In this document: positions 1 to 64,000 of the stretch, piece after piece
Position numbering within the stretch: position 1 is the first letter of the stretch
How the letters are laid out: every line of letters starts with the position of its first letter
Assembly: GCA_016432425.1 (NCBI GenBank)
Contig: CP066688.1
Coordinates: 148,368-212,367 of the forward strand
Length of the DNA stretch: 64,000 nucleotides
Reading direction: 5' to 3'
Source: Candidatus Daviesbacteria bacterium
GTDB lineage: Bacteria > Patescibacteriota > Microgenomatia > Daviesbacterales > UBA10151
Notes under the pieces: generated by a model
The model's input: the letters and a program-made list of their open reading frames with translations, nothing else
Databases searched by the model: none
Told to the model about the DNA's origin: nothing
Made by a program: the position numbers and the translations under genes

Positions 1-756
1 GGGGTAAAAAGTTATGGGGTATTTTGCTAAATCCTTTTTAATCTCTGCCAGCTCGTCCATTTCACTCTCATTAATATAACCGGCAATATGCAGACTCCAC
101 CCAGAAAGCAATTTTTGATCATATAATTTTTTAAAAGTATCAATTAAAACTTGATGCTTTTTGGGTTTTTTATATCCCAATAGTCGCCCGACCGTTAAAA
201 TATATTTTTTCTTTTCTGATGATTTTGTTGGTGAGGAAGATAGTTTAGCGATCTTTAAAACATCTACTGGCGGATAAACTATGGTCGTCTTAATCGGCCA
301 AGTTTTTTTAATAAACCCTTCAGTAAAAATTGAATTACAGATTCCTAAGTTCCAAGAAGAAAGTTTTTTCTTTCCCCAAATACCTTTATTTAAATTAGGT
401 AAGGGGGCTTGAAAATGAATTATACTATTTCTCGCTGTGGAATAAAAAACACTACCATCTGTCAGATAAAATAAAAAATCGTATTGTTTTAAAAAAAGTG
501 ACCTTTTAATCAAACTGCTACCTTTGCCCAAAGGAGCTTTAACTAAATTGACTTTAGATAAATTTAAGTTAAAACGTTTATTGCTTATTTTAATTAGTTC
601 GCAACTGCTCCAAGCGACAAGTTTATTATCTAATAAAATATCTACTTGATTATTCCGGGAAAGAAATTCTGCAATGGTCAGTATATACCTCTCTCCCCCA
701 CCGAAGGTATCAAGGTATGGTGTATATAATCCAATTCGCAAGTTGGTTTTGCTCAT
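1..756 (-). CDS. Glycosyltransferase family 4 (GT-B, group 1), partial; the gene runs off the left edge
   Basis: Hand translation of the minus strand from the ATG at 756 gives MSKTNLRIGLYTPYLDTFGGGERYILTIAEFL... and a later TVGRLLGYKKP motif. There is no in-frame stop down to position 1. The GGGERY and TVGRL motifs are typical of GT4 enzymes. The ORF track omits it because no stop lies in the window. Confidence 0.6.
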   Translation of the reverse strand, partial: MSKTNLRIGLYTPYLDTFGGGERYILTIAEFLSRNNQVDILLDNKLVAWSSCELIKISNKRFNLNLSKVNLVKAPLGKGSSLIKRSLFLKQYDFLFYLTDGSVFYSTARNSIIHFQAPLPNLNKGIWGKKKLSSWNLGICNSIFTEGFIKKTWPIKTTIVYPPVDVLKIAKLSSSPTKSSEKKKYILTVGRLLGYKKPKKHQVLIDTFKKLYDQKLLSGWSLHIAGYINESEMDELAEIKKDLAKYPITFYP

Positions 757-764
757 TTTCATTT

Positions 765-1577
765 TTAAAAATTAAACTCATTTTGGATAAGTTTTTTATC
801 AATATCATCATAAGTTTCTTGAAGAGATTTTTTTTGTTGGAGTTGCCATAACTTAACATAACTGATATACAAACTAAAAGCTTGCAGGAGAGAGTCAATT
901 ACCCCCACTGTGCCATTAAAAAATCCCTGGCGTAAAATTCCTTGATTAAAAATTTCACTAAATAAAATCTTTAAAAAGCGCCAGCTGCTCATCGGGGGAT
1001 GACCGCTGTCGTAACGCAACCTGGCATCAATGTTGGCCCAATCTAAACTTTTTAGAACCATGGAATCAATATCCCGATGGGTTAAATGTAAAAAGGAATT
1101 TTCTAATTTAGCTAGTTTTCCACTAAATTTTGGGCTTTCATGAACCTTTCCCTGCCAACATTGGAGAGATACCCTTTTGAATAAACGGATTACATAATCT
1201 GGCCAAAAAGCAGGGTATTTTTTCTCTGCTCCTAAAATAATATTCCGCCGGGAAATTGCCCAAGCTCCACTACCTTCTTTTGTTAAAATATTTTGGATTT
1301 CTTCTTTTAAGGGTTTAAGCACCCGCTCATCAGCATCTACATACAAGATCCAATCCCCTTTTGCCTCCTGCAGGCCTAAATTTCTCAATCTGGAAAAATC
1401 TTTTTCTGTAATTTGAGGACTAGAGACAATTTTTGCCCCCTCTGCCTTGGCGATTTTAATGGTGTCATCGGTTGACCCATCATCCACCACTACAATTTCA
1501 TCTGCCCATTTAACAGAAGACAGACAAGCTTTAATCATCTTTTCTTCGTCTTTAGTAATAATAATTACTGATAACAT
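765..1577 (-). CDS. Glycosyltransferase family 2 (GT-A)
   Basis: MLSVIIITKDEE...WADEIVVVDDGSTDDT...YVDADE. DxD and GT2 signature motifs are present. The start ATG abuts the stop of the next gene. Confidence 0.8.
   Translation of the reverse strand: MLSVIIITKDEEKMIKACLSSVKWADEIVVVDDGSTDDTIKIAKAEGAKIVSSPQITEKDFSRLRNLGLQEAKGDWILYVDADERVLKPLKEEIQNILTKEGSGAWAISRRNIILGAEKKYPAFWPDYVIRLFKRVSLQCWQGKVHESPKFSGKLAKLENSFLHLTHRDIDSMVLKSLDWANIDARLRYDSGHPPMSSWRFLKILFSEIFNQGILRQGFFNGTVGVIDSLLQAFSLYISYVKLWQLQQKKSLQETYDDIDKKLIQNEFNF
1447..1510. repeat. 64-nt tract identical to 6265..6328 (inside GT2 paralogs)
   Basis: TTGGCGATTTTAATGGTGTCATCGGTTGACCCATCATCCACCACTACAATTTCATCTGCCCATT occurs identically in both genes and encodes WADEIVVVDDGSTDDTIKIAK. 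Confidence 0.85.
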
Positions 1578-2432
1578 TTAAATGTTCCCTTCGTTAAAAT
1601 TGCCCATTAAAAAATCTAATAATGCTTTCCTTCTGGCAGGAATCCCCATATTTTTTAAAGCTTCTCGGAAAAGCGCAAACCTAGTTCTAAAAGGGGCAAA
1701 TTTAGAGGCAAAGAGCATTCTGTTGCGGGTGATGTAATAATCCTGGAGCGGAGAACCCAGTCCTGTAGAACGAGCATTTTTATGATGAATTAAAGAATTG
1801 GGCGTATACCAAACTTTAAACCCAGCTTGTTTTGCCCTCATGCAAAAATCAGCATCCTCATAGTATAAAAAATATCTCTCATCAAATAAACCTATTTTAT
1901 TAAACACTTTAGCAGAAATTAACATGGCGGCACCTGTCACATAATCAGTTTCCTCCGCTTGGTTATATTGACCGCTATCCAGCTCATCCACACCCCGATG
2001 TTTTCCTAATACATTTCTCATATCTAATATTCCCCCAGCATACCAAATTTTCTTACCGGTCCCAAAATATATTTTGGGACCGATTATCCCACTTTGATAT
2101 TTTTTGGTCTCATTTAATAAGTTCTCAACGGCATTTTTCTCTACCACTGTGTCAGGATTTAAAATTAAGATATACTCCGCTCCCCTCTCCAGCACATACT
2201 TAATTCCCACGTTATTACCCCCGGTAAAACCTAAATTTTTCTGAGTAACTATCAAAGGAATTTTAGGAAACTTTTTCTTGAGGGCCTCCACTGAACCATC
2301 GGCCGAGTTATTATCAATGACTAAAACTTTAAAATCTTTATTAAAACCGACACTTTTGGCAAGTGACTTAATACACTCTAAAACCTCCTTTTTTACTTTG
2401 TAGTTTAAAACTACGACGTAAGTTTTAATCAT
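1578..2432 (-). CDS. Glycosyltransferase family 2 (rhamnosyltransferase-like)
   Basis: VVLNYK...VIDNNSADGS...ILNPD...YYEDADF are GT2 motifs. It overlaps the downstream methyltransferase by 4 nt. Confidence 0.8.
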   Translation of the reverse strand: MIKTYVVVLNYKVKKEVLECIKSLAKSVGFNKDFKVLVIDNNSADGSVEALKKKFPKIPLIVTQKNLGFTGGNNVGIKYVLERGAEYILILNPDTVVEKNAVENLLNETKKYQSGIIGPKIYFGTGKKIWYAGGILDMRNVLGKHRGVDELDSGQYNQAEETDYVTGAAMLISAKVFNKIGLFDERYFLYYEDADFCMRAKQAGFKVWYTPNSLIHHKNARSTGLGSPLQDYYITRNRMLFASKFAPFRTRFALFREALKNMGIPARRKALLDFLMGNFNEGNI

Positions 2433-3064
2433 ATTTTCTGGGCAACAATTAGTTTCAGCATGCCTAAATGAAAAGTCTTAACTCCAATAATTTTAAAACC
2501 AATATTTTTGATTAATTGCTCCAGCAACCCACCGCTAAAATGTTGCACATGGGCATGGCTCCAATGGCGATAATACAGGGTCCACAAAAACCAAATTATT
2601 TGAAAAAGTTTATTTTCGCTGGGAACCAAAATATAAATTCTACTGCCTGCTTTAGCCACTCTTTTAATCTCCTTTAAAACTGCTCTCGGATCATCAACAT
2701 GCTCCATCATCTCCAAGCAAAAAATGCCTGAAAAAAAACTATTTTTAAATGGCAACTTCACTGCATCAGCTACTTCAAAATGACCAAAGGGGAGCCTTTT
2801 TTTAGCCAAAGCTATGGCTGAGCGGGAAACATCTATCCCATAAATATCCTGGCCGCCAATCTTTTTTAAGATTTGTTGAGTAAAAGTACCACTGTGGCAA
2901 CCCACATCTAATATAGGACCTTCAACTTCTTTAATGACTTTAAGTACTTCTACAAATCTTCGAAAATGCCAATATTTTTGGAATAAATTTTTCTTAATAC
3001 CCTGATCATAATGATCAGCCGGCACATCTTCATGTATCTCCAGTAATGATTTTTTCTTGGACAT
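2429..3064 (-). CDS. Class I SAM-dependent methyltransferase
   Basis: LDVGCHSGTFT matches motif I (GxGxG-like) of Rossmann-fold methyltransferases. The IYGIDVS and CLEMMEHV motifs follow. Confidence 0.75.
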   Translation of the reverse strand: MSKKKSLLEIHEDVPADHYDQGIKKNLFQKYWHFRRFVEVLKVIKEVEGPILDVGCHSGTFTQQILKKIGGQDIYGIDVSRSAIALAKKRLPFGHFEVADAVKLPFKNSFFSGIFCLEMMEHVDDPRAVLKEIKRVAKAGSRIYILVPSENKLFQIIWFLWTLYYRHWSHAHVQHFSGGLLEQLIKNIGFKIIGVKTFHLGMLKLIVAQKI

Positions 3065-3093
3065 CTATTATTTTTTTCCTCTCCTCTTAAAGA

Positions 3094-5505
3094 TTATGCT
3101 CGAAATGGCCTTTTCGATCTCCGAACTAAATAATAATAACCGGTCGTGACGAAAAGGCCAAATACTGCTAATAAGGATATCATTTTCCCTTTCTTAAAGC
3201 TATCTGGCTCGTACCTAATAATTACCCAATGATCTCCGGCCATTTTTATGGGCACAGCCATAAAAGTGTAATCTGCCTCAACTGGGGCAGTTAATTCTCC
3301 ATCTACATAAGCTTTCCATCCCGGGTAGAAAACCTGGGAAATAAAAAGTAACCCAGGTTGGTTAGTTTCCAGAGCAATTTCTTTTTGGCTAGCTTCATCT
3401 TTAATTATCCGAACTGTTCCCTGCCCTGGTTGAGGATGGAAATCTAAGTCCGTGTTAATAATTAGTTTTTTAGATAAATCGGACTCAAGCAAAAAACTTA
3501 AAATCTTTTGCTCATCCCTTTCTACTTGCCAATCATAAAACATCATTGCCCGGGGCAGTACTTTGGTATTTTCTAGCACCGCTACTGTTTTATCGGTAAA
3601 AACCGGTTTTAAAAATGGGGTCTTAAATCTGTCCGGTAAACTTCCTTGTGGGTCAGGTTTACCCTGGGAGTCTTTTTTCAAGGCTAAGATGTATTTAGCA
3701 TTAACTAGTGATAATAAGGGGGAATTGGGGTTGGAAACTGAGCCGTATCTGCCCATTGGGGTAGCTGCTGTATCCCCTGAATTTAACACCCCTAAAAATT
3801 TAGCATATTTAATTGGATAAACAGCATCATAACCTTCCACTGTTTCAATCCGATAATTCATTAAAAAATTAATCGGGATAACATCTTCTGCCATCACCCG
3901 GTAATGCTTTTGTTGGCGTAAAAATTCAATCACCGAGGTGGTGGGGAAAACTATCTCCGGAGAGGAAAAGGGGGTAAATTTCCAGCCAAAGCGGAATAGT
4001 TCCCCTATTGCCAAAACAATCAATATCAATACTAAAATTAATTTACTCCGTCCTTTGTTACCAAATTTATAATGACACCATAGGATTATCCCAGTTACTG
4101 TGAGTAAAATTGTTGGCAAAATTAAATTGCGCAAGGCCACTTTCAAATTAGCTAAAAATTTTAATGATTCTTCATTGATCAAAAAATGGTATTGAAAAAA
4201 TAAAAAAACTGACCCAGTCACCAAAAGGTAAGCCAGTAAAATAATGCCAGGCAAATAAAGGGCTCGTCTGATTTTCTCGAGTGTTAATTTATCTTTAAGT
4301 AAGCCGTCAATCCCAAAAGCGCCCAAAATGGCAACACCCAAATTAAATAAAATGAGCGCCCGATGAGCAGAAGCTGCCTGCAAACCCAATAAACCTGCCT
4401 CCTTAAAGGCTACTGAAATAGGGTTGGGCAGAGCAATAAACAAAGAAGCTAAACTTAAAACAAAAGCAAATTGGGCATACTTGTTTTTAAAATGAAACAG
4501 ATAACCCAACGATGCCAAAATCCCTACCACCACTCCTACAAAACCAGTGGTTAAAGTATAATCTGCCGGCCCCCAGTAATTATAAGTTGCATGATTGCCA
4601 AAATAGTCAGGGGCAAAAAAAGTTATAAGCAACTGCCATGGCAAAAAGGCCCAGCGGTTTAACACTATTTCTATACTTCTTTGTGAATGAGCTAATAATT
4701 CACCACCCGGCAAAAGTTGTACTCCTGCCAATCCCAAACCAATTAAAATTAAAAAACCGAAACTGAAAATTTTTTTAAAATTAAATAATAATTTAAAATC
4801 TAGTATGATAATTAACAGTAGTATAGACAAAAATTCATAAAGGATAATTTGCGGATAACCGGAAAAAATCTGCAGGCAAAGCGTTATTGGCAGCAAAAAT
4901 CCCGCCCAAACTTTTTCCTTAAAAAGAAATTTGATACTTAAAAATAAAATTGCCGGAAAAAAGGCAGCCACCAAGGAATGTCCATTCCACTGTAACCAAA
5001 CAGTGATAAACCCGGCAAAAGAGAAAAAAATTCCTCCGGCCATGGCAGCCAGTTTACTACGACCTATTTCTCTGAGTAGAAAATATAAAAATACTGCTGC
5101 CAACAGAGGCTGAAAAATTATTTGCCAGTTCCAAGCTGATAATTTTGGTAAGATAAAGTATAAAAAATTAGTGGGAGAAAAGGGAGCTGATTGAAAATTA
5201 GCCAGCAACGGTGTTCCTGCTAAAATTAAATTATTCCACAAAGGGATGTCGCCATTTTTTAATTGATCGATAGCAAACATCTGCATGGGGAAAATAAAAG
5301 ATACAACATCGGTGGTAATGGGATTTTTAACTGGAACTCCTGCTTCAAAACCCGCCCATTTATAATCTAACCAAGGATAGTAAACCCCCACTACAAAATC
5401 CGCTGGCAAAGGAATTTTACCCTGCAGCCAAACCGGATAAAAAAAGATCGCTACCACAACAACAATCGTCAAAACAGGCCATAGGATATTAAAGGCTCTT
5501 CTCAT
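3094..5505 (-). CDS. YfhO-like polytopic membrane protein (putative GT-C family glycosyltransferase)
   Basis: 803 aa. The N-terminal ~450 aa are rich in TM helices. A large soluble domain follows, then a single terminal TM helix (MISLLAVFGLFVTTGYYYLV). This architecture is typical of YfhO. Confidence 0.5.
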   Translation of the reverse strand: MRRAFNILWPVLTIVVVVAIFFYPVWLQGKIPLPADFVVGVYYPWLDYKWAGFEAGVPVKNPITTDVVSFIFPMQMFAIDQLKNGDIPLWNNLILAGTPLLANFQSAPFSPTNFLYFILPKLSAWNWQIIFQPLLAAVFLYFLLREIGRSKLAAMAGGIFFSFAGFITVWLQWNGHSLVAAFFPAILFLSIKFLFKEKVWAGFLLPITLCLQIFSGYPQIILYEFLSILLLIIILDFKLLFNFKKIFSFGFLILIGLGLAGVQLLPGGELLAHSQRSIEIVLNRWAFLPWQLLITFFAPDYFGNHATYNYWGPADYTLTTGFVGVVVGILASLGYLFHFKNKYAQFAFVLSLASLFIALPNPISVAFKEAGLLGLQAASAHRALILFNLGVAILGAFGIDGLLKDKLTLEKIRRALYLPGIILLAYLLVTGSVFLFFQYHFLINEESLKFLANLKVALRNLILPTILLTVTGIILWCHYKFGNKGRSKLILVLILIVLAIGELFRFGWKFTPFSSPEIVFPTTSVIEFLRQQKHYRVMAEDVIPINFLMNYRIETVEGYDAVYPIKYAKFLGVLNSGDTAATPMGRYGSVSNPNSPLLSLVNAKYILALKKDSQGKPDPQGSLPDRFKTPFLKPVFTDKTVAVLENTKVLPRAMMFYDWQVERDEQKILSFLLESDLSKKLIINTDLDFHPQPGQGTVRIIKDEASQKEIALETNQPGLLFISQVFYPGWKAYVDGELTAPVEADYTFMAVPIKMAGDHWVIIRYEPDSFKKGKMISLLAVFGLFVTTGYYYLVRRSKRPFRA

Positions 5506-6401
5506 TTCACTCTATTTGCCACTTTTTGTACAAATCTTTTAAGGGGATTTTTAGATAAATTGCCATATTTAAACCAATAATCTAAATCCTCACCGGATTT
5601 TTTCTTTAGTTGTCTAAGCTCAGTTAAGTCAATTTCTTTTGAAAAAAATTTCTCTTTTTCCCAAACTTTTAGATACATAATCAGAAAAGAAAAAGCTTGG
5701 AGCAAACTTAAAGATAGACCATGAAGGCCATCTTCAAAACCGCGGTTAGCAAAAAACCGGCTTAAAAATTCTGACAGCGGCTTAGTTAAAAGATCTGACC
5801 AACTAAATTTATAGCCATTTTCTATTAGCTCGTTTGCCTGAATTGTAGTATAACGATTTAATCGCTCCACGAATTCGTTAATTGTGCGATAGTGATGGTG
5901 AGTAATTGCCAACTCTTCCTTTAGCTCTAATTTCATTCCCTCCCCTGCCACATCTGGTGGACGATGAATTTTATTACTCCATTTAACCGCGCCTTTTCTA
6001 AAAAATCTAATGTTATAATCCGGCCACCACATAGAAGCTTTCATCCATTTGTTAAAGATGATATTTTTCCGAGGTATTTCTACATAGTTGATTTGCTCCA
6101 AATTTTTGCTAATATCGCGCAGTCTTTTTGCCAGTTCTGAAGAAATTTCTTCGTCGGTATCTAAAATTAAAATCCAATCACCACTGGCTTTAGAAATTGC
6201 CAGATTGCGGGCCGGCTCGACAAATCCAACACTTTTGTGTTTATATATTTTATTGGTATATTTTTTGGCGATTTTAATGGTGTCATCGGTTGACCCATCA
6301 TCCACCACTACAATTTCATCTGCCCATTGGACTGAAGTTAGGGCTGTTTCCAAATATAGGGCAGCATTTAAAGCATTAATCACCACAGAAATATTGGCCA
6401 T
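5502..6401 (-). CDS. Glycosyltransferase family 2
   Basis: ISVVINALN...WADEIVVVDDGSTDDTIKIAK...ILDTDEE. It shares a 64-nt identical tract with the GT2 gene at 765..1577. Confidence 0.8.
   Translation of the reverse strand: MANISVVINALNAALYLETALTSVQWADEIVVVDDGSTDDTIKIAKKYTNKIYKHKSVGFVEPARNLAISKASGDWILILDTDEEISSELAKRLRDISKNLEQINYVEIPRKNIIFNKWMKASMWWPDYNIRFFRKGAVKWSNKIHRPPDVAGEGMKLELKEELAITHHHYRTINEFVERLNRYTTIQANELIENGYKFSWSDLLTKPLSEFLSRFFANRGFEDGLHGLSLSLLQAFSFLIMYLKVWEKEKFFSKEIDLTELRQLKKKSGEDLDYWFKYGNLSKNPLKRFVQKVANRVK
6265..6328. repeat. 64-nt tract identical to 1447..1510
   Basis: See the partner feature at 1447..1510. Confidence 0.85.
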
Positions 6402-6422
6402 ATATGTATCTTAACGATTTTC

Positions 6423-7772
6423 TTACTCCTCTGCCACTTTTGTTATCGAAAACATTTTTATTATCTGGAAGAATAAAACTACATTAATTACAGAAAGTAG
6501 TCTGGCGATTAACCCCTCTTGCCAAATTAAAACTTGACGCAAAGGTTCGAGCCACTGGGGAAACCACCAACCGTGATAGAGATTAACCCAAAAAATTAAA
6601 CTCAAAATTAAGAAATATTTAATAAATCTGGGTCTGTAAATAGTAAGGAAAAATAAAGAGGCTATGGCAGCATATTCATATCTTTCCAACATGTTAGTTA
6701 AAAAAAGCCAACCGCTGAAAGAAACTAAAAACATTGCTTTAAAAATATTTTCTAAAGTTACTTTATTTAATAGTTTAAAAGCAAACAAATTAATTAAGGC
6801 GAAAATCCCATACCCCCAAAGCTTGGCTGGTAAAAATAGAAAAATGTAATCCTGGCCAAAAGCTTTATTACCTATCAAAATATGCCAAAAGTTAAAAGAG
6901 TTGGTAGAAAGTCTAAATTCTGCCCGATGCACTACTTTGGGAAAAAGATAAGTCTTAGTAAAAGTGACTACATCTAAATTAGTAAAGGGGACAATAATTA
7001 GATATGTCATTACCAGAGAAGCTATTATTCCTAGTCCTAATTGCCAAAGTTGAGTTTTTTGCTTAATCAGCAACCATAAAAAGAAAGGCAAAAAGACAAC
7101 TGCAGTGGGTTTAAAATGCAGTGCTAGACTTAGGAGTATGATAGAGAAAAAGATCTTCCTTTGGTAAAGCAGTAAAAAAGAAACCAGTACCAATAAAAAA
7201 TCTAAATTATCAGATTGACCCCAAAAGGAAGACAGATAAAAACTAAAAGGAGAAAGTAAAAAAAGCAGGGGCCAAATTAAAGGATATTTTATATGTTGTG
7301 ATTTAGCTAAATAGTAAGAAACAACTGCCAGCGCCAAATCGGCCAAAATTAAAGGCAGTTTAATTGTCATTAAAAAACCTGTTTTCAGGATCGTCACATC
7401 GTATTTTTGGATATCAAACCATTTTATAAAATCAAACCACCACACCATATGGCCAGGTGCCGTATGGGGAACAACATTAAAAGTTAAAAAGCGGAAAAAC
7501 TCCAAAATCTGCCAGTAAAGCCACCTGTCAAAACCAAAGAATAAACTCCCCAATGGCGGATAATTAGGCCAAGAATAAATCCAAATTTCAAAATTATAAA
7601 AACCCAAGGGGCCATGGTCAAAAATCCACTGGCCCCAAGCAGCCTGAGATAAAATATCGACATGAAAAACTAGATTACTCAAAAAAACTTTAACAAAAAA
7701 GGCCAACAGAATTATCAAAAATATCGGGGAAGTTTTTGCCTGTAAAAAAGCTATCTTAATTTTAGCAACCAT
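6423..7772 (-). CDS. Polytopic membrane protein, putative GT-C-like glycosyltransferase
   Basis: 449 aa with more than 10 predicted TM helices. It is embedded in the glycosylation operon. No motif is diagnostic. Confidence 0.4.
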   Translation of the reverse strand: MVAKIKIAFLQAKTSPIFLIILLAFFVKVFLSNLVFHVDILSQAAWGQWIFDHGPLGFYNFEIWIYSWPNYPPLGSLFFGFDRWLYWQILEFFRFLTFNVVPHTAPGHMVWWFDFIKWFDIQKYDVTILKTGFLMTIKLPLILADLALAVVSYYLAKSQHIKYPLIWPLLFLLSPFSFYLSSFWGQSDNLDFLLVLVSFLLLYQRKIFFSIILLSLALHFKPTAVVFLPFFLWLLIKQKTQLWQLGLGIIASLVMTYLIIVPFTNLDVVTFTKTYLFPKVVHRAEFRLSTNSFNFWHILIGNKAFGQDYIFLFLPAKLWGYGIFALINLFAFKLLNKVTLENIFKAMFLVSFSGWLFLTNMLERYEYAAIASLFFLTIYRPRFIKYFLILSLIFWVNLYHGWWFPQWLEPLRQVLIWQEGLIARLLSVINVVLFFQIIKMFSITKVAEE

Positions 7773-10700
7773 TAGAGATTTATATTTTGGAAAATTTCCA
7801 CTTCTTCATTTTTATAAATACTTTTTAAATCAAATTTCTGCTGGTCGGGAGTAAAATCAGCAATTTTGGGAGTATAGATATATTTAATTTTAAATTCCTG
7901 CAAATATCTTTTGACTATTTCTTCTTCCCGCAAGGCAAAGATATCTTTGGCAATTTGCAGCCGGCCCCTAAAATCTACCCCTAAAATGTTTAAGTTGACT
8001 GTATCAGCTAAAAATTCTCTCTGCCCGGAAAAAGCTCCCACATAACCGGTGGATTCATAAGCCAGCAGCGGAATCGGTTCCACAAATTTTTGTTTTAACC
8101 TTTCATCATAATAAAAATTTAAAACTACTCCTTGAGGAAGTTGTCTTAAAAAGTCCAGCGCTGCTAGTTCTGCCCTTGAAATTCTGGCAGGCGGACGCTG
8201 AGGCAAAAAGTGGTTTAGGGTATCAAAAGTAGTAGGAATAGTTAAAATTACAATGACCAGCGCAAATATTTTCCCCCAAGATTTAAATTGATTTATCAAA
8301 AAAGCTATTGATATTCCTGCCAGCAGATTAAAAATGAAAATAAAATAGTAGAAAAATTGGACAATATTAAAGCTGCCTCCTTTTTGAATAAACAAAAGTG
8401 GAATAGTTAAAGACAACCCTAAAAATATTCCCATAAACAGATTCCAACGGTTGAGTTTAAGGAATTTTGCGCCAGACAATAGGACAACTATTCTGGTACC
8501 TAAATTACCAATCACAAAAATAATTAATCCTAAAACTTCAGCGGCTAAGAATTTGAAGTAATTACCTGTTTCTAAACCATTCATTCTGGCTAAAGAAAGC
8601 CTGGCAAAATTCAATCGGTCAACCGAATCAACCATGGAATGAACTAACCAAAAAGGCGAAAAAATTAGCAAAGTCCCTCCGGCTAAATTGTTTGGCAAAA
8701 AAATCAAAGCTGATAAAATCAACATTGGCCCAGTCAGTTTAATTAAGTCATATTTTTGTTTAACTGTCTCTATTAAGGTAAGTAAAAATAAACTTGCCAA
8801 GACTAAAATTCCGCCGTAAACTTTAAATTCAATCAAACTCCCCCATAAGATTATTAATGGAATCATCAGCGCCTGCTGGCGTTTTTGGTCATTTAATTTT
8901 TGAAACAGTACCAGCCCGGCCAAAAACAGCAAAAGAGAAATTGCCAAAGGATGGTTTAATAGAGTAGAAATTGACTGCTGTGCCCAAAATAAACTTTCTC
9001 CTCCCAAGCTTTTTTCTTTGAAATAGGACAAAACCCATCCGAAACTACCACCAAAATAAACAAAAAACACAGACCATTTGGCTGCTAAACGAGAGTTGCT
9101 CCAAGCATTAACCAATAAATAAGTTAAGATACCAATAAAAATAGCTAAAACCAAAGGATATAATCTAAAATAAAGGTCATTGACAGAAATGCTTGTTAAC
9201 TGAGAAGTTACTCCCAAAAGCAGATCATAAAAATAATGATAGTTTGTCAAAACAGTATTGCTAAAATTAGGGCTCTGCAATGGTAAACCTTCTTTAACCC
9301 TCTCCGCTAAACTGAAATGCCAAATTGCATCATGTCCGTTAGGGCCCCAAAAACCCAAACCATAATCAAAAAGTAAACCATTCTTCACTGAAGTCAACAG
9401 CCAAACTACTGAAGCCCCAATGATTAATAAACTGGATATTAAAAATTCTCTTGACCAGCTAATTTTTGGCCGGATCAAATTTTTCTGAAGGTACAAAATT
9501 GAAATAAGCGGTATGGCAAGCAGCCCCCAATAAAATTTAACAAAACCTAGCAAAAAGGCTCCCAAAGTAAAAAGGCATATTCCCAAAGGGATGGATAAAA
9601 TAAATTTTTCATTATCCGTGAGGGTAGTTTTTCGCAAAACAGAGAGCCCGGGCAAATAGAAAAAAATCGCAGAAAAAATTAAAAATATCATTAAATTTTT
9701 AAGTTGTTTAAACAAAACTATAAAAATATTTTCATAAAGATAATTTTGAAAAGAGTGAGGCATTTTGGTAACTTGATGAGAAGAAGAAATCGCTTGAGAA
9801 ATAGCGACGGAAATTGGCCGGGAGATACCGTCTATTTTAATGTCATTTGGCAAAAACTCCAAAGTTCTTTTGGTATTGGCTTGATTTAAATAACTTATTT
9901 GCAAACCTAAAACAGTAGGCTTTACTTCTATTTGAGAAATTTTACCCTCATCAATTAGCCAGCGGTCGCCGAAGCTGACTTCATCTAAATTTTTGGTTTC
10001 CATCATGGCCAAATTTAAGCTGGCACAAGCCTGGATAAGACAGGGCTCGTCGTGACTGTCAAAGTATTCCCGTAAATCCCGAATCACACTACCATCTTTG
10101 GTATAAAACCAGCCTAGACGATATTTAGAAGTCTGGTACCAAACTACTGCCCCGCTCCCTCCCAGAGGATCTTGGGCAAAAATAATTTTTGGGGGGGAAG
10201 TGGTGGGGAAAAGCGCAGAGTAACGGCGGGCAAAATCGGACATAGTCACAACTTTGACCCCGGTCTTTTGCAAATTGGCTACCGTCTCTAACTGATTAAT
10301 ATATTCCTTACCATATTCAACCCAGGAAAAATCATTTTCCAAACCAACAGTGACTTGACCTAAACTGGAATAAGGATTATCTAAATAAATACGTAATAAT
10401 TTTTTAAAATAATCAGTAGTTAAATTATGATATTTAGGGTTAGCATAATCATTGGCTTGCACGGAGTAAGTGCTATCTAATACTCCGTTGCCGAAACTAT
10501 TATAGGGATCACGGGCAGCCCATTGGATAGTAAGGACGCCAATTTTTTGGTCTGCTCCAGAGGCAGGCACTAGCGCATTTCTAGAAGCCGGATAAAAAGG
10601 GGTGGAAAAGTATTGTCCCCAAACTTGATAATTATCAGTCGTATATTGATCAGCCACATCCAAGTTAGCCACAATTCCGTAATTTTGTTTCATAAAGATA

Positions 10701-11188
10701 AGCGAGTTGGCATCAATCCACCAAGCGCCTACTGACTGGGGTGAAAATTTGAGAATTTCTTTAAATTTTTTAAAAGCGCTGTCAATTAATTTACGGCGCT
10801 CTTCCAGCGAGTAGCCGGTTAGGAAAACAGAACCGGCATCATGCCAGTTTGTATTTTGATGATAAGTTATTCCCGCGGAAGTGGCCCAAGTGGGGGTTAC
10901 TTCCATTAATAATCCAATCTCATGTTCAGGAGGAATATTTTTTAAAAAATTAACTATTTCATCATCAAATAAAGCATCCGGTCTGACTAACCAGGTAGCC
11001 TCTAATCCCCTATCTTGAATAGCTTCAAATTGTTGTTTGGTAGTAGTGACTGGTTTTTGAGGCAAACTAAAGAAATCACTCCCCCTAATCGGATTAACAA
11101 TGGTGATAAATTTTTCCGAAGCTGCTGATACTGTATCGGCAGCAAAAAGGAAAATTAGACAAATTAGTAAACTAATTAGAAAACGCAC
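7772..11188 (-). CDS. Large exported/multi-TM protein of unknown function (1138 aa)
   Basis: It has an N-terminal signal peptide (MRFLISLLICLIFLFAADTVSAAS), a ~480 aa extracytoplasmic domain, a ~550 aa polytopic TM block and a C-terminal soluble domain. It overlaps the flippase gene by 17 nt. Confidence 0.5.
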   Translation of the reverse strand: MRFLISLLICLIFLFAADTVSAASEKFITIVNPIRGSDFFSLPQKPVTTTKQQFEAIQDRGLEATWLVRPDALFDDEIVNFLKNIPPEHEIGLLMEVTPTWATSAGITYHQNTNWHDAGSVFLTGYSLEERRKLIDSAFKKFKEILKFSPQSVGAWWIDANSLIFMKQNYGIVANLDVADQYTTDNYQVWGQYFSTPFYPASRNALVPASGADQKIGVLTIQWAARDPYNSFGNGVLDSTYSVQANDYANPKYHNLTTDYFKKLLRIYLDNPYSSLGQVTVGLENDFSWVEYGKEYINQLETVANLQKTGVKVVTMSDFARRYSALFPTTSPPKIIFAQDPLGGSGAVVWYQTSKYRLGWFYTKDGSVIRDLREYFDSHDEPCLIQACASLNLAMMETKNLDEVSFGDRWLIDEGKISQIEVKPTVLGLQISYLNQANTKRTLEFLPNDIKIDGISRPISVAISQAISSSHQVTKMPHSFQNYLYENIFIVLFKQLKNLMIFLIFSAIFFYLPGLSVLRKTTLTDNEKFILSIPLGICLFTLGAFLLGFVKFYWGLLAIPLISILYLQKNLIRPKISWSREFLISSLLIIGASVVWLLTSVKNGLLFDYGLGFWGPNGHDAIWHFSLAERVKEGLPLQSPNFSNTVLTNYHYFYDLLLGVTSQLTSISVNDLYFRLYPLVLAIFIGILTYLLVNAWSNSRLAAKWSVFFVYFGGSFGWVLSYFKEKSLGGESLFWAQQSISTLLNHPLAISLLLFLAGLVLFQKLNDQKRQQALMIPLIILWGSLIEFKVYGGILVLASLFLLTLIETVKQKYDLIKLTGPMLILSALIFLPNNLAGGTLLIFSPFWLVHSMVDSVDRLNFARLSLARMNGLETGNYFKFLAAEVLGLIIFVIGNLGTRIVVLLSGAKFLKLNRWNLFMGIFLGLSLTIPLLFIQKGGSFNIVQFFYYFIFIFNLLAGISIAFLINQFKSWGKIFALVIVILTIPTTFDTLNHFLPQRPPARISRAELAALDFLRQLPQGVVLNFYYDERLKQKFVEPIPLLAYESTGYVGAFSGQREFLADTVNLNILGVDFRGRLQIAKDIFALREEEIVKRYLQEFKIKYIYTPKIADFTPDQQKFDLKSIYKNEEVEIFQNINL

Positions 11189-12623
11189 TTTTAACCTCCT
11201 GAAGATTTTGGGAAATCTTATCTTTAGCTAAGATAATAATTAGTCCCAGATAAATTGCTGCCCCAGCTATAACCATTTCCAGCAGTGATAAAGTATCATA
11301 GACCAAAAATTGTGAAAAGTAAAAAACTATCGCCCCCATCACCATGCTGGCTACCAGTGGTTGCCAAATATTTTTCCAAATTTCCACTTCCACAAAACGC
11401 TTAACTATGATAATGGTAATAATGGAAGTAAAAGAGATCGCTGCCGAGGAAATCCCCACCCCTATAAAACCATATTTAATGGTTAACAAGGGTGTTAAGA
11501 TCCAGGTAATCACGGTCCAAAAAATCATCAATTTTAAAGTTAATTTTATTTGGCCAATGGCATTTAAAGTATTGGTAAAGGTGGTCGAAAGAGTGGCCCA
11601 AAAAGTAGAAACAGAAAAAAGGTAAAAAACCGGCAAAGCCGGCTGCCATTTATCTGAAACTACGTGGGCTACCAATGAGGGGGCCAGTGCCAGTAAGCCA
11701 AAAAACATCGGGTATAAAAAAAGGGTGGTTAAAAAAAGAGATTTTTCCACTGCCACCTTTAACATTTTTTGGTCTTCTTGTAACCTGGCAAAAGTGGGGA
11801 AACTGACCCGAATGACAATATTCATTACCTCCAGCGGCAAAAAAGCTAAATTTTGAGCCCAAGTGACATAACCTACTCCAACAGAACCAATCATCTTGGC
11901 AATCACCAGCGGTACTAAACGGTCTTTAAGTAAAGAAAGAAGTGAATTTAGTTGATAAGGTATCCCAAAATTAAGTAAAACTTTTGCAGAAGACCGGGAA
12001 AAACCAAAACCAATTTTCCAGGGAGCAAGCAGATAAATCGTCACCACCCCCACCATAGCTCGCAGTAGTGTAGCAGCGGAAAAAGCTGCCAAATCAGCTT
12101 TCATTAATACCAAAATTAGTAGTACCACATTGAAGGTAAGCGTTTCTAAAATCTCCACCCCTACTAAAGGATTAAACTTGAGCTCACGCTCCAATAAGAC
12201 CGAAGGGATCACTTTAAAGGAAGTGATTAAAAAAGATACTCCTAATGCCCTAATCAGCCACATCCCTTGATCATTCAGGTTATAAAGATGAGCTAAAAAT
12301 GGGGCAGAAAACCAAATAACTACCGTCAAAACTACAATCAAAGTTTCTTGAATAGTAAAAGTGGTTCGCAAATCCTCTGCCGTCACCTTATCTTTTTTTT
12401 GAATAATGGCTGCAGCTAAACCAATATCAGAAAAAAAGCTAAAAAAAGAAACAGCGGCGGTGGCAATATTAAAAATTCCCAAAGTACTGACAGATAAGAT
12501 GCGGGCCAGTATTAAGTTAATAGTGATAAAACTAATCGCCTGCAGCGCTACCCGACGGAAAGTTAAGCTTAAGGCTCCAGCCACAGCTCGTTTGGAAATT
12601 GTGGACAAATCCAACTGGTTCAT
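11172..12623 (-). CDS. Oligosaccharide/polysaccharide flippase (MOP/Wzx-like)
   Basis: 483 aa with roughly 12-14 TM helices. The N-terminal region (MNQLDLSTISKRAVAGALSLTFRRVALQAISFITINLILARIL) is typical of Wzx/polysaccharide-biosynthesis proteins. Confidence 0.65.
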   Translation of the reverse strand: MNQLDLSTISKRAVAGALSLTFRRVALQAISFITINLILARILSVSTLGIFNIATAAVSFFSFFSDIGLAAAIIQKKDKVTAEDLRTTFTIQETLIVVLTVVIWFSAPFLAHLYNLNDQGMWLIRALGVSFLITSFKVIPSVLLERELKFNPLVGVEILETLTFNVVLLILVLMKADLAAFSAATLLRAMVGVVTIYLLAPWKIGFGFSRSSAKVLLNFGIPYQLNSLLSLLKDRLVPLVIAKMIGSVGVGYVTWAQNLAFLPLEVMNIVIRVSFPTFARLQEDQKMLKVAVEKSLFLTTLFLYPMFFGLLALAPSLVAHVVSDKWQPALPVFYLFSVSTFWATLSTTFTNTLNAIGQIKLTLKLMIFWTVITWILTPLLTIKYGFIGVGISSAAISFTSIITIIIVKRFVEVEIWKNIWQPLVASMVMGAIVFYFSQFLVYDTLSLLEMVIAGAAIYLGLIIILAKDKISQNLQEVKSAFSN

Positions 12624-14311
12624 GGTTTTTTAATTAATTTGTATACAGCAATAAAAACAGCCGACAATGACAGGAAGGAAATAATATTCGCTAGGGAGCG
12701 AATTGGGCTGTCAAATAGTTTGGCAAAAACCGTATGTTTACCGGCAGGAACTACAAAGGTGGGTTGGCCCAAATCATTTTTGTTGTCAAAAGAAATTTGT
12801 TTTTGATCCAGAAAAACTTTCCAGATAGGAAAATCAATAACCGGCAACCTGACGGTAGCGCTAGAACTACTTTCTATATTAAAGAAAAGCCAATTAGTCC
12901 CCCGCTGAAAATTAGTTACCAGCGCCTGACCTTCTAGAATTTCTGCTGTTTCTAAAGCAGCAGATCCGGGTGGAAATTTGGCAGTTTTGGGTAAATAATC
13001 AAAAATGCCCGCTGTTCTCTGTAAATCCCACAAAGCTCCGGATAACTTTTCCTGATCAGTTAAAGGAATGGGCCGCTCGATCTTAAAGAAGCCCTGATAA
13101 AGCACCAATAAAGCCACCACCATTACTACTGCTAAACCTGATCGTAATTTTTTACTGAGAGGCAAAGCTACCAAGCTACCGGCCACAAAAGAGGAACTAA
13201 AAATAGTCACCGCCAAAAGCCTCCAGGGAAATTGCAAGGTTTGTAAAATTGTTATTTTTTCCCAAATAAAATTAGACCTAGGATGCATTAAAAAAGCCGC
13301 TCCCCAGAAACTTAAACCAAATAAAAATAATATTAAACTCATTTGCCGTTCTTTCCGCCACAGCAACGCTCCTGCGATTAAACAAGCTAAAACCGTACCC
13401 CAATGCAGCCAGCCAATTTGGAAACTCATGCCATCACTGGGCCCCCAAATTGACCCTCCATATCCCCAAAAGGTAGAAATAAATAATTGATTAAGATCTA
13501 CAAAATGAGCTAAATAATTAAAATAGCCAATAAATAAAGTCTCTAAATGAACGTTTTTTCCCTCCAGTAAAACCGGCAAAGAGAAAAAGGCCGAGAGCCC
13601 CCAGCCCCACAGGGCGGCAACCACTAATTTAATGATAACGGAAAGTTTACGCTCCTGCCAAATCCACAGTAGAGCCCAAACTGCCATCAGAGGCGTAAAA
13701 ACTAAAGCCATGGGGTTGTGAGAAGTTAAAAAAAGGCCAGTGGATACTGCTAAAAACAAGATATTTTTTAAAATTGGTTTTTGAATACTTAAATAAATGG
13801 CCAAAAAAACTGCCGGCGTCCAAGCCAGAGACCAGCTTTCGGCCATGGCCCCCCTGACATACACATCCACACTATGGTAAGGAGCATAAACATAAAATAG
13901 GGCTGAAAGTAGTCCCCCTAAATTACCCCAAAACTTTCGTCCCAAGAAAAACATAGATACTGCTGAAACCAGGAAACTTAAAATAAATAAAATTTTCACC
14001 GAAACAATTAAAGCCATTGTGTTAGTAAAAATAGAGACAAATTTATAGATTAGTTCTCCCAAATAATAGGGCATCACGGGATAAAAATTAAACAGGGGAT
14101 AACCGAAACCAAAACCCATATCCGGCACCCAGCGACAAGGTATCTGTCCGTCTCGGAAACAAAAATCCATTTCCCAAATTCTCATCACTTGCAGGTCATC
14201 GTGCATACCAAAATAGCCGGGCTGGAGCAGAGTGGAAAAAGAGGGAATGCTCAGCAGCAAAACCAACATTAACCATTTAAAAGTAGTTGTTTTAATTAAA
14301 TTACTGATCAT
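12620..14311 (-). CDS. Polytopic membrane protein, putative GT-C-like glycosyltransferase
   Basis: 563 aa, mostly TM, with a C-terminal soluble part. It is translationally coupled to its neighbours by 4-nt overlaps. Confidence 0.4.
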   Translation of the reverse strand: MISNLIKTTTFKWLMLVLLLSIPSFSTLLQPGYFGMHDDLQVMRIWEMDFCFRDGQIPCRWVPDMGFGFGYPLFNFYPVMPYYLGELIYKFVSIFTNTMALIVSVKILFILSFLVSAVSMFFLGRKFWGNLGGLLSALFYVYAPYHSVDVYVRGAMAESWSLAWTPAVFLAIYLSIQKPILKNILFLAVSTGLFLTSHNPMALVFTPLMAVWALLWIWQERKLSVIIKLVVAALWGWGLSAFFSLPVLLEGKNVHLETLFIGYFNYLAHFVDLNQLFISTFWGYGGSIWGPSDGMSFQIGWLHWGTVLACLIAGALLWRKERQMSLILFLFGLSFWGAAFLMHPRSNFIWEKITILQTLQFPWRLLAVTIFSSSFVAGSLVALPLSKKLRSGLAVVMVVALLVLYQGFFKIERPIPLTDQEKLSGALWDLQRTAGIFDYLPKTAKFPPGSAALETAEILEGQALVTNFQRGTNWLFFNIESSSSATVRLPVIDFPIWKVFLDQKQISFDNKNDLGQPTFVVPAGKHTVFAKLFDSPIRSLANIISFLSLSAVFIAVYKLIKKP

Positions 14312-15804
14312 GGCAAAACTTTATATAAGATAATTGCATCTGGGGCAAATTTGGGATTTAGTGGCTTAGCCTTAGGGTACTGCTTAAGAAGCACTCCTCC
14401 GGCTAAATTTTCTCCCACCCGACCTTTATTGGCCACAAAAAAGGTCTGGTTTTGTTTCGCACTGGCACGCAGCTGCGCCGAGATAGTCGCGCTTCCTCCT
14501 ACCACCCGAATATCTGCTTTGTCTAAATAGATATATAAACCATCCGGCAAGGTACCAAAAAATCCCTCCGTCCCCACCACTACCGGGCCGGATGCTTTTT
14601 GGGCTATTAAATAGTCAGCAATCTCTTTAAAATTATAGCCGGCAGTCCAATCTTCTAAATAGCCTCTTCTTTCTCCAGCCGGTAGATTAGCTTTTTCTGG
14701 TGCAGTTAATATCTGATAATCAAAACTTATCGGCAATGCTATTAAAGCTGCTACAGCAGCAAAAATTAACAACGGTTTTTTTAAGTTAAATCTTTGCCAA
14801 AAATTTTCTAAACCCAAGGCAGCGATAATTAAAAGAGGAGGGACAGAAAAAAGTAAATAGCGGGCAGTAAAAGTTTTCAAAATTGCCATTTGAATAATCA
14901 GCGGAATCAAAGCCCAAAGCAAAATAACTATTGCTAATTTTTGCCTTTTTAAAATAACGGATATTACCCCCCAGATGGTTAATAAAAAGAGGGGCAGGGT
15001 AAAAAGTTTACTGGCAAAATCTACTACATCGCGCAGATGTGGAACAAAAGGATCTAGAGGATGAGTCAATACCTCTGATAAAGAAAACATATAATCATTG
15101 TTGCGCAGTGACAGCTGTTGAAATTCCGGACCCAAACGCAGCAAATTATAAATAGTCAGAGCAATCCCCAAGGCTACCAGCCAAAAAATTAACAGTTTTG
15201 GGAAACTATTTTTTCTGATTTTTTTAAAATCAAGACCTAAGGCTGTAACAGGTAAAATCAGCAGATTCACCATGGCCGGAGTTTTGGTTAAAAGTCCCCC
15301 GCCCAATAGATATCCTAAAATCATTGCCACATCTAATCTTTGCTCCCGCAATAACCAAAGTGCAAAATACGCTGACCAAATAGAAAAAGCTGCCAACATC
15401 GAATCAACCAAAGCCATCCGGTCAAAAAAAACAGTGTAGGGTAAGACGACAAAAAATAAAGTTGCCAAAAGGGCCACTCTACTACCAAATATTTTTTTAC
15501 TTAAAAAAAATACTCCCAGTAAAGTTAAACAGCCAGAAATTACGGAAAGAAACCTACCGGCTAGCAACGGATCGGAGAAAATTTTAAATAAAGGCATCAT
15601 TAACCACATAAAAAGGGGGGTTTTACCATCGGATAAAGGCAAAAACCGCAAACCTGGTTCTGCTCTCATGATTTGTGCCCAACGGATATAAATAGCTTCA
15701 TCAGCAAAAATTGGCTGCAGGGTTAGATTTGGTAAACGGAGGGCAAAATATAAAATTATTAAACTTAAAAAAAATAGGTTAGTCTTGCTTTTCATTAAAC
15801 TCAT
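14308..15804 (-). CDS. GT-C glycosyltransferase, ArnT/PMT (GT39/GT83)-like
   Basis: An N-terminal ADEAIYIRWAQ motif (the DE motif in the first periplasmic loop of ArnT/PMT-family enzymes) is followed by ~11 TM helices. Confidence 0.6.
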   Translation of the reverse strand: MSLMKSKTNLFFLSLIILYFALRLPNLTLQPIFADEAIYIRWAQIMRAEPGLRFLPLSDGKTPLFMWLMMPLFKIFSDPLLAGRFLSVISGCLTLLGVFFLSKKIFGSRVALLATLFFVVLPYTVFFDRMALVDSMLAAFSIWSAYFALWLLREQRLDVAMILGYLLGGGLLTKTPAMVNLLILPVTALGLDFKKIRKNSFPKLLIFWLVALGIALTIYNLLRLGPEFQQLSLRNNDYMFSLSEVLTHPLDPFVPHLRDVVDFASKLFTLPLFLLTIWGVISVILKRQKLAIVILLWALIPLIIQMAILKTFTARYLLFSVPPLLIIAALGLENFWQRFNLKKPLLIFAAVAALIALPISFDYQILTAPEKANLPAGERRGYLEDWTAGYNFKEIADYLIAQKASGPVVVGTEGFFGTLPDGLYIYLDKADIRVVGGSATISAQLRASAKQNQTFFVANKGRVGENLAGGVLLKQYPKAKPLNPKFAPDAIILYKVLP

Positions 15805-15835
15805 AAGTTTTATTAATTATTATACAATCTTTTAC

Positions 15836-17281
15836 TTAAGGAAGATTAATCTGGTTTACCAGCAAAATTTTATCCCGATCAGTTCCAATGATAGTGTAAT
15901 CACTAGATTTAATTTTTTGTTCATCTAATCTCCATTGATAGGTGATTATTAAATTAATATTTTCTTCTTTTAAAATCTCAGTTAAAGTTCCCCGCTTAAT
16001 TTGCTGAACTACTTTTCCTGAGTAAAAATTAGCTGAAGGGATAAAATCCCCATCTATATATAAAGGGTCAGCAGAGCTGCTTTGCAAGTAAGAATACTCC
16101 GCTGCCTTTCTGGATAAAATCGCCTCATCCGAAACGTACTTAGAAACATCAATAAATTGGTACCAGGATATTTTTAATTGCATAAAGGAAATATAAATAC
16201 TTGCCAACAAAATTACCCCTATGGCCAATTTCTGCGAAAAAATCCTTTTAATGAATCCAAAAGTTAAACCCAAAGCAGCTAAGATTAGAATTGGGTGCAA
16301 AGGTATTAAATGCCAAATATGGCCTTTGTCAGAAAAAATAAAGGGCAGGAAAAAACTTAAGAAAAATAAAGACAATATCCAAAAACTTCTCGATCGAGAA
16401 AAAAATGGTCCGGCGAAAATTGCTGCTACCCCCGGCCAAAACCATTTTCCCACTCCACTATGCAGGTATTCTTTCATTAACCTTAAATTTTCCCCCAAAT
16501 TAGTTTCTGTCTTAATTCCGGGTAAACCTATCCCCAAATAATGATTTAAAAAATTAGGCTCTTTCGATAATTGATATAAAAACCAACCACCCACAATCAA
16601 AATAAACATCAGCAGCGGCCCCATAAATTCTTTAAAAGAGATCTTTGTTTTCCAGAAAATTAAAATTAAAGCCGGGATAATAGTTAAAGGAACTAAAGTT
16701 TTGGACAGAAAAAGAAAAGACAGGCTAATAAAAAATGGCGGCAAGAATTTAGAATTTTTAGCAGCTTTCAAAATCAGTAATAAACTCAGTAAAAAGAAAA
16801 AAGTCAGAGGAACATCTAAGTTCCCGGACCTGGCTCTGAATAAAAACCAGAAGGAGGAGGGGAGAGCAATGGCTGAGGCTAAACCTATCCAGCGGTTAAA
16901 TAACTCTTTACCTAAAAAGTATACTACTGCCAAACTTGCCAGCCCTAAAATCGCTGAAGTGGCCCGTACCCAAAACTCACTATCACCAAAAGTCTTGATC
17001 AAAACAGCCATTAAACTAAAAACAGCCGGGGGATGATCAAGATAAGAACTGCCATTCCAAGTTAAATTTATAAAATCTCCAGTTTGAGCAATGTTGCGGG
17101 CAATTGAGCCATACCAAGCTTCATCAAAACTGACTAAAGAAGAATCTCCTAATTTATAGAAAAAAAGCGGGGAGAAGATAAGTAGGACCAAGATAACTAG
17201 TAGATTAAATCTCTTCTCAATATTTACCATGTAAATCATTCCAGCGGATACGGAGGATATCATAAATCGCCGCCAAAGCAT
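15836..17281 (-). CDS. GT-C glycosyltransferase, ArnT/PMT-like
   Basis: FDEAWYGSIARNIAQTGDF is the conserved first-loop DE motif. The protein is polytopic. Confidence 0.6.
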   Translation of the reverse strand: MLWRRFMISSVSAGMIYMVNIEKRFNLLVILVLLIFSPLFFYKLGDSSLVSFDEAWYGSIARNIAQTGDFINLTWNGSSYLDHPPAVFSLMAVLIKTFGDSEFWVRATSAILGLASLAVVYFLGKELFNRWIGLASAIALPSSFWFLFRARSGNLDVPLTFFFLLSLLLILKAAKNSKFLPPFFISLSFLFLSKTLVPLTIIPALILIFWKTKISFKEFMGPLLMFILIVGGWFLYQLSKEPNFLNHYLGIGLPGIKTETNLGENLRLMKEYLHSGVGKWFWPGVAAIFAGPFFSRSRSFWILSLFFLSFFLPFIFSDKGHIWHLIPLHPILILAALGLTFGFIKRIFSQKLAIGVILLASIYISFMQLKISWYQFIDVSKYVSDEAILSRKAAEYSYLQSSSADPLYIDGDFIPSANFYSGKVVQQIKRGTLTEILKEENINLIITYQWRLDEQKIKSSDYTIIGTDRDKILLVNQINLP

Positions 17282-17951
17282 CTTTTAAAAATTGCACCCT
17301 CTCGGTATCCACATAATTCCACTCCACCGGCACTTCAGCAATTTTGAAACCATATTTTTTAGCCAAATATAAAATCTCCACATCAAAACCGGCATTAACT
17401 GCTCCTCCCCCGGTATGAACCACCCCCCATTCATCTTTTATTTGGGGGATAATTTTGGCAATGGCAGCCTGGTTAAAAGCTTTAAAACCGCATTGGGTAT
17501 CCCGGAAAGGCAGACCTAAAAATATCGTTCTGATCAGTGTCCAACCATTGGCCATTATTTTTCTGATTAGAGGCGCACCTTTTCTGCCGGCTCGGGAGCC
17601 AATGACAATATCAAAACCGCTCTCAAATTTGGGGAAGAATTTCTCAATCTGATTTAGCGGTGTAGCTTGGTCCATATCGGTAAAAAGAGCAAGCTCTCCT
17701 TTGGCAGAAAGCAGTCCAGTCATGACTGTAAAAGCCTTGCCTCCATGGCGATTTTCTATTAATTTAAAGTTTTTCATATTTTTCATCTGCTGTTTAGCCA
17801 CCGAGGCCGTGTTATCGGAAGAACCGTCATCTACCACCAAAACTTCATAAGGGTAATCCACAGTTTTTAAGTAATTATTAACTTCATTTAATACCCCATT
17901 TTTAATATTTTTCTCTTCATTATAGGCTGGTATAATTACTGATAATTTCAT
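17217..17951 (-). CDS. Polyprenol-phosphate sugar synthase (GT2, DPM1/GtrB-like)
   Basis: MKLSVIIPAYNEEKNI...VLVVDDGSSDNT...TDMDQ. A short soluble GT2 of 244 aa. Confidence 0.75.
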   Translation of the reverse strand: MKLSVIIPAYNEEKNIKNGVLNEVNNYLKTVDYPYEVLVVDDGSSDNTASVAKQQMKNMKNFKLIENRHGGKAFTVMTGLLSAKGELALFTDMDQATPLNQIEKFFPKFESGFDIVIGSRAGRKGAPLIRKIMANGWTLIRTIFLGLPFRDTQCGFKAFNQAAIAKIIPQIKDEWGVVHTGGGAVNAGFDVEILYLAKKYGFKIAEVPVEWNYVDTERVQFLKDALAAIYDILRIRWNDLHGKY

Positions 17952-20167
17952 GACCTAACCTTCCTCGACTCTGGCGGTTTCCCGCTAGGATTATGTATTA
18001 GTTTAAATACTTTTACACCTCTAAACTGTGACTCTTCTTCTACCTTAGCCCAACCAAAGTGGGAAATTTCTTGTTTGGGATGGCCAATTGGCTCACAGAC
18101 AGGATCTTCACAAACCACAAATAACTGCTCCGTTATTTCAAATGGTATTTGAGCTGGTTTGTATCCATACAAACCTAAATAAAATTGATATGCAGCATCA
18201 TAGTTGTTTTTAGCGATCAGGGCAAAATTAAATGGTTTGTCCGCTGATTTCTCAATTACATACTTGGCTATATCCTGTGTCCTCTGTAGTTGGTTATTGG
18301 GCGCAAGAGTTAAGGGGCTTTTTTGTAGATTAAAAACTGCCAGAACTACAATCAAAACCGCGGCTGATATTTTCATTAATTGTTTTAATGGGCCAGTGTA
18401 AAAAAATGCTAAACTATAAAAACTCCCCAGTAGGATAAATGGTACCGGACTGACAAACCCTAAATAGTGGGCATAAACATTTTGTTTATATAAAGCCAAA
18501 CCTAAAAGTGATCCTGCGAGCCAAACACCTAACATTAAATAGGGCCAAGATAAAATACCATCCTTAATTTTTCTCCCGAAAAACAATGCTAAAGGTATTA
18601 AAACTGCAACTGAGGTAATTAAAGTCAAGGTTTTCTCTTGGACTGTCAAGTAAGTGCCAATTAAAGATTCTTGGTAGAGAGGGACAATCCTAAACAGAGA
18701 GTTGACAGGGTTTAAGTTAACAGTAGCCTCCCTGTTACCAAAAAAATTTTGCAAGGCCTGAAAGTTCATAAAATTATGTTTTAAGTCAAAAAGTAGGAGC
18801 GGGGACATTAAAATTAAAAATACCAAAATAGCCAATATTGTTCCCGACCTCACATTTCCTAATTCCCTTTTTTGAGACTTACTATAAATTATTTGATGTA
18901 GCCATAAAACTGCTGCTATAGGAATTAAAATTAAAGCCAGATAATGCATTTGGACAACAAAAGCCAGCGCTCCCCCGCTTAAAATGAGCCAGCGGAAATT
19001 ACCTGTTTGATGGATTTTATATAAACCAAATATGCAAAGTAAGGCAAAAAATGGCGCCGGATTAGGATTCCAAGATGAGCGGGAATAGATGATATTGACC
19101 GGTGAAATACTATAAAGAAAGGCTGCTACCAAACCGGCCTGTTTGGAAAACCACTGGCTCGTTAGATGGTAAATCAACCAGACTGTTAAAATTCCAATGA
19201 CAGCTACCTGGTAAGCTGCCGCGACGGGATTTAGCCAAAAAATAGCCATGGGAATTGCCATCATATAGTAATAAAGGGGGCCTAAATAAATATTGCCAAT
19301 GGAGGTAGGTGGGCCAATAAATGGTAGGTCACGTTCCACTAATAATTTTTTAATTACCAAAGCATCTCTCCCTTCATCGCCCAAAAAGGTCATATATTCC
19401 GGTAGGCGGTAAAATCGCAAAATCGCCGTTAACCCTAAAAGTAACATCAAAATTAGAAATTCTTTTTTATCCAAAAGTACCCACCACAGTTTTAGTAAAT
19501 CTAAATAACTTTTAGCGACCACTTTTAAATTGGCTCCGGTTTGGGTACCGAATTTTCTCGGGTAATGGTGTACTCCCACCTCTAAAATTTTAAAACCCAT
19601 TCTTCGGGCTTTAACCAAAAACTCTATCTGGGTGACTTTTTCCTCCCCCACTAACGGTTGAACTTTTTCAAAAACTTGTTTTTTAATTAATTTAAATCCA
19701 CAAGAATAATCTCTGACATTTAAACCTAAAAGTAGTTTTGCCCCTACATTCCACACATAAGCTCCCACTATTCTGCTGAAAGAGTCCATTCTTTTAAGCC
19801 TATATCCCAAAACTAAATCTGCCTGATCAGCTTTTTCCAAAAGTTTTTTAATCTCGCCAAAGTCAAATTGGCCATCTGAATCGGCAAAAGCTACCCAGGA
19901 AAATTTAGCTGCCTTGAATCCGGTTTTTAGCGCTGCCCCATAGCCTAAATTGTGGGGGTGGGCCACCAATTTAATTTTTCTGTTTGTTTGCGAAAAATTC
20001 TCAACGATTTCTCTGGTTTTATCTTTTGATCCATCATCCACCACCACAATTTCATAATCTTCTAAGGTCAATCCTGTCAGAACTTTTACTGAGTCCGCAA
20101 TAGTTTTTTGGATATTAGCTTCTTCGTTAAAAGCCGGGAAGAAAACAGATAATTTGTCTACACTCAT
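17948..20167 (-). CDS. Fusion protein: N-terminal GT2 polyprenol-phosphate sugar synthase plus C-terminal polytopic GT-C-like domain
   Basis: The N-terminal ~230 aa carry SVFFPAFNEEANI...VVVDDGSKDKT...FADSDGQ. The C-terminal ~500 aa are multi-TM. Confidence 0.7.
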   Translation of the reverse strand: MSVDKLSVFFPAFNEEANIQKTIADSVKVLTGLTLEDYEIVVVDDGSKDKTREIVENFSQTNRKIKLVAHPHNLGYGAALKTGFKAAKFSWVAFADSDGQFDFGEIKKLLEKADQADLVLGYRLKRMDSFSRIVGAYVWNVGAKLLLGLNVRDYSCGFKLIKKQVFEKVQPLVGEEKVTQIEFLVKARRMGFKILEVGVHHYPRKFGTQTGANLKVVAKSYLDLLKLWWVLLDKKEFLILMLLLGLTAILRFYRLPEYMTFLGDEGRDALVIKKLLVERDLPFIGPPTSIGNIYLGPLYYYMMAIPMAIFWLNPVAAAYQVAVIGILTVWLIYHLTSQWFSKQAGLVAAFLYSISPVNIIYSRSSWNPNPAPFFALLCIFGLYKIHQTGNFRWLILSGGALAFVVQMHYLALILIPIAAVLWLHQIIYSKSQKRELGNVRSGTILAILVFLILMSPLLLFDLKHNFMNFQALQNFFGNREATVNLNPVNSLFRIVPLYQESLIGTYLTVQEKTLTLITSVAVLIPLALFFGRKIKDGILSWPYLMLGVWLAGSLLGLALYKQNVYAHYLGFVSPVPFILLGSFYSLAFFYTGPLKQLMKISAAVLIVVLAVFNLQKSPLTLAPNNQLQRTQDIAKYVIEKSADKPFNFALIAKNNYDAAYQFYLGLYGYKPAQIPFEITEQLFVVCEDPVCEPIGHPKQEISHFGWAKVEEESQFRGVKVFKLIHNPSGKPPESRKVRS

Positions 20168-20193
20168 CTTTAAAAGTATACTATACTTAGTTT

Positions 20194-21348
20194 ATGTCTA
20201 AAACCGGGAAAGATTTAGCAATAATTATCTTCACTATTTTATTTTCTACTTTTTTAGTTTGGTTACCACATTTATTAGCCCTCCCTAATTTTTGGAATTT
20301 AGATTTTTCAGCAGGATTTAATACTATTTACCGCAATTTTGATGGATTGGAATATATTATAATTGCTAAAACTTTTTACGATCCGGCATTGATTGCCGGC
20401 ATTCCCCAGGCTTTACCGGCCAATTATTTTGCCTCTCATTTTCCAGGCTTCCCTTTATTAATTTTCATATTTGCTCCCCTATTGGGATATTTAAAATCAA
20501 TGCTTTTGGTAACAGTTTTTTTTACAATTGCCTCTAGTTTAGCTTTTTATTTTTTGGTTAAAGATTTTAAACTAACTGTCCATCCCCTATTTTTAACTTT
20601 AGTCTTTCTATTCCTACCAGCCCGCTGGTTAATTGTCCGCTCTGTGGGTTCTCCTGAACCTATATTTATTTTTTTTGTAATTTTATCTATTTATTTTTTC
20701 TTACGAGCTACTAGTTACCAGCTACTAGTTACCGAATTCATCTGGATCTCAGCCATCTTTGCGGCCCTGGCTCAGTTAGTGAGACCTCCGGGGATGCTTT
20801 TAATGGCAGGTTTAGGATTATATGTTTTATGGCAAGCTTATAAACAAAAATCTATTCAATATTTTCTTTCCTTTTATCCGTTTTTAACAATTCCATTAAC
20901 CTTACTCGGCATTTTTTATTTTTATGGCATTCAATACGGGGACTTCTTGGCTTATTTCCATTCCGGAGACAACATCCATCTCACTTTCCCTCCGTTTCAG
21001 ATTTTTAACACTAAACAATATTGGGTAGAATCTATTTGGCTGGAGGATATAGTGTATATTTTTTTGTTAGGTTTTTTAGGGGGGCTGCTACTCTTTAAAG
21101 AAAAAGTTTACCCTGTGGCATTTTTTGTTTTAACTTATCTATTTGCTTCTATTTTTGTGGCCCATCGCGATATCAGTAGATATACCCTACCGATCGCTCC
21201 TTTTGTCATTATTGCATATGAGAAAGTAATTAATACTAAATATTTTAAGATTACTTTGGCTATTTTGGCTTTGGGAATTTATCTCTACTGCCAAAACTAC
21301 CTTATTAATAATATCGCTCCAGTGCCTGATTTATCTTTTTACGATTAA
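20194..21348 (+). CDS. Polytopic membrane protein of unknown function
   Basis: 384 aa, more than 10 TM helices. It is the only plus-strand gene in the locus. It is divergent from 17948..20167 with only 26 nt between the two start codons. Confidence 0.5.
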   Translation: MSKTGKDLAIIIFTILFSTFLVWLPHLLALPNFWNLDFSAGFNTIYRNFDGLEYIIIAKTFYDPALIAGIPQALPANYFASHFPGFPLLIFIFAPLLGYLKSMLLVTVFFTIASSLAFYFLVKDFKLTVHPLFLTLVFLFLPARWLIVRSVGSPEPIFIFFVILSIYFFLRATSYQLLVTEFIWISAIFAALAQLVRPPGMLLMAGLGLYVLWQAYKQKSIQYFLSFYPFLTIPLTLLGIFYFYGIQYGDFLAYFHSGDNIHLTFPPFQIFNTKQYWVESIWLEDIVYIFLLGFLGGLLLFKEKVYPVAFFVLTYLFASIFVAHRDISRYTLPIAPFVIIAYEKVINTKYFKITLAILALGIYLYCQNYLINNIAPVPDLSFYD

Positions 21349-22532
21349 TCTTCTTTTTTCCAGGTGACAAAATGGTTCATTAAAAAGTTCCAAGTCATTA
21401 CCGGGGGGATGGTGGCAAAGAAGTAAAAATTATTGTAAGCAATATGGATTTTGCTTATATAGATAAAGCCGTCTCCATATAAAGCATGCAGTAAATACAC
21501 TACCCCATAGCTAATTATTACTCCCCCTGAACTGACTAAATTAAATAGTAACCATCGTAATATTAGAGAATTTTTAGTTTTTCTCTTTTTGAAAGTCCAA
21601 ACATTGTTAAAGAAAAAATTATTTTGAATGGCCAAAATAGTAGAAATTAATTTGGCATTAGGGGGAGTAAAACCAAATTTGGCAATAAATAATTTATAAA
21701 AGATAAAATCTACCAACGTACCGGTAAAACCGACTGTCCCAAATTTGATGAAAGTTTTGCTACGCCTGGCCAAGAATAAAATTGGTAGATTCATTCCCCA
21801 TTTTGATAACCTCACTTCTATCGCATAACCAAAGATATCAATAATGTAGTTCATAATTTCGTTTTTCGACCGGTCTGCCCGACGGTTGCGAAAAATAATC
21901 GGTACTTCCGTCATTTTGGCCCCAGCCCGGGCAGCTTCTACTACTGCAGCCGGCTGGATTAAAAAGGTAGTGCCATGCCAGGGCACCGCCTGCCAATTCA
22001 TCCGCAAAAAAAGATTTTTGGTGTAGGCCTTATAGGAAGGAGTAAAATCGGTAATTTTCCAAATTCCGGTTAAAAGCCGCAAAACTAAATTTGCAAAAAT
22101 AGTAAACATCTGGCGAGAAAAGGCAATGTTATTCTTGCCGCCGGCAGTTAACCTGGAGCCTTGGACGTATTCATATCCCTCACTAATTTTTTGTAAAAAC
22201 TTAGGAATATCATTGGGGTCATGTTGTAAATCAGCATCTATTTGCATCAATACTTCAGCTTGTATTTTTTTTAAAGCATACTCATAACCTTTAATTATGG
22301 CTAGACCCAATCCCCGCTCAACCACATCTAGAAAATGTACCCGGGGATTTTTAGATACCAATTTTTTAGCTAACTCTCCCGTACCATCAGGCGAATGGCT
22401 GTCCGCTACTAACACATGAATATCGAAACCAGGCACCTTACCATTTTGTTCCAAAATAAGCCGGACAACCTTTTCTATACTACCCCGCTCATTGAAAGTC
22501 GGAGCAACTACAACTACTTTTTTTTCTTTCAT
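21345..22532 (-). CDS. GT2 polyprenol-phosphate sugar synthase fused to a GtrA-like C-terminal membrane domain
   Basis: N-terminal VVVAPTFNERGSI...VLVADSHSPDGT...IDADLQ is DPM1-like. The C-terminal ~120 aa have 4 TM helices (GtrA-like). Confidence 0.7.
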   Translation of the reverse strand: MKEKKVVVVAPTFNERGSIEKVVRLILEQNGKVPGFDIHVLVADSHSPDGTGELAKKLVSKNPRVHFLDVVERGLGLAIIKGYEYALKKIQAEVLMQIDADLQHDPNDIPKFLQKISEGYEYVQGSRLTAGGKNNIAFSRQMFTIFANLVLRLLTGIWKITDFTPSYKAYTKNLFLRMNWQAVPWHGTTFLIQPAAVVEAARAGAKMTEVPIIFRNRRADRSKNEIMNYIIDIFGYAIEVRLSKWGMNLPILFLARRSKTFIKFGTVGFTGTLVDFIFYKLFIAKFGFTPPNAKLISTILAIQNNFFFNNVWTFKKRKTKNSLILRWLLFNLVSSGGVIISYGVVYLLHALYGDGFIYISKIHIAYNNFYFFATIPPVMTWNFLMNHFVTWKKED

Positions 22533-22576
22533 GGCTTGATTGTATGGGAACTTAACTAACTTGGCAAGAAGTCAAG

Positions 22577-23158
22577 TTATTTTTTAAAAACTTGAGCAAA
22601 GGTAGGATTTTGCTGGTCTTTATCTGAGACTTGAGGACTATTTATTTGCCAATCGATATTTAAATCAGGATCGTTCCATAAAATCCCTGTCTCTTTTCCT
22701 GGTTCCCAAAGCTGGTCAGTTAAATAATGAAAATCTGAATCCTGGCTTAATGATAAAAAACCATGTCCACAACCAGCCGGGACAAATACCCTGACTCTAT
22801 TTTTTTCTCCCATGTTGACAGATAAATATTTTCCAAAAGTTGGCGAGTTAACTCTAAGGTCAACAATGATATCCTGCACTTCTCCCCTCATACAATAAAT
22901 TAGTTTATTCCAGGGGGCTTGATGGATACCTCGCAAGTACCCTTTTTTAGTACGGGAATGGTTATCCTGAGCTAAATTAAATTTAAAACCTAAATGATCT
23001 TCTAATTCCGACAAACGGAAAGTCTCCCGGAAAAACCCTCGCTCATCTTCAAAAGTAGGTGATTCTATAATCAAAACTCCTGGGATCTCAGTTTCGGAAA
23101 TTTTAGTTTTGGTATCAGCCATAATTTTAAATATAACTTTTTTGGACCACCCGATCAA
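22577..23158 (-). CDS. rfbC: dTDP-4-dehydrorhamnose 3,5-epimerase
   Basis: IPGVLIIE...FEDERGFFRETF...KGYLRGIHQ are conserved cupin RmlC motifs. Confidence 0.85.
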   Translation of the reverse strand: MIGWSKKVIFKIMADTKTKISETEIPGVLIIESPTFEDERGFFRETFRLSELEDHLGFKFNLAQDNHSRTKKGYLRGIHQAPWNKLIYCMRGEVQDIIVDLRVNSPTFGKYLSVNMGEKNRVRVFVPAGCGHGFLSLSQDSDFHYLTDQLWEPGKETGILWNDPDLNIDWQINSPQVSDKDQQNPTFAQVFKK

Positions 23159-24128
23159 CTATTGGCCGATCTTTCCTTAAAGGTCCCCACCACCACTCAT
23201 TTTCCTTAAACCATTGTACAGTTTTTTCCAACCACTTATCGAAATTATGCTTTTGTCTCCAGCCTAACTTTCTTATTTTTGATCCATCGTTGGCATAACG
23301 AAAATCATGTCCCAAACGATGGTCTACGTATTCAATATATGTTTCATTTAGCCTCAAAATTTCTAGAATTTTTTTGGTTACTTCCAAATTTGTTTTTTCT
23401 TCCCCATTAATTAAATAAGTTTCCCCTACTTTACCTTTTTGCAAGACCAAATCAATAGCCCGGGCATGGTCCTCTACATATAGCCATTCCCTAATGTTTT
23501 CTCCCCTACCCATCAAAGGTACTTTTTGCCCCAGTAATAGATTGGTAATAAAACGGGGTATTAATTTTTCCGGATCATGGTAGGGCCCAAAATTATTGGC
23601 GCAATTAGTAATGGTGACGGGCAGTCCATAAGTTTCAAAAAAGCTGCGGACTAAATGGTCTGATCCGGCTTTAGAAGCAGAATAAGGCGTCCTTGGCTGA
23701 TAAGGAGAATTTTCAGTAAAAGACGATTCATTTAACTGCAAATCCCCGTAAACTTCATCGGTGGAGATATGATGAAATCTTTTGACTTGATGTTTCAAAG
23801 CTGCATCCAGTAAAGTGGCTGTCCCCAAAACATTGGTTTTGACAAAAACCAAAGGATCAATCACGGAGCGGTCCACATGAGACTCAGCGGCAAAATGAAC
23901 TATTATATCAACTGTCGACATGGCTTGATCAACAGCTGCCGGGTCTGTAATATCTCCTTTAATAAAAAGGTAGCGAGGGTTTTGTTCAACATCACGCAAA
24001 CTTTCCAGATGACCGGCGTAAGTTAATTTATCAAAATTGACAACCGTATCTTGAGGATGGTTTTTTAAGTAATAACGAATAAAATTTGAACCAATAAAAC
24101 CCGCTCCCCCGGTAACCAAAATTTTCAT
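23127..24128 (-). CDS. rfbB: dTDP-glucose 4,6-dehydratase
   Basis: MKILVTGGAGFIGSNF is the Rossmann motif, and a YSASK catalytic motif is present. This is an extended SDR. Confidence 0.9.
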   Translation of the reverse strand: MKILVTGGAGFIGSNFIRYYLKNHPQDTVVNFDKLTYAGHLESLRDVEQNPRYLFIKGDITDPAAVDQAMSTVDIIVHFAAESHVDRSVIDPLVFVKTNVLGTATLLDAALKHQVKRFHHISTDEVYGDLQLNESSFTENSPYQPRTPYSASKAGSDHLVRSFFETYGLPVTITNCANNFGPYHDPEKLIPRFITNLLLGQKVPLMGRGENIREWLYVEDHARAIDLVLQKGKVGETYLINGEEKTNLEVTKKILEILRLNETYIEYVDHRLGHDFRYANDGSKIRKLGWRQKHNFDKWLEKTVQWFKENEWWWGPLRKDRPIVDRVVQKSYI

Positions 24129-24131
24129 AGA

Positions 24132-24998
24132 TTATTTTTGATTGATAAGATTTAATAAATATTCCCCATAACCGCTTTTCAAAAGGGGCTCTGCCAAAGC
24201 TTCTAACTGTGCTTTATTTATAAAACCTTCTCTAAAAGCCACTTCTTCCAGACAGCCGATTTTTAACCCCTGTCTTTCTTCGATCACTTGTACAAATTGG
24301 GAAGCTTGAGTCATACTGTTAAAAGTTCCTGTATCCAGCCAAGCAGTCCCCCGATCTAACAAACAAACTTTTAATTTACCTTTTTTAAGATAAGCATCTA
24401 AAACCGAGGTTATCTCCAGCTCTCCTCTGGAACTCGGTTCAACATTTCTGGCAATTTCTATAACATCATTATCACAAAAATAAAGTCCAGCATTAGCATA
24501 ATTTGATTTAGGAATAAGCGGTTTTTCTTCAATTGAAATAATATTCATTTTGTCATCAAACTCATAAACCCCGTATCTTTGTGGATCAGTTACTTGTGCT
24601 GCAAACCCCAAAGCTCCATCTATATCTGCATACTGCTTTAATTGCTTACCCATCTGAGTACCGTAAAAAATATTATCTCCTAAAATCATAGCTACCTTAT
24701 CACTACCTATAAAATCTGCCCCTAATATAAAAGCATCTGCTAAACCCCGCGGTGTTTTTTGTACTTTATAGGAAAATTTACAACCTAATTTTGAACCATC
24801 CCCTAAAAGTTCTTCAAATCTAGGAAGATCTTTTTCTGTAGAAATAATTAAAATGTCGTTGATACCAGCCAACATAAGGATTGATAGCGGGTAATAAATC
24901 ATCGGTTTATCATAAACCGGTAGCAGTTGTTTGCAAACATAAAGTGTGAGCGGGTATAGTCGGGTACCCAATCCTCCAGCTAGAACAATACCTTTCAT
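24132..24998 (-). CDS. rfbA: Glucose-1-phosphate thymidylyltransferase
   Basis: MKGIVLAGGLGTRLYPLT is the canonical RmlA N-terminus. Confidence 0.9.
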   Translation of the reverse strand: MKGIVLAGGLGTRLYPLTLYVCKQLLPVYDKPMIYYPLSILMLAGINDILIISTEKDLPRFEELLGDGSKLGCKFSYKVQKTPRGLADAFILGADFIGSDKVAMILGDNIFYGTQMGKQLKQYADIDGALGFAAQVTDPQRYGVYEFDDKMNIISIEEKPLIPKSNYANAGLYFCDNDVIEIARNVEPSSRGELEITSVLDAYLKKGKLKVCLLDRGTAWLDTGTFNSMTQASQFVQVIEERQGLKIGCLEEVAFREGFINKAQLEALAEPLLKSGYGEYLLNLINQK

Positions 24999-25150
24999 AA
25001 TAAGATGCTAAATAAAATAATTGCCACTAATGCGGCTGTTAAAATATACTCCAAGACAATTTCCCAAGTCAAACTTTTATCCCGGTGGTGGTGTTGCAGA
25101 GCCCAAAATAGATAGATCAAAATTAATCCAGTAGCAATTGCTATTTTCAT
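24995..25150 (-). CDS. Small membrane protein (51 aa), hypothetical
   Basis: Hand translation gives MKIAIATGLILIYLFWALQHHHRDKSLTWEIVLEYILTAALVAIILFSILL, two hydrophobic helices flanking HHHRD. Its start overlaps the stop of the upstream CAP gene (ATGA) and its stop overlaps the rfbA start (ATGA). It falls below the ORF-track size cutoff. Confidence 0.4.
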   Translation of the reverse strand: MKIAIATGLILIYLFWALQHHHRDKSLTWEIVLEYILTAALVAIILFSILL

Positions 25151-26019
25151 AAAATACTCCCTCCGCCGCTAGAAGCTAAAGTGGCTGCGGCCATAGAAAT
25201 CACTGCCAGATGGGCTAAATGATTGGATCTGACTTTAAGCACCCCTCTTTTTCGGATAATCAAAAGGTCTAAGATTACCAATATTGCTACAAAAGCTAAA
25301 ATTCCCAGTCCCGTAACTTTAGTTACAGATAAAGGATCCAACAAGGCCTTTTCTACCTTAGTATCTTGCAAGCCAGCTACCAATTGCGTTACCTGATTAT
25401 ATGAATCCTGGGGAACTGTTAATTTTTCCCCACCAACAGAAACTGTGGGAGCAGCAGCTAAGGTTTGGGTAGTACCAAATTCCTGGACCACTAAAGTAGT
25501 TTTTTGACCATTCAAAACTCCCTCTACTACAGCAATACCAATATCCTGATATTTAGGGTTTAGAATATTAGCCCGATGAGTAGGTGATTGCATCCAAGCA
25601 GTTACTACTTCATTTGACTGAGAAAAGCTTTTTGCTAAATTTTCACCGGCATAGGTAAATTTATAACCTGCACTCAAAATAAAATCCCAGGGAGTTTTAC
25701 CAGATGGTGCAAAGTGGGCCCAATAATTTTCTTGAAACATATTGGTTGCTTTCGCTGCAGCAGCTTGATTTAAGGCAGTATTTTCTCTTAAAGGGCTTAA
25801 ACCATTTTTTTGCCGCTCCTGGTTAGTTAATTCAATTAGTTGGTTTTGGGAAATAACGGATTCAACCCCTAAAATTCCTGGTTTATAAAAACTAAATACC
25901 AGGAAACTAATTTTTAAAAGCAAAAAGATTAAGCCGTAAATTAAAATTGCTTCCCAGGAAATTAAATGAGCTTTTTTATGAGTTTCGCGGTGGGGGATAA
26001 ATAAATTATGCCAAACCAT
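25147..26019 (-). CDS. CAP/SCP/PR-1 domain protein, membrane-anchored
   Basis: The central domain NQERQKNGLSPL...YWAHFAP...GENLA...WMQSPTHRANIL matches CAP-superfamily motifs. It is flanked by TM segments. Confidence 0.7.
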   Translation of the reverse strand: MVWHNLFIPHRETHKKAHLISWEAILIYGLIFLLLKISFLVFSFYKPGILGVESVISQNQLIELTNQERQKNGLSPLRENTALNQAAAAKATNMFQENYWAHFAPSGKTPWDFILSAGYKFTYAGENLAKSFSQSNEVVTAWMQSPTHRANILNPKYQDIGIAVVEGVLNGQKTTLVVQEFGTTQTLAAAPTVSVGGEKLTVPQDSYNQVTQLVAGLQDTKVEKALLDPLSVTKVTGLGILAFVAILVILDLLIIRKRGVLKVRSNHLAHLAVISMAAATLASSGGGSIL

Positions 26020-26024
26020 TAAAT

Positions 26025-26426
26025 CTAGTATACCAAGTTATCTTCTATTTTTTTACTGTTGACGGGAATACCCAGAGACAATCCTAGAGCATTGGCTACT
26101 GAAACTCCCACTCTCAAACCAGTAAAAGATCCCGGCCCAGTTTCTACCTCAATTCCAGTCAAAATTTTCCAATTTGAATTTGCACAATTTGCACTCCTGG
26201 TCTGTTTTTGAACCTGCACTCCCGGAGTGTAGGTTTGAAGTAACTTTTCTATTAGTGGCAGTAAAACTTGAGATCCATACTCATTTTCCTGGCTTAAACT
26301 AGCCATTACTTCCCCATCTTTTTTAAGAGAAACCTCCACCACTTTTTGGTCTTTGGTATTAATATGGAGTATCATCATAATACGAATTTTACCACGAGCA
26401 GGGATGACATCATACACGCTTGACAA
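26025..26426 (-). CDS. tsaB: tRNA t6A biosynthesis protein TsaB-like (short form); the true start may be the internal Met near 26378
   Basis: ...ILTGIEVETGPGSFTGLRVGVSVANALGLSLGIPV matches the conserved TsaB/YeaZ core (GPGSFTG(L/V)R). It carries a 45-nt in-frame repeat insertion (see finding). Confidence 0.55.
   Translation of the reverse strand: MSSVYDVIPARGKIRIMMILHINTKDQKVVEVSLKKDGEVMASLSQENEYGSQVLLPLIEKLLQTYTPGVQVQKQTRSANCANSNWKILTGIEVETGPGSFTGLRVGVSVANALGLSLGIPVNSKKIEDNLVY
26188..26232. repeat. In-frame palindromic repeat element (45 nt) inside tsaB
   Basis: TTGCACTCCTGGTCTGT is a 17/17 reverse-complement match to 48593..48609. AACCTGCACTCCCGGAGTG is an 18/19 match to 48563..48581. Confidence 0.6.
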
Positions 26427-26453
26427 ATGCTATAGGACATAGTATAATTATTT

Positions 26454-26962
26454 TCATGGAATCAGAGATTAACCGGGCTTCGGTTAAAGATCGTGTAAAA
26501 ACAAAACACATAAAATCATTTGCTCGCTTAGGAATAAGCGCCCTAGTTATTGCCGCTCCTATATTAGAACAAAGTTTTGTCCAAGCCGGCGGATGTTTAT
26601 TACCAGAAGCCCCTGGACATTTAAGAATTTGGGCAGAACCAATTCACATGCATGCGGGGAGTTCTGATGAACCTTTGCCAGATCACTCTCATCTCTTTAG
26701 ATTTTTATGGGAACCAGCCCTAGGAGCTAGCGGATATGAATTTAGATTGGATGATCCAACTACCACCGGTATCATTAATGGCGTTAATAAAGAACCAGAT
26801 GTGGAAGGTCTTTTACCGCGTACTGGAATTGATGTTGATTTGCAAAACCCGACTACCTATAACTGGAGTGTAAGTTCTGTAAATGAATGCGGCGAAAGCG
26901 TCGAAGCGGTAGGCCCAAACCTGACCATCGCTGGATACACTATTAATCCTACTGTTCAATAA
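26454..26962 (+). CDS. Hypothetical small secreted/membrane-anchored protein
   Basis: An ORF starting MESEINRASV has one TM helix (LGISALVIAAPIL). It lies in the otherwise empty gap upstream of prfB. No homology is recognised. Confidence 0.3.
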
Positions 26963-27092
26963 TAATTACTGCACATCCAGATATAATAATTGACAGAATC
27001 TTTAAATTCATTTTGTCACAATTCGTACTACGATCGTTGAATGAATTGTTATAGATTTAGTTTTTCCAGCTTTTGTTGGTATAATTTCAGCT

Positions 27093-28202
27093 ATGGATGA
27101 AATACTAGATAAACTAAATTCTTTACAGGAAAGATTTCAAAAAATATCTGACTCTTTGGATCGGGAGAAATTGCATGGAGAAATTAAAGAACTAGAAACC
27201 CAAACCATGAAAAAAGGCTTTTGGAATGATCCCCAACAAGCATCTATTGTTAGTCAAAGATTAGCAGATAAACAAAAAACTCTCAGCAGTTTAGAGATGG
27301 TAGAAAATAGACTTCGGGATGCAAATAGCCTTTATGAAGAAAGCAATCAAACTACCATTGGATGGACTACAGATGACACTCAATTATTAGTCACGGAGAT
27401 TAGGGACTTAGAGGAAATATTAGATAAATTAGAGCTAAAGCTATTTTTATCCAATCCCCATGATTCTGCTGAGGCCATTTTATCCATCCATGCCGGCACC
27501 GGGGGAGTAGAAGCGATGGACTGGGCAGCCATGCTTTCTCGGATGTACCAGCGGTATTTTGATAAAATTGGCTGGAAATTTGAATTAGGTGATGAAAGCG
27601 TGGGTGAAGAAGCAGGCATTAAATCCATCTCTTTCATTGTCCATGCCCCTTTTGCCTATGGGTACTTAAAAGGAGAGAGCGGCACCCATCGACTGGTGCG
27701 CCAATCCCCCTTTAATGCTGACAACTTACGCCAAACTTCCTTTGCAGCCGTGGAAGTTTTACCGATCATTGAAGACCAAAATGAGGTAACTATTAACCCA
27801 ACAGATATAGAATTTTCAAGCTTTAGGGCTGGTGGAGCAGGAGGACAAAATGTTAATAAAGTTTCAACTGCAGTCAGACTTAAACATCTTCCTACAGGAC
27901 TCGTAGTGACAGCTCAGACAGAAAGATCACAGCTGCAGAATAGAGAAAATGCATTGCGGATACTGCGAGCTAAGCTCTGGGTGCTCCAACAAACACAGCT
28001 CGCCGAGGAAAAAGCAGAACTTAGAGGTAGTTACCAAAAAGCTAGTTGGGGCAGCCAAATCCGCTCTTATGTTTTGCACCCCTACCATTTAGTCAAAGAC
28101 CTAAGGACAGGAGTGGAAATTTCCGATACCGAGGGAGTCCTGGATGGGGAGTTGAACCAGTTTATTGAGGCAAACTTGAGGCTGGACAAAGATAGATTAT
28201 AA
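27093..28202 (+). CDS. prfB: Peptide chain release factor 2
   Basis: The SPF tripeptide (RF2-specific) and the GGQ motif ([17 protein letters not shown]) are present. It is one continuous 369-aa ORF. Confidence 0.9.
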
Positions 28203-28225
28203 CTGTTACTATTATTTAAGTAATT

Positions 28226-28663
28226 ATGGAAAACTCCACTGCCGATAATTTAATTAAACCCTTAGCCAAAAGTTCCCAAACTGTTAAAATAATGGTGGCT
28301 GTACTTATCTCAACAATTGCTTTAGGAGGAATTACCGGTTATTTAATGGCGAATAAAAATCCCATTTCCAACCTTTCCACCGGCATTAACGGTACCCCTC
28401 CTAAATCTGCCCAACAGGACAGTAAAACTTTTCGTGATTTTGCCGAAGGAGTAATTAAACCCAAATCAACCGAATCAGATAACTACAGTGAGGGCACCCA
28501 TATTTTGCAACGGGACAACAACCCTACTCCGGTAGCCTTAACTTCTTCCGTGGTTGATTTGTCGCAATATGAAGGCAAAAAAGTGCGAATTTACGGAGAA
28601 ACCCAAAAGGCTGTGACTGAAGGATGGTTAATGGATGTAGGCAAAGTTGAGATTATCAAATGA
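28226..28663 (+). CDS. Hypothetical membrane-anchored protein
   Basis: 145 aa with an N-terminal TM helix (VKIMVAVLISTIALGGITGYL). It is immediately upstream of ftsE. Confidence 0.45.
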   Translation: MENSTADNLIKPLAKSSQTVKIMVAVLISTIALGGITGYLMANKNPISNLSTGINGTPPKSAQQDSKTFRDFAEGVIKPKSTESDNYSEGTHILQRDNNPTPVALTSSVVDLSQYEGKKVRIYGETQKAVTEGWLMDVGKVEIIK

Positions 28664-28669
28664 TAACCG

Positions 28670-29350
28670 ATGATCAAATTCGAAAATGTTAGCAAAAAGT
28701 TTAGCTCCTCCATCATCGCCCTGGATGACATTAATTTAGAAATTTCCCAGGGAGAATTCATTTTTCTGGTCGGCCCTTCGGGTGCTGGCAAATCCACCCT
28801 ACTTCGGATTTTAACCAGAGAAATTACTCCCACTAGCGGCCAGGTCTCCCTTGATAAAGTAGATATTACTAAAATTAAAGAGTCAGAAGTTTTTAAACTG
28901 CGCCGCAAAATAGGCTTTGTTTTTCAAGATTTTAAATTGCTAGATGATCGGACAGTTTTCGAAAATGTCGCCTTAACCCTGGAAGCTTTGGGCAAAGACG
29001 ATGATGAAATCCGCAAACAAGTTGAACATACCTTAAAATTAGTAGAGATTTGGGACCGCCGGAATTTGTTCCCCCGTCAGCTTTCCGGAGGAGAAGCTCA
29101 ACGCACAGCCATGGCCCGGGCTATCATTGGCAAACCGGAAATTTTACTGGCTGATGAACCAACCGGTGATTTAGACCCTAAAACTGCCTGGGGAGTTATC
29201 CAACTATTAAATGAGATTAACTCTTGGGGAACTACAGTTTTAATGGCCACTCACAACTCCGAAATTGTCAATTCTCTAAAGCGGCGCGTAGTTACCTTAA
29301 AAGGGGGTAAAATTATCAAAGACAGCAAAGAAGGGAAGTACGATCTTTAA
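28670..29350 (+). CDS. ftsE: Cell division ATP-binding protein FtsE
   Basis: Walker A is GPSGAGKST. The ABC signature LSGGEAQR and Walker B LLADEPTGDLD are also present. Confidence 0.9.
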   Translation: MIKFENVSKKFSSSIIALDDINLEISQGEFIFLVGPSGAGKSTLLRILTREITPTSGQVSLDKVDITKIKESEVFKLRRKIGFVFQDFKLLDDRTVFENVALTLEALGKDDDEIRKQVEHTLKLVEIWDRRNLFPRQLSGGEAQRTAMARAIIGKPEILLADEPTGDLDPKTAWGVIQLLNEINSWGTTVLMATHNSEIVNSLKRRVVTLKGGKIIKDSKEGKYDL

Positions 29351-29355
29351 AAATT

Positions 29356-30228
29356 ATGGGAAAATATTTACAATACGCCAAAAGAAATATCCGCCGCACC
29401 CCCTTCCAGGCGATTGCTGCTTCCATGGTCATGTTTTTGACTTTTTTTGCCTTGCTGATTTTTTTAACTTTAGCAGCCGGTTCACAGGAAATCTTAAGAT
29501 TCTATGAAAGCAAACCTCAGGTAATCATTTTTTTTAAAGACAACACTAGCGCTGCCGATGTTAATGCTATCCAAAATGCCCTATCTCAAGAAGCCAGAGT
29601 CGCCAGTACCAATTATGTTTCCCAAGAAGAAGCCCTACAAATTTACAAAGAGCGCAATAAAAGTGACCCTGCCCTACTGGAGCTGGTGACAGCTAATATT
29701 TTACCGGCTTCACTGGAAATATCTGCTAAAACTCCAGAAGATCTTGGCCCAATTGCAGAACTGATGAGCAAAGAACCGGTGGTCGACCAAGTCTTGGTAC
29801 CAAAAGAAGTAGTCGCCAACCTTACTGCTGCCACTAGAGTAATCCGCATAGTAGGGCTGACCACCGTTACCTTCTTAACTGCTTTTTCTTTGCTGATTAT
29901 TTTAATGATTATTGGTTTTAAAATTCGCTTAAAAAGAAGTGAAATTGAAATCATGATGTTAATTGGGGCGCCAAATTCTCTTATCCGCATGCCTTTTATT
30001 TTGGAGGGAATTTTTTATGCTGCGGCCGGGGCGCTATCAGCCTGGGTTATTACTTATACCCTGCTTTGGTATTTCTCCCCCTTCTTACAAAATTATCTGG
30101 GGGAAGTTCAACTCTTACCAGTTAACCCTTTATTTATGCTCTCACTCTTAGGGGTCAGTCTAGTCATTTCTTTTATAATCGGAGGGATTGGTTCGCTAAT
30201 GGCTGTCAGACGTTATCTTCGTATTTAA
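29356..30228 (+). CDS. ftsX: Cell division permease FtsX
   Basis: 290 aa with 4 TM helices and a large periplasmic loop. It is immediately downstream of ftsE. Confidence 0.8.
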   Translation: MGKYLQYAKRNIRRTPFQAIAASMVMFLTFFALLIFLTLAAGSQEILRFYESKPQVIIFFKDNTSAADVNAIQNALSQEARVASTNYVSQEEALQIYKERNKSDPALLELVTANILPASLEISAKTPEDLGPIAELMSKEPVVDQVLVPKEVVANLTAATRVIRIVGLTTVTFLTAFSLLIILMIIGFKIRLKRSEIEIMMLIGAPNSLIRMPFILEGIFYAAAGALSAWVITYTLLWYFSPFLQNYLGEVQLLPVNPLFMLSLLGVSLVISFIIGGIGSLMAVRRYLRI

Positions 30229-30236
30229 GGACTCAT

Positions 30237-31448
30237 ATGAGCTTCAAAAACAAATTCACCACATTTTTGGTGACTTTATTTCTACTTACTCTCAGCTTAT
30301 CACTAGTTATTAACATCTATGCAGAGTCCTCTGATGATCTTTCAAAACAGTTACAAGAAAAATCCGTTCAAATCCAGCAATATGAAGGACAACTCCGTCA
30401 AGCCCAATCTCAGGAGAAAACTTTAAAATCCCAATTAAATATTATCGATTCCCAGGCTAAAATTACCCAGTTAAAAATTGAGGAGACTAATTTAAAAATT
30501 GAGCAGTTGGGAAGACAAATCAACGACCTCTCCGGACGGATTGACCGTATTTCTTCTTCCGTAGATACCTTGTCTCAGATTTTACTGGACCGCATCATTA
30601 AAACTTATAAATACGGCAATATCTCCACTATTGATCTATTATTTTCTTCTGCCGGTTTTTCTGATTTATTGGAAAGATTAAAATATATTCAGGTAGTACA
30701 AGCTAATGACAAAAAAGTTCTCTACCAACTTCAAGCTACCAAGGCTGCTTACTATGACCAAAAACAAGACAAGGAAACCCGCCAGGCGCAAGCAGAACAA
30801 CTTAAAAAAGACCTTGATGTTTACCAACAACAATTAACAAGTCAAAAAGCAGTAAAAAATCAGCTATTAAAAGCTACCCAAAATGACGAGCAAAAATATC
30901 AAACATTACTAGCACAAGCAAGAGCTGAATTCTTAGCTATTCAAGGAATAGTTGCAGGGAAGGGAATAGAAACTGAAGTAGGACCAGTAAGTCAGGGTCA
31001 AAAAATTGCTACCATTATAAATGGACCTTCTTGTAACTCAGGTGGCGCACATCTACATTTCACAGTTGTAAAAGATAACTTAGCCCTAAACCCATTTAAC
31101 TATTTAAGATCAATTGATAACCAAAACTGCTCTGGTTCTTCTTGTGGAAGTGGTGATGGAGATCCGTTTAGCCCTGTAGGGAGTTGGGATTGGCCAATTA
31201 GTGGACCTATACAATTAAATCAAGGATATGGCAGCACTTGGGCTGTAAGGAATACATGGGTCGGAAGAATTTATAACTTTCATAATGGACTTGATATAAT
31301 CGGACCATCTTTGGAAGTAAGAGCTGTTAAAGCTGGAATACTCTTGAGGGGGACTTATACTGGAGAAGAAGGATGTAGTTTACCATATGTACGTGTTAGG
31401 CACAGCGAAGACGGATTAGATACTTTATATCTTCACGTGTATTATTAG
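30237..31448 (+). CDS. EnvC-like coiled-coil protein with a C-terminal M23/LytM domain
   Basis: It has an N-terminal signal/TM segment and a long Q-rich coiled coil, then GGAHLHFTV and HNGLD motifs (M23 HxH / HxxxD). It is positioned after ftsEX as EnvC is. Confidence 0.65.
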   Translation: MSFKNKFTTFLVTLFLLTLSLSLVINIYAESSDDLSKQLQEKSVQIQQYEGQLRQAQSQEKTLKSQLNIIDSQAKITQLKIEETNLKIEQLGRQINDLSGRIDRISSSVDTLSQILLDRIIKTYKYGNISTIDLLFSSAGFSDLLERLKYIQVVQANDKKVLYQLQATKAAYYDQKQDKETRQAQAEQLKKDLDVYQQQLTSQKAVKNQLLKATQNDEQKYQTLLAQARAEFLAIQGIVAGKGIETEVGPVSQGQKIATIINGPSCNSGGAHLHFTVVKDNLALNPFNYLRSIDNQNCSGSSCGSGDGDPFSPVGSWDWPISGPIQLNQGYGSTWAVRNTWVGRIYNFHNGLDIIGPSLEVRAVKAGILLRGTYTGEEGCSLPYVRVRHSEDGLDTLYLHVYY

Positions 31449-31452
31449 ACTA

Positions 31453-32715
31453 GTGAGAATAAAACTTGTAGTTCTTATTCTGCTTTTCCTCTTTTTTGGG
31501 GCAAGTCCTGTATTTGCAGCTTCGGTCATCATCAATGAAATAATGTATGATCTAGAAAATTCTGACACTGGGAGGGAATGGGTTGAATTGTTTAACGAGG
31601 GAACAGATGTAGATCTAACTAATTGGCGGTTTGAGGAGGGTGGTATGCAACACACACTAACCCTAAAACAAGGCAACTCCGTGATGTCTAATGGACAGTA
31701 TGTAGTAATTGTTGATGATTACACAAAATTCCTTCAAGACTATCCAGGATTTTCGGGAACAGTTTTTGACAGTACATTCTCTTTGTTAAACACCGAAGAA
31801 AATTTAAAAATTAGAGATAGTTCCAACGGTAATATTATAAACGAAGTAACTTATACCTCTAGTCAGGGAGCTTCTGGAGATGGCAATTCATTACAAAGAA
31901 AATCTGACGGTAATTGGATTGCAGTTTCCCCCACGCCTGATGTTCAAAATGCAAGTAGCCTTCCAGCTTCTAGTCCATTAAATAACTCTCCGTCTCCAGC
32001 ACCTAGCATCTCCTCAACAACCTCTACTTCTTTCAGTTTTACCATTTCAAATATTCCTTCAAATATCAATTCAGACCAATCTTTTAGTGTATCTATCACA
32101 TTATCCCTGTTAAACAGTCAGAATACTGATTACTATTTAAAAGGGGCTTTTAAAATAAAAGACGGCACCAGATATTTAGGACTGACTAAAGTAAATGGAG
32201 ATTGGATAGAATACGGTGATGATAATACTGACCAGTACAAAATTACCACAGACTCATCCGGTAACTGGTCCGGCAGTATAGATGTAAAACCAGATGTAAA
32301 TGATAAAGATTATAAAGGGTCTGGTGATTATATTTTTAAAGTTGGTCGGCTAACATCTTCAAGCTCAAGCCCTACTTGGAGTAATGAATCAAATATCCAA
32401 ATCAATACCAAAGAGATCTTTGATAAAAATTCAAATACTCTTGAACTGACAAATAACTCACCCACTAACAAAGACAGTTCCTTTGTTGTATATGATCAAG
32501 ATTTATCGGATGAAGTATATTCTCTGGAAAAATACCGACACATTGCCAGTATAGCTGGAACTGCCACCGCCAGTCCCCTAGTGAAGGTTAGTTCCCAAAA
32601 ACAAGGTAATTTTTCTCCATTAATCTTTTTGGGTGGAGGGTTAATTTTAGCAGCTTTTTCTTATATAATTTATGAAATTATTAAACATCGAAAATTAAAA
32701 AATGATAGTCTTTAA
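31453..32715 (+). CDS. Lamin-tail-domain (LTD) surface protein with an S/T-rich region and a C-terminal TM anchor
   Basis: SVIINEIMYDLENSDTGREWVELFNEGTDVDLTNWRF matches the LTD signature. The middle is S/T-rich low complexity. The C-terminal TM is FLGGGLILAAFSYIIY. Confidence 0.65.
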   Translation: MRIKLVVLILLFLFFGASPVFAASVIINEIMYDLENSDTGREWVELFNEGTDVDLTNWRFEEGGMQHTLTLKQGNSVMSNGQYVVIVDDYTKFLQDYPGFSGTVFDSTFSLLNTEENLKIRDSSNGNIINEVTYTSSQGASGDGNSLQRKSDGNWIAVSPTPDVQNASSLPASSPLNNSPSPAPSISSTTSTSFSFTISNIPSNINSDQSFSVSITLSLLNSQNTDYYLKGAFKIKDGTRYLGLTKVNGDWIEYGDDNTDQYKITTDSSGNWSGSIDVKPDVNDKDYKGSGDYIFKVGRLTSSSSSPTWSNESNIQINTKEIFDKNSNTLELTNNSPTNKDSSFVVYDQDLSDEVYSLEKYRHIASIAGTATASPLVKVSSQKQGNFSPLIFLGGGLILAAFSYIIYEIIKHRKLKNDSL

Positions 32716-33166
32716 GCAGAGCTTGAAAATTTCTAAAGAAATTTATAAATCAAATTCACCTTCTCAAACCCAAAAAATTGCTGCTGGCTTAGCAGCCAAA
32801 ATTAAATCCGGAGTTATTGCTTTAACCGGTAGCTTGGGAGCCGGCAAGACAACTTTTACCCAAGGTTTTGCCAAAGGTTTGGGAATTACAGAGAAGGTGG
32901 CTTCGCCAACCTTCATGTTAATCAGGCAACACCCCATTCCTAAACTTGAAAAAAATCTTTATCATATTGATCTTTACCGATTGGAAGACCCCATTGATAT
33001 TAAATCATTGGGGATCGAAGAAATTATAAATAATCCAGAGAATTTGAGTTTGATTGAATGGGCAGAAAAAATTAAAGACCAACTTCCTCAAAATACTATT
33101 TTTGTAAACATCAAAATTATTGCTGGGGAGAAACGGGTTATTGAAGTTGAATCAGGTCTTGTCTAG
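32702..33166 (+). CDS. tsaE: tRNA t6A biosynthesis ATPase TsaE
   Basis: GSLGAGKTTFTQGFAKGLGI (P-loop) and HIDLYRL are conserved TsaE/YjeE motifs. Confidence 0.8.
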   Translation: MIVFKQSLKISKEIYKSNSPSQTQKIAAGLAAKIKSGVIALTGSLGAGKTTFTQGFAKGLGITEKVASPTFMLIRQHPIPKLEKNLYHIDLYRLEDPIDIKSLGIEEIINNPENLSLIEWAEKIKDQLPQNTIFVNIKIIAGEKRVIEVESGLV

Positions 33167-34682
33167 TTTCTACAATTATAACTCCAATATTTTCTGTAGA
33201 TATTAAAGGTAAATTCTTAAAACTATTTTCCCATAAATGACGCTGACCAATTTGATCCGGCTCTTTAATTAAAAAAACTAAACCAGAATCAGGAGGGTTG
33301 CTACCGGTATTAAGTTTTTCTTTTTGGGAAATGTAGGTTGGTTTATTTGGCAAATAAGCATAATCTTTTGGCACAAATCCGTATTTTTTTAAACCTCTCC
33401 ACCAATAGAGATATTGATAGGGATAATCAATCACTGAGGGCATATAAACATAAACTTTAAAATTTTTACCATTTGCTTTTTGGTAAGTATAATCAACTAC
33501 CGCCAACTCATTTCTTAAAACTGAGTTACCATTATCCCCAACTTGAAAAGCTTTCAGATAATCTGCCATATTTTTAATCGCAAAAATTAATAATACACTA
33601 ACTAAAATTACAGAGATAATCTTTCCCAAGGAAGAAATCTTTTGCAGCACAAAAAAGACAAATCCCACCAAGATTATTGAAACTACTAATACCTCGTTTA
33701 AATACCAGCTAGCCAGTCCTAATTTTAGGAATACAACTCCTACCAGCGGCACAAACAAAAGCAGTAAAGTAATTAAGGTAAAATTATCTTTTTTAAATTT
33801 TTTTAAATAAATTAATAAAGTAACCGGAAAAAGAAAAGTCATCAGTTTAGTAAAAAATTCAAAATTCATAAAGGTAGGCAGTAGACTATTATAAAATCCG
33901 TTATATACTTCAATTATTCTTGGGAGAGAGGCTGTTTTTATATCCCCATGGGAAGTAGATTTATAATCAAGGATGGCTTTAACTAAAGAAGAGCCATGTT
34001 TAAGGTTAAATAAAATTTGGGGAATAAAAGTTGCCAGAAAAACTAATACCCCCAGATAAAAACTTTTTTTCTTAAATAAATCCCATCTTTTCGCTAAAAT
34101 TACCGTCAATAATAATATTACCGGCATAAATACCCCCACTGCCACCTCAAAATGGAAAAAGATCCCAGCTAAAAACCAGGCCAATAAATTAGCCCAAATT
34201 TTTCCTGTTTCTAAATATTTCCATAAAGCAAAAATAAAAACCGGAGTTAGAAAAAGTATCGGATTGGGGTTTAAGGCATATTGGCTACCCAGTAATATAT
34301 AATTAGAGGCAATCCAAAGCGCCGCCACTCCTACCATAGCCATCCTGCCATAAAATTTATTAACTAAATAGAGGAGAAAATAGCCACCTACAGCCCAAAG
34401 AAAAATTTCCAGTAAGATTGCAGCGTAAGGGTGACCGCCAGATAAGATAAACGGAATTGATAAAAGATAGTACCATCCCGGGCCGTAAAACAAACCTTCA
34501 ATAGAAGTTGTTTGGCCGATTAAACGCGGTTTTTGCAAAACCACCATCTCCCGGACATCCACCATGTCCCGAGCATTATCCATGTTAAAAATAAAATTAT
34601 TATTACTGCTTAAAATTAAACGGTAAATAAGTCCAATTAAAATTAGCAACAAAATAATTACCTGATTTTTGCTTAATCTCAT
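33138..34682 (-). CDS. Polytopic membrane protein, GT-C-like (a paralog of the next gene)
   Basis: 514 aa. It has an N-terminal NMDNARDMVDV first-loop motif and ~11 TM helices, then a C-terminal soluble domain. Confidence 0.45.
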   Translation of the reverse strand: MRLSKNQVIILLLILIGLIYRLILSSNNNFIFNMDNARDMVDVREMVVLQKPRLIGQTTSIEGLFYGPGWYYLLSIPFILSGGHPYAAILLEIFLWAVGGYFLLYLVNKFYGRMAMVGVAALWIASNYILLGSQYALNPNPILFLTPVFIFALWKYLETGKIWANLLAWFLAGIFFHFEVAVGVFMPVILLLTVILAKRWDLFKKKSFYLGVLVFLATFIPQILFNLKHGSSLVKAILDYKSTSHGDIKTASLPRIIEVYNGFYNSLLPTFMNFEFFTKLMTFLFPVTLLIYLKKFKKDNFTLITLLLLFVPLVGVVFLKLGLASWYLNEVLVVSIILVGFVFFVLQKISSLGKIISVILVSVLLIFAIKNMADYLKAFQVGDNGNSVLRNELAVVDYTYQKANGKNFKVYVYMPSVIDYPYQYLYWWRGLKKYGFVPKDYAYLPNKPTYISQKEKLNTGSNPPDSGLVFLIKEPDQIGQRHLWENSFKNLPLISTENIGVIIVETRQDLIQLQ

Positions 34683-34703
34683 AATGAAATTAGAAGGTTC
34701 CCT

Positions 34704-36290
34704 TCATATCTTTATTCTCTTTTGCACTACTATGCTACCAAATTTTTTTTCCTCAATTACTTTGGTAAAATAGCCTTCTTCCCTTAAATAATCATTAATT
34801 AAATGGGTGGCAATTCCTCTGGTTGGCTCAACAATAACATATCTACTTTCTGGCAAACCTTCCTGCTTTTCCTGTACCGTTAAATTACCGGGGTAACCCA
34901 AAGCATTTTTGCCATTCCATAAAGGGAGATATCCATACTTATTTTTTCCATACCATTCAAATAAATAACTCCAGGTAGTGTTGACAAAAAAAGGTAAAGT
35001 CACTGCTTTTACCGCAAAGGGTTCTCCCCTGGCATCAGTGTATAAAAAATCCAGACTTTTTTTCTGGTCCCCCAAGAGCATCCCTTGTTGAACATCTATT
35101 TCTGATATCGTTCCTTGAGGATTTAAAGTTTGAATTAAATTAAAATTATTTAAGAATATTAAAATTAAAAGTATTACTCCGGCAATAAAATATTTTTCAA
35201 AAATAAACCCCAATAAAAAGGCCACAAAAATCAGTAAGGCCAAGGATACCCCGACATTGGGATAAAAAAGCGGGATATCGCGTTGCAGGTTTTCTACACC
35301 CCCATGGATAACAAAAGTTACAAAAATACTAAAAAACCAAATTCCTAAAAATATTAGCTGTTTTGGAAAATGACCTTTCCATAAGACCCACAAAAATACT
35401 AATCCCAAAATAGTTGCTAAAATGGTATTAAAATTTTCGCTGAAGTTAAAAGTTAACATCCGAGAAACTGTATAAAAATAAGTTTGCCAAATATTCACCA
35501 GGGTTTTTTGAGTATTAAAATTAGAGAGCCCTAAAAGGCCTTGTAGCATAGGGAAACCAAATTTAACTTCAGCCAGGACAAAAGTAGCCACAGTTAAAAA
35601 TCCTGTCCCTAAACTTAATAACCAAAGTTTAATTGGCACACTCTTAAAATCCTTATAAAAAATAACTACAATCAAGAAAAAAGGTAAAGTCAAATAAAGC
35701 AGAGCAAATTGAAATTGAATGGAAAATCCCAAACCCAAAAAGGTAAGCGGCAAACCATGATAGTTTTTCGCAAAAATTACAGCAGCTAGCCCTAGGTACA
35801 TTAACAAAACAGATATCACGGCGGGAGCAGGGTTACCCATATAAATGGCAAATTGAGTCTGCTCAAAAGAAATGGCAAAAAGAATGGCCGATAATAATCC
35901 TATTTTTTTATTAAAAAGAATTTTTCCCAGATAAAAAATTAAAAATACACCTAAAGCATTTAAAATCCGCAAGATTAAAGCCGTAAACTCCGGGCTCATA
36001 TTTCCTAAAAAGTAAAACGGGGAAAGCAAATAATAATATAGCACTCCATGGAATAAACCAGGAAAAGAAGTTGACGGTCCGATTATTTTTAAATTACCCC
36101 CAGCAATTTCTAAAGCCTGATAAGCGTCTCTGGCCTGATCAAAACCAAAATAAATATTATTTGGAAAATAAAGCAGTCTTAAAAACAAAGCCCCCAGAAA
36201 AATTATTAATAACAATGTCTTCACTATATGGATAATAACATTTTCCAGAATTAAATTAATATACTTTCTAATAAACTTCCGCACACTCAA
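34704..36290 (-). CDS. Polytopic membrane protein, GT-C-like
   Basis: 528 aa. It carries a GFDQARDAYQALEI first-loop motif and has the same architecture as 33138..34682. Confidence 0.45.
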   Translation of the reverse strand: MSVRKFIRKYINLILENVIIHIVKTLLLIIFLGALFLRLLYFPNNIYFGFDQARDAYQALEIAGGNLKIIGPSTSFPGLFHGVLYYYLLSPFYFLGNMSPEFTALILRILNALGVFLIFYLGKILFNKKIGLLSAILFAISFEQTQFAIYMGNPAPAVISVLLMYLGLAAVIFAKNYHGLPLTFLGLGFSIQFQFALLYLTLPFFLIVVIFYKDFKSVPIKLWLLSLGTGFLTVATFVLAEVKFGFPMLQGLLGLSNFNTQKTLVNIWQTYFYTVSRMLTFNFSENFNTILATILGLVFLWVLWKGHFPKQLIFLGIWFFSIFVTFVIHGGVENLQRDIPLFYPNVGVSLALLIFVAFLLGFIFEKYFIAGVILLILIFLNNFNLIQTLNPQGTISEIDVQQGMLLGDQKKSLDFLYTDARGEPFAVKAVTLPFFVNTTWSYLFEWYGKNKYGYLPLWNGKNALGYPGNLTVQEKQEGLPESRYVIVEPTRGIATHLINDYLREEGYFTKVIEEKKFGSIVVQKRIKI

Positions 36291-36390
36291 GAGTCCGCGG
36301 TTTTCTGTGATTTAAGTTTACAAACTTACAAGAAAACCCTACCAAAATTTTCCCCCAACCCCGCGGAAGTGTGTAATTACTTTTCAGTTG

Positions 36391-36422
36391 AACCCCGCTT
36401 TGAGAAAGCGGGGTTTTCTTGT
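36391..36422 (+). terminator. Rho-independent terminator-like hairpin (T-tract on the plus strand only)
   Basis: AACCCCGCTTT-gaga-AAGCGGGGTT followed by TTCTT. The flanking genes are both on the minus strand, so its role is unclear. Confidence 0.3.
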
Positions 36423-36482
36423 AATTATAAATTTATTTAAAATAGCACCAAACTTTATACTATCGTGGGGACTTTGGCATAA

Positions 36483-39191
36483 TTAGTTCGGGTAGTGACA
36501 CTTTTTATATTTTTTACCAGATCCACAATAGCAGGGATCATTGCGGCCAATTTTACCATGGGCCTTATTTAATTGTCCCCTCTCCCCATAGATTTTTTCA
36601 TCCACAATTTCCCCATTTCTCTCAATAGTCACCTTTGTTTGCCCACTACGATCTTCTTTATCTAAAGCAGAAATTAACTCCCCAGTATTTTCAATCATCG
36701 CATCTTCATCCAAAGCTTCCTCATGTATTTCCACCGCTCGGCTTAAATCAACTGGTGCTGGCTGGCTAACTTGCCCTTGCAGTGAAAATTTATAAATCCG
36801 ATGAACCACCTCATAGTCAATTTGTGCCACTAATTTTTCAAATAAATCAAATGCCTCTCTCTTGTATTCAACCAAGGGGTCTCTCCCGGCGTAACCCCGC
36901 AACCCAATTCCTGCCCTCAAATCATCAATGGTGTCTAAATGTTCAACCCACAGCGTATCAATAGTATTTAAATAAACAAAACTTTCCATTTGACGCATTA
37001 CTTCTGAGCTCACTTGGTTTTCTTTTTGCTGATAAAAATCCCGCGAGAGATTAATTAAAAATTCTCTAATTTCGCCTGTCGATTTAAATTCCTCTAATTT
37101 TTTCTGCAAATCTTTTTGGCTTGTTTCATCCAGCGGGACAATGGCGCTATAATCTTGGACAATTTTTTTAAGATCTATTTCTCCCTCTGCTAATACATCC
37201 ACGATAATTGTAACTTCATTTTGAATTTTTTCCCAGATTAAATCTTTTAAATTATTTTCTCTACTGTTTCCTACTTCTAAAATTTGATCCCGCAAACCAT
37301 AAATAATCTGGCGCTGTTGGTTCATCACATCATCGTATTCTACGGTACTTTTACGAATATCAAAGTTGCGGGATTCAACTTTTTTCTGCGCCCCTTCCAA
37401 AGCTTTACTTACCATCCCGTGTTCAATGGGAGTATCTTCACTCATCTTTAAAAAACCCATCACCCTGGCTACCTGATCACCTCCAAAAATTCGCATCAAA
37501 TCATCCTCCAGGGAAACAAAAAAGCGCGAAGCCCCCAGATCACCTTGGCGGCCAGACCGGCCCCGTAATTGATTGTCAATCCGCCGCGATTCATGGCGTT
37601 CTGTCCCAATGACATATAATCCCCCCACTTTATCTACTCCTTTACCTAGCTTAATATCAACTCCCCGACCAGCCATATTGGTGGCTACAGTCACCGCTCC
37701 TTTTTCCCCGGCCTTCGAGATAATCTCCGCTTCTTTTTCATGATTTTTGGCATTTAACAGGGCATGGGAAATACCTTTTCTTTTCAGCAACTCGGATAAA
37801 AATTCATTTTTTTCAATGGAGGTAGTACCAACTAAAACCGGCTGGCCATTTTGGTACAACTCCGACACTAAATTAGCCACCGCAGTATATTTGGCAGTTT
37901 GAGTTTTATAAACAGTATCCGGATGATCAATTCTGACCATTGGTTTGTTAGTGGGAACTACTACCACATCTAATTTATAAATTTTATGGAACTCTTCTGC
38001 TTCTGTGACCGCTGTTCCGGTCATGCCGGCTAATTTTTCATACATGCGGAAATAATTTTGAAAAGAGACTGTGGCTAAAGTTTGGCTTTCCTGCTGAATT
38101 TCTACCCCCTCTTTTGCTTCAATGGCTTGATGCAGTCCTTCTGAATAACGCCGCCCCGGCATCAGTCTGCCGGTAAATTCATCCACAATAATCACTTGTC
38201 CGTCTTTGACCACGTAATCGCGGTCTTTTTGGAATAAGGCTTTAGCTTTTAGAGCCTCTTCCAGATGATGCAAGGTAGAAAAATCCCGCTCATACAAATT
38301 ATCTACTCCCAACATTTTTTCAATTTTGACCACTCCATGCTCAGTTAAATTGGCAGTCCGCAATTTTTCATCAATCACAAAATCAGTTTCCGAAGAAAGG
38401 GTATCAATAATTTTGGAAAATTGTTTATATTTTTCTGTCGGTTCCTGAGCCGGAGCGGAAATAATTAAGGGAGTTCTGGCTTCATCAATTAAAATTGAGT
38501 CTACCTCATCAACTACGGTAAAAAAATGTCCGCGCTGCACTTTATCAGCCAGTCTCAAAACCATGTTGTCCCGCAAATAATCAAAACCAAATTCATTGTT
38601 AGTACCATAGGTAATATCAGCTCTATAAGCCTCCTGGCGAGAGATAGGTTTTAAGTGTTGCAAACGAGGATCGCTGTGTTTGGGGTCTTTGAATTTGGGA
38701 TCATAGACAAAAGCTTCTTCATGGACGATAGCGGCACAGCTGGCACCTAAACAAAAGTAAATAGGCCCCATCCAACCGGCATCTCGTTTGGCCAAATAAT
38801 CATTTACCGTCACTAAATGAACGCCATTGCCGGCTATGGCATTTAAAAATAGGGCGGGGGAGGCAGATAAAGTTTTACCTTCACCGGTTCTTTGCTCGGC
38901 AATCTTACCTTGGTGTAAAGTAATGGCTGCCAAAAGTTGCACGTCAAAATGTCGCTCCTTATTAACTCTTAAAGAAGCTTCCCTAACGCAGGCAAAAACT
39001 TCCGGCAAAAGCTCATCTAAACTCTCCCCTTTTTTCAACCTACCTTGAAATTCAGCAAATTTTCCTCGAAGTTGACTAGGGGTTAGCTTAGAAACTTTTT
39101 TTTCCAGCTGATTAATTTTTTCAATTAGAGGTTTTAATTTATTAACCTCCCGTTCATTAGAATCAATTAACTTACCAAATAATCCCAACAT
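36483..39191 (-). CDS. secA: Preprotein translocase ATPase SecA
   Basis: 902 aa with DEAD-like motor motifs. The C-terminal zinc-binding tail is CYCGSGKKYKKCH. Confidence 0.95.
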   Translation of the reverse strand: MLGLFGKLIDSNEREVNKLKPLIEKINQLEKKVSKLTPSQLRGKFAEFQGRLKKGESLDELLPEVFACVREASLRVNKERHFDVQLLAAITLHQGKIAEQRTGEGKTLSASPALFLNAIAGNGVHLVTVNDYLAKRDAGWMGPIYFCLGASCAAIVHEEAFVYDPKFKDPKHSDPRLQHLKPISRQEAYRADITYGTNNEFGFDYLRDNMVLRLADKVQRGHFFTVVDEVDSILIDEARTPLIISAPAQEPTEKYKQFSKIIDTLSSETDFVIDEKLRTANLTEHGVVKIEKMLGVDNLYERDFSTLHHLEEALKAKALFQKDRDYVVKDGQVIIVDEFTGRLMPGRRYSEGLHQAIEAKEGVEIQQESQTLATVSFQNYFRMYEKLAGMTGTAVTEAEEFHKIYKLDVVVVPTNKPMVRIDHPDTVYKTQTAKYTAVANLVSELYQNGQPVLVGTTSIEKNEFLSELLKRKGISHALLNAKNHEKEAEIISKAGEKGAVTVATNMAGRGVDIKLGKGVDKVGGLYVIGTERHESRRIDNQLRGRSGRQGDLGASRFFVSLEDDLMRIFGGDQVARVMGFLKMSEDTPIEHGMVSKALEGAQKKVESRNFDIRKSTVEYDDVMNQQRQIIYGLRDQILEVGNSRENNLKDLIWEKIQNEVTIIVDVLAEGEIDLKKIVQDYSAIVPLDETSQKDLQKKLEEFKSTGEIREFLINLSRDFYQQKENQVSSEVMRQMESFVYLNTIDTLWVEHLDTIDDLRAGIGLRGYAGRDPLVEYKREAFDLFEKLVAQIDYEVVHRIYKFSLQGQVSQPAPVDLSRAVEIHEEALDEDAMIENTGELISALDKEDRSGQTKVTIERNGEIVDEKIYGERGQLNKAHGKIGRNDPCYCGSGKKYKKCHYPN

Positions 39192-39257
39192 AACTTCATA
39201 TTATACCTAAATAATTGACAATTTTATACTCTTTCCTTTACACTTAACTCACTGCCT

Positions 39258-40265
39258 ATGGATCCACAAAATCCCAATAGTACTGACCCAAATAATCCAA
39301 ATATTCCCGCCTCTGGCCCAGGTGCTATCCCTCCTCCGCCTGTTACTCCTGTCCCGGTTCAGCCTGATTTAAGCAGTGCCTTAGGTCCTACTCCTCCACC
39401 AGTAGAACCTATTCCTACCCCAGACTCTAATCAGGTAAATATTCCACCTACTCCACCTACTCCAGACTTCAACCCCACACTTACCTATACCCCTCCTAGT
39501 TGGATGAATCCTTCTGCTACTACTCCTGCTAGTGATCCACTAATTCAAAATCCACTATCTGATGTTAATCCACCCGTACCCGCTCCCTTAGATAATCCCA
39601 TTGCGCCGCCGCCTACCCCTAGCGTTCCTCCGGTTGACCAGCCTATCGCACCCACTGAACCCACTCCAGCCGCTCCTCCACCGGTAGAGCCAATCCCCAC
39701 TTACATCCCTCCAGTCACTCCTATACCAGAAACATCTCCACCACCTCCACCGGCAGAACCTACTCCCGTAGGACCTAATCCCATTACTGAATCTAATTTA
39801 TCTCAAGGCGCACCGGTGGATTTATCTCAATTAATTAGCAATGCTCAACAGCAAGTCCAAACGGAAAATCCTGGTGGAATACCTGCCAGTCCCATCCCTA
39901 CGTCTACTGAGGGAGTTGTCAACGCCACCTCTGGGGTTATTACCGACACTGCTGTTTCTGGTAATGAACAAAGTTCTTCTATGAATAAAGGTTTGCCTAA
40001 ATGGCTAATTGGGGTAGCAGTAGGGCTGCTCATATTGGTTATCGGAGCCTCTGCTTATTTTATTTTAGGAATTGGTCAAAGTAATACCCAAACTTCACTG
40101 CCGGCTACTCAAAATACTGGGCAGTTGTCTACTCCGGCTCCCATCTCTTCACCTCGCAGTGTAGTTGCTCCTTCCTCATCTACTTCCTCTGGCCAACCAA
40201 CTGTGATTACACCACCAGCCACCTCAGCCGCAGATTTAATTAGACAAAGACAACAAGAACAATAA
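39258..40265 (+). CDS. Proline-rich surface-anchored low-complexity protein
   Basis: The first ~190 aa are extremely Pro-rich (PPVEPIPTP repeats). A single TM helix (WLIGVAVGLLILVIGASAYFILGI) is followed by an S/T-rich tail. Confidence 0.5.
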   Translation: MDPQNPNSTDPNNPNIPASGPGAIPPPPVTPVPVQPDLSSALGPTPPPVEPIPTPDSNQVNIPPTPPTPDFNPTLTYTPPSWMNPSATTPASDPLIQNPLSDVNPPVPAPLDNPIAPPPTPSVPPVDQPIAPTEPTPAAPPPVEPIPTYIPPVTPIPETSPPPPPAEPTPVGPNPITESNLSQGAPVDLSQLISNAQQQVQTENPGGIPASPIPTSTEGVVNATSGVITDTAVSGNEQSSSMNKGLPKWLIGVAVGLLILVIGASAYFILGIGQSNTQTSLPATQNTGQLSTPAPISSPRSVVAPSSSTSSGQPTVITPPATSAADLIRQRQQEQ

Positions 40266-40276
40266 GTTATGTGCAT

Positions 40277-41542
40277 TTATTTAGGTCGGATTTCAGCAAA
40301 ACCTGTGTATTTTTGTAACACTTCCGGGATTTTGACAGAGCCATCCTCTTGTTGAAAATTTTCTAAAATAGCAATAATCATCCTACCAATAGCAAAAGCG
40401 GTTCCGTTTAATATATGCACAAATTTTTTCTCTGCACCGTCTTGATACTTAATATTAAGTCTTCTGGATTGGAAATCGGTCGTTGTAGAGATAGAATGTG
40501 TCTCCCTATATCTACCTTGAGAAGGAATCCATGTTTCAATATCAATGGTTTCAGCTGAAGGAAAACCTAAATCACTACTGGCTAATTGAACCACCTGATA
40601 AGGGAGACCAAGTGTTTTAACTAACCCTTCTGTAATCGTAAGCATTTTTCTCCTTGCATTTTGATCATCTTCTGGTTTTACAAACTGCACCATTTCTACT
40701 TTATCAAATTGATGTACTCTAAGTATCCCTCTCGTATCTTTACCATAAGAACCAGCTTCTCTTCTAAAACACGTTGAAAATGCAGCATATCTTTTTGGTA
40801 ATTCGTCTTTTTCTAAAGTTTCATCCATATGCATAGGCACAATCGAATGTTCTCCAGTTCCAATTAAATAAAGATCTAGAGGTTGGCCCTTTTCATCTCC
40901 CTCTAACTCAAAATCCCTAACAAAATAATAGTTTTCATTACCTCCACCGTGCCAATATCCTAAACCTTCAGTAATGTCTTTCTTAATTAATACGGGGGGT
41001 ATTACTGGTGTAAAACCTTCTTTTACTAAAGCTTCCATTGCATACTGAACTAAAGCTAATTCTAAAATTACTCCTTCATTTTTAAGATAAGAAAATCTGG
41101 TACCAGATATTTTTGTGGCTCTAGATATATCAATAATATCTAAAAGCTCTCCTAACTCCACATGATCTTTAGGAGTGGCGATTTCAGGGGTAATTCCTAT
41201 TTGTCTTAAAACCTTATTTTTAGTTTCATCTCCCTGAGGAACATCTTCAAGAGGAATATTCGGTATTTGCAGCTCAGTTTTTCTATAAGCCTCCCACGCT
41301 TTAAAATTTTCTTCTTCAGCCTTTTTAATTTTATCCTTTAGAACTCTTCCTTCTTCAGATAATTCTTTTCTTTTTGCTATTTCATTTCTCTTGTGTCTAA
41401 GCTCATCATATATCTTTAATTTCTCAGTCCAGATACTATAATATTTCAAAAGTTGATCTACTAAAGTAGGATCTACACCTTTTGATTCTACTCCTTTTTT
41501 TACTTTCTCTGGGTTATTTCTAACAAAATTAATGTCCAACAT
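40277..41542 (-). CDS. serS: Seryl-tRNA synthetase
   Basis: It has the N-terminal coiled-coil arm (MLDINFVRNNPEKVKKG) and class II motifs (FRRE, GTAFAIGR). Confidence 0.9.
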   Translation of the reverse strand: MLDINFVRNNPEKVKKGVESKGVDPTLVDQLLKYYSIWTEKLKIYDELRHKRNEIAKRKELSEEGRVLKDKIKKAEEENFKAWEAYRKTELQIPNIPLEDVPQGDETKNKVLRQIGITPEIATPKDHVELGELLDIIDISRATKISGTRFSYLKNEGVILELALVQYAMEALVKEGFTPVIPPVLIKKDITEGLGYWHGGGNENYYFVRDFELEGDEKGQPLDLYLIGTGEHSIVPMHMDETLEKDELPKRYAAFSTCFRREAGSYGKDTRGILRVHQFDKVEMVQFVKPEDDQNARRKMLTITEGLVKTLGLPYQVVQLASSDLGFPSAETIDIETWIPSQGRYRETHSISTTTDFQSRRLNIKYQDGAEKKFVHILNGTAFAIGRMIIAILENFQQEDGSVKIPEVLQKYTGFAEIRPK

Positions 41543-41545
41543 AAC

Positions 41546-42136
41546 TTACAATCCTAGTTCAGATGATATACCTTGCATAGCCTTTAAAGCAATGTCGACA
41601 AATTCTTCCAGGGGGATATTTAACTCTTTCTCACAAGTTTTAATTTGCTCCCGATTTGCTCCAGCAGCAAAAGATTTCTGAGGAAATTTTTTCATGATTG
41701 AGGTCACTGTTACGGAGGACAATTTCCTATCAGGCATAACTAATGCTACCGCAGTGATTAACCCAGCAAGTTCATCAGTAGCATAAATCGCTTTTTCCAT
41801 TAAATTTTCTCTAGTGGGCTTTACTCCTTCGTGATGAGCTTTTATTCCATTAATAACTCTCTCAGATATCCCACCCATCTGTCTTAACTTTTCCTCAGTT
41901 ACCAAGGTATGCCTCTGTGGATCTTTTTCCACCAGCTCATAATCGCCGTCGTGAAGTAAACCTACGATAGCCCACTCTTCTTCATTAAACTCTGTTTCAT
42001 TTTGTTTACGATCGTGAACATTTTGAAAATATCTACACAATTCCCTCATTATTGCTTCCACTGCCAAACCATGTCTTTGTAAATTCTTGCTTCTGAGCAT
42101 CTCAATCATTAAATTGTAGGCCTCATGTCTGGTCAT
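41546..42136 (-). CDS. HD-domain phosphohydrolase
   Basis: The H...HD motif is present (LLHDGDYELVEKDPQRH). Confidence 0.7.
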   Translation of the reverse strand: MTRHEAYNLMIEMLRSKNLQRHGLAVEAIMRELCRYFQNVHDRKQNETEFNEEEWAIVGLLHDGDYELVEKDPQRHTLVTEEKLRQMGGISERVINGIKAHHEGVKPTRENLMEKAIYATDELAGLITAVALVMPDRKLSSVTVTSIMKKFPQKSFAAGANREQIKTCEKELNIPLEEFVDIALKAMQGISSELGL

Positions 42137-43611
42137 TAATTTTTTACCTTTATTCTAAGTGGTTTTTTCTCTGGACGGAGCATCGGAAAAGCAATTACAT
42201 CCGCAATGGCAGGGGAGTCAGTTAACACCATCACCCACCGATCCAGCCCCGGACCGATCCCGGAGGTGGGCGGCATGCCATATTCCAGTGCTTCCAAAAA
42301 ATCTTTATCTAATTTTTGAGCTTCTGGGTTACCCTTTTTTTGTTTTTTCCGCTCAGCCAGCCAAGCCTCTTTTAGAACCTGCGGATCATTTTGCTCGCTA
42401 TAATTAGTCCCCATCTCCATTCCCGCCACATAAATATCGAAGCTTTCCACAAATTTGGGATCATCTTCTTTTCTTTTAGCTAAAGGGTAAAAATCAGCCG
42501 GGTAATCGTAGATAAAAGTTGGCTGGATCAGCTGATCTGTACATTTTTTTTCAAAAATTTCCAGGAGAATTTCTCCATCCGTCATGTAATCATGAATTTC
42601 TACTCCCAATTTTTTGGCCAAAGTAGTGGCTTTTTCCAAAGTATCAATTTCACGAAAATGCACTCCGGTGTGTTTTTTAAACAAATCAGTTAATTTAATT
42701 CTGGCCCAAGGTCTTTTAAAATCCAAATCTTTTCCCTGGTAAGAAATTTTTAATCTTCCCAGCACTTGTTTGATCACATATTCAAACATCTCTTCCACCA
42801 AGTTCATGTTGTCCTCATAGTCGGCATAAGCCTCCATAGTTTCCAACATGGTAAACTCCGGGTTATGATTGCGATCCATACCTTCATTGCGAAAAGTGTG
42901 GCCTATTTCAAAAACCTTTTCCATTCCTCCCACAATTAATTTCTTAAGATACAGCTCATTAGAAATCCGCAAATATAAATTCATGTCTAAACTGTTGTGA
43001 TGAGTTTTAAAAGGCCGAGCTCGGGTTCCACCATAAATTGGCTGCAAAACAGGATTTTCTATTTCCACGTAACCTTTTTTATTAATGAGAAAATTTCGAA
43101 TGGCAGCAGTAATTTGGGAACGGGTTTCCATAATTTTCCGTACCTGTGGATTCATAATCATATCCACATAGCGGCGGCGATAGCGTTCCTCCACATCTTT
43201 CAGCCCATACCAAAAGGAAGGCAGGGGACGCATAGATTTAGAGAGAATTGTAAAATCAGAAATGGCTACCGTCGTCTCACCTGCTTGGGTTTTGATTATT
43301 TCCCCCGAGGCGCCAATAAAATCACCTAAATCTAAATTCACCAGTAAATCATATTTATCACCCGAGATGCCGTCTTGGCGAAACAGTAATTGGATTTTAC
43401 CGCTGGCATCTTCAATATCAGCAAAGCTAATTTTGCCATGGGGCCGCAGAGACCGTAGTCTCCCTGCCACTGTCACTTTTTTGTTCATTAATTTTAATGC
43501 CTCAGCAACAGTATGTTTGCGCAGGAATTTAGCAGGATAAGGATTCAACCCCAATTTTTTTAAGTTTTTAAGTTTTTTAATTCTTTCTTTTTGCAAGCTT
43601 TGCAGTGCCAT
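42136..43611 (-). CDS. lysS: Lysyl-tRNA synthetase (class II)
   Basis: An OB-fold N-terminus is followed by class II motifs (FRNEG, FTMLETMEAYADY, GIGPGLDR). Confidence 0.9.
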   Translation of the reverse strand: MALQSLQKERIKKLKNLKKLGLNPYPAKFLRKHTVAEALKLMNKKVTVAGRLRSLRPHGKISFADIEDASGKIQLLFRQDGISGDKYDLLVNLDLGDFIGASGEIIKTQAGETTVAISDFTILSKSMRPLPSFWYGLKDVEERYRRRYVDMIMNPQVRKIMETRSQITAAIRNFLINKKGYVEIENPVLQPIYGGTRARPFKTHHNSLDMNLYLRISNELYLKKLIVGGMEKVFEIGHTFRNEGMDRNHNPEFTMLETMEAYADYEDNMNLVEEMFEYVIKQVLGRLKISYQGKDLDFKRPWARIKLTDLFKKHTGVHFREIDTLEKATTLAKKLGVEIHDYMTDGEILLEIFEKKCTDQLIQPTFIYDYPADFYPLAKRKEDDPKFVESFDIYVAGMEMGTNYSEQNDPQVLKEAWLAERKKQKKGNPEAQKLDKDFLEALEYGMPPTSGIGPGLDRWVMVLTDSPAIADVIAFPMLRPEKKPLRIKVKN

Positions 43612-43654
43612 ACGAGCTTAAGTATACCTGGAGAAAGTTTTTTTGACAATTAGA

Positions 43655-44878
43655 CTAAGCTGTTTTTTGTTGTTCTATAAAAGAGGCCAATTCAGAATAA
43701 CCAGGTTGATGGTTATAAGCATAAGTAATAACTCTCCTTCTCTGCTCATCAGTCATATCCTCAGCCTCTTTTCTTAATTCATGAGAGCCACTGTAGCTGT
43801 AATAATAACTTCTATAACGAGGATCATCTCTTCTTAAGGGTATAAATTCTGAAACAATCTTTTCTGGCGGTTGGCCTGGGAGATAATCGAGTGTATAGGC
43901 CTTGATCCATTCATCACTATATCCATCAGCATTGGCAAAAATTAAAGCATTTCTATTTAACACCATATCCCGCAGCACACCATATTCTAGAGCAAACCTC
44001 CCATAAGGAGACATTCTCTCTAGAATCTCTGGAACAAAAAATGGCATCGCTTGGGCCATACTTTCATTAGGCATTTGTTCTATGCCAGGAATAGTAGTAA
44101 TAGCATAATCTCTAGATAAAACACCGCTTCTAATATTTTCCCTCAGGCAAAGGGCTTGTACTAAATGATAAACCAATTCATGTGCTTCCAAAGGTTCTTC
44201 TAACCCCATAAAATATCTAAATCTATTTCTGGGATGGAAGTTTATTTCATGGCTAAACCGATCGGGACCACCAATAATTCTACTGATCCATGGCCGATTT
44301 CGACGAACTACTCTAGTGTCAAAATCTAAAGGCAAGTCAGACCTATTGATAGTCTCGAGTACTATCGGGATAACTCTTTGCTCTGCATCTAACACTGCGG
44401 CTTTTGTTTTCTCTCTTGTGGGAGGTTCCGCTTCCTGATAACGGCGCCAACCAGCTTCATTAAAAGCAAAGCCTAAATTAGAAAATAAACCGACCACCCT
44501 ATCTCTCTGTTCACGAATTTCGCTATCAGGGATAGCTGCAGGAGTAACACCTAAAGTTCTAGAAAGATAAACACCCAGCGACTCTCTTTTCCCTAATACT
44601 GCTTCACTAAAAGCTAACAGCCCGTCACATCTTTGAGCATGTTTTACTCCGGCAGAATTTGGCGGAGTTCTGGCAATATGGTCCTCTAACCAATTCTTAA
44701 CACTTTCTCTGTCGGGAAAATTATCTTCTTCCCCAGGCTCGATCTCAAGTAATTTCAAATCTACAACCTGATTACCATTTCTCAAAGTATCCTCCAGACG
44801 TTGCCAAGCTACCATCCTGCGCAGGAATTCATCACTTAACTCTGTATCTAATTTAGACTCTGATTCCATCACCATCAT
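43655..44878 (-). CDS. Hypothetical protein (407 aa)
   Basis: No recognisable family. It contains HEINFH and HELVYH (HExxxH) strings. It is co-oriented with the next gene with an 18-nt gap. Confidence 0.45.
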   Translation of the reverse strand: MMVMESESKLDTELSDEFLRRMVAWQRLEDTLRNGNQVVDLKLLEIEPGEEDNFPDRESVKNWLEDHIARTPPNSAGVKHAQRCDGLLAFSEAVLGKRESLGVYLSRTLGVTPAAIPDSEIREQRDRVVGLFSNLGFAFNEAGWRRYQEAEPPTREKTKAAVLDAEQRVIPIVLETINRSDLPLDFDTRVVRRNRPWISRIIGGPDRFSHEINFHPRNRFRYFMGLEEPLEAHELVYHLVQALCLRENIRSGVLSRDYAITTIPGIEQMPNESMAQAMPFFVPEILERMSPYGRFALEYGVLRDMVLNRNALIFANADGYSDEWIKAYTLDYLPGQPPEKIVSEFIPLRRDDPRYRSYYYSYSGSHELRKEAEDMTDEQRRRVITYAYNHQPGYSELASFIEQQKTA

Positions 44879-44896
44879 AGATATTTAAGGTTTGTA

Positions 44897-46231
44897 TTAT
44901 CGGGTAAAATTAGGTAATTTGTCAAGGTTACCATATCTGCTGATAAAAATCTCTGCATCTTCCCTGTTTCCTTGATAGAGCATTCTTTCTAAAACTGAGG
45001 CTAACTCATCCAGCGACATAAATATTTTCATGAAATTGGGCCAGGAAACTCCATCGTCCAACCTAATGGCTCCACTTTCACTTAGATAATTAATTAAAAT
45101 CGCTGCCCCCAGGATATAATGCATCCTAGCCGTATTACTTTTTCCTTGGGTCACCAGATAAAAACTCCGAGCTAAATGCGCCAACATAATAGCCTCTAGT
45201 TGTTTTTGGCTCATGATATCTTTAAGTATCAGTGGTCCACACACTTTCATACCCATCACTGAAGCACTAAGCTCATCAATAACCGGGAATAAATCTTTTA
45301 AATTTTTTTCAGAATTGCGGTAACGCAGATAGGTATGAGCCAATTCGTGTAAAATCACCCCATACAGACAACCGTCTTCCAATTCTCGAGGAGAAAATTC
45401 TTTTTTAAAAGCTGGAGAAAAAAATTTATTAAAAAGAGGCAACACTTCCTCTTTGACCCGTTGATGATTAGCTTGTCTAAAAACAGTAATTTCTGAACCA
45501 TATTTTTCCATCAACAGGGGATCATTGGGTAAATTAATCCCCACGGGCAAAGTTCTAGCGATTCGCCCGCTATAAATAATAGCGTTATCAACTCGGGTTT
45601 GAACTTTATCATAATAATCTACTTTTTCTGAAGGCATGATAATTTTGCGACGAGAGGCGAGGATAATGGGCCGATATCTATTGAAAATATCAGTATAATC
45701 TTTATCCATCACTCCTACCCAAGCCTGATAGGCAGTTTTAACGAAAAATATTCTGTCATCATACCTTTCAATGGGGCCAATTACGATATTAAATTTATAG
45801 GGCTTAGCACCCATCCAATAAATATCTGCCTCTTTATAGTTACCGTTGAGTAAAGCTTGAGCTTGTTTTTCTAACCCTTTACCGAATTCACTGTTTTCAG
45901 TTAATTTTGCTGCCTGTTGTAATTTTGCGACCACAGGTTTTAACAGCTTAGCGTATTTAACATGATAGGGAGTAGCTACCAGCTTTCCACCCTTTTTCTC
46001 AACTATCGTATAAGGCGATAATATCTCCGAATCAGTTTTGTTAGCTTTTTCTACCTCTTCTCTACTGATATTTTTGGGGTAGAAATTTGCCCCTGGCTGG
46101 TTACGGTTTTCCTGCAACTCATATATAGGTACAATTAATTTAGCTGCCTCTATTAAAAGCTTTAGAACTTGCTTTTCGTTAACATCCAGTTTGGGTAGCT
46201 TAGTTTTAAATATTACTAAAGGTTTTGCCAT
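44897..46231 (-). CDS. Hypothetical protein with an HExxH motif, a putative zincin-like metallopeptidase (444 aa)
   Basis: GVILHELAHTYL contains a canonical HExxH. The rest of the sequence is unrecognised. Confidence 0.45.
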   Translation of the reverse strand: MAKPLVIFKTKLPKLDVNEKQVLKLLIEAAKLIVPIYELQENRNQPGANFYPKNISREEVEKANKTDSEILSPYTIVEKKGGKLVATPYHVKYAKLLKPVVAKLQQAAKLTENSEFGKGLEKQAQALLNGNYKEADIYWMGAKPYKFNIVIGPIERYDDRIFFVKTAYQAWVGVMDKDYTDIFNRYRPIILASRRKIIMPSEKVDYYDKVQTRVDNAIIYSGRIARTLPVGINLPNDPLLMEKYGSEITVFRQANHQRVKEEVLPLFNKFFSPAFKKEFSPRELEDGCLYGVILHELAHTYLRYRNSEKNLKDLFPVIDELSASVMGMKVCGPLILKDIMSQKQLEAIMLAHLARSFYLVTQGKSNTARMHYILGAAILINYLSESGAIRLDDGVSWPNFMKIFMSLDELASVLERMLYQGNREDAEIFISRYGNLDKLPNFTR

Positions 46232-46758
46232 TATTTAATCTCCAATACTTTACACCTGTATCTCACTATGGGAGTAGCCACCTCTATTGTCTCCCCTACT
46301 TTTGCCCCCAGTAGCGCTCCCCCCATAGGGGACTCATTAGAAATTTTCTTTTTCGAAGGGTCAGCTTCCATTTTACCCACAATGGTAAACTCATCTACTT
46401 GCCCATCTAGTTCAATAGCAACTGTAGAACCAATTACCACAAAATCACTGTTAGTTTTTTCCTCTTTAATGATTTGAACATTTTTTAACAGTCCTTCCAG
46501 TTCGGCAATCCTGCTTTCAGTTAAATTATGCTCTTCTAAGGCAGAGTCATATTCAGAATTTTCTGACAGATCACCAAATTCCCGGGCTCGCTGGATTCGC
46601 TCAGTTACTTCTTTCCTTTTAATTTTCCTTAAATAATCCAATTCGGATTCTGCCTCTTGTAGACCTTTGGAGGTGAAATAATTTTTTTTCTGTCTAATAA
46701 TTTTACTAGCCATTTTTTTCTCTGGCAGCCATTTGCAAAATTTTAATTTCTTTTGCAA
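46231..46758 (-). CDS. greA: Transcription elongation factor GreA
   Basis: The GDLSENSEYDSALEE acidic fingertip motif is present, and there is a C-terminal FKBP-like domain. Confidence 0.85.
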   Translation of the reverse strand: MQKKLKFCKWLPEKKMASKIIRQKKNYFTSKGLQEAESELDYLRKIKRKEVTERIQRAREFGDLSENSEYDSALEEHNLTESRIAELEGLLKNVQIIKEEKTNSDFVVIGSTVAIELDGQVDEFTIVGKMEADPSKKKISNESPMGGALLGAKVGETIEVATPIVRYRCKVLEIK

Positions 46759-46822
46759 GGAAAGTCAATTATATACTTGTGCTACCTAAAAGTCTATGGA
46801 TTTAGTATAATTTCCTCATCAA

Positions 46823-46898
46823 GCCGCGTTCGTCTAGTGGCCTAGGACATCGGATTCTCATTCCGAAAATCAGGGGTTCAAATCCCCTACGCGGTACC
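46823..46898 (+). tRNA. tRNA-Glu (anticodon CUC)
   Basis: A manual cloverleaf fold gives a 7-bp acceptor stem (GCCGCGU/ACGCGGU), a D-arm GUCUAGUGGCCUAGGAC, an anticodon stem UCGGA/UCCGA with loop UUCUCAU, and a T-arm AGGGGUUCAAAUCCCCU. The discriminator is A and CC is encoded. It is closely similar to canonical bacterial tRNA-Glu. Confidence 0.85.
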
Positions 46899-46906
46899 GA
46901 GCGATC

Positions 46907-46949
46907 CTACAAATTTAACCTGCAAACCTGCACTCCTGGAGTGAAATCG
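46907..46949. repeat. 43-nt direct repeat, copy 1 (half-element of the palindromic repeat family)
   Basis: CTACAAATTTAACCTGCAAACCTGCACTCCTGGAGTGAAATCG is identical to 48545..48587. Confidence 0.8.
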
Positions 46950-47135
46950 TTTAAGAACAGAAAGAGACCGACTAATCAATTACTTGAGTGAAAGTCAAAG
47001 ATATAAATAACTAGAAGTTTCTTGAAGATGGGTTCCCTTTCCCAGAGCAGAGAATAAACGCACTTCCAGGATAGTAAAAACGACCTCCTTTAACGGTTAT
47101 TTCTGCAGAGGGGAGGCCACCATACCCCATAGGTA

Positions 47136-47163
47136 TTGACTTTATGAGTCTAATGCATATAAT
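47136..47163 (+). promoter_or_regulatory. Near-consensus sigma70 promoter (TTGACT-N16-TATAAT)
   Basis: TTGACT is at 47136..47141 and TATAAT at 47158..47163, about 22 nt upstream of the ATG at 47185. Confidence 0.5.
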
Positions 47164-47184
47164 TTAACAATCTGCCTAATAAAT

Positions 47185-47949
47185 ATGGCTACTGAAGGTC
47201 AACCAACACCAATTCCAAATTTAATTATTGCCCATGTCAACGAAAATCTTTTATTAACCCATGTTAGGACTGTTTCAGATCCTAAGTCTTTACTAGATCG
47301 AAACACCATACATGGAGATCCCTATTTACATAACGTTAAACTTTTCGCAGCCTTTAAAGAACCAGAATATGATCCTGCTAAGATGACTGCTGCTTTAAAT
47401 GAATTAATCACAGCACTAAGATCTTATGAATTTAAAGGAAGTGCTATGGGAAGTAGAATAGATCGTTTTTGGCATGGGGCTGGCAATTTAGTTCCTGGAG
47501 TATTATTTCTTCACGAGCCAATGGGTATAAGAGTAGAAACAAGTACTTGGAGTTTTAAACCCAACAATGAATATGCCAGAGGAGTTATGGCTCAAGCAGG
47601 AATGGAAGAGGGACAAGAGCATACAAAAGTTGAAGAAAAACCTATGTGGAGACAGGTTTCTACTACTATTCTCCCTTCGATCCCCTTAGCAAACTTAGCT
47701 GCAACTAATGAAGAAATGAGTAATATTCCAAAACAGGAGGACAGACCATTTCCTGTTAAAAATTCCTTATATGCGTATCATGGGGTATTAAGCCTGGGAG
47801 ACCTTGAGAAGCTTAAACAAGATCCAACTTATGTACAGGAGATGGCTGATAAAGCATTAGTGGGTTACAGAGTTCCAGGAATAACTAGAAGACCAGGAAG
47901 AATTGAAAGAATAGCTCAAACTTTTGGTTTTCTGCCTTCTCAAGGTTAA
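47185..47949 (+). CDS. Hypothetical protein (254 aa) in the tRNA-adjacent islet
   Basis: This is an ORF with a strong upstream promoter. No family is recognised. Confidence 0.5.
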   Translation: MATEGQPTPIPNLIIAHVNENLLLTHVRTVSDPKSLLDRNTIHGDPYLHNVKLFAAFKEPEYDPAKMTAALNELITALRSYEFKGSAMGSRIDRFWHGAGNLVPGVLFLHEPMGIRVETSTWSFKPNNEYARGVMAQAGMEEGQEHTKVEEKPMWRQVSTTILPSIPLANLAATNEEMSNIPKQEDRPFPVKNSLYAYHGVLSLGDLEKLKQDPTYVQEMADKALVGYRVPGITRRPGRIERIAQTFGFLPSQG

Positions 47950-48353
47950 CTCTTTTTAGCTTCTTTAATTTTATCAGTTATTTCTTTTTTTGAATATTCC
48001 TTATCTATTCTGAAAAAGATTGTGTAACTTTTCTTCTTTAATGGATTTGGATAAATAAAAATACAGACTTCAGGGATATAACCTCCATTTTTAATCTTTT
48101 TAGATTTATGCCATTTGTAGAGTCTTATCAGTAATTTCTCAATTTGGCTAGCTAGAAGGCTAGAAAATACTCCTAACCAGAATTCCTTCATGGTTAGCCA
48201 AGCCACTACAATTTCCTTTATCTCAGCTTCGCCGCCCCCACCCATTTGACCAGCTTTATATTTAAAACCTAGCTTTTCTAGTTCTTGAGCAAGAGAAGAA
48301 GAGGCAGGCTTATTATAGATATAAGGGTCTTCTCTTACAGAGTAGTATTTCAT
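47946..48353 (-). CDS. Hypothetical protein (135 aa), convergent with and overlapping the previous gene by 4 nt
   Basis: The ORF is K-rich at its C-terminus and has a hydrophobic segment (WLGVFSSLLAS). No family is recognised. Confidence 0.4.
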   Translation of the reverse strand: MKYYSVREDPYIYNKPASSSLAQELEKLGFKYKAGQMGGGGEAEIKEIVVAWLTMKEFWLGVFSSLLASQIEKLLIRLYKWHKSKKIKNGGYIPEVCIFIYPNPLKKKSYTIFFRIDKEYSKKEITDKIKEAKKS

Positions 48354-48481
48354 TGATTGTATTATAATGGTTTTAATCTCTAATGGTAGTTATACGCCAG
48401 ATTTGGCTTGAAGCTGGAATTGAGGAGATTTGCCCAAGCTTGCAATGAAGCTAGAAGCTGGTTCCAATTCTCAATCATTTG

Positions 48482-48494
48482 GGGTACCGAGCGA
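48482..48494. repeat. Duplicated 13-nt copy of the tRNA-Glu 3' end (GGTACCGAGCGAT), a candidate att-site remnant
   Basis: It is an exact match to 46893..46905, which spans the tRNA 3' end and 9 nt beyond. The upstream ~30 nt (GGTTCCAATTCTCAATCATTTGGG) loosely resembles a degraded T-arm. Confidence 0.55.
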
Positions 48495-48544
48495 TTACAT
48501 TATCACATAATGAGTCTTTTAAGTATTAAATATTTATTTTCCAA

Positions 48545-48608
48545 CCTACAAATTTAACCTGCAAACCTGCACTCCTGGAGTGAAATCGAATTGACAGACC
48601 AGGAGTGC
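48545..48608. repeat. Palindromic repeat element, full copy (43-nt direct repeat plus an inverted arm forming an 11-bp stem)
   Basis: 48545..48587 equals 46907..46949. TGCACTCCTGG (48567..48577) pairs with CCAGGAGTGCA (48598..48608) around a 20-nt loop. Confidence 0.7.
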
Positions 48609-48694
48609 AAGTTCAGACTGAAATGCACAAATCTAGTTTAGTAATTAGGTTTGGTAATTAGGGATAATATGATATCCGCTCTCTTGTTTATTCA

Positions 48695-50713
48695 TTATGA
48701 TTTTAAAAATGGTACTAACAATAATGCCACAATATTAACTACCTTTATCATAGGGTTAATAGCTGGGCCGGCGGTATCTTTATAGGGGTCTCCCACTGTA
48801 TCCCCTGTGACTGCTGCTTTGTGAGCCTCCGAACCCTTTCCCCCAAATTTTCCGCTTTCAATATATTTCTTGGCATTATCCCAAGCTGCTCCACCAGTAG
48901 TCATAGAGATCGCTACAAAAAGACCCGTCACAATACTTCCTACTAACATTCCTCCCAAAGTAACTGGTCCTAGTACCAACCCTACAATTACCGGAGCCAG
49001 TACTGGAATCAAAGCCGGTACTAACATCTCTTTTTGCGCTTCTTTGGTAACAATGGAAACTGCTGCGCCGTAGTCCGGTTTGGCTGTTCCTTCCATAATT
49101 CCTTTAATAGTCTTAAATTGGCGACGCACTTCTTCCACCACTGCCCCACCGGCTCGCCCCACTGCCTCCATGGCATATGAGGCAAAAAGATATGGCAGTG
49201 CTCCTCCAATAAAAAGTCCTACCAACACATTAGGATCAGACAGAGAAAAACTTAAGCTATTACCAAATTCCTGTGCGTAAGAGGCAAACAAAACCATGGC
49301 TGCCAGTCCGGCTGAAGCAATGGCATAACCTTTAGTCACGGCTTTGGTAGTATTCCCTACCGCATCCAAAGGATCAGTCACGTTGCGTACTTTTTCCGGT
49401 AAATTAGCCATCTCGGCAATTCCCCCGGCATTATCAGTAATGGGACCAAAAGCATCAATTGCCACCACTATCCCGGCCAAAGACAACATCGCCACAGCTG
49501 CCACGGCAATTCCGTACAGACCGGCCAGAGAAAAGCTTAGCAGTACTGCTGCAGAAATTAGCAGCACCGGGAAAAAGGTAGACTTCATAGAAACTGCCAA
49601 ACCGGCAATCAAATTGGTGGCATGTCCTGTTCTGGAAGCAGAGGCAATATGCTGGACAGGTGAATACTGTGTCCCGGTATAATATTCAGTTAAATAAACC
49701 ATACCCGCTGTCACCAAAATTCCCACTATGGCACTTAAATATAAATTCATGACAGTAAAGCTGGCATTTGCCCCCATTAAATAATTTGTTAGAGGATAAA
49801 ACAGGATCACACACAAAACCGTAGTGGAAATTAAACCTTTATATAAGGCTCCCATAATATTTTTGGAAGAACTGGAATTACTACTAAGTCTGACAAAAAA
49901 GCTCCCCGCCACTGAGGCAAAAATCGCTGAAGCCATTAAGCTTAAAGGGTAAAGATAGGCATTTCCAAAATTTGGCAGCAGCAGATTTCCTAAGATAATG
50001 GCGGCCACGGCTGTGATCACATAAGTTTCAAAAATATCAGCCGCCATCCCGGCATCATCTCCCACATTATCCCCCACATTATCAGCAATAACAGCCGGAT
50101 TGCGGGGGTCATCTTCCGGAATTCCAGCCTCCACTTTACCCACTAAATCTGCGCCCACATCTGCTCCCTTGGTATAAATTCCTCCGCCTAAACGGGCAAA
50201 AACAGAGATCAGCGATCCTCCAAAACCCAAACCAATTAGCCCTTTAATATCGCCGCCCGTATATTGATAAAACCCATAGACTGCTCCCAAAGCCAAACCT
50301 ACCACCAAAAATCCGGTCACTGCTCCTCCCTTATAAGCTAAGGTAAAGGCCTGAGACAATCCATGTTTGGCTGCCTCAGCTACCCTGACATTACTGCGCA
50401 CTGCCACACTCATGCCGATAAAACCAGCCAAAGCTGACAAAACTGCCCCAATAAAAAATCCCAATGCTGTGTTAAGTCCCAAAAACTGGTAGATTAAAGC
50501 AATCAATATCAAAGCCACTACTGCCACCACAGAGTATTGTCTCTTCAGATAAGCATTAGCGCCCTCTTGGATTGCCAAGGCAATTTCTTGCATTTTTTCA
50601 TCACCAGCCCCCCGGCGTAAAATTTCCGTCACCAACCAACCACCATAAATTAAAGAAAGGGCCACCGCGGCCCAAATAATTAAGTTAATATTACCCAAAA
50701 TCTCTACCATCAC
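48695..50713 (-). CDS. hppA: Membrane-bound proton-translocating pyrophosphatase
   Basis: 672 aa and polytopic. The H+-PPase signature GADLVGKVE...DNVGDNVGD is present. Confidence 0.9.
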
Positions 50714-50783
50714 CTTGGAATTTACACTAATAAGTAGTTATCGTCAAGATACAACTATGGAAACTAATTGTGTCAAGGGGAAG

Positions 50784-53210
50784 TTAGGCCAAAGCCGGAG
50801 CCGGGCCCAATGGTATACTCTTGCGGGCGGCTGATTGAGGAGGACGGGTTAGCGCCACTTTGATCGCTTCATCAATGTGTTTAACGAACACAAATTTAAT
50901 ATCTTTAAAAATGTAGTTTGGGATATCTTCTAAATCTTTGCGATTATCTTCTGGAGCAATAATTATTTTTACTCCCGCCCGGTGAGACGCAATTACTTTT
51001 TCTTTTAAGCCTCCAATTTCTAAAATGCGGCCCCTTAAGGTAATTTCTCCGGTCATGGCCACATCTTTTTTGACAGGAACTCTAGTAAAAGCCGAGATAA
51101 TGGCCAAAGTCAACGCTCCTCCAGCTGAAGGCCCGTCTTTAGGCTGAGCCCCTTCGGGAACATGGATATGAACATCAACTTTGTGGAAAAACTTTTCCGG
51201 CAGCCCTAGCTCTCTCCAATGGGAACGGACATAGCTCATAGCGGCGTGGGCACTTTCTTTCATTACTTCACCTAGCTGCCCGGTTAGCTGAACCGAGCCT
51301 TTACCCGGCATTAAATTAACTTCAATAAACATGATCGACCCTCCCACTTCACTCCAGGCCATGGCAGTTGAGACTCCCACTGTATCTTCAATTTCTGCCA
51401 GCTCCGGCAAGAATTTAACCGGTCCCAAGTATTCATTGAGATCTCGCTGTGTTATTTTAAAACTTTTATTTTTATTGCCCTCGGCAATTTTGCGGGCAAT
51501 TTTTCTCATCACTCCGGAAATTTCTCTCTCTAAATTGCGGACTCCAGCCTCTCTGGTATATTGCTGGATAATGGCATTAACCGCCTCTGCAGTAAAGTTA
51601 GTTTCAGTTTTACCCAAACCATTAGCCCCAATTTGTTTGGGGATTAAAAAGTTTTTGGCAATATGGAATTTTTCATCCTGGGTATAGCCGGCATAACGAA
51701 TCACCTCTAGCCGATCTCTAAGAGCCGGAGGAATGGTATCTAAAATATTGGCGGTGGTAATAAACATAACGTTCGATAAATCATAAGGTACTTCTAAATA
51801 ATGGTCGGAAAAAGCATTGTTTTGTTCCGGATCCAAAGCCTCCAGCAGGGCAGCCGAAGGGTCACCGCGGTAATCAGCACCAATTTTGTCAATCTCATCC
51901 AGCATAAAAACCGGATTGACAGCCCCGGCCTGTTTAATAGCCTGGATAATACGTCCGGGCATTGACCCGACATAAGTCCTTCTGTGTCCCCGAATTTCTG
52001 CCTCATCACGAATTCCTCCCAAAGAAACTTTGACAAATTTTCGCCCCAAGGCTTTGGCAATAGATTTACCAATGGAGGTTTTACCGGTGCCAGGAGGACC
52101 CACAAAACATAAAATTGGGCCGTGTACCTTACCGGAAAGTTTATGAACTGCCAAATATTCAATAATTCTTTCTTTAACCTTTTTTAAACCATAATGATCA
52201 GCATCCAAAATCTGTTGAGCATTCTTCAGGTCAATTCTTTTGCCCTTACTTAATCTCCAAGGTAAATCAGTTAACCATTCAAGATAATTTCTAATATAAC
52301 CGGCCTCGGGGTTATAAGAACTCATCTTGGCTAGGCGATTTAACTCTTTGTGGGCTTTGTTTAAAACTTCTTTGGGCATACCGGCCTTTTTAATTTTAAG
52401 TTCCAACTCTTTAATCTCTACATTCTCGCCATTTTCCCCCAGTTCTTCTTCAATGCTGCGCATTTGCTCACGCAAAATAGCTTCTTTAGTCATCCGAGAA
52501 ACTCTCTCTTGAGTTTGAGAGGAAATTTTTTGTTGAATTTCTAAGATGCGAATCTCTTTTGAGAGCAGATCAGAAATACGCTGTAAGCGCTCTTGGGCTG
52601 ACACCATCTCCAAAATTTGTTGCTTATCAATAGTTTTAAAATCTATAGCTTGAGCAATGGAGTTCACCAACTGGTTGGGATCATCACTGTAGGTAAAAAG
52701 ACTCCAATTTACCAAACTACCTTGATCAAAAAAGGGATTGCCACCTAGTTCCAGATATCTTTTGAGTTGATCCCGAACAGCCCTAATGAGAGCTTCTGTT
52801 TGTTCGCTTTTTTCATATAGTTCCGGGATTTCTTCAATTTCTGCTTCCAAATACGGTTCTGTTCGGACAAAATTTTTGACAAAAACCCGAGCCAAACCTT
52901 CTGCCTGGAGGGTATATTCCCCTTCGGTATTAATGACGGCCCGACGGATCAGGCAAACTGTCCCCACTTTATATAAATCTTTTTCAGCCGGATCTTCAAT
53001 CTTGGGATTTTTTTGGGTCACAAAAAGAACTAATTTATCGCTATTCCAAGCTAAATCCAAAGCAGCTTTGGATTTAGAACGACCGGAAATAATGGGTACG
53101 GAATTACCCGGGAAAATTACCGTATCCCGCAGCGGCCCCACAGGAATGGTAGGTTTTAGTTTAATAGGCTCTTGTAGAATATTTTTTGAATTTCCTGGTA
53201 CAAAATTCAT
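50784..53210 (-). CDS. lon: ATP-dependent Lon protease
   Basis: The N-terminal LON domain is followed by an AAA+ Walker A (GPPGTGKTS) and the C-terminal Ser-Lys protease motif (PKDGPSAG). Confidence 0.9.
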   Translation of the reverse strand: MNFVPGNSKNILQEPIKLKPTIPVGPLRDTVIFPGNSVPIISGRSKSKAALDLAWNSDKLVLFVTQKNPKIEDPAEKDLYKVGTVCLIRRAVINTEGEYTLQAEGLARVFVKNFVRTEPYLEAEIEEIPELYEKSEQTEALIRAVRDQLKRYLELGGNPFFDQGSLVNWSLFTYSDDPNQLVNSIAQAIDFKTIDKQQILEMVSAQERLQRISDLLSKEIRILEIQQKISSQTQERVSRMTKEAILREQMRSIEEELGENGENVEIKELELKIKKAGMPKEVLNKAHKELNRLAKMSSYNPEAGYIRNYLEWLTDLPWRLSKGKRIDLKNAQQILDADHYGLKKVKERIIEYLAVHKLSGKVHGPILCFVGPPGTGKTSIGKSIAKALGRKFVKVSLGGIRDEAEIRGHRRTYVGSMPGRIIQAIKQAGAVNPVFMLDEIDKIGADYRGDPSAALLEALDPEQNNAFSDHYLEVPYDLSNVMFITTANILDTIPPALRDRLEVIRYAGYTQDEKFHIAKNFLIPKQIGANGLGKTETNFTAEAVNAIIQQYTREAGVRNLEREISGVMRKIARKIAEGNKNKSFKITQRDLNEYLGPVKFLPELAEIEDTVGVSTAMAWSEVGGSIMFIEVNLMPGKGSVQLTGQLGEVMKESAHAAMSYVRSHWRELGLPEKFFHKVDVHIHVPEGAQPKDGPSAGGALTLAIISAFTRVPVKKDVAMTGEITLRGRILEIGGLKEKVIASHRAGVKIIIAPEDNRKDLEDIPNYIFKDIKFVFVKHIDEAIKVALTRPPQSAARKSIPLGPAPALA

Positions 53211-53271
53211 AGCTCACTTCGCTCCCTGATTCTTTCAAAAATAAAACATTAGCAGTTTAGCTTAGAGACTG

Positions 53272-53802
53272 CTAAAAGTCAATACCTTTCTTTGCTATAA
53301 GCCCTTTCTTAAAGGGGTGTCTAACCTCTCTCATCTCTGTCACCAAATCAGCCTTTTTAATAAGCTGCATGGGCGCCTGGTGACCGGTTAATACTAAATC
53401 CAATTGTTGGGGTTTTTGATCAATAAGTTGTAACAGTTGAGTAAGAGGTAAAATTTTACTGGCTACTGCCCCCACAATCTCATCAGCTACTATAATATCC
53501 CATTTCCCTGACATTATTTCCTTAGATAATAGAGTGTAAGTTTCTTGGGCTGCTTTTTTATGAATTGAAAGAGGAACTTTGCTACCCAAAATATCTAAAA
53601 AACCTTTTCCTCCTTGAATGATTTTTACTCCCGGTCCCAATTTTTTAATTCCCACCAGCTCTCCCGTAAACCAAGCTTTACCAAATTGAACTATTAAACA
53701 TTTTTTCTTATAACCCACCGCCCGCAGCACCAAACCGAGCGCGGCCGTAGTTTTCCCCTTCCCCTCACCTGTATAAATAATAACCAGCCCCTTTTCTTCC
53801 AT
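53272..53802 (-). CDS. Cob(I)yrinic acid a,c-diamide / corrinoid adenosyltransferase (CobA/BtuR family)
   Basis: GLVIIYTGEGKGKTTAALGLVLRAVGY...CLIVQFGKAW carries the P-loop and the conserved core of CobA/CobO/BtuR. Confidence 0.7.
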   Translation of the reverse strand: MEEKGLVIIYTGEGKGKTTAALGLVLRAVGYKKKCLIVQFGKAWFTGELVGIKKLGPGVKIIQGGKGFLDILGSKVPLSIHKKAAQETYTLLSKEIMSGKWDIIVADEIVGAVASKILPLTQLLQLIDQKPQQLDLVLTGHQAPMQLIKKADLVTEMREVRHPFKKGLIAKKGIDF

Positions 53803-53826
53803 GAACCCATTCTACCAAACCCTTCT

Positions 53827-54570
53827 CAATTTATATTTCCACATCGGGAGTGGAATTATATTGACACATCGGTAAAATTGAGATACACTCAGCTGTAAAT
53901 GCCAGCAAGAACTACTCCTCTGGTAAATGAACAAATTTATCATATATATAATCGGGGTACAGAGAAAAGAAGAATCTTTGATAATAAAAGGTGTTATTCA
54001 AGATTCATACAGACTATTAGATATTATCAGCTAGAAGGCCCTAAACCTAAGTTTTCTAACTTTATTAAACAGAAGTTATTTAATCCTGATCCCGAGAAGA
54101 AGATAGTTGAAATAATCTGTTATTGTTTAATGCCAAATCACTTTCACTTATTGGTTAAACAATTAAAAGATGGGGGAATTAGTGAATTTATGAGAAAACT
54201 AAGTGATAGCTATACTAAATACTACAATATTAAATTTGAAAGAGTAGGAGCTTTATTACAAGGTCCATTTAAAGCAGTTTTAATAGAAACTGATGAACAG
54301 CTCACACATGTGTCCCGCTACATTCATTTAAATCCACTAGTGTCTTTTTTGGTAAAGGATTTAGCTCAATACGAATGGTCATCTTATGAAGAATACATTA
54401 ATAATAAATCAATTGGTATTTGTGTTAAAGAAAATGTGTTAGGTTTTTTCAAATCACCAGAGGATTATAAACAATTTGTCCTAGACCAAGCAGGTTATGG
54501 TCAACAACTAGAATTAATCAAACACCAATTAGTAGATGAATAATTTTGAGCCTACACATCGGGAGTGGAA
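53827..54570 (+). mobile_element. IS200/IS605-like or RAYT-type HUH Y1 transposase unit with 16-nt flanking direct repeats
   Basis: The transposase ORF is bracketed by CACATCGGGAGTGGAA at 53830..53845 and 54555..54570. Each repeat sits within a short inverted repeat (TTCCAC...GTGGAA). Confidence 0.7.
53899..54543 (+). CDS. REP-associated tyrosine transposase / IS200-family HUH transposase (COG1943-like)
   Basis: YHIYNRGTEKRRIF...CYCLMPNHFHLLVKQ (HUH motif)...YTKYYN...GALLQGPFKAV...SRYIHLNPL (catalytic Tyr helix). 214 aa. Confidence 0.8.
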   Translation: MPARTTPLVNEQIYHIYNRGTEKRRIFDNKRCYSRFIQTIRYYQLEGPKPKFSNFIKQKLFNPDPEKKIVEIICYCLMPNHFHLLVKQLKDGGISEFMRKLSDSYTKYYNIKFERVGALLQGPFKAVLIETDEQLTHVSRYIHLNPLVSFLVKDLAQYEWSSYEEYINNKSIGICVKENVLGFFKSPEDYKQFVLDQAGYGQQLELIKHQLVDE

Positions 54571-54576
54571 AGCTAA

Positions 54577-54834
54577 TTGGATACCCCTTGCAACTACTTG
54601 TATAATCAAATCATGAATGATATAGCTTATACATTAAATCCTCAGCTTATTGATGTAAAAATTAATAAGGATCTGCAAGATAATCAGCTTTTAAGTCTCT
54701 ATGAAGTTAATAAGATTTGTAGAAAAGTTATTACCAGCCAAGATATTTTTAATAAAGAGTTAAATTTACAAGAAAAATATAAAGGTTATATTGCTAATTT
54801 CATCTTTGAGGAAGTCAAAAAACTTAACACTTAG
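54577..54834 (+). CDS. Hypothetical small protein (85 aa), possible transposon cargo
   Basis: The ORF lies immediately after the right repeat. Its 3' end overlaps the nrdJ stop region convergently. Support is weak. Confidence 0.25.
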   Translation: MDTPCNYLYNQIMNDIAYTLNPQLIDVKINKDLQDNQLLSLYEVNKICRKVITSQDIFNKELNLQEKYKGYIANFIFEEVKKLNT

Positions 54835-57535
54835 AATATCCGCAGGAGAGGCATTTTTGGCAACCTTCCATAAAGACAAAACTGGCTGTACCACACTCCG
54901 GACAAAAATCTGCTGTATCCGAGGTTGACAGGGGGAGGCTAGGAGTGATACTACTTTCATCGACAGTCAAATTTAGTGGCACTATCTCCCCAGCTTCAGA
55001 GTGGTCATTAAGAGATAAATCTTCACTGAGCGCTTTGGCAATAGCATCAGCCAAACTCATCACCCGGTCTTTACCAAATCCAATTTGAGAGGCACCCCCA
55101 ATCCCCTTAAGCTGCGAGACAATCTTTTTGGCCACCTCTTGTGAGTGAGGACGGGAAATCCGCAGAGAGAGGGAAATTAACCGGCCAATTGCTTCTGCAT
55201 CAGCACCGGTATGCATACCCGCTTTACCAATGGTCACAAATACCTCAAATGGATTATCACTATTGTCACGGTTAATCGTAATAAACGCTTCCCCCACCGG
55301 AGTATTAATTTTGTAGGTCCGACCCCGCAAAATTACTGGCCGCTGGCCCAAAGTATCACTAGTTGTGGCAGATGGGACCACATCAGGACTGCCCAATACC
55401 TTTTCCTCGCCTACCTTAAAGTTGGTTCCTCCCGCCAGCTGGTCATAATAAGAGTTATCTTTTTTAACCTCCAACACCTGTTTTTCCCGGGAACCATCAC
55501 GGTAAATGGTAATCCCTTTGCAACCCAGCTCATAAACCATCATATAGGCCCGTCTGACATCTTCTACTGTAGCGCCGTGCGGGAAATTGATTGTTTTGGA
55601 AATAGCATTGTCTACATGGGCTTGAAAAGCGGCTTGGATTCTAACATGATCTTCAGGAGCAATATCGTGAGTAACCACAAATACTTTTTGCCATTTTTCG
55701 GGAACTTCCGAGAGTCTCTGGACTGACCCATGATTTTGCTCAATTTTTTCCAGTAGCTTCTCTGAGTAGAAACCTTCATCTTGGGCTACCTTTAAAAAAT
55801 AGGGGTTGGTATTAAAAAGCCTTTTCCCTTCAATAGTATTTTTGGCATAGGATAAACCAAAAATAGGCTCAATTCCAGAGGAAGCATCAGCCAGCATCGA
55901 GATAGTACCGGTAGGAGCAATGGTAGTCACGGCTGCATTCCTAATTTTAAGTTCTTCTCCTAAAAAGTAGGAACTTTGGGGATCAAAAATTGACCCTGCC
56001 CAAGCCGGAAAAACACCACGAATTTTAGCCAACTCCACGCTCGCTTCTTTAGAGGCTTTTTGGATACACTCCATAACATCTTCAGCAATTTGGCGCCCCT
56101 CCGGGGTGTTATACCCAATCCCCAGTTGATAAAGTAAGTCAGCAAAACCCATGATACCAAGTCCCACCCTTCTAATTTTCCTGGTCATCTCAAAAATTTC
56201 TGGAATCGGGTAATTGTTCATATCTAAGACATTATCCAAAAAATGCACTGCTTGTTTGGTTACTTCTGTCATTTGCGGATAGTCAATTACCCCATCTTTA
56301 ACAAACTTACCTACATTAATTGATCCCAAAGTACAAGCATCATAAGACAGTAACGGTTGCTCGCCACAGGGGTTTGTGGCTTCAATTTGGCCTAAATTAG
56401 GAGTGGGATTAGCTCCGGAAGCATTAATCCGGTCAATCATAATCATCCCCGGGTCACCATAATGCCAAGCCAGCTGGGTAATAAGCAAAAACACTTTTTT
56501 GGCATTGAGTCGATCAGTCACCTGGTCATTGCGGGGGTTAATCAGTTCATAACCTTCCCCTTTTTCTTTTGCCCGTACCAAGTCATAAAGTTTAGCCACT
56601 CCATCTTCTACCTTTTTTAGTTTCAAATCCACATCCCGGATCGCTTGAGCCAGTTTGATCTCTTCAATAATTTCTTCCCAGTTAGGCTCTGCTGTCACAA
56701 ATTTACTGTCTTTTTCTACCTGCCTCATCCACTCTTCAGTGACGGTAACGGAAATATTAAAATTAGTGAGAGAAAATTCATCCACCTTCATGACGGCAAA
56801 GCGGAGGATATCCGGATGGGTAATATGCATGATCCCCATGTTGGCGCCACGTCTGACTCCACCCTGTTTAACTTGGGAAGTAACGTCATTGTAGGCTTGG
56901 AGAAATGAGGTGGGCCCCACCGTACTGCCGCCGGAAGAGCGGATCACATCTCCATAAGGGCGCAGCCGGGAGAAAGAAAAACCTGTTCCCCCCCCAGATT
57001 TGTGGATCATCACCATATCAACTAAAGTTTTGGCGATTGAATGCATATCATCTTCCACCGGCAGAACAAAACAAGCTGACAACTGCTGCATCGGTCGGCC
57101 GGCATTTAACATGGTGGGAGTATTGGGAATAAACTTTTGGGAAACCATCAGGGCATAAAACTCCTTGGCAACTTTGAGCATATTATCTTTATCAGGATCA
57201 AATAATAAATTTGCCGCGGCAATATTGTAGGCCACCCGCCAAAACATTTCTTTAGCGCTCTCAACGGGTTTACCATCTTCATCCCGGCGGGCATAACGGG
57301 TTTTGCCAATATATAAAGCATTTTCGGATAGGTTTGGTTGCGGTAAATCCAGCGGAGGAGGGGGGATCGTCCGGCCAATTTCCCAAACTTGCTCTATCTT
57401 GTAGTGCAACTTACCGCTAATATGGACCCCGTTACTTTTTCTTTTCTTGGGGGTCGGGGCGGAAACTACTTGAAGCACCGCGGCTGATTTGAGGGAAGTT
57501 TTCTTTTTCATAGTCCTCCAGGATTTTGTGGACAT
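54824..57535 (-). CDS. nrdJ: Adenosylcobalamin-dependent ribonucleotide reductase (class II)
   Basis: 903 aa. It has conserved RNR ten-strand barrel motifs and active-site cysteines. The C-terminal Cys-rich zinc ribbon is CPECGTASFVFMEGCQKCLSCGYSKC. No NrdB/NrdF partner is adjacent. Confidence 0.85.
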   Translation of the reverse strand: MSTKSWRTMKKKTSLKSAAVLQVVSAPTPKKRKSNGVHISGKLHYKIEQVWEIGRTIPPPPLDLPQPNLSENALYIGKTRYARRDEDGKPVESAKEMFWRVAYNIAAANLLFDPDKDNMLKVAKEFYALMVSQKFIPNTPTMLNAGRPMQQLSACFVLPVEDDMHSIAKTLVDMVMIHKSGGGTGFSFSRLRPYGDVIRSSGGSTVGPTSFLQAYNDVTSQVKQGGVRRGANMGIMHITHPDILRFAVMKVDEFSLTNFNISVTVTEEWMRQVEKDSKFVTAEPNWEEIIEEIKLAQAIRDVDLKLKKVEDGVAKLYDLVRAKEKGEGYELINPRNDQVTDRLNAKKVFLLITQLAWHYGDPGMIMIDRINASGANPTPNLGQIEATNPCGEQPLLSYDACTLGSINVGKFVKDGVIDYPQMTEVTKQAVHFLDNVLDMNNYPIPEIFEMTRKIRRVGLGIMGFADLLYQLGIGYNTPEGRQIAEDVMECIQKASKEASVELAKIRGVFPAWAGSIFDPQSSYFLGEELKIRNAAVTTIAPTGTISMLADASSGIEPIFGLSYAKNTIEGKRLFNTNPYFLKVAQDEGFYSEKLLEKIEQNHGSVQRLSEVPEKWQKVFVVTHDIAPEDHVRIQAAFQAHVDNAISKTINFPHGATVEDVRRAYMMVYELGCKGITIYRDGSREKQVLEVKKDNSYYDQLAGGTNFKVGEEKVLGSPDVVPSATTSDTLGQRPVILRGRTYKINTPVGEAFITINRDNSDNPFEVFVTIGKAGMHTGADAEAIGRLISLSLRISRPHSQEVAKKIVSQLKGIGGASQIGFGKDRVMSLADAIAKALSEDLSLNDHSEAGEIVPLNLTVDESSITPSLPLSTSDTADFCPECGTASFVFMEGCQKCLSCGYSKC

Positions 57536-57536
57536 A

Positions 57537-57583
57537 ACATATCACATCCACAACAGCCCCTGTCAATATATCAGATCTTTAAA
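57537..57583 (-). promoter_or_regulatory. Candidate promoter and Shine-Dalgarno site for nrdJ
   Basis: The minus strand reads TTGACA-N16-TGATAT ... GGAGGA-N3-ATG. Confidence 0.3.
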
Positions 57584-58231
57584 TTATTTTAAGGGAGTAA
57601 TAGTAATCTTTTGCATCACATCTCCCGCTTTGATTTGATCTATCACTTCCAGCCCGGAGATCACCTTACCAAAAATAGTGTATTTAGGTTGCAGGGGAGT
57701 ATCGCGTTTTAAAATAAAAAATTGGGAACCATTAGTGTTGGGACCAGAGTTAGCCATAGCCAAAGTTCCCCGCAGGTAGGGTTTGGTAACCGGCTCATCG
57801 GCAAATTTATAACCCGGTCCCCCAGTCCCGTTTCCCAAGGGATCTCCTCCTTGAATAACCCAATCTTCCACCCGATGAAAAATCAGACCATCATAGAATC
57901 CATCTTTGGAGAGGAAAATAAAATTAGAAGCAGCTTTGCTGGCTTCAGGATAAATTTCCAGTTCAATTTGACCCTTTGAAGTTTGGATAATGGCTTTTTT
58001 ATTAGTGAGCTCCGCCGGAGAGAATTCTCCCGGAAATTGCCTATACTCCTTAACTGATTTAGCTGAGGGGGCAGGAGAGGGAGAATTTTGAAATTGTAAA
58101 TTTAAAGCAGGAGATGAAGCCGGTTGCTCCTCAGGAATAACCACCGCTCCTTTAATTTTTTGCGACACCCAATAGATAGTGGCAAATACTATCAAAGCTG
58201 CTACCATAACCATTAACCACTTGTTTTCCAT
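57584..58231 (-). CDS. Peptidyl-prolyl cis-trans isomerase, cyclophilin-type, membrane-anchored
   Basis: An N-terminal TM helix is followed by the cyclophilin core (HRVEDWVIQGGDPLGNGTGGPGYKFADE ... GTLAMANSGPNTNGSQFFI). Confidence 0.85.
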   Translation of the reverse strand: MENKWLMVMVAALIVFATIYWVSQKIKGAVVIPEEQPASSPALNLQFQNSPSPAPSAKSVKEYRQFPGEFSPAELTNKKAIIQTSKGQIELEIYPEASKAASNFIFLSKDGFYDGLIFHRVEDWVIQGGDPLGNGTGGPGYKFADEPVTKPYLRGTLAMANSGPNTNGSQFFILKRDTPLQPKYTIFGKVISGLEVIDQIKAGDVMQKITITPLK

Positions 58232-58347
58232 CCATCTTTATATACCATTAAAATAACCTTCAAGCAAGTATTTTTTAAAATGCCTCTTGACGGCTATTCA
58301 ATCTTTCCTCCACAATTAAATTGTGAGGTAGACGGCTCACGTTCATT

Positions 58348-59055
58348 ATGTGGCCCCGTTTACTACCTGTCCTATTAATACTTATTAGTCTTACCTACTC
58401 AGTAGCTAATTTTGCCAGTCTTCGCCGTGAGCTAGCCTACAAATTGGGTATTTCCGGTGATCCCACTACTGCCTGTTGCAAGGTGGATGATATTTTAAAA
58501 TCAGACGGTAGTTTTAATGAAAGTGCGAACCTGGCTATTTTTAATAGCCAACAAGTAGATTATCCCAAAACTTCCCTGGCCTATGGCAGTGATTTTTCCG
58601 ATGACCTCTCCCAAATCTTGGGAACTACTAACTCTAGCGGGGAAGAAAAATGGATTGAAGTTTCCCTCTCAGAGCAACATCTGTGGGCCAGAGAAGGCAA
58701 TAAGGTGGTGATAGATTTTCCCATCTCTTCTGGTAAATGGGCCCCCACCCCAAAGGGTACTTTTAATATTTGGTACAAAACCCGCTATCAAAGCATGATT
58801 GGGGGGAATAAAGATTTGGGGACTTATTATAATCTACCCAATGTCCCTAATAACATGTTTTTCTATCAGGGTTATGCCATCCACGGGGCTTATTGGCACA
58901 ATAACTTTGGCCAACCCATGTCCCATGGTTGCGTCAATTCTCCTCTAAGTAGCGTGGCAGCTTTATTTGAATGGGCAGGCCCCAATGTGCCTCCTAATCA
59001 GAATACTGTTCGGGCCACGGCTGAAAATCCCGGCACCCGAGTTTGGGTCCACTAA
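58348..59055 (+). CDS. L,D-transpeptidase (YkuD domain)
   Basis: A signal peptide is present. The catalytic motif HGAYWHNNFGQPMSHGCVN carries the conserved His and Cys of L,D-transpeptidases. Confidence 0.8.
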   Translation: MWPRLLPVLLILISLTYSVANFASLRRELAYKLGISGDPTTACCKVDDILKSDGSFNESANLAIFNSQQVDYPKTSLAYGSDFSDDLSQILGTTNSSGEEKWIEVSLSEQHLWAREGNKVVIDFPISSGKWAPTPKGTFNIWYKTRYQSMIGGNKDLGTYYNLPNVPNNMFFYQGYAIHGAYWHNNFGQPMSHGCVNSPLSSVAALFEWAGPNVPPNQNTVRATAENPGTRVWVH

Positions 59056-59066
59056 ATTTTTATTTA

Positions 59067-60032
59067 TTAAGGTTTCTTAATGGGTGTGAGGGGACTCTGG
59101 CCTGAAAGAACAGCAATAATATTTTTGGCAGCTAGTTCTCCCATAGCGGAACGCGCTTCAGTAGTGGCAGAAGCAATGTGGGGAGTTAACACCACATTAG
59201 CTAAATTCTCCAAACCAGGGGAGAGTCGGGGTTCATTTTCAAACACATCTAAAGCCGCTCCTTTAATCACTCCAGATTTTAAACTTTGAGTTAAAGCTAC
59301 CTCGTCAACTACCGGACCCCGGGAGGTGTTTATTAAGTAGGAGGTAGGTTTCATCATTTTGAGCCTTTCGGCGTTAATCAGATGTTTAGTGGAATTAAGT
59401 AGGGGAACATGAATTGAGACTATATCTGAGACTGCCAGTAGTTCTTCAGGTGTGATTTTAAAAATAGCCCCTACTTTAGATTCAAATTCACTATTTTTCT
59501 TAACATCATAATAAGCTACTTCCATACCCACAGCTTTGCCTATTTCTGCCACTCGGGAACCAATTCTCCCCAAACCCAAAATCCCTAAGGTTTTTCCATT
59601 TAGCTCCATCCCTAAAAGCACTGAGGGCCCAAACTCTAAAGTTTGAGAACGGGCTAATTTATCAGCCTCCACAATTCGTCGGCTGATAGCAAAAATTAAA
59701 GCAATAGTGTGTTCTGCCACCGCTTCAGTTAAAACATCCGGGGTATTGGTGGCCACAATATTGTGCGACAAGAGGGCAGGGAGGTCCAAATTATCAAATC
59801 CCACCGCAAAATTGGCTACCACTTTTAAATTTGCTCCGGCAGCGCTGATAAAACTTTCATCCACCTTATCATTAAGTTGGGTGAGTACCCCATCTGCTCC
59901 CTGGATAAAATTTAACAATTCATTGCGGGCCAAAACCCGATCTTGGGGAGATACTGCCACTTCAAAGCCGGCCTCTTGCAGCATCTTAATACCACTACCG
60001 GGAATTTTGCGGGTCACCACCACTTTGGCCAT
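59067..60032 (-). CDS. D-isomer-specific 2-hydroxyacid dehydrogenase (glyoxylate/hydroxypyruvate reductase-like)
   Basis: The NAD-binding motif GILGLGRIGSRVAEIGKAVGMEV is present, along with the catalytic RGPVVDE...H triad region. Confidence 0.8.
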   Translation of the reverse strand: MAKVVVTRKIPGSGIKMLQEAGFEVAVSPQDRVLARNELLNFIQGADGVLTQLNDKVDESFISAAGANLKVVANFAVGFDNLDLPALLSHNIVATNTPDVLTEAVAEHTIALIFAISRRIVEADKLARSQTLEFGPSVLLGMELNGKTLGILGLGRIGSRVAEIGKAVGMEVAYYDVKKNSEFESKVGAIFKITPEELLAVSDIVSIHVPLLNSTKHLINAERLKMMKPTSYLINTSRGPVVDEVALTQSLKSGVIKGAALDVFENEPRLSPGLENLANVVLTPHIASATTEARSAMGELAAKNIIAVLSGQSPLTPIKKP

Positions 60033-60034
60033 AA

Positions 60035-60877
60035 TTAAATATTAACAATTTCAGAGAGAGTTTTAAACCGTGTTGGTAAAGTGTCAGAGAAAAACTCTTC
60101 TTGTTTTGTCCCCTGTAAAGTTAACCCTTCTTGCCAAAGGGCCCGGCCAGCCAAAAATCCCCGGGCCCCAGCTTTGGTAGCTACTGCCAGTTGCAATTTA
60201 AATTCTTCAAAACTAACACCACCCGTCAACAGTATCCAGGGGGTCTTTCCCACCAAATGAGAAATTTCCCGGCAGGCATCCTCATCTCCTGGATATTCCA
60301 ATTTCCAAACATCTGGTATTACTCCTACCTCTATAAAAGACCTGACTGATTCAATCACCATCCCAGCTTTTGAATCTACACTCCCGATGTGGAATTGTAC
60401 CTGCACATCGGGAGTGTAAGTTACAATTTCTAAAAAGAAAGGCAAATTATTTTGCTGACAATCTTTTAAAACCTGTTTAGCTGTTTCTAGCTGCACTTTT
60501 GCACTCCCTAATTGAGGATTAAAATAGACCAGTAATTTCGCTCCTGAGGCTCCTAAGTTTTTAACCTGCTCTACAGAATATTCTAATTCCGTAATTCTTT
60601 CTCTCTCCTGATCAAGAAAACCGCTTTTTTCTACAGGAAGCAGAAATGGTTTTAGTTGACAAGCTTCTTTGCAAGCTTCTAGACCAAAACGCTCGTCAAT
60701 CAAAAGCCCACTCATTTCATTGACCAAAGAATTAATGATTTTATTTTTTAGATCAATAATTTGCTCTTCTGTAACCTCCTGGGGGTTTCCCGGATTAACT
60801 ATTTTTTTAAAACTATCCCGATGATCCAAAGCCAACATTAAAAACTTACCGTTTTTTTGGAATTTAATGGTATTCAT
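60035..60877 (-). CDS. Class I aldolase, tagatose-1,6-bisphosphate aldolase (LacD)/DhnA-like, carrying an in-frame palindromic insert
   Basis: LMLALDHRDSF resembles the LacD-family N-terminal motif. The (beta/alpha)8 pattern runs through ...LLTGGVSFEEF. Confidence in the exact family is moderate. Confidence 0.55.
   Translation of the reverse strand: MNTIKFQKNGKFLMLALDHRDSFKKIVNPGNPQEVTEEQIIDLKNKIINSLVNEMSGLLIDERFGLEACKEACQLKPFLLPVEKSGFLDQERERITELEYSVEQVKNLGASGAKLLVYFNPQLGSAKVQLETAKQVLKDCQQNNLPFFLEIVTYTPDVQVQFHIGSVDSKAGMVIESVRSFIEVGVIPDVWKLEYPGDEDACREISHLVGKTPWILLTGGVSFEEFKLQLAVATKAGARGFLAGRALWQEGLTLQGTKQEEFFSDTLPTRFKTLSEIVNI
60377..60418. repeat. Perfect 15-bp-stem palindromic element (42 nt) lying in-frame inside the aldolase gene
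   Basis: TACACTCCCGATGTG-gaattgtacctg-CACATCGGGAGTGTA. The arms match the transposase-flanking repeat CACATCGGGAGTG. Confidence 0.75.
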
Positions 60878-61864
60878 TTATATTTCTTGGGCTTGAATTT
60901 TTAAATTAGCTTTTAACTTCTCCTGCATTTTATCATAAGTTAACAGCCCTGCCTGGGGGCCAATCTGCTCAACCACCGAGGCCCCGTTAGCTGCCCCCCA
61001 CCTCATGGCCTCAGCTAAATTTTTACCATAAGATAAGGCTGCACAAACTGCCGTAGCATAAGCATCCCCTGAGCCTGTCATCTCCAAAAGATCTGCCTTA
61101 AATATTCCCAGCTTAAAAAACTTTTCCCCGTCAAACCCGTATGAGCCTTCTGCCCCATCGGTAATAACTGCCATCCTGGGCCCTAAGTCCGCAATGCCTT
61201 TAAGAAGTTTTTTAATCTCCACCTTCCTCCCCTCATCAAAACCTAAAATTAATTTTGCCTCCTCCAGATTAACAATAAAGACTTCTGTTAAAGAGAGTAG
61301 CCTGGCATTTTTCTTCACCCCCAATTTAATTTGGAAAGTGCCCGGGTTAAACAGCAGTTTTGTGCCTGTCCTTTCCAGATAATTTATTAAATCCGGCACT
61401 AAGTTTGACTCAACATAAGTGGGGCCTAAAGAAGTAAAATAAACCCAGCGGGTTTTGTCCAAATCAGGCAGTTGATAGCTCCAGGGCTGGTGATAAATTA
61501 AGATGGTCCTGTCCCCTTTAAAGTTTAAAACAATATGGTGGTTGGAAGGCAGGTTTTTATCATGCATGATATATCTGGTATCTACCTTTTCCAGTTTAAA
61601 TTTAGCCACAATCCGTTGGTCATACTCTTCCTCATCTTTATCACCCACATAGGTAAAAACGGCAGTTTTAAGCCCTAAGCGGGAGGATCCCACCGCATTA
61701 TTGGCAGCATTACCGGCCACCAGGGAGGTAGAGGGCCCAACCGGAATTTTATCCCCATACCTTAAAATCAGCTTTCTTTCTCCCTGCTTTTGCTCCAGCC
61801 GGGCATCCTCCAGCGGGATAAAAGTATCCACCACCGAGTCTCCAATGGAAATTAAGTCAAACAT
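60878..61864 (-). CDS. PfkB-family carbohydrate kinase (ribokinase/tagatose-6-phosphate kinase-like)
   Basis: N-terminal ISIGDSVVDTF and the C-terminal PfkB signature EMTGSGDAYATAV. Confidence 0.8.
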   Translation of the reverse strand: MFDLISIGDSVVDTFIPLEDARLEQKQGERKLILRYGDKIPVGPSTSLVAGNAANNAVGSSRLGLKTAVFTYVGDKDEEEYDQRIVAKFKLEKVDTRYIMHDKNLPSNHHIVLNFKGDRTILIYHQPWSYQLPDLDKTRWVYFTSLGPTYVESNLVPDLINYLERTGTKLLFNPGTFQIKLGVKKNARLLSLTEVFIVNLEEAKLILGFDEGRKVEIKKLLKGIADLGPRMAVITDGAEGSYGFDGEKFFKLGIFKADLLEMTGSGDAYATAVCAALSYGKNLAEAMRWGAANGASVVEQIGPQAGLLTYDKMQEKLKANLKIQAQEI

Positions 61865-61895
61865 GGGTTCTGTATTAAGTATTATGTATTAAGGG

Positions 61896-62114
61896 TTAGG
61901 AATCAAGAGGAACAGCCGAATAGCCTGATTTTTTGATGGTTGCTAAAATTTGCTGCTCATCCAATTTATTGGGATCAAACTCTATCTCAGTTTCCCCTTT
62001 AGCATAACTGGTTTTAGCTGCCTTCACTCCCTCTAAATCCTCTAAGTTCATATCAATGGTTAAGGCACAGGATGAGCAGTGCATATCTGTAATTTTAAAT
62101 TTCTTTTTAATCAT
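61896..62114 (-). CDS. Heavy-metal-associated (HMA) domain metallochaperone, MerP/CopZ-like
   Basis: 72 aa with the metal-binding motif MHCSSC (MxCxxC). It overlaps the upstream permease gene by 4 nt. Confidence 0.8.
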   Translation of the reverse strand: MIKKKFKITDMHCSSCALTIDMNLEDLEGVKAAKTSYAKGETEIEFDPNKLDEQQILATIKKSGYSAVPLDS

Positions 62115-63130
62115 ATGACCTCTATCACCCCCCGATACATTCCCATAGAACAGCTAAAGGGAATCTGGCCTTTTTGTGTGGGGGTGAAAGCAACCAATTG
62201 AGTATCATTAGGCTGTAAATTCCTGTTGATACCTAAAGAGGGAATCCTAAAAGATAAAGCACAGCTGTAAGCATTAACACTCTTCAAAGTTAAATTCACA
62301 GCTTCCCCTGCCTTTACCCTAACATAATTAGGGCCATAGCCAGAAGAAGTAATGAGTATTTGTGGGTTTTGGGTAACAGGGATATTGGTTTGAGTATTGC
62401 CTCCTGTATACCCACCATTACCACTCAAATCTACTGTAATAGAGGGCAAACTAATGGGTGAGCCTGCAGCCACTAAAGCCCCATTGGCTGAAATAATCCC
62501 TAAATAAAGCACCAGTAACCCGGCCAGCCTTAAAAACCTGCCCTGGAAATTATCACCTAAAATTGTGGTTAAAAAACCTACCCCAAAAAATAAAGGCATA
62601 GTGCCTAAAACAAAAGCAGCCATAATAGCAGCACCCCAAAAAGCATTGGCAGAGGAAATGGCCAAAGTCTCCATGGCCAACGTTGTGCCGCAGGGAATAA
62701 AGATAGTCATTGCTCCCAAAAAGGCCGGAGCAAAAATTTCCCTGCTTCTGGCCTGGTTTCTGACCATTTTGGTTAAAAACCTGGGCGGCTGGATAAGCGC
62801 ATATCTAAAAATAGGGTGAACTTTTAATAAATCTAAAGCTATAGCAATCATATACAGCCCGGCTATAAGCTGCATGAAAATCTGCACATTTGAGCTGATA
62901 TTTAAAGCCCCTCCAAAAGATCCCAGGATAAAACCTAAGATGGTATAAGCTGCTAACTTTGCAAGAAGAAAAGCAACGGTGGCAAAAATAGTATGTTTTC
63001 TCCTGCTGCCGCCTTCCAAGTCCTCCTCTTCCCTGACAGCAATGGTAGAGGCCAAAAGCCCTCCCTGCACAGCCAGACAAGTCAGCCCTCCCACAGTTAA
63101 ACCGGTTATAAAGATTAGCCAAAGATCCAT
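62111..63130 (-). CDS. Polytopic permease (TauE/DsbD_2-like) with a C-terminal cupredoxin-like soluble domain; putative metal-ion transporter of the mer-like operon
   Basis: 339 aa. The first TM carries a Cys (LTVGGLTCLAVQGG). The C-terminal ~100 aa (VRVKAGEAVNLTLKSV...FSCSMGMYRG) are beta-rich with Cys/Met. Confidence 0.45.
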   Translation of the reverse strand: MDLWLIFITGLTVGGLTCLAVQGGLLASTIAVREEEDLEGGSRRKHTIFATVAFLLAKLAAYTILGFILGSFGGALNISSNVQIFMQLIAGLYMIAIALDLLKVHPIFRYALIQPPRFLTKMVRNQARSREIFAPAFLGAMTIFIPCGTTLAMETLAISSANAFWGAAIMAAFVLGTMPLFFGVGFLTTILGDNFQGRFLRLAGLLVLYLGIISANGALVAAGSPISLPSITVDLSGNGGYTGGNTQTNIPVTQNPQILITSSGYGPNYVRVKAGEAVNLTLKSVNAYSCALSFRIPSLGINRNLQPNDTQLVAFTPTQKGQIPFSCSMGMYRGVIEVI

Positions 63131-63143
63131 TTTAAATATTATA

Positions 63144-64000
63144 CTAAATACAACAGCTTAATTTGGATATGTCCTTGGTAAATGAAAGCGCTGCAATCTT
63201 GATGCTCTCAGAAAGGGTGGGAAACATAGGCAGTGAGGTTACCACATCATCAATGGTATTTTTATTTTTAATAAGCCATATTGCTTGAGCAATCAATTCT
63301 CCTGCATTAGGTGCTAAAATATGGACTCCAAGAATTACTTTTGTTTCAGGGTGGATAACCATTTTAATTAAGCCTTCTGTACGGTTCATGATAATGGCTT
63401 TTGGTACATCGGCAAAAGAAACAGTGCGGCATAAGCATCTTCCTAATTGCTTAACCTCCTGTTCCTCAGTAAGTCCTACTCCTGCAAGCTGTGGGTCAGT
63501 AAAGATTGTCCAAGGGACAGTATTATAATCAATACTATTTTGAGTATTATTTAATGCATTATCAACTGCTAAGGTACCTTCTCGTCCTGCTGTTGGTTCT
63601 TGTCTGATAGACAGATTTATTACATCACCCACTGCATAAATATGAGGTTGAGAAGTTTGAAATTGTGGGCTTACTTTAATGGCCTGTTTCTCATCAATCT
63701 CCACTCCTGCTTTATCAAGGGCTAATCTTTTGGTATTTGGAGTTTTACCTGTTGCAAGCAGTATCTCATCTGCTTGAACCTGCTCTTGTTTATCTCCTAT
63801 CATGTAGGTGAGGATTTTCTTGCTACCTTCTTTTCTAGCAGATTTGACTTGAATATCGGTCTTAATGATTATTCCTTCTTTGGTAAGTATCTCTGCAAGT
63901 CTATTAGTTAATTCTCTTTCAGCTGGAGGGAAGATAGAAACATTTCTTTGTAAGATGGCAACTTTCGTCCCAAATCTGGCATACATTTGGGCAAATTCTA
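63144..64000 (-). CDS. merA: Mercuric reductase MerA, C-terminal portion (the gene continues beyond the right edge)
   Basis: ...EFAQMYARFGTKVAILQRN aligns with Tn501 MerA ELAQAFARLGSKVTVLARN. The C-terminus FTKDISKLSCCI carries the MerA-specific vicinal Cys pair (…KQLSCCAG in Tn501). The reading frame is open through position 64000. Confidence 0.8.
   Translation of the reverse strand, partial: EFAQMYARFGTKVAILQRNVSIFPPAERELTNRLAEILTKEGIIIKTDIQVKSARKEGSKKILTYMIGDKQEQVQADEILLATGKTPNTKRLALDKAGVEIDEKQAIKVSPQFQTSQPHIYAVGDVINLSIRQEPTAGREGTLAVDNALNNTQNSIDYNTVPWTIFTDPQLAGVGLTEEQEVKQLGRCLCRTVSFADVPKAIIMNRTEGLIKMVIHPETKVILGVHILAPNAGELIAQAIWLIKNKNTIDDVVTSLPMFPTLSESIKIAALSFTKDISKLSCCI

Follow-up and report, generated by a model that had tools for sequence, protein, structure and literature searches.

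The window, that is, the whole 64-kb stretch of DNA that was analysed, contains one gene encoding a putative Y1/HUH endonuclease. It lies between genes encoding a corrinoid adenosyltransferase and an nrdJ-type reductase, as an earlier reading of this DNA (the sequence-only reading) had placed it. The features of the locus are the following:

53272-53802, minus strand: cobO/BtuR-type adenosyltransferase, neighbour of the Y1 gene
53837..53855, plus strand: left hairpin H1, TTCCAC-ATCGGGA-GTGGAA, holding the 16-nt repeat copy 53840-53855
53861..53889, plus strand: promoter-like TTGACA-17 nt-TACACT (consensus scan, 10/12 matches)
53864-53872, plus strand: half-copy of the hairpin, ACACATCGG, overlapping the promoter-like element
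53899..54543, plus strand: Y1/HUH endonuclease gene, 214 aa
54139-54147, plus strand: HUH residues His81/His83, motif in the Y1 ORF
54319-54321, plus strand: putative catalytic Tyr141, in the YIHLNP motif
54555..54570, plus strand: right 16-nt repeat copy, 11 nt past the Y1 stop codon, in direct orientation
54824-57535, minus strand: nrdJ-type reductase, neighbour of the Y1 gene

The Y1 protein and its genomic neighbourhood

The translation of ORF 53899..54543 carries both motifs that had been pointed out before, namely PNHFHLL (residues 79-85, nt 54133-54153) and SRYIHLNPL, which includes Tyr141. Residues H81, H83 and Y141 are invariant among 51 homologs, and so is W160-S161-S162 in the C-terminal helical extension of the protein. 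The product scores 35.3 bits against Pfam Y1_Tnp (PF01797), above the cutoff of 23. The score with the NCBIfam equivalog for RAYT proteins, REP_Tyr_transpos (NF047646), was 53.3 bits, under its cutoff of 80. A sequence search of the PDB gave a weak ISDra2 match only (E 0.17) and a fold search was therefore needed. The AF2 model, which is based on a shallow alignment (65-78% identity), has a pLDDT of 80.3 and a pTM of 0.80, and its top Foldseek matches were 4er8, 2vjv, 2a6m and 2xqc, with probability 1.00. The closest fold is 4er8, the E. coli RAYT with a REP hairpin (E 4.4e-6), which ranks ahead of the IS608 and ISDra2 TnpA structures. No HTH/DnaA-C domain was found by Pfam search in the tail of the protein.

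Motifs and model support the assignment of the predicted product to the Y1/HUH enzymes of the RAYT/IS200 superfamily. By motif comparison, NHFH, YIHLNP and the WSS tail fit the TnpA-Y1 subclass 2.1 as described in Table 1 of PMC6006769, and YIHLNP corresponds to the Y---NP tyrosine motif which that paper gives as a class 2 trait, as opposed to the Y---Q of IS200. The Y1 protein thus appears to be closest to the class-2 'RAYT' proteins, and is placed in subclass 2.1 (Bertels Group 1) by motifs alone. The family is large: clustering at 50% identity yields 534 clusters with E <= 1e-30, and its close homologs exceed 7,900.

The order H+-PPase-lon-cobO-Y1-nrdJ is kept in 12 retrieved species-level genomes besides the window. 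In these syntenic genomes the Y1 proteins show 64-75% identity, a range comparable to that of cobO (62-76%), and the cobO-Y1-nrdJ order is ancestral in the Daviesbacteria clade of the window. It had been suggested that the Y1 unit separated two formerly adjacent genes, cobO and nrdJ. The three-gene order in 12 other genomes contradicts this and rules out a recent insertion splitting the pair.

These data bear on the possibility that we are dealing with an active insertion sequence of the IS200/IS605 type which entered the cobO-nrdJ interval recently and whose left and right ends are the direct hairpins. The Y1_Tnp domain and the similar same-strand hairpins at both ends, as in IS200/IS605, would agree with it, and so would the same module type in other contexts: loci L005, L008, L035 and L208 have it outside the cobO context, which implies occasional relocation of the unit. 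Nevertheless, 12 other species-level genomes have the gene at this very position, its protein having diverged about as much as the neighbours, and there is a single copy in 64 kb. Moreover, Y1 paralogs within one genome are only 46-69% identical, whereas about 99% is given for IS200 copies in Table 1 of PMC6006769, and the tyrosine motif is Y---NP and not the Y---Q listed there for subclass 1.1. The protein of 214 aa has a C-terminal extension and no tnpB accompanies its gene. An active insertion sequence is thereby largely refuted and we consider it very improbable. Of the RAYT-like and IS-like alternatives that the sequence-only reading had left side by side, the former is favoured by the one window copy, the synteny in 12 genomes and the divergence of the paralogs. 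An 85-codon ORF (54577-54834) was also considered as a partner gene and rejected, having no Pfam match and not being conserved in syntenic loci.

The hairpin module that flanks the gene

The 16-mer CACATCGGGAGTGGAA has exactly two exact copies in the 64-kb window, both on the plus strand and one on each side of the Y1 ORF. The bracketing direct repeats were thus rightly recognized, with the right copy at 54555-54570; the left one is to be moved to 53840-53855 from the 53830-53845 given earlier. When up to 3 mismatches are allowed the window has 4 matches, against 0.16 expected, and 0/100 shuffles reach 4. The two inexact matches form an inverted pair, 60376-60391(-) / 60404-60419(+), in an aldolase-like ORF, where it had already been seen.

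Both copies had been proposed to sit in a TTCCAC/GTGGAA hairpin, which holds for the left one (53837-53855): folding 53815-53900 as DNA gives its 6-bp stem. In the right copy, CTACAC...GTGGAA, only CAC/GTG pair, in a 3-bp stem; in the DNA fold this copy does no better than shuffles (z +0.86), which rules it out as a hairpin like the left one. It is followed by AAGCTAA, which recurs 3' of the downstream hairpin in many relatives, where this hairpin lies 0-35 nt past the stop codon. Upstream, most related loci have a hairpin at the position homologous to H1, 4-8 nt before the TTGACA box, and its stem shows compensatory changes. GTAG/GTGG is absent 5' of the stems in the window and in the syntenic alignment, GTGG being present inside the 3' arm only.

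The Y1 ATG lies 9 nt downstream of the promoter-like TTGACA/TACACT, in a leaderless-type layout. A TTGACA-like box is found 34-41 nt before the ATG in 63/78 related loci, and the type B loci have the hairpin inside the promoter spacer. The alignment was anchored on this box, automatic centring on the hairpin being unreliable.

In the 77 related loci compared, a hairpin module that bears the promoter-like TTGACA box stands on either side of the gene. The local score between flanks of the same gene has a median of 20, versus 8 for non-cognate pairs, and 58 of the 77 loci exceed the non-cognate 95th percentile. The direct orientation scores better in 62 loci and the inverted one in 14. In three loci (L001, L004 and L007) the two ends share 40-46 identical nt, and among syntenic orthologs own-pair flank scores average 29.5 versus 15.8 for cross-pairs. 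By this comparison the two flank ends of the Y1 gene are shown to evolve in concert. Covariation was measured on an alignment chosen independently of the hairpin: paired cells make up 76.6%, versus at most 52.7% when the hairpin is slid, and double-change cells number 71 versus 31 +/- 8 in shuffles (0/500). On such comparative grounds flank hairpin and Y1 gene clearly belong together across relatives. G-rich inverted repeats abut the neighbouring paralogs in L082 and L084.

That the 16-nt direct repeat is a chance match unconnected to the Y1 gene might be argued from its shortness and from a right copy that hardly folds. This is refuted by the shuffles, by the covariation of the hairpin and by the flank scores, a gene-flank relation being present in 58/77 independent loci with different sequences, and chance can practically be dismissed.

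A more serious alternative is that the modules are purely cis-regulatory: upstream they would serve as promoter/operator, downstream as a hairpin that ends or stabilises the transcript. The Y1 protein would then have a host function unrelated to the spread of repeats, and the intragenic doublets would be old fossils that share no more than ancestry. The TTGACA/-10 layout is in fact highly conserved and overlaps the hairpin, which in type B loci even lies in the promoter spacer. Yet a terminator or stabiliser would not account for a second copy of the entire 40-46-nt module, with its promoter box, past the stop codon, for the absence of a T-run or for the 14 loci in which the arrangement is inverted. 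Also unexplained are gene-less modules, which occur in L047, L048, L077 and L099. Solo modules where relatives have the gene were found in the window (48569-48620) and, next to cobO, in L019.

Hairpin copies away from the gene

The other features of the window that concern us here are:

26025-26426, minus strand: TsaB-like gene, host of a doublet
26191..26230, no strand assigned: in-frame doublet in the TsaB-like gene, peptide TYTPGVQVQKQTRSA
46906..46949, plus strand: left copy of a perfect 44-nt direct repeat (family D7 of the repeat list)
48545-48588, plus strand: right copy of this 44-nt repeat (repeat list)
48569..48620, plus strand: orphan module, with hairpin GCACTCCTGGAGTG, 8 nt, then TTGACA + GACCAGGAGTGC + CAGACT (fold z -4.2)
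60035-60877, minus strand: DUF2090/LacD-type aldolase gene, carrying a doublet in-frame, translated as TYTPDVQVQFHIGSV
60376..60419, no strand assigned: REPIN-like inverted doublet in the aldolase gene, arms ACACTCCCGATGTG / CACATCGGGAGTGT, 12-nt spacer

The aldolase doublet folds as DNA with -17 kcal/mol (z -6.6) and its arms equal the hairpin core of the 53.8-kb Y1 gene at 13/13 positions. P0140, P0147, P0171, P0218 and P0231 lack the segment, which is a lineage-specific insertion. Its arms are identical in L080 and L082 and its spacer varies; the doublet, common to these two, is old. Where the amino acid is the same, the codons of the arms are identical in 9/9 cases; elsewhere in the gene this figure is about 50-55%. 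The matching is not universal, since the cobO-locus Y1 gene of the L080 genome has a different hairpin, CACCCTTGGGGTG, despite the aldolase doublet.

A looser motif, CACNNNNGGAGTG, has 6 loci in the window versus 0.08 expected, among them one in the tsaB-like ORF (26217) and one at each end of the tRNA-Glu islet (46931, 48570). This islet of 1.6 kb is bounded by the 44-nt direct repeat, which contains the hairpin of the orphan module. No Y1 gene follows the module at 48569..48620. At the same position L020 has tRNA-Glu, module, Y1 paralog and H+-PPase, and L206 has module, Y1 paralog and H+-PPase. The orphan module is the remnant of a second Y1 locus (tRNA-Glu/H+-PPase) whose gene was lost in the genome of the window; this gene is present in L017, L019, L020 and L206. 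It is to this second locus that the copies CTGCACTCCYGGAGTG in tsaB and at the tRNA-Glu islet belong, and their interpretation as diverged copies of the 53.8-kb repeat has to be abandoned.

The tsaB doublet has TTGCACTCCTGGTCTGT in common with the reverse complement of 48569-48620 (17/17); it is cognate to the orphan module and not to the 53.8-kb gene. Orthologs of 100 aa lack the insertion. In JAQTPP010000001.1 the tsaB arms match that genome's own PPase-locus Y1 hairpin at 12/13 positions, and the doublet differs in sequence between the two genomes, each matching its own hairpin or module. The tsaB arms of JACPDA, CACTCCAGGAGTG, match neither of the two known Y1 hairpins of that genome. At synonymous sites the arms of the intragenic doublets are conserved; where testable, they track the local Y1 hairpin.

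Dispersed copies are few. In the window, 6 hairpin loci make up 4 units, and these 64 kb contain one doublet cognate to the 53.8-kb gene; related loci have about 1 cognate copy per 80 kb away from the gene (6 in 485 kb). In these 485 kb such copies are not clearly enriched, with 1.24 per 100 kb versus a non-cognate background of 0.71. The window holds no hidden hairpin population either: a generic search gave 8 family-like single hairpins, where shuffles gave 4.9 +/- 1.8, and no clear ones beyond the three already known. A metagenome scan for CACATCGGGAGTGKA returned mostly chance 15-mer matches, and only L097, L099, L127, L132 and L148 were informative. The sequence-only reading had presented the Y1 gene as candidate mobiliser of a palindromic repeat family; the link between gene and hairpin is borne out, an abundant family is not, and mobilisation of the repeats by the enzyme would be a presumption.

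The scarcity of dispersed copies agrees with a purely cis-regulatory module, as does the aldolase doublet, which predates species splits and in the L080 genome has no match to the neighbouring Y1 hairpin. It does not account for the conservation of the intragenic arms at synonymous sites, nor for the change of the tsaB arms along with the local Y1 hairpin between genomes. We regard it as unlikely.

Proposed explanation and comparison with known systems

We propose that the 53.8-kb locus probably holds a resident, vertically inherited gene for a Y1/HUH ssDNA endonuclease/ligase, forming one unit with its cognate hairpin module. Gene and hairpins would thus be a miniature enzyme-plus-repeat system and not a jumping insertion sequence. 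Since the dispersed copies are few, we suggest a sparse RAYT/REPIN-like system in Microgenomates.

The unit consists of a hairpin, then the TTGACA/-10 promoter-like element overlapping a second (half-)copy, and the same hairpin past the stop codon. Binding, cleavage, the choice of strand, promoter function and a role of the enzyme as maker or maintainer of the doublets are what we infer for it. The enzyme would bind the folded hairpin on single-stranded DNA, and cut and rejoin next to it by means of His81/His83 with a metal ion and of Tyr141. Because the two hairpin sites are usually direct, cuts at equivalent positions could release or re-insert the intervening strand. This would keep both ends identical and occasionally delete the Y1 gene, leaving a solo module. 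Rarely, the enzyme may seed hairpin doublets elsewhere, of which those in-frame in tolerant protein loops (aldolase, TsaB) would have persisted.

A bolder reading, which we hold to be rather doubtful, is that Microgenomates (CPR) carry a self-maintaining HUH 'hairpin-cassette' system, which homogenises its ends, places doublets in essential genes and maybe carries cargo. Y1 would cut the directly repeated modules and excise or re-insert the intervening strand, homogenising both ends, and the same reaction would install or refresh the doublets inside essential genes. The tsaB and aldolase insertions would then track the local Y1 hairpin and resist synonymous change because they are refreshed. 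Cargo other than a transposase would be possible, for example the 1.6-kb tRNA-Glu islet between its perfect 44-nt copies. If true, this would amount to an integron-like single-strand cassette mechanism on HUH chemistry, and would mean that a domesticated transposase keeps remodelling protein-coding sequence.

No other transposase-derived elements illustrate persistence through vertical descent as well as the RAYT/REPIN systems, which have been described chiefly in Proteobacteria carrying extragenic repeats by the hundred. The sparse RAYT/REPIN-like unit proposed here would represent the same logic stripped down in the ultra-small, gene-dense CPR genomes, to one gene, two hairpin modules bearing a promoter-like box and a handful of copies elsewhere. 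Some of these copies, inside essential genes, would be translated insertions that follow the hairpin specificity of the enzyme, and hairpin doublets would explain some lineage-specific peptide insertions in CPR proteins. In addition, the subclass 2.1 / Group 1 proteins, reported without REP-like partners, would gain a candidate DNA substrate.

With the REPtrons (E. coli TnpA-REP/RayT, 4ER8; Pseudomonas RAYT-REPIN) the system shares the HUH + Y1 fold, as top structural match, and the Y---NP motif. As described for them in PMC6006769 and PMC5581495, copies are few, paralogs are diverged, and the gene is inherited vertically and kept in synteny; likewise, the gene has its own hairpin on either side, every paralog comes with a hairpin type of its own, and inverted doublets (REPIN-like) are present elsewhere. 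It differs from the REPtrons in that the flanking hairpins are mostly direct, where those of REPtrons are typically inverted, and in that the hairpins are short (stems of 4-8 bp) and lack a GT[AG]G tag. Dispersed copies number a handful, against tens to hundreds in REPtrons, and those elsewhere in the window are intragenic or orphan modules, whereas REPs are mostly extragenic. Moreover, the module carries the promoter-like box of the gene, and the window protein is longer and under the NCBIfam RAYT cutoff.

Subclass 2.1 (Bertels Group 1, TIRYT) as characterized in PMC6006769 shares NH[YF]H, Y[IV]HLNP, the C-terminal extension with conserved serines, an intragenomic identity around 50% and a length over 200 aa (about 240 aa there, 214 aa in the window). 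In the data presented by Quentin 2018 (PMC6006769), REP-like structures were not found near subclass 2.1 genes. The TIRYT 'TIRtrons' (PMC6006769, PMC3733652) have terminal inverted repeats with a GGGGWSAS motif, and in a minority of relatives (14/77) the module likewise forms terminal inverted repeats. Unlike those of TIRYT, the module described here mostly stands in direct orientation, forms a hairpin that covaries and has a promoter box embedded in it; GGGGWSAS was not found at the window Y1 gene, whose repeats are direct hairpins. Microgenomates (CPR) hosts were not found in the surveys of subclass 2.1/TIRYT as consulted (parts of PMC6006769 and PMC3733652) or by full-text searching, and a literature search on CPR/Patescibacteria with IS200 or tyrosine transposase gave nothing relevant.

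The TnpA proteins of IS200/IS605 (IS608, ISDra2) have the same fold and catalytic motifs as the window Y1 protein. These elements also have similar subterminal same-strand hairpins at both ends (the right copy being degenerate in the window) and an upstream hairpin next to the promoter. In contrast to them, the window gene is not multicopy, near-identical or recently inserted, and its product has Y---NP instead of Y---Q, about 70 extra C-terminal residues and no tnpB.

Finally, with the Rickettsia palindromic elements (RPE) and intragenic REPs, as outlined in PMC3733652, the system shares palindromes that lie in-frame in housekeeping genes, lengthen protein loops by 11-19 residues and are translated without stops. 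Unlike them, the intragenic palindromes found here can be linked to the flanking hairpin of a specific Y1 gene. Synonymous sites in their arms are conserved, and the palindromes vary from genome to genome in step with that hairpin.

The Y1 protein and its genomic setting

The gene between cobO and nrdJ was delimited as follows.
53899..54543, + strand: Y1/HUH ORF of 214 aa, with PNHFHLL at residues 79-85 and SRYIHLNPL containing Tyr141

The sequence-only reading had placed this protein in the IS200/RAYT group. In profile searches it exceeded the cutoff of the Pfam Y1_Tnp model (PF01797; 35.3 bits against 23, residues 66-143), which bears out the TnpA_IS200 assignment; against the NCBIfam RAYT equivalog model it scored 53.3 bits, short of the cutoff of 80. 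A PDB search with the sequence gave only a marginal match to ISDra2. The AlphaFold2 model, built from 51 homologs (pLDDT 80.3, pTM 0.80), had 4er8 as its best PDB match in the fold search (E 4.4e-6, TM 0.65 on target), followed by the TnpA proteins of IS608 and ISDra2; 4er8 is the E. coli REP-associated tyrosine transposase in complex with a REP hairpin. H81, H83 and Y141 are invariant across the 51 homologs, together with W160-S161-S162 of the helical C-terminal extension. In the scheme of Quentin et al. 2018 (PMC6006769), subclass 2.1 is marked by NH[YF]H, Y[IV]HLNP, a length of >200 aa and a serine-containing tail, equals Bertels Group 1 and overlaps the 'TIRYT' proteins. By motifs alone our protein appears to correspond to this subclass.

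Close homologs number more than 7,900, the best 120 of which show 65-78% identity and 206-259 aa (nearly all 211-217 aa). An exhaustive search gave 534 clusters (50% identity, E <= 1e-30), nearly all of 210-230 aa, and a scan of species-representative genomes confirmed at least 544 encoded relatives. The 79 loci retrieved (L numbers) belong to Daviesbacteria, Levy-, Curtiss-, Beckwith-, Woyke-, Chisholm- and Blackburnbacteria, all Microgenomates. The order H+-PPase, lon, cobO, Y1, nrdJ is kept in 12 further species-level genomes (L001-L004, L006, L007, L009-L012, L014, L023), and the identity of the Y1 protein there (64-75%) is comparable to that of cobO (62-76%) and Lon (76-78%).

Whether the gene behaves as a multi-copy IS or as a single RAYT-like copy had been left to a copy count. 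The window holds one copy, and in relatives with two or three Y1 copies the paralogs are 46-69% identical; together with the conserved gene order this points to a resident gene and not to an insertion sequence. Quentin et al. (PMC6006769) put identity at ~99% for IS200 copies and at ~49% for subclass 2.1. Units with the same module type, that is, the hairpin and promoter-like box flanking the gene, also stand outside the cobO context (L005, L008, L035, L208), and therefore occasional relocation has occurred. An active IS is a very improbable reading and essentially excluded.

Several features of the neighbourhood were also recorded. The interval from the right repeat to nrdJ contains an 85-codon ORF (54577-54834, TTG start, ATG at 54613, upstream promoter-like TGGATA-17-TATAAT). 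Pfam gave no match for it, the syntenic loci do not conserve it, and L010 and L023 carry a 140-144-aa gene in its place. The nrdJ match is unbroken in the window and L003 and falls into two blocks ~1.1 kb apart in L001 and L007 (about 7100-10850), as would be expected if an intein or another inserted segment interrupts the reductase in some of the relatives. L001-L003, L005, L007-L010 and others are 'binchicken' MAG records under the title 'uncultured Gammaproteobacteria bacterium'; they share the window's gene order at 70-79% protein identity, and the taxonomy in these titles is probably a placeholder or an error.

The hairpin module

The 16-nt repeat CACATCGGGAGTGGAA occurs exactly twice in the window, both times on the + strand (53840-53855 and 54555-54570), so the direct repeats reported around the ORF are real, the left one having been placed 10 nt too low. 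With up to 3 mismatches there are four matches in the window against 0.16 expected, a number attained by 0/100 shuffles, and a chance repeat match is practically inconceivable and essentially excluded. The other two matches form the inverted pair already noticed in the aldolase gene, a palindrome at 60376-60419 with perfect 15-bp arms (-17 kcal/mol, z -6.6). A TTCCAC...GTGGAA hairpin had been claimed for each repeat copy: the left lies within the 6-bp hairpin TTCCAC-ATCGGGA-GTGGAA, but the right retains only CAC/GTG pairing, and shuffled sequences fold at least as well as the region around it. A motif search of the window with the looser CACNNNNGGAGTG gave six loci against 0.08 expected.

Loci of the looser motif
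26217: CACNNNNGGAGTG match
46931: CACNNNNGGAGTG match
48570: CACNNNNGGAGTG match
53840: CACNNNNGGAGTG match, left repeat
54555: CACNNNNGGAGTG match, right repeat
60379/60404: CACNNNNGGAGTG matches, aldolase palindrome

Only five strong palindromes exist in the window, and the doublets (inverted pairs of hairpin arms) 48564-48613 and 60376-60419 are two of them; a generic hairpin search of the window added nothing to the known copies. The three others are unrelated to the family: 2055-2084, 36390-36416 (GC-rich, terminator-like) and 53050-53078 (within lon). A 73-nt direct repeat at 1447-1519, 6265-6337 and 20001-20073 (first two 96% identical, third 63%) probably represents conserved segments of paralogous genes.

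Nearly all retrieved loci have a short hairpin ~55-65 nt (or 30-35 nt) before the ATG and again 0-35 nt past the stop, with locus-specific sequences such as CACATCGGGAGTG, CCACCTCGGGGGTGG, CACCCTTGGGGTG, CAATCCCGGATTG, CAAACCCGGTTTG and ACACACCCGGTGTGT. The upstream hairpin is followed by TTGACA(C), 17 nt, a -10-like hexamer, 8-9 nt and the ATG. A TTGACA-like box lies 34-41 nt 5' of the ATG in 63/78 loci, and in 'type B' loci the promoter spacer itself contains the hairpin. Hairpin and TTGACAC box are both repeated past the stop in L001, L004, L006, L007, L009 and L014, as one exact 40-46-nt repeat in L001, L004 and L007.

Over 77 loci, comparing the two flanks of the same gene gave a local score with a median of 20, whereas non-cognate pairs had a median of 8. 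The 95th percentile of the non-cognate scores is surpassed at 58 loci, and the better orientation is direct in 62 and inverted in 14. Among syntenic orthologs own pairs average 29.5 and cross pairs 15.8, and the two ends therefore evolve in concert. The predicted stem is supported by covariation: when the loci are aligned with the TTGACA box as anchor and no selection for the hairpin, 76.6% of cells pair, against <=52.7% when slid, and double-change cells number 71 against 31 +/- 8 in shuffles (0/500).

Orphan modules and intragenic doublets

A Y1 paralog stands beside the H+-PPase gene in L017, L019, L020 and L206. Its order is tRNA-Glu, module, paralog, H+-PPase in L020 and module, paralog, H+-PPase in L206. 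At this locus the window holds the module alone (48569-48620), and the gene has therefore been lost there; reciprocally, L019 has a solo module beside cobO (12130-12180) and lacks the cobO-locus Y1. The tsaB doublet of the window matches the orphan module (TTGCACTCCTGGTCTGT, 17/17), which overturns the earlier idea that the tsaB and tRNA-Glu copies are diverged forms of the 53.8-kb gene's repeat; the aldolase doublet matches the hairpin of the living Y1 gene. Two Y1 loci account for the presence of two types of hairpin in the window.

Contig JAQTPP010000001.1 has CAAACCCGGTTTG / CAAACCGGGTTTG on the two sides of its PPase-locus Y1, and its tsaB arms, CAATCCCGGTTTG...CAAACCGGGATTG, agree with that hairpin at 12/13 positions; from genome to genome the tsaB insertion therefore changes along with the hairpin of the local Y1 gene. 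There are apparent counter-examples: in the L080 genome the aldolase arms read CACATCGGGAGTG and the hairpin at the cobO locus reads CACCCTTGGGGTG, and the genome of JACPDA010000004.1 has tsaB arms CACTCCAGGAGTG with known Y1 hairpins ACACCCCAAGGGTGT and CACCTCGAAGGTG.

The tRNA-Glu region of the window contains the following.
46823-46898: tRNA-Glu(CTC), then a 1.6-kb islet
46906-46949 and 48545-48588: perfect 44-nt direct repeats bounding the islet, hairpin inside

The 3' end of the tRNA occurs a second time (GGTACCGAGCGAT) at ~48485. Neither of the two islet ORFs (47185-47949, +; 47946-48353, -) matches a Pfam family or has a relative among the loci retrieved, and the islet looks like an integrated remnant or cassette between hairpin modules.

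The 60.4-kb doublet is translated in-frame as TYTPDVQVQFHIGSV in the DUF2090/LacD-type aldolase. Alignment with distant PDB homologs shows no gap at this segment; among Daviesbacteria orthologs it is a lineage-specific insertion, missing in P0140, P0147, P0171, P0218 and P0231. At the DNA level the window, L080 and L082 share both 13-nt arms exactly, with a variable spacer, and L084 has another palindrome, CACCTCGGAGGTG, at the same loop. Codons for the same amino acid are identical in 9/9 cases in the arms, against 84/169 and 108/195 elsewhere in the gene. The TsaB-like gene has an analogous 11-19-aa insertion, not present in the 100-aa orthologs. In tsaB and aldolase homolog alignments (A1, A4) the same loop carries different peptides in different genomes (TYTPGV.., TYNPGL.., TSEVSAQGSAGLH..), each corresponding to a different palindromic hairpin class, which means that the 'insertions' seen here in CPR proteins derive from repeats.

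Dispersed hairpin copies are few: over 485 kb of related loci, the density of cognate copies distant from the gene is 1.24 per 100 kb, where non-cognate hairpins give a background of 0.71. Genuine gene-less modules occur in L047 (two perfect 25-mers), L048, L077 and L099. L132 and L148, distant paralogs sharing 48-49% identity with the query, are also flanked by the CACATCGGGAGTG hairpin, with the entire module in direct repeat at both gene ends in L132. L099 (3000-3400) has two three-part modules with no gene, each consisting of an inverted half-site, the CACATCGGGAGTG hairpin and a direct half-site. They are separated by 314 nt in which further, unrelated hairpins occur, and could represent clustered remnants of modules or a miniature derivative.

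A different Y1_Tnp subfamily is encoded at L082:512-1153 and L084:11288-11947 (213 and 219 aa), the former directly adjoining the aldolase gene. Short G-rich inverted repeats (GGGTCCGACCC/GGGTCGGACCC; GGGGACGGTCC/GGACCGTCCCC) touch the start and stop codons in L082 and lie within ~60 nt of them in L084; they resemble the published TIRYT repeats.

Proposed mechanism and relation to known systems

Judged by sequence comparison, the Y1 gene is resident and encodes a class-2 TnpA-Y1 enzyme (RAYT-like, subclass-2.1-like); the gene and its cognate hairpin module make up a single unit. The biochemistry of the 4ER8, IS608 and ISDra2 family is established, and by analogy the protein would recognise the hairpin folded in single-stranded DNA, cleaving and rejoining the strand next to it. 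With a direct site on either side, the intervening strand could be released and re-inserted, which would lead to concerted evolution of the ends and, once the gene is lost, to solo modules; doublets may result from rare copying of the hairpin to other sites. The main rival is that the hairpins are purely regulatory and the doublets fossils; we regard it as unlikely.

In-frame intragenic REPs and RPEs, REPtrons and TIR-flanked 'TIRtrons' have already been described (PMC3733652, PMC6006769, PMC5581495), and our literature search found nothing connecting CPR or Patescibacteria to RAYT/IS200-type enzymes. The unit described here differs from these known systems in its host clade (CPR/Microgenomates), in the promoter-like box embedded in the module and in the very small repeat population. 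Its flank hairpins are mostly direct, unlike those of REPtrons and TIRtrons, and a hairpin module is present, whereas subclass 2.1 was previously reported without hairpin partners. In contrast to known REPs and RPEs, the intragenic insertions can be tied demonstrably to a given Y1 locus.

Follow-up and report, generated by a model that had tools for sequence, protein, structure and literature searches.

A palindromic doublet read in frame in a Candidatus Daviesbacteria aldolase gene shares its arms with repeats flanking a nearby RAYT-like Y1/HUH gene

The window (the whole stretch of DNA analysed, 64 kb) carried two genes associated with the same short repeat. The first, on the minus strand at 60035..60877, encoded a class I aldolase of the LacD/DUF2090 type (280 aa; Pfam DeoC/LacD at 1.7e-22, plus DUF2090) in which the catalytic-type residues E150 (in FLEI) and K192 (in VWKLEYP) were conserved. 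The protein was 100% identical to a Candidatus Daviesbacteria protein encoded on an 820,589-bp contig and the genome is therefore that of a CPR bacterium, a possibility that the first-pass annotation of this DNA had raised. That annotation had also described a perfect palindrome lying in frame inside the aldolase gene, and this description was confirmed: positions 60377-60418 read TACACTCCCGATGTG-GAATTGTACCTG-CACATCGGGAGTGTA, the arms TACACTCCCGATGTG and CACATCGGGAGTGTA forming a perfect 15-bp stem around a 12-nt loop (42 nt in total). Read on the minus strand (60377..60418), the element coded for Y154-V167 (YTPDVQVQFHIGSV) of the aldolase with zero stop codons; the predicted translation spanning its 14 codons included TPDVQVQFHIGS, and the arms, read directly from the sequence, were free of stop codons in any frame.

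The second gene, on the plus strand at 53899..54543, encoded a RAYT-like Y1/HUH tyrosine transposase of 214 aa, with the HUH motif HFH in LMPNHFHLLV and the tyrosine in SRYIHLNP, both of which aligned to ISDra2 TnpA. It matched Pfam Y1_Tnp (1.4e-8), and its best and sole NCBIfam match was REP_Tyr_transpos (the NF047646 equivalog) at 53.3 bits, below the cutoff of 80; the protein ranks as a distant relative and not as a curated member. Its relatives numbered more than 7,900, few of them with a source name, and those named were almost all from CPR bacteria (Daviesbacteria or Patescibacteria). The gene was single-copy within the window (one tblastn match).

Both sides of this gene carried copies of a small hairpin, TTCCAC-ATCGGGA-GTGGAA, which is the basic repeat unit: a 6-bp stem and a 7-nt loop, 19 nt in all with a 13-nt core, whose orientation can be read only from the 7-nt loop. 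At the 5' flank (53837..53872, plus strand) one unit (53837-53855) led into the linker TTATATTGA and, past it, a half unit, CACATCGG (53865-53872); at the 3' flank (54552..54570, plus strand) a unit of the form CTA-CACATCGGGAGTG-GAA had the same orientation as the 5' unit. The 13-mer CACATCGGGAGTG was present in both of these flanks and also in the arms of the aldolase element, which consists of two units in inverted orientation, that is, a REPIN-like doublet. The 12-mer CACATCGGGAGT occurred four times in the 64-kb window, at 53840(+), 54555(+), 60380(-) and 60404(+), against 0.07 copies expected (0 of 100 shuffles attained four), and its two flanking plus-strand copies at 53840 and 54555 extended to the 16-mer CACATCGGGAGTGGAA, in direct orientation on either side of the Y1_Tnp ORF. 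The match between the aldolase element and the flanks of a HUH/Y1 gene about 6 kb away, on which the first-pass annotation had rested its argument, is not due to chance.

The palindrome was equally exceptional as a structure. Perfect inverted 13-mers spaced by 4-30 nt gave three overlapping matches in the window, all of them from the aldolase palindrome, with a mean of 0.11 expected from first-order Markov simulations. As single-stranded DNA the aldolase hairpin was predicted to fold at -17 kcal/mol (z = -7.2, equalled by 0 of 200 shuffles). A lone unit was weak: -7 kcal/mol (z = -1.65) for the 5' flank of the RAYT gene, and no better than shuffles for the 3' unit. An Rfam scan of the window returned tRNA only, with no family matching the hairpins, and the 19-nt unit was absent from viral contigs. 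No flanking target-site duplications were found around the doublets and the whole element is the hairpin, so it does not qualify as a MITE in the classical sense. CTAC/GTAG-like bases lay beside some copies (60376-60379 and 54552-54555 in the window, and loci L130 and L146 outside it); they were not universal, and stood on the opposite side to those of classical REPs.

The Y1 gene had been proposed in the first-pass annotation as the mobilising transposase of the palindrome. Its RAYT-like, Y1/HUH nature and its possession of the same repeat agree with that proposal, but it does not have the look of an active insertion sequence. The order Lon-CobO-RAYT-RNR was kept in L147/L148 and in L151/L152, and because orthologs 72-78% identical hold this same order, a domesticated RAYT is the better reading of the gene than an insertion sequence (PMC5581495): to all appearances it is a single-copy, syntenic RAYT passed on vertically. 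The dispersed repeat flanked the RAYT gene not only in the window but also in L147/L148, L149/L150, L151/L152 and L031, and the sequence of the flanking repeat varied with the RAYT lineage. Around the window's own RAYT (100%) the loop was ATCGGGA; L147/L148 (RAYT 78% identical to that of the window) had TTCCACATCGGGAGTGGAAG at both flanks, again with the loop ATCGGGA; L151/L152 (72%) had TTCCAC-CTCGGGG-GTGGAG at the 5' flank and its inverse at the 3' flank; L149/L150 (69%) had CCACCCTTGGGGTGG at both flanks; and L031 (47%) had a doublet immediately upstream of the start codon. The window, L147/L148 and L149/L150 had the linker ..TATTGACAC.. in common with the 5' flank of L151/L152. A RAYT-flanking repeat that matches an in-gene doublet of the same genome was established for this window only. 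The Y1 gene lying beside the aldolase in L121 was considered as a further case of a shared repeat and rejected: it belonged to a different family, was 37% identical and had other flanking palindromes. The flanks of the Y1 gene of L153 were also different.

Doublets with the same arms were found well beyond the aldolase, and many of these further copies, which the first-pass annotation required for its reading, lay in frame in genes of unrelated kinds. In a metagenome scan, long ORFs held them in frame in genes for a TrxR/AhpF-like protein, a GIY-YIG (UvrC-like) fragment, RecJ, a PMT_2 glycosyltransferase and TsaD, the last of which also held a second doublet of another variant. A Wzy_C protein of Blackburnbacteria contained an in-frame doublet with the same arms, and in two genomes a P-type ATPase carried the variant CACCTCGCAGGTG, the sites being orthologous. 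Altogether, matching repeats lay in frame in at least nine genes besides the aldolase in related bacteria, most doublets found outside the window fell within long ORFs, and element length across genes ranged from 36 to 50 nt. Soluble enzymes read the element as TPDV..HIGS, and the two membrane proteins read it in a frame giving LPMW followed by TSGV (PMT_2) or HRE (Wzy_C), in a sample that is small overall. The segments in TsaD and in the TrxR/AhpF-like protein were gaps with respect to solved homologs. The description of the element as a REP-type palindrome lying in frame in coding sequence is supported.

Intergenic copies were also seen: the module of unit, linker and half unit recurred, as ttcCACATCGGGAGTGGAAtagctttgCACATCGGG, between genes in Candidatus Blackburnbacteria and in another Microgenomates genome, sometimes preceded by an inverted unit. 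A scan of a genome collection (596 billion bases) with the 15-mer CACATCGGGAGTGKA gave listed matches that were mostly in unrelated taxa, as chance predicts; the informative ones among those listed were only the Microgenomates/Blackburnbacteria loci L011, L032, L064, L080 and L105, and possibly L117; the window's own genome was absent from the matches listed. Metagenome matches with a 4-nt loop were discarded, being gut or other non-CPR contigs with terminator-like hairpins that appeared to share the arms by chance, and the match in L137, which was GC-rich, was set aside as unrelated. In L123, a doublet at 20263 lay in an LCAT/abhydrolase gene that runs off the locus, its frame unset.

The window itself held three family-A loci and three family-B loci, two of these six inside genes. 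The intragenic family-B element (42 nt, minus strand, 26190..26231; core CACTCCYGGAGTG) lay in frame in a minimal TsaB-like ORF (26025-26378), where it was read YTPGVQVQKQTRSA, and was identical to the aldolase element at about 31 of 42 positions by manual count. The other two were intergenic and on the plus strand, and contained two perfect direct repeats of 44 nt: the first repeat (46906..46949) started 8 nt past a tRNA-Glu gene, and the second was joined to an inverted partner in a module at 48545..48609 (CACTCCTGGAGTG-AAATCGAATTGA-CAGACCAGGAGTG, -14 kcal/mol). Minimal TsaB orthologs of 100 aa had no insert and most others had similar inserts of 11-13 residues, by inspection. The arm-peptide pattern was fitted by 61 of 120 TsaB homologs, with covarying residue pairs T-S, N-I, K-F, P-G/R/W, V-H and L-Q. 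The outer arm residues were compatible with reverse-complement codons in 48 of the 61 (shuffled mean 25, maximum 38) and the inner V-H / L-Q pair in 53 of the 61 (shuffled mean 31, maximum 44), counts that ignore the kinship of the sequences.

At the aldolase site, the element evolved independently of its host gene. The combination of TP[DE]Vxxxx and H[IS][GR][SC] in the loop was present in six proteins among 120 homologs, the window's included, and the DNA of all six was read. Among five orthologous genes with 59-75% identity, ACTCCCGATGTG and CACATCGGGAGTG, the arms, agreed at every nucleotide except for one base (GAA for GAT in ortholog P0007) and the 12-nt loop between them was variable. 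Considering codons with a conserved residue, those of the arms were identical in all five orthologs in 7 of 7 cases, against 18 of 115 elsewhere in the gene. Orthologs P0002 and P0003 showed the reverse: 84% identity between the proteins and 83.6% between the genes, and only 53-55% across the element. P0003 had, at that codon position, another variant built in the same way, CAATCCCGGTTTG-12 nt-CAATCCGGGATTG; the second unit of P0005 was flipped, giving a direct repeat; L153 had CACCTCCGAGGTG-24 nt-CACCTCGGAGGTG at this site and L154 a degenerate doublet of the CACACCGGGAGTG type. Element carriers were dispersed over a rough NJ tree, often adjoining element-free relatives. The carriers of the window's residues were related Daviesbacteria sharing the nucleotide arms as well, the opposite of the same residues recurring in unrelated taxa that the first-pass annotation had named as the mark of an ancestral segment. 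An allele of this species with the site empty was not found. The behaviour of the site is that of a persistent hot spot, at which different variants swap at one codon position in close relatives; the element is neither private nor recent, and the pattern fits a genome-wide pool of repeats that replaces or homogenises it, not ordinary drift.

An AlphaFold2 model of the aldolase (mean pLDDT 93.5, pTM 0.91; nearest solved folds LacD and 8tnf) placed the element, residues 154-167, in the loop 154-169 leading from strand 147-153, which bears E150, to helix 170-183, with pLDDT below 50 at residues 161-166. The location in a surface loop that had been anticipated was borne out by the model; the accompanying claim of an insertion with respect to all homologs was not. 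LacD (5hjl) and the sulfohexulose-phosphate aldolase 8tnf aligned through the segment ungapped, with a native segment of equal length. The loop after FLEIVTY ran from 8 to 37 residues among the 120 CPR homologs (one fragmentary sequence had 2), and 45 of the 120 had short loops such as TYGGENLVI, without the segment. Since the nearest element-free orthologs differed by a replacement plus a net 5-9 residues and the PDB homologs were ungapped, a clean 14-codon insertion against all homologs was rejected. By these alignments, the element is an insertion only in part, that is, only with respect to short-loop CPR orthologs. It sits in a naturally variable loop, and its left arm may partly overlie ancestral coding sequence; TYxPD was frequent at the loop start among the relatives.

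Taken as a whole, the explanation we favour, and regard as probable, is that the palindrome is an inverted doublet of a REP-type repeat whose cognate enzyme is the RAYT-like protein encoded at 53899-54543. If it acts as IS200/IS605 TnpA and the TnpA-REP of E. coli do, the RAYT would bind the hairpin on single-stranded DNA and cut beside it, TTCCACATCGGGAGTGGAA being the candidate single-stranded sequence for binding and cleavage. Cutting could then lead to insertion, replacement or homogenisation of doublets, and in a gene-dense genome the only survivors would be in-frame copies in tolerant loops. We infer from this analogy that the doublets may be mobilised by the RAYT. In the aldolase the doublet fills the beta-alpha loop after the strand with the catalytic-type Glu of the functional class I enzyme, and would be tolerated there, being 42 nt long, having arms that are stop-free in any frame and coding for a flexible surface loop. 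More generally, such elements would survive in the loops of a gene-dense genome because the arms are stop-free in any frame and the lengths are multiples of three. A bolder extension is conceivable, and we put it forward tentatively, judging it somewhat more doubtful than credible: lineage-specific RAYTs of Microgenomates would keep rewriting short translated loops at fixed sites of housekeeping genes by insertion, replacement or homogenisation (aldolase, TsaB, TsaD, TrxR-like genes and P-type ATPase), and the intragenic REPINs would be maintained in these compact genomes and be more than tolerated junk. If so, the evolution of part of the proteome would keep step with a domesticated transposase instead of with the host gene.

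The alternative that survives best, though we consider it unlikely, is that selection has kept the hairpins where they are as regulatory or structural elements of the host, with palindromy preserved by compensatory mutation and transposition having no current role. They might stabilise mRNA, make translation pause, serve as an RNase site or be a nucleoid- or gyrase-binding site of the sort that has been proposed for REP/BIME in E. coli. Such a role would agree with the complementarity kept through changes in both arms in TsaB and the aldolase, with the stability of the -17 kcal/mol hairpin and with the retention of position by orthologs over a long divergence, but it leaves unexplained both the identity of the arms with the RAYT-flanking repeat and the identical 13-mers across unrelated genes. 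The joint change of arms and loop between the 84%-identical sisters resembles replacement and not stepwise compensation, and no Rfam family matches. A host function of the hairpins could, for that matter, coexist with the REP-RAYT reading.

It is considerably less probable still that the 13-mer is a recognition sequence of another kind (a DNA-uptake signal, a restriction-modification or recombination site, or an IS200/IS605 end giving rise to PATE-like MITEs) and the Y1 gene an ordinary IS transposase. The units flanking the gene in the window are direct, like the left and right ends of IS200/IS605 elements, and uptake signals and IS-derived MITEs are known inside genes, also as inverted pairs. 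Against this, the Y1 gene occurs once in the window and keeps its syntenic place from species to species, which is unlike an IS; the repeat varies between Y1 lineages; viral contigs gave no match; and known uptake signals occur at a density far above that of the present repeat. Finally, that the segment is an ordinary ancestral loop of LacD-type aldolases, its palindromy and flank match being coincidence or the result of protein-level selection, is scarcely credible: the equal-length, ungapped segments of LacD (5hjl) and 8tnf and the TYxPD at the loop start of many relatives speak for it, but it is already contradicted at the codon level (7 of 7 arm codons identical in diverged orthologs, against 18 of 115 elsewhere) and by several genes, since the membrane proteins PMT_2 and Wzy_C read the same DNA in another frame, while the fourfold occurrence of the 12-mer where 0.07 copies are expected, the absence of the segment from short-loop orthologs and the low model confidence for these residues also stand against it.

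No report of REP/RAYT systems or of in-frame palindromes in CPR bacteria was found in the literature searched. Under the favoured REP-RAYT reading, in-frame palindromes like those of Rickettsia would here be tied to a REP-RAYT system in the CPR, with the candidate enzyme nearby. A repeat that tracks the enzyme lineage, together with a natural replacement series at one codon position, brings three questions within direct reach of testing: the way in which REP doublets move, the reason why genomes keep RAYTs and the share that repeat turnover has in the protein evolution of reduced genomes. In practical terms, variable loops of CPR orthologs can be repeat-derived; they distort alignments and trees as well as predicted structures, and assemblies may break at the hairpins.

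Three known systems invite comparison. The present one resembles IS200/IS605 elements and their PATE/MITE derivatives in its Y1/HUH enzyme, in the same-strand subterminal hairpins at both ends in the window and in that terminal inverted repeats and target duplications are not evident; it differs in that the gene is not multi-copy in the window and occupies a fixed syntenic locus, and in that what is dispersed is a hairpin doublet and not an end-to-end derivative of the gene flanks. With the Rickettsia palindromic elements (RPEs; about 150 bp, ten families in Rickettsia species; Ogata et al. 2000, summarised in PMC10969869), the best-known case of palindromes in frame in coding genes, it shares palindromic repeats in frame in unrelated housekeeping and metabolic genes of a reduced genome, and an added peptide compatible with the fold and tolerated. 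Unlike RPEs, the present elements are 36-50 nt long and belong to CPR Microgenomates, the same repeat flanks a RAYT gene, and one variant supplants another at a single codon position. A transposase partnering the RPEs is not named in the review PMC10969869, and no mention of RPEs and RAYT together was found in the literature searched.

The likeness to REP/REPIN-RAYT systems (Nunvar 2010; Bertels & Rainey 2011; Ton-Hoang 2012; PMC3116915, PMC5581495) is that of a Y1/HUH gene, single-copy in the window and vertically inherited, standing between its own short hairpin repeats, of inverted doublets forming a long hairpin (with further doublets in the metagenome scan and at other loci) and of a repeat sequence specific to the RAYT lineage. 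The differences are that the present copies are mostly intragenic and translated, whereas classical REPs and REPINs lie outside genes and are plentiful, at tens to hundreds per genome; that the local copy number, counted within the 64-kb window, is low; that the units, of 19 nt with a core of 13 nt, are very short; that a conserved GTAG or CGTC tag at the 5' foot of the hairpin is not clear-cut; and that the host is a CPR bacterium, a group unmentioned among the RAYT groups of PMC5581495 and the classes of PMC6006769. Because the enzyme falls below the NCBIfam cutoff and the repeats are intragenic, few in the region and 36-50 nt long as against about 150 bp, the system is a curated member of neither group: it would work like REPIN-RAYT and looks like RPE.

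A second in-frame element was found in the window, a 42-nt palindromic repeat (26190-26231, minus strand) lying within a minimal TsaB-like ORF (26025-26378). Its core, CACTCCYGGAGTG, belongs to a repeat family (family B) related to that of the aldolase element. This insert was absent from the minimal 100-aa TsaB orthologs; the majority of the other orthologs carried similar inserts, with arm residues covarying as expected of a palindrome.

The reading frame of the doublet (two inverted repeat units) differed between host proteins. In soluble enzymes it was translated in the TPDV..HIGS frame, whereas the frame giving LPMW was used in two membrane proteins: PMT_2 (locus L136, 12281-12316; LPMW followed by TSGV) and Wzy_C (L032, 3525-3561; LPMW followed by HRE). 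This difference, in a small sample, suggests that selection acts on which frame of the doublet survives in which protein.

A repeat variant, CACCTC(C/G)GAGGTG, was present at L123 10851 and L153 3090. It contains both GGAGGTG, which is similar to the Shine-Dalgarno sequence, and its complement CACCTCC, and one single copy lay approximately 8 nt upstream of the start codon of a 2-hydroxyacid dehydrogenase.

Family-B repeats were also contained in two perfect 44-nt direct repeats (window 46906-46949 and 48545-48588), which enclosed a 1.6-kb segment (46950-48544) with two ORFs, neither of them matching Pfam. The first of the two direct repeats started 8 nt after a tRNA-Glu(CTC) gene (46823-46898). 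Since the interval between GreA and the H+-PPase differed between the window and the syntenic loci L147 and L151, the 1.6-kb segment may be a small inserted cassette. Elsewhere in the window, a 73-nt repeat was present in two copies 4.8 kb apart (1447-1519 and 6265-6337, 96% identical), with a third copy at 20001 (63%).

A second Y1_Tnp family was represented by genes at L121 (512-1153) and L153 (11288-11947), the former 37% identical to the RAYT of the window. Both were flanked by different palindromes, of the gggtccgaccc and ggaccgtcc types, and in L121 the aldolase gene was located directly downstream. Two unlike repeat types, ATCGGGA and CCACCCTTGGGGTGG, adjoined in the 3' flank of the RAYT ortholog of L147 (10670-10740); the CCACCCTTGGGGTGG type also flanked a different RAYT lineage, in L149.

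On L154, a related CPR contig, the aldolase gene was preceded, approximately 4 kb upstream, by a bAvd gene adjoining an RVT_1 reverse transcriptase (4653-6015), a layout resembling that of a diversity-generating retroelement.

Follow-up and report, generated by a model that had tools for sequence, protein, structure and literature searches.

At the right edge of the window, by which we mean the whole 64,000-nucleotide stretch of a Candidatus Daviesbacteria genome analysed here, three ORFs raise the question of whether a mercuric reductase gene and the metal-handling genes beside it form one detoxification system or merely share a location. An earlier note had read them as a partial mer operon consisting of merA, a permease gene and an HMA metallochaperone gene, and all three were recovered on the minus strand exactly where it had placed them (Table 1). 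Part of that reading held: merA is genuine, but a census of related loci assigns the permease and the HMA protein to copper operons. Likewise, the 4-nt overlap that had been attributed to all of the junctions exists only between the permease and HMA genes (ATGA, 62111-62114), whereas merA and the permease gene are separated by a 13-nt spacer. No merR, merT, merP or transposase gene was found in the visible window, and tblastn with the MerC and redoxin of CPR mer operons as queries gave no match in it. A scan of 58-64 kb found promoter-like and terminator-like sites at no excess above chance, so the transcription units discussed below stay inferred ones.

Table 1. Features at the right edge of the window, with residue numbers of merA given as in the full-length protein P0001.
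Feature	Position	Strand	Basis or remark
merA, 3' part	63144..64000	-	Cut by the window edge; the gene runs on past it
Cys474-Cys475 codons, Hg(II)-acquiring vicinal pair (Bacillus 628/629)	63150..63155	-	Read directly, and alignment to solved MerA
Phe451 codon (Bacillus MerA position 605)	63222..63224	-	Alignment to 5x1y and 4ywo
13-nt spacer, merA stop to permease start	63131..63143	-	Coding strand TATAATATTTAAA
Permease gene, 339 aa	62111..63130	-	Pfam DsbD_2 and Cupredoxin_1
DsbD_2 transmembrane domain, residues 6-212	62495..63115	-	Pfam
Intramembrane Cys18, in GGLTCLAVQGG	63077-63079	-	At least 90% conserved, 123 representatives
Intramembrane Cys147, in IPCGTT	62690-62692	-	Invariant, 123 representatives
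CupA-like cupredoxin domain, residues 254-336	62123..62371	-	Predicted outward-facing
Cupredoxin ligand Cys290	62261-62263	-	Aligned to CupA; at least 90% conserved
Cupredoxin ligands Cys327-Ser-Met329-Gly-Met331	62138-62152	-	Aligned to CupA CxMxM; at least 90% conserved
HMA protein gene, 72 aa	61896..62114	-	Pfam HMA; start codon overlaps permease stop (ATGA)
CSSC motif of HMA protein	62067-62078	-	
PfkB kinase	60878-61864	-	Pfam; housekeeping, synteny anchor, outside the metal system
DeoC-family aldolase	60035-60877	-	Pfam; housekeeping, synteny anchor, outside the metal system
2-hydroxyacid dehydrogenase	59067-60032	-	Pfam; housekeeping, synteny anchor, outside the metal system
Housekeeping block PfkB/aldolase/dehydrogenase as a whole	59067..61864	-	

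The edge ORF corresponds at 100% identity to the C-terminal 284 residues (193-476) and the stop codon of P0001, a 476-residue protein from a metagenome-assembled genome that NCBI names 'mercury(II) reductase [Ca. Daviesbacteria]', and its product ends in ...FTKDISKLSCCI before the stop. Pfam finds Pyr_redox_2 and Pyr_redox_dim in the fragment, and its assignment to the C-terminal half of MerA is borne out by the NCBIfam MerA model TIGR02053, which scores 306 bits over model positions 181-464 (61% of the model), a lead of 88 bits over lipoamide dehydrogenase (218 bits), the second-best family. Full-length P0001 reaches 512.5 bits against an equivalog cut-off of 454.45, and MerA is the only equivalog model whose cut-off it passes. 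The vicinal cysteines described at the extreme C-terminus can be read directly from the sequence (KLSCCI and stop) and align with the ..LSCC terminus of the solved MerA structures 4ywo and 5x1y. The redox-active disulfide, on whose presence upstream the earlier note had staked its assignment, lies outside the window, but in the 100%-identical P0001 it is present as GGTCVNVGCVPSK (GGTC43VNVGC48VPSK, the CxxxxC of Bacillus 207/212). Two further signature positions, Tyr 264 and Tyr/Phe 605, were taken from the literature, in which Phe at position 605 is the archaeal-type residue and Tyr that of typical bacterial MerA (PMC8261052). Tyr166 of P0001 (..DVEYITH..) aligns with Bacillus position 264 in 5x1y and 4ywo, and Phe451 (..pmFptl..) aligns with ..apYltm.. 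in 5x1y and with mFpt in 4ywo. P0001 carries every MerA signature residue, in the archaeal form, and no NmerA domain; its best solved-structure match is Metallosphaera sedula MerA (4ywo, E 1e-98), the closest characterised relative (PMC4500099), and the best MerA match in a metagenome scan is 84% identical. Judged by sequence, the edge ORF is a true merA of a Ca. Daviesbacteria chromosome, archaeal-type and core-only, of which the window holds the 3' 60%. A Daviesbacteria MerA clade, K12, has already been published (PMC8261052), and the gene here is a routine, previously annotated member of that published CPR clade. By established MerA chemistry, Hg(II) would be taken up by Cys474/Cys475 of one subunit, handed to the redox-active Cys43/Cys48 beside FAD, and reduced with NAD(P)H to volatile Hg(0).

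The earlier note had set the permease apart from MerT, MerC and MerF, and the architecture agrees: an HMM search found both of the domains that had been predicted, DsbD_2 (residues 6-212, E 7e-32) and Cupredoxin_1 (residues 254-336, E 4e-11). In the protein, of which NCBI lists an identical copy (P0121) under 'sulfite exporter TauE/SafE family', a 6-TM DsbD_2 domain is joined through a disordered linker to a CupA-like cupredoxin domain at the C-terminus. An AlphaFold2 model built on a 140-sequence alignment has six TM helices at a pLDDT of 75.5; an earlier model from 20 close homologues (pLDDT 55.5) was too poor for use. Conservation was scored over 123 family representatives with a mutual identity of at most about 50%, and the two intramembrane cysteines lie in TM1 (Cys18) and TM4 (Cys147). 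Loops on one side of the membrane carry 4.9, 5.6 and 1.5 K+R residues against 0.0, 0.1 and 0.1 on the other (about 12.0 against 0.2), so that the N- and C-termini are both predicted to lie outside. The cupredoxin domain was aligned by phmmer with CupA (2mry/4f2e, E 6e-5) and with the CopA metal-binding domain (4f2f, E 2e-4), the Cys and CxMxM ligands included, and Foldseek returned 4f2e as its top match (TM-score 0.82 normalised by 4f2e length, rmsd 1.0 Å). For the TM domain, Foldseek against solved structures gave nothing at E <= 1e-3, the cupredoxin tail alone being matched; a sequence search of the PDB for a DsbD_2 homologue found none, and a literature search for PF13386 had no match. By Pfam, all 123 representatives contain DsbD_2 and 36 contain DsbD_TM. 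In 17 of the 123, and also in L078:821-2626, the permease begins with a fused HMA domain, such members having one additional TM segment. The family comprises about 4,000 clusters at 50% identity, and the nearest permease in GTDB representatives is 79% identical.

The small downstream protein scores 50.6 bits against Pfam HMA (cut-off 24.8; E 3e-13), and the MxCxxC motif ascribed to it is found as M-H-C-S-S-C at residues 11-16. It has no signal peptide, its first strand beginning right at the N-terminus, and none of the NCBIfam models, CopZ and MerP included, reaches its cut-off; the protein is a putative CopZ-like metallochaperone. In a permease-centred census of 80 GTDB species-representative loci, of which 74 are informative for the upstream gene, an HMA gene follows within 300 nt of the permease gene in 78 of the 80. 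CopA, a P1B ATPase, stands immediately upstream in 64 of the 74 (median spacer 5.5 nt, with a 4-nt overlap of the two genes in L004), and MerA is adjacent in one. The Microgenomates cop operon, with Pfam-annotated examples in L004, L006 and L008, runs csoR, variable genes, a cupA-like cupredoxin gene, copA, the DsbD_2::CupA-like membrane protein and a copZ-like HMA gene. The pfkB, aldolase and dehydrogenase genes also follow the permease–HMA pair in L004, L011, L063, L074, L075, L079 and others. In L043, L096, L097, L100 and L164 the gene immediately before the permease is DsbA-like or thioredoxin-like, and in L006 a DsbA-like gene is one gene away, with a DUF3105 gene between. Gene context marks the permease and the HMA protein as the conserved module at the end of Microgenomates cop operons, not as dedicated mercury transporters.

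A merA-centred survey covered 78 CPR loci, of which subsets of 32, 21 and 36 enter the counts that follow. The permease follows merA directly in one of 32 loci and lies within 5 kb of it in 3 of 21, and 29 of 36 have an ArsR gene no more than 3 kb upstream of merA. The regulator of the relatives is a 101-residue ArsR/SmtB protein with three cysteines (NF033788, 66.7 bits against a cut-off of 55), and the fuller CPR mer operon reads arsR-redoxin-merC-merA, with a MerC that scores above the cut-off of PF03203. The merA–permease junction is common to the window, L079 and L092 only, with spacers of 13, 6 and 1 nt, respectively, and these cassettes are without the redoxin and MerC of the fuller operons. 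The tight junctions and the missing redoxin and MerC fit a genuine functional link between MerA and the permease–HMA pair, and so count against the reading given next. The order of genes is csoR...cupA-copA-arsR-merA-permease-HMA-pfkB in L079 and copA(3' end)-arsR-merA-permease-HMA...pfkB in L092; elsewhere the cassette occurs in unrelated contexts (L001, L002, L170, L171). Given the order in L079 and L092, the best reading is an arsR-merA cassette set in a copper operon, and we consider it likely that the window edge is such a two-gene mercury cassette. By extrapolation from L079 and L092, in which the permease shares no more than 58-62% identity with that of the window, an ArsR/SmtB regulator and then copA would lie just past the window, which would place the arsR-merA cassette between copA and the permease gene. 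In the window genome the permease–HMA pair is probably co-transcribed with merA and for that reason may also bind Hg(II), although any such handling would be a secondary and not its conserved role.

As to what the pair does, we give about even odds that it relays a soft metal, in the first place Cu(I), by way of thiolates. Metal would pass between the CxxC of the cytoplasmic HMA protein, Cys18/Cys147 in the membrane and the outward CupA-like site (Cys290 and Cys327-x-Met-x-Met), and we lean toward a direction that would serve efflux-side Cu(I) handling beside CopA. What counts against it is that DsbD_2 has a likeness to electron carriers of the thiol-disulfide type, that DsbA-like genes neighbour the permease in several loci, and that a copper importer, or a passive exporter, would have no obvious use beside an ATP-driven exporter.

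Genes for mercury resistance are often found on mobile elements, and the earlier note, which called them typically plasmid- or transposon-borne, had suggested horizontal acquisition. What stands of this is that the arsR-merA cassette varies in context among close relatives, and that some of them carry arsR-(merC)-merA in the vicinity of a gene for a large serine recombinase. The CPR MerA clade as a whole has been published as an old transfer from thermophilic archaea (PMC8261052). Against it, the stretch from permease through HMA, pfkB and aldolase to 2-hydroxyacid dehydrogenase is syntenic in relatives, and the comparison of composition with other genes that had been suggested gave no foreign signal. 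All three genes look native in GC, GC3 and codon usage, with GC z-scores of -0.2 for the merA fragment, +1.2 for the permease gene and -0.6 for the HMA gene, and codon-usage distances of 0.24 (merA fragment) and 0.22 (permease) beside 0.214 +/- 0.046 for window genes of similar size; core genes nearby, by Pfam, encode ribonucleotide reductase, Lon, SecA and H+-PPase. The REP elements invoked as a further sign of acquisition are real (core CCTGCACWYCSGGAGTG, 8 matches in the whole window against 0.27 expected, with two REP-like copies in frame within the aldolase gene at 60370-60419), but merA, the permease gene and the HMA gene are free of them, so they are uninformative on the matter. Nothing in the window points to a plasmid or a Tn21/Tn501-type transposon, and a recent import of the three-gene block from such an element of an unrelated bacterium is very improbable. 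Among the best 120 homologues listed for each protein (MerA 74-100%, permease 66-100% identity), every one that bears a taxon name belongs to Microgenomates or another group of Patescibacteria, and on these homologues and the native composition the import was rejected. The idea that the edge ORF encodes a generic pyridine-nucleotide disulfide oxidoreductase can practically be dismissed. Its fragment does match lipoamide dehydrogenase and many other members of the family, and a copper operon is a place where an RclA-like Cu(II) reductase might fit; yet the RclA model reaches 242 bits of a cut-off of 740 and lipoamide dehydrogenase 373 of 409, whereas the MerA model exceeds its own, and both enzymes were rejected on these scores. 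Tyr166, Phe451 and the Cys-Cys at the C-terminus are signatures specific to MerA, and MerA proteins make up the top two, and five of the top six, solved-structure matches.

The remaining alternatives concern the permease and its partner. The locus could be a self-contained mer operon, in which the DsbD_2::cupredoxin protein takes up Hg(II) in place of MerP and MerT, and the HMA protein is a stand-alone NmerA that feeds the C-terminal cysteines of MerA. The single strand and tight junctions, a MerA without NmerA, the merA-permease-HMA order in three diverged genomes, the absence of the MerC of other CPR mer operons, and a structural counterpart for every step of the MerP-MerT-NmerA-MerA relay all speak for this. 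We nevertheless hold it to be distinctly unlikely, for in the census counts the pair is linked to copA and hardly ever to merA, the soluble domain has the Cu(I)-specific ligands of CupA with the Met-rich S2 site included, and CPR mer operons that bear a transporter use MerC (PF03203). It is unlikely, too, that the permease and HMA protein are a new class of cysteine-relay transporter for soft metals, in which metal moves from the outer cupredoxin domain via Cys18 and Cys147 to the HMA protein in the cytoplasm, and that this pair was co-opted for Hg(II) in the few Daviesbacteria with arsR-merA in front. If this were true, the pair would provide Hg(II) uptake and delivery for an NmerA-less MerA, as a non-homologous replacement of MerP, MerT and NmerA. 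An alternative that touches the mechanism of the permease alone, and is compatible with a cassette inside a cop operon, is that the protein conducts no metal and instead carries reducing equivalents through Cys18/Cys147 in the manner of DsbD/CcdA/ScsB. It would keep outer thiols reduced, and these thiols, either its own Cys290/Cys327 or those of a DsbA-like neighbour, would then sequester Cu(I). We regard this as rather unlikely. The Scs system ties a DsbD-like protein to copper tolerance, and the family-wide DsbD_2 and partial DsbD_TM matches, a layout like that of CcdA and DsbD (conserved cysteines in TM1 and TM4, outside termini), and the DsbA-like or thioredoxin-like neighbours are what such a carrier would lead one to expect. 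However, it is an HMA domain and not a thioredoxin that forms the constant cytoplasmic partner and is fused in some members, the complete set of CupA ligands, two Met included, is retained in the outer domain, and Foldseek retrieved no solved DsbD/CcdA structure at E <= 1e-3.

Set against known systems, the locus combines a familiar enzyme with an unfamiliar setting. Archaeal merA genes belong to merR-merH-merA-type operons, whereas here merA would stand between copA and the permease gene. The enzyme shows no substantive difference from archaeal-type core MerA (M. sedula 4ywo, PMC4500099; CPR K12-K14, Christakis et al. 2021, PMC8261052), which likewise has about 460-480 residues and no NmerA, and which shares the CxxxxC, the conserved Tyr, Phe at Bacillus 605 and the C-terminal ..LSCC(V/I). 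Unlike a canonical mer operon, the window has no recognised Hg(II) transporter (MerT, MerP, MerC or MerF) beside merA, and Hg(II) would probably enter without a dedicated one, as in simple archaeal merA operons. The permease resembles MerT/MerP, MerC and MerF by analogy of logic only (an outer thiol site, intramembrane cysteines, a cytoplasmic HMA or Cys pair, MerA); it has no sequence relationship to them and is tied to copA, not merA. Outside the membrane its counterpart is the cupredoxin domain of Streptococcus pneumoniae CupA and of the CopA N-terminus (4f2e, 4f2f), which has the same fold and the same single Cys and Cys-x-Met-x-Met. In CupA, which is also encoded in a cop operon, these ligands form a bis-thiolate S1 and a Met-rich S2 Cu(I) site. 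CupA is free-standing, faces the cytoplasm from one N-terminal anchor helix and passes Cu(I) to CopA, whereas the window domain, at about 24% identity, is joined to the C-terminal end of a DsbD_2 protein, after its sixth TM helix, with a predicted outward orientation. With DsbD, CcdA and ScsB the permease shares DsbD_2/DsbD_TM matches, six TM helices, outside termini and essential-looking cysteines in TM1 and TM4, but its partner is an HMA metallochaperone instead of a thioredoxin and its outer domain a metal-binding cupredoxin instead of a thioredoxin-like or Ig-like redox domain. A further parallel is COG2836 (HMA plus DsbD_2), a 'heavy metal transport/detoxification' family predicted in the CsoR regulon of gut Firmicutes (PMC4938975). 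The two have in common a DsbD_2 core linked to HMA and, going by the relatives of the window locus, CsoR-controlled copper operons, and differ in that the window HMA is a separate gene and a C-terminal cupredoxin domain is present.

By itself, merA adds no new biology here. The locus does carry a caution for annotation, in that a thiol-rich permease and an HMA protein beside merA mimic a novel mer transport system, while comparative context identifies them as copper-operon genes. A published description limits CupA-like cupredoxins to a few streptococci (PMC7558416); contrary to it, they are a standard component of cop operons in Microgenomates. The lead that emerges is a large permease family with a putative coupling of HMA to a CupA-like domain through two near-invariant membrane cysteines, a family that may bear on the handling of Cu(I), and possibly of Hg(II), in ultra-small bacteria with simple envelopes.

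The window ends on its right side in three minus-strand ORFs arranged head to tail; the earlier note had described them, and ORF calls and Pfam confirm them. The merA fragment carries Pyr_redox_2 and Pyr_redox_dim, the permease carries DsbD_2 at residues 6-212 (E 7e-32) and Cupredoxin_1 at residues 254-336 (E 4e-11), and the third ORF is an HMA protein (E 3e-13). The 4-nt overlaps previously described for all junctions hold for permease and HMA, which share an ATGA, but not for merA and permease, which are separated by a 13-nt spacer.

Features in the window and in the loci of relatives (L-numbers)
Feature	Position	Strand	Remarks
merA fragment	63144..64000	-	runs past window edge; C-terminal end ...FTKDISKLSCCI, stop
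permease ORF	62111..63130	-	339 aa
HMA ORF	61896..62114	-	72 aa, motif MHCSSC
REP-like head-to-head pair	60370-60419		in frame in DeoC-type aldolase ORF 60035..60877 (-); encodes roughly TPDVQVQFHIGSV
other REP-like copies	26213, 46927, 48566, 53836, 54551		
44-nt copies	46906-46949, 48545-48588		100% identical
tRNA-Glu(CTC)	46823-46898		8 nt before the first 44-nt copy
336-aa ORF	39258-40265	+	GC 0.485, GC3 0.286
merA-permease junction	L079		csoR...cupA-like - copA - arsR - merA - (6 nt) - permease - HMA - pfkB
merA-permease junction	L092		copA 3' end - arsR - merA - (1 nt) - permease - HMA ... pfkB
merA context	L001		before YHS gene
merA context	L002		before merR-like gene
merA context	L170, L171		beside PLD-like, M23, HTH_3, M78, DUF3800 genes
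genes beside mer cassette	L170:12301-17077, L171:4658-7729		M23/LysM, HTH_3, Peptidase_M78, DUF3800
fuller CPR mer operon	L100:3843-6559, L095:6717-9407, L170:6635-9404		
DUF1684 gene	L100:6576-7145		directly after CPR-type merA
DUF1684 gene	L059:2604-3128, L043:4960-5484		directly after distant merA-like reductase gene, ~30-34% identical to P0001
cupA-like gene	L004:3330-3689		119 aa; equivalents in most of L010-L089
extra genes, csoR to cupA-like	L004:882-3319, L079:2819-5501		examples
permease paralogue	L078:821-2626	-	601 aa

The best NCBIfam match of the merA fragment is the MerA equivalog TIGR02053 (306 bits, model positions 181-464), compared with 218 bits for the lipoamide dehydrogenase model. 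The fragment is identical (100%) to the C-terminal 284 residues of P0001, a 476-aa Candidatus Daviesbacteria MAG protein, encoded on a contig of 820,589 bp and named mercury(II) reductase at NCBI. Full-length P0001 scores 512.5 bits against TIGR02053 (cut-off 454.45) and reaches the cut-off of no other NCBIfam family; identities as RclA (242 bits vs a cut-off of 740) and lipoamide dehydrogenase (373 vs 409) were rejected. Its best two solved relatives are MerA, with the Metallosphaera sedula enzyme, a core-only form, in first place (4ywo, E 1e-98), as are five of its top six solved-structure matches. The redox-active disulfide, on whose absence the earlier note would have abandoned its MerA call, is present (Cys43 and Cys48, GGTC43VNVGC48VPSK), so that objection falls away. 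MerA chemistry passes from the C-terminal cysteine pair to the active-site cysteine pair and FAD, with NAD(P)H-driven reduction to Hg(0), and all the residues needed for it are present in P0001; NmerA, the N-terminal HMA domain of some MerA, is absent from the full-length sequence. In alignments to solved structures Tyr166, Phe451, and Cys474/475 fall on MerA signature positions, the same criteria used by Christakis et al. (2021), for whom Phe at position 605 is the archaeal state (PMC8261052). With the score above cut-off and the signature residues aligned, the merA identification is genuine. Microgenomates, among them Davies-, Gottesman-, Levy-, and Woesebacteria, supply more than 100 homologues that are 74-89% identical. 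MerA has been recorded in seven Daviesbacteria genomes as clade K12, sister to MerA of Thermococci and Archaeoglobi, and interpreted as an ancient acquisition by CPR (Patescibacteria) from a thermophilic archaeon (PMC8261052). Judged by sequence, the edge reductase is an already known MerA rather than a new one, as the exact protein is annotated and its clade published.

By their gene context in relatives, the permease and HMA genes are copper-operon genes. On Pfam-annotated contigs the closest permease homologues occur in three arrangements, csoR - cupredoxin_1 (119 aa) - HMA-P-type ATPase - permease - HMA, csoR - ATPase - permease - HMA, and dsbA - DUF3105 - permease - HMA, with pfkB or other housekeeping genes next in every case. 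A permease-centered census covered 80 loci of GTDB species-representative genomes, with marker proteins placed by tblastn. In 78 of the 80 the permease is followed by an HMA gene at a distance of no more than 300 nt, and in 64 of the 74 whose upstream sequence is long enough a CopA-type ATPase gene directly precedes it (median spacer 5.5 nt). MerA is the upstream neighbor at one locus (L079), and CPR-type MerA lies within 6 kb at two (L079 and L059). This linkage to copA speaks against the earlier reading of a mer operon with a novel transporter. In the window the HMA gene is followed by pfkB, a DeoC-type aldolase, and a 2-hydroxyacid dehydrogenase; the same genes follow it in many relatives, so the HMA side of the locus is syntenic.

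These operons hold further features. Most Microgenomates cop operons encode, directly before copA, a membrane-anchored CupA-like Cupredoxin_1 protein; CupA has been described as confined to a few streptococci (review PMC7558416). At many loci a further 2-3 kb of genes separates csoR from the cupA-like gene, including one for a DUF1573/HYDIN-like Ig-domain protein and two for ~280-310-aa proteins without Pfam match. At L008 a serine recombinase gene lies just upstream of the cop operon. L010, L012, L014, and many 'binchicken' and similarly titled MAG records are titled 'uncultured Gammaproteobacteria bacterium' (one, Methanosarcinales archaeon), and their contigs carry Microgenomates-type cop operons 55-79% identical to that of the window; the taxonomy given there seems to be a placeholder or an error.

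Two loci, L079 and L092, share the merA-permease junction of the window, both with copA and arsR just upstream; L097, L100, and L160 are looser versions of this neighborhood. The simplest model would be a two-gene arsR-merA cassette set between copA and the permease gene, which predicts arsR and copA just beyond position 64000; the expected order is an ArsR/SmtB gene of 101 aa, copA, a cupA-like gene of 119 aa, and csoR. The earlier interpretation is supported in part: merA is real, but the cluster is most probably a known type of merA set in a conserved copper operon, and not a mer operon with a novel transporter.

A merA-centered census took in 78 metagenomic loci with CPR-type merA. ArsR/SmtB is encoded at most 3 kb upstream of merA in 29 of 36 and is its direct upstream neighbor in 21 of 59; the permease gene is the next gene after merA in 1 of 32 (L092) and is no more than 5 kb away in 3 of 21. 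Fuller CPR mer operons run from arsR through a membrane-anchored ResA-like redoxin (WCSTC) and a MerC-family protein to merA, with 4-nt overlaps (in L170 at the redoxin-merC and merC-merA junctions). The MerC-family protein exceeds the PF03203 cut-off (34.3 vs 27.6 bits) and has CPLC in its first helix (TM1) and CxxC at its C-terminus. A thiol-disulfide oxidoreductase within a mer operon is unusual. No redoxin, MerC, copA, or csoR gene was found in the visible 64 kb of the window. A DUF1684 gene recurs beside merA-family reductase genes.

Horizontal acquisition, as proposed by the earlier note, survives in part. The closest MerA relatives (81-87% identity) sit in unrelated genomic contexts, and therefore the cassette is mobile within Microgenomates. 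The permease side is vertically inherited. By GC, GC3, and codon usage none of the three genes stands outside the range of the 48 other long window ORFs (GC z-scores: merA fragment -0.2, permease +1.2, HMA -0.6; codon distance 0.24 for the merA fragment and 0.22 for the permease vs 0.214 +/- 0.046), and core genes surround them (ribonucleotide reductase, Lon, H+-PPase, SecA, cyclophilin). Nothing in composition, surroundings, or the contexts of relatives suggests a plasmid or Tn21-type origin. At L170 and L171 (MerA 87% identical) a 519-aa large serine recombinase closes the stretch beside the mer cassette in L170; L171 has the first four genes in common and its contig ends before the recombinase position. 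The region resembles an integrative mobile element of a CPR genome. Elsewhere in the window, a 336-aa ORF without Pfam match has outlying composition (codon-usage distance 0.374 vs typical ~0.21).

The REP-like elements mentioned earlier are real but lie outside the merA, permease, and HMA genes. The palindromic family, with core CCTGCACWYCSGGAGTG, has 8 matches in the whole window vs 0.27 expected. The residues encoded by the in-frame pair are missing from the homologous aldolases of L074, L063, and L028, a similar insert is present in L075, and the insert resembles the in-frame Rickettsia palindromic elements. Two 44-nt copies share the palindromic core.

The permease family comprises 4,023 clusters at 50% identity (E <= 1e-3), 299 at E <= 1e-30. 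DsbD_2 is present in all 123 long representatives, Cupredoxin_1 in 116, and an N-terminal HMA domain in 17; Cys147 (IPCGTT) is invariant among them, and Cys18 (GGLTCLAVQGG), Cys290, Cys327, Met329, and Met331 are at least 90% conserved. By phmmer the cupredoxin tail is homologous to S. pneumoniae CupA (E 6e-5) and to the cupredoxin metal-binding domain of S. pneumoniae CopA (E 2e-4), and its Cys and CxMxM ligands align with theirs. In CupA these residues make up a high-affinity Cu(I) site of bis-thiolate type and a second, Met-rich one (PMC7558416). In the AlphaFold2 model (pLDDT 75.5, pTM 0.68) the tail superposes on 4f2e with a TM-score of 0.82 (normalized by 4f2e length) and an rmsd of 1.0 A, and six TM helices precede a disordered linker (residues 228-247). 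Over 140 homologues the loops of one side average 4.9, 5.6, and 1.5 K+R and those of the opposite side 0.0, 0.1, and 0.1, which predicts an outside location for both termini and hence for the cupredoxin domain. Exactly one extra hydrophobic segment is present in 25 of 26 members extended at the N-terminus, HMA fusions among them, which keeps the HMA domain cytoplasmic. The L078 paralogue reads HMA - extra TM helix - DsbD_2 - cupredoxin (CSMGM) - linker - second cupredoxin, with a Gly/Cys-rich linker, GGGNCGGGGCGGCGGGG, and an additional HMA gene just downstream.

We give about an even chance that the permease-HMA pair acts as a soft-metal thiolate relay, primarily for Cu(I), which would connect the cytoplasmic HMA site and the outward-facing CupA-like site via two membrane cysteines. 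Its shared control with copA under csoR inclines us to a relay on the efflux side, alongside CopA; exporters are common among LysE-superfamily relatives. In the main alternative the permease would pass reducing power to outward-facing thiols in the manner of DsbD/ScsB; this would suit the DsbD-type cysteines and the DsbA-like neighbors at occasional loci, but it sits poorly with the constant HMA partner and appears rather unlikely. Hg(II) feeding by the pair would be consistent with the tight merA-permease junctions that three diverged genomes show and with a cassette type (window, L079, and L092) that lacks merC, yet the linkage to copA is overwhelming and the ligand set is of the Cu(I) type. 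We regard a dedicated mer transporter as very improbable, and the broader reading, in which permease and HMA were co-opted to feed Hg(II) to a MerA lacking NmerA, as improbable. The DsbD_2::CupA-like family is of moderate novelty and is not specific to the window.
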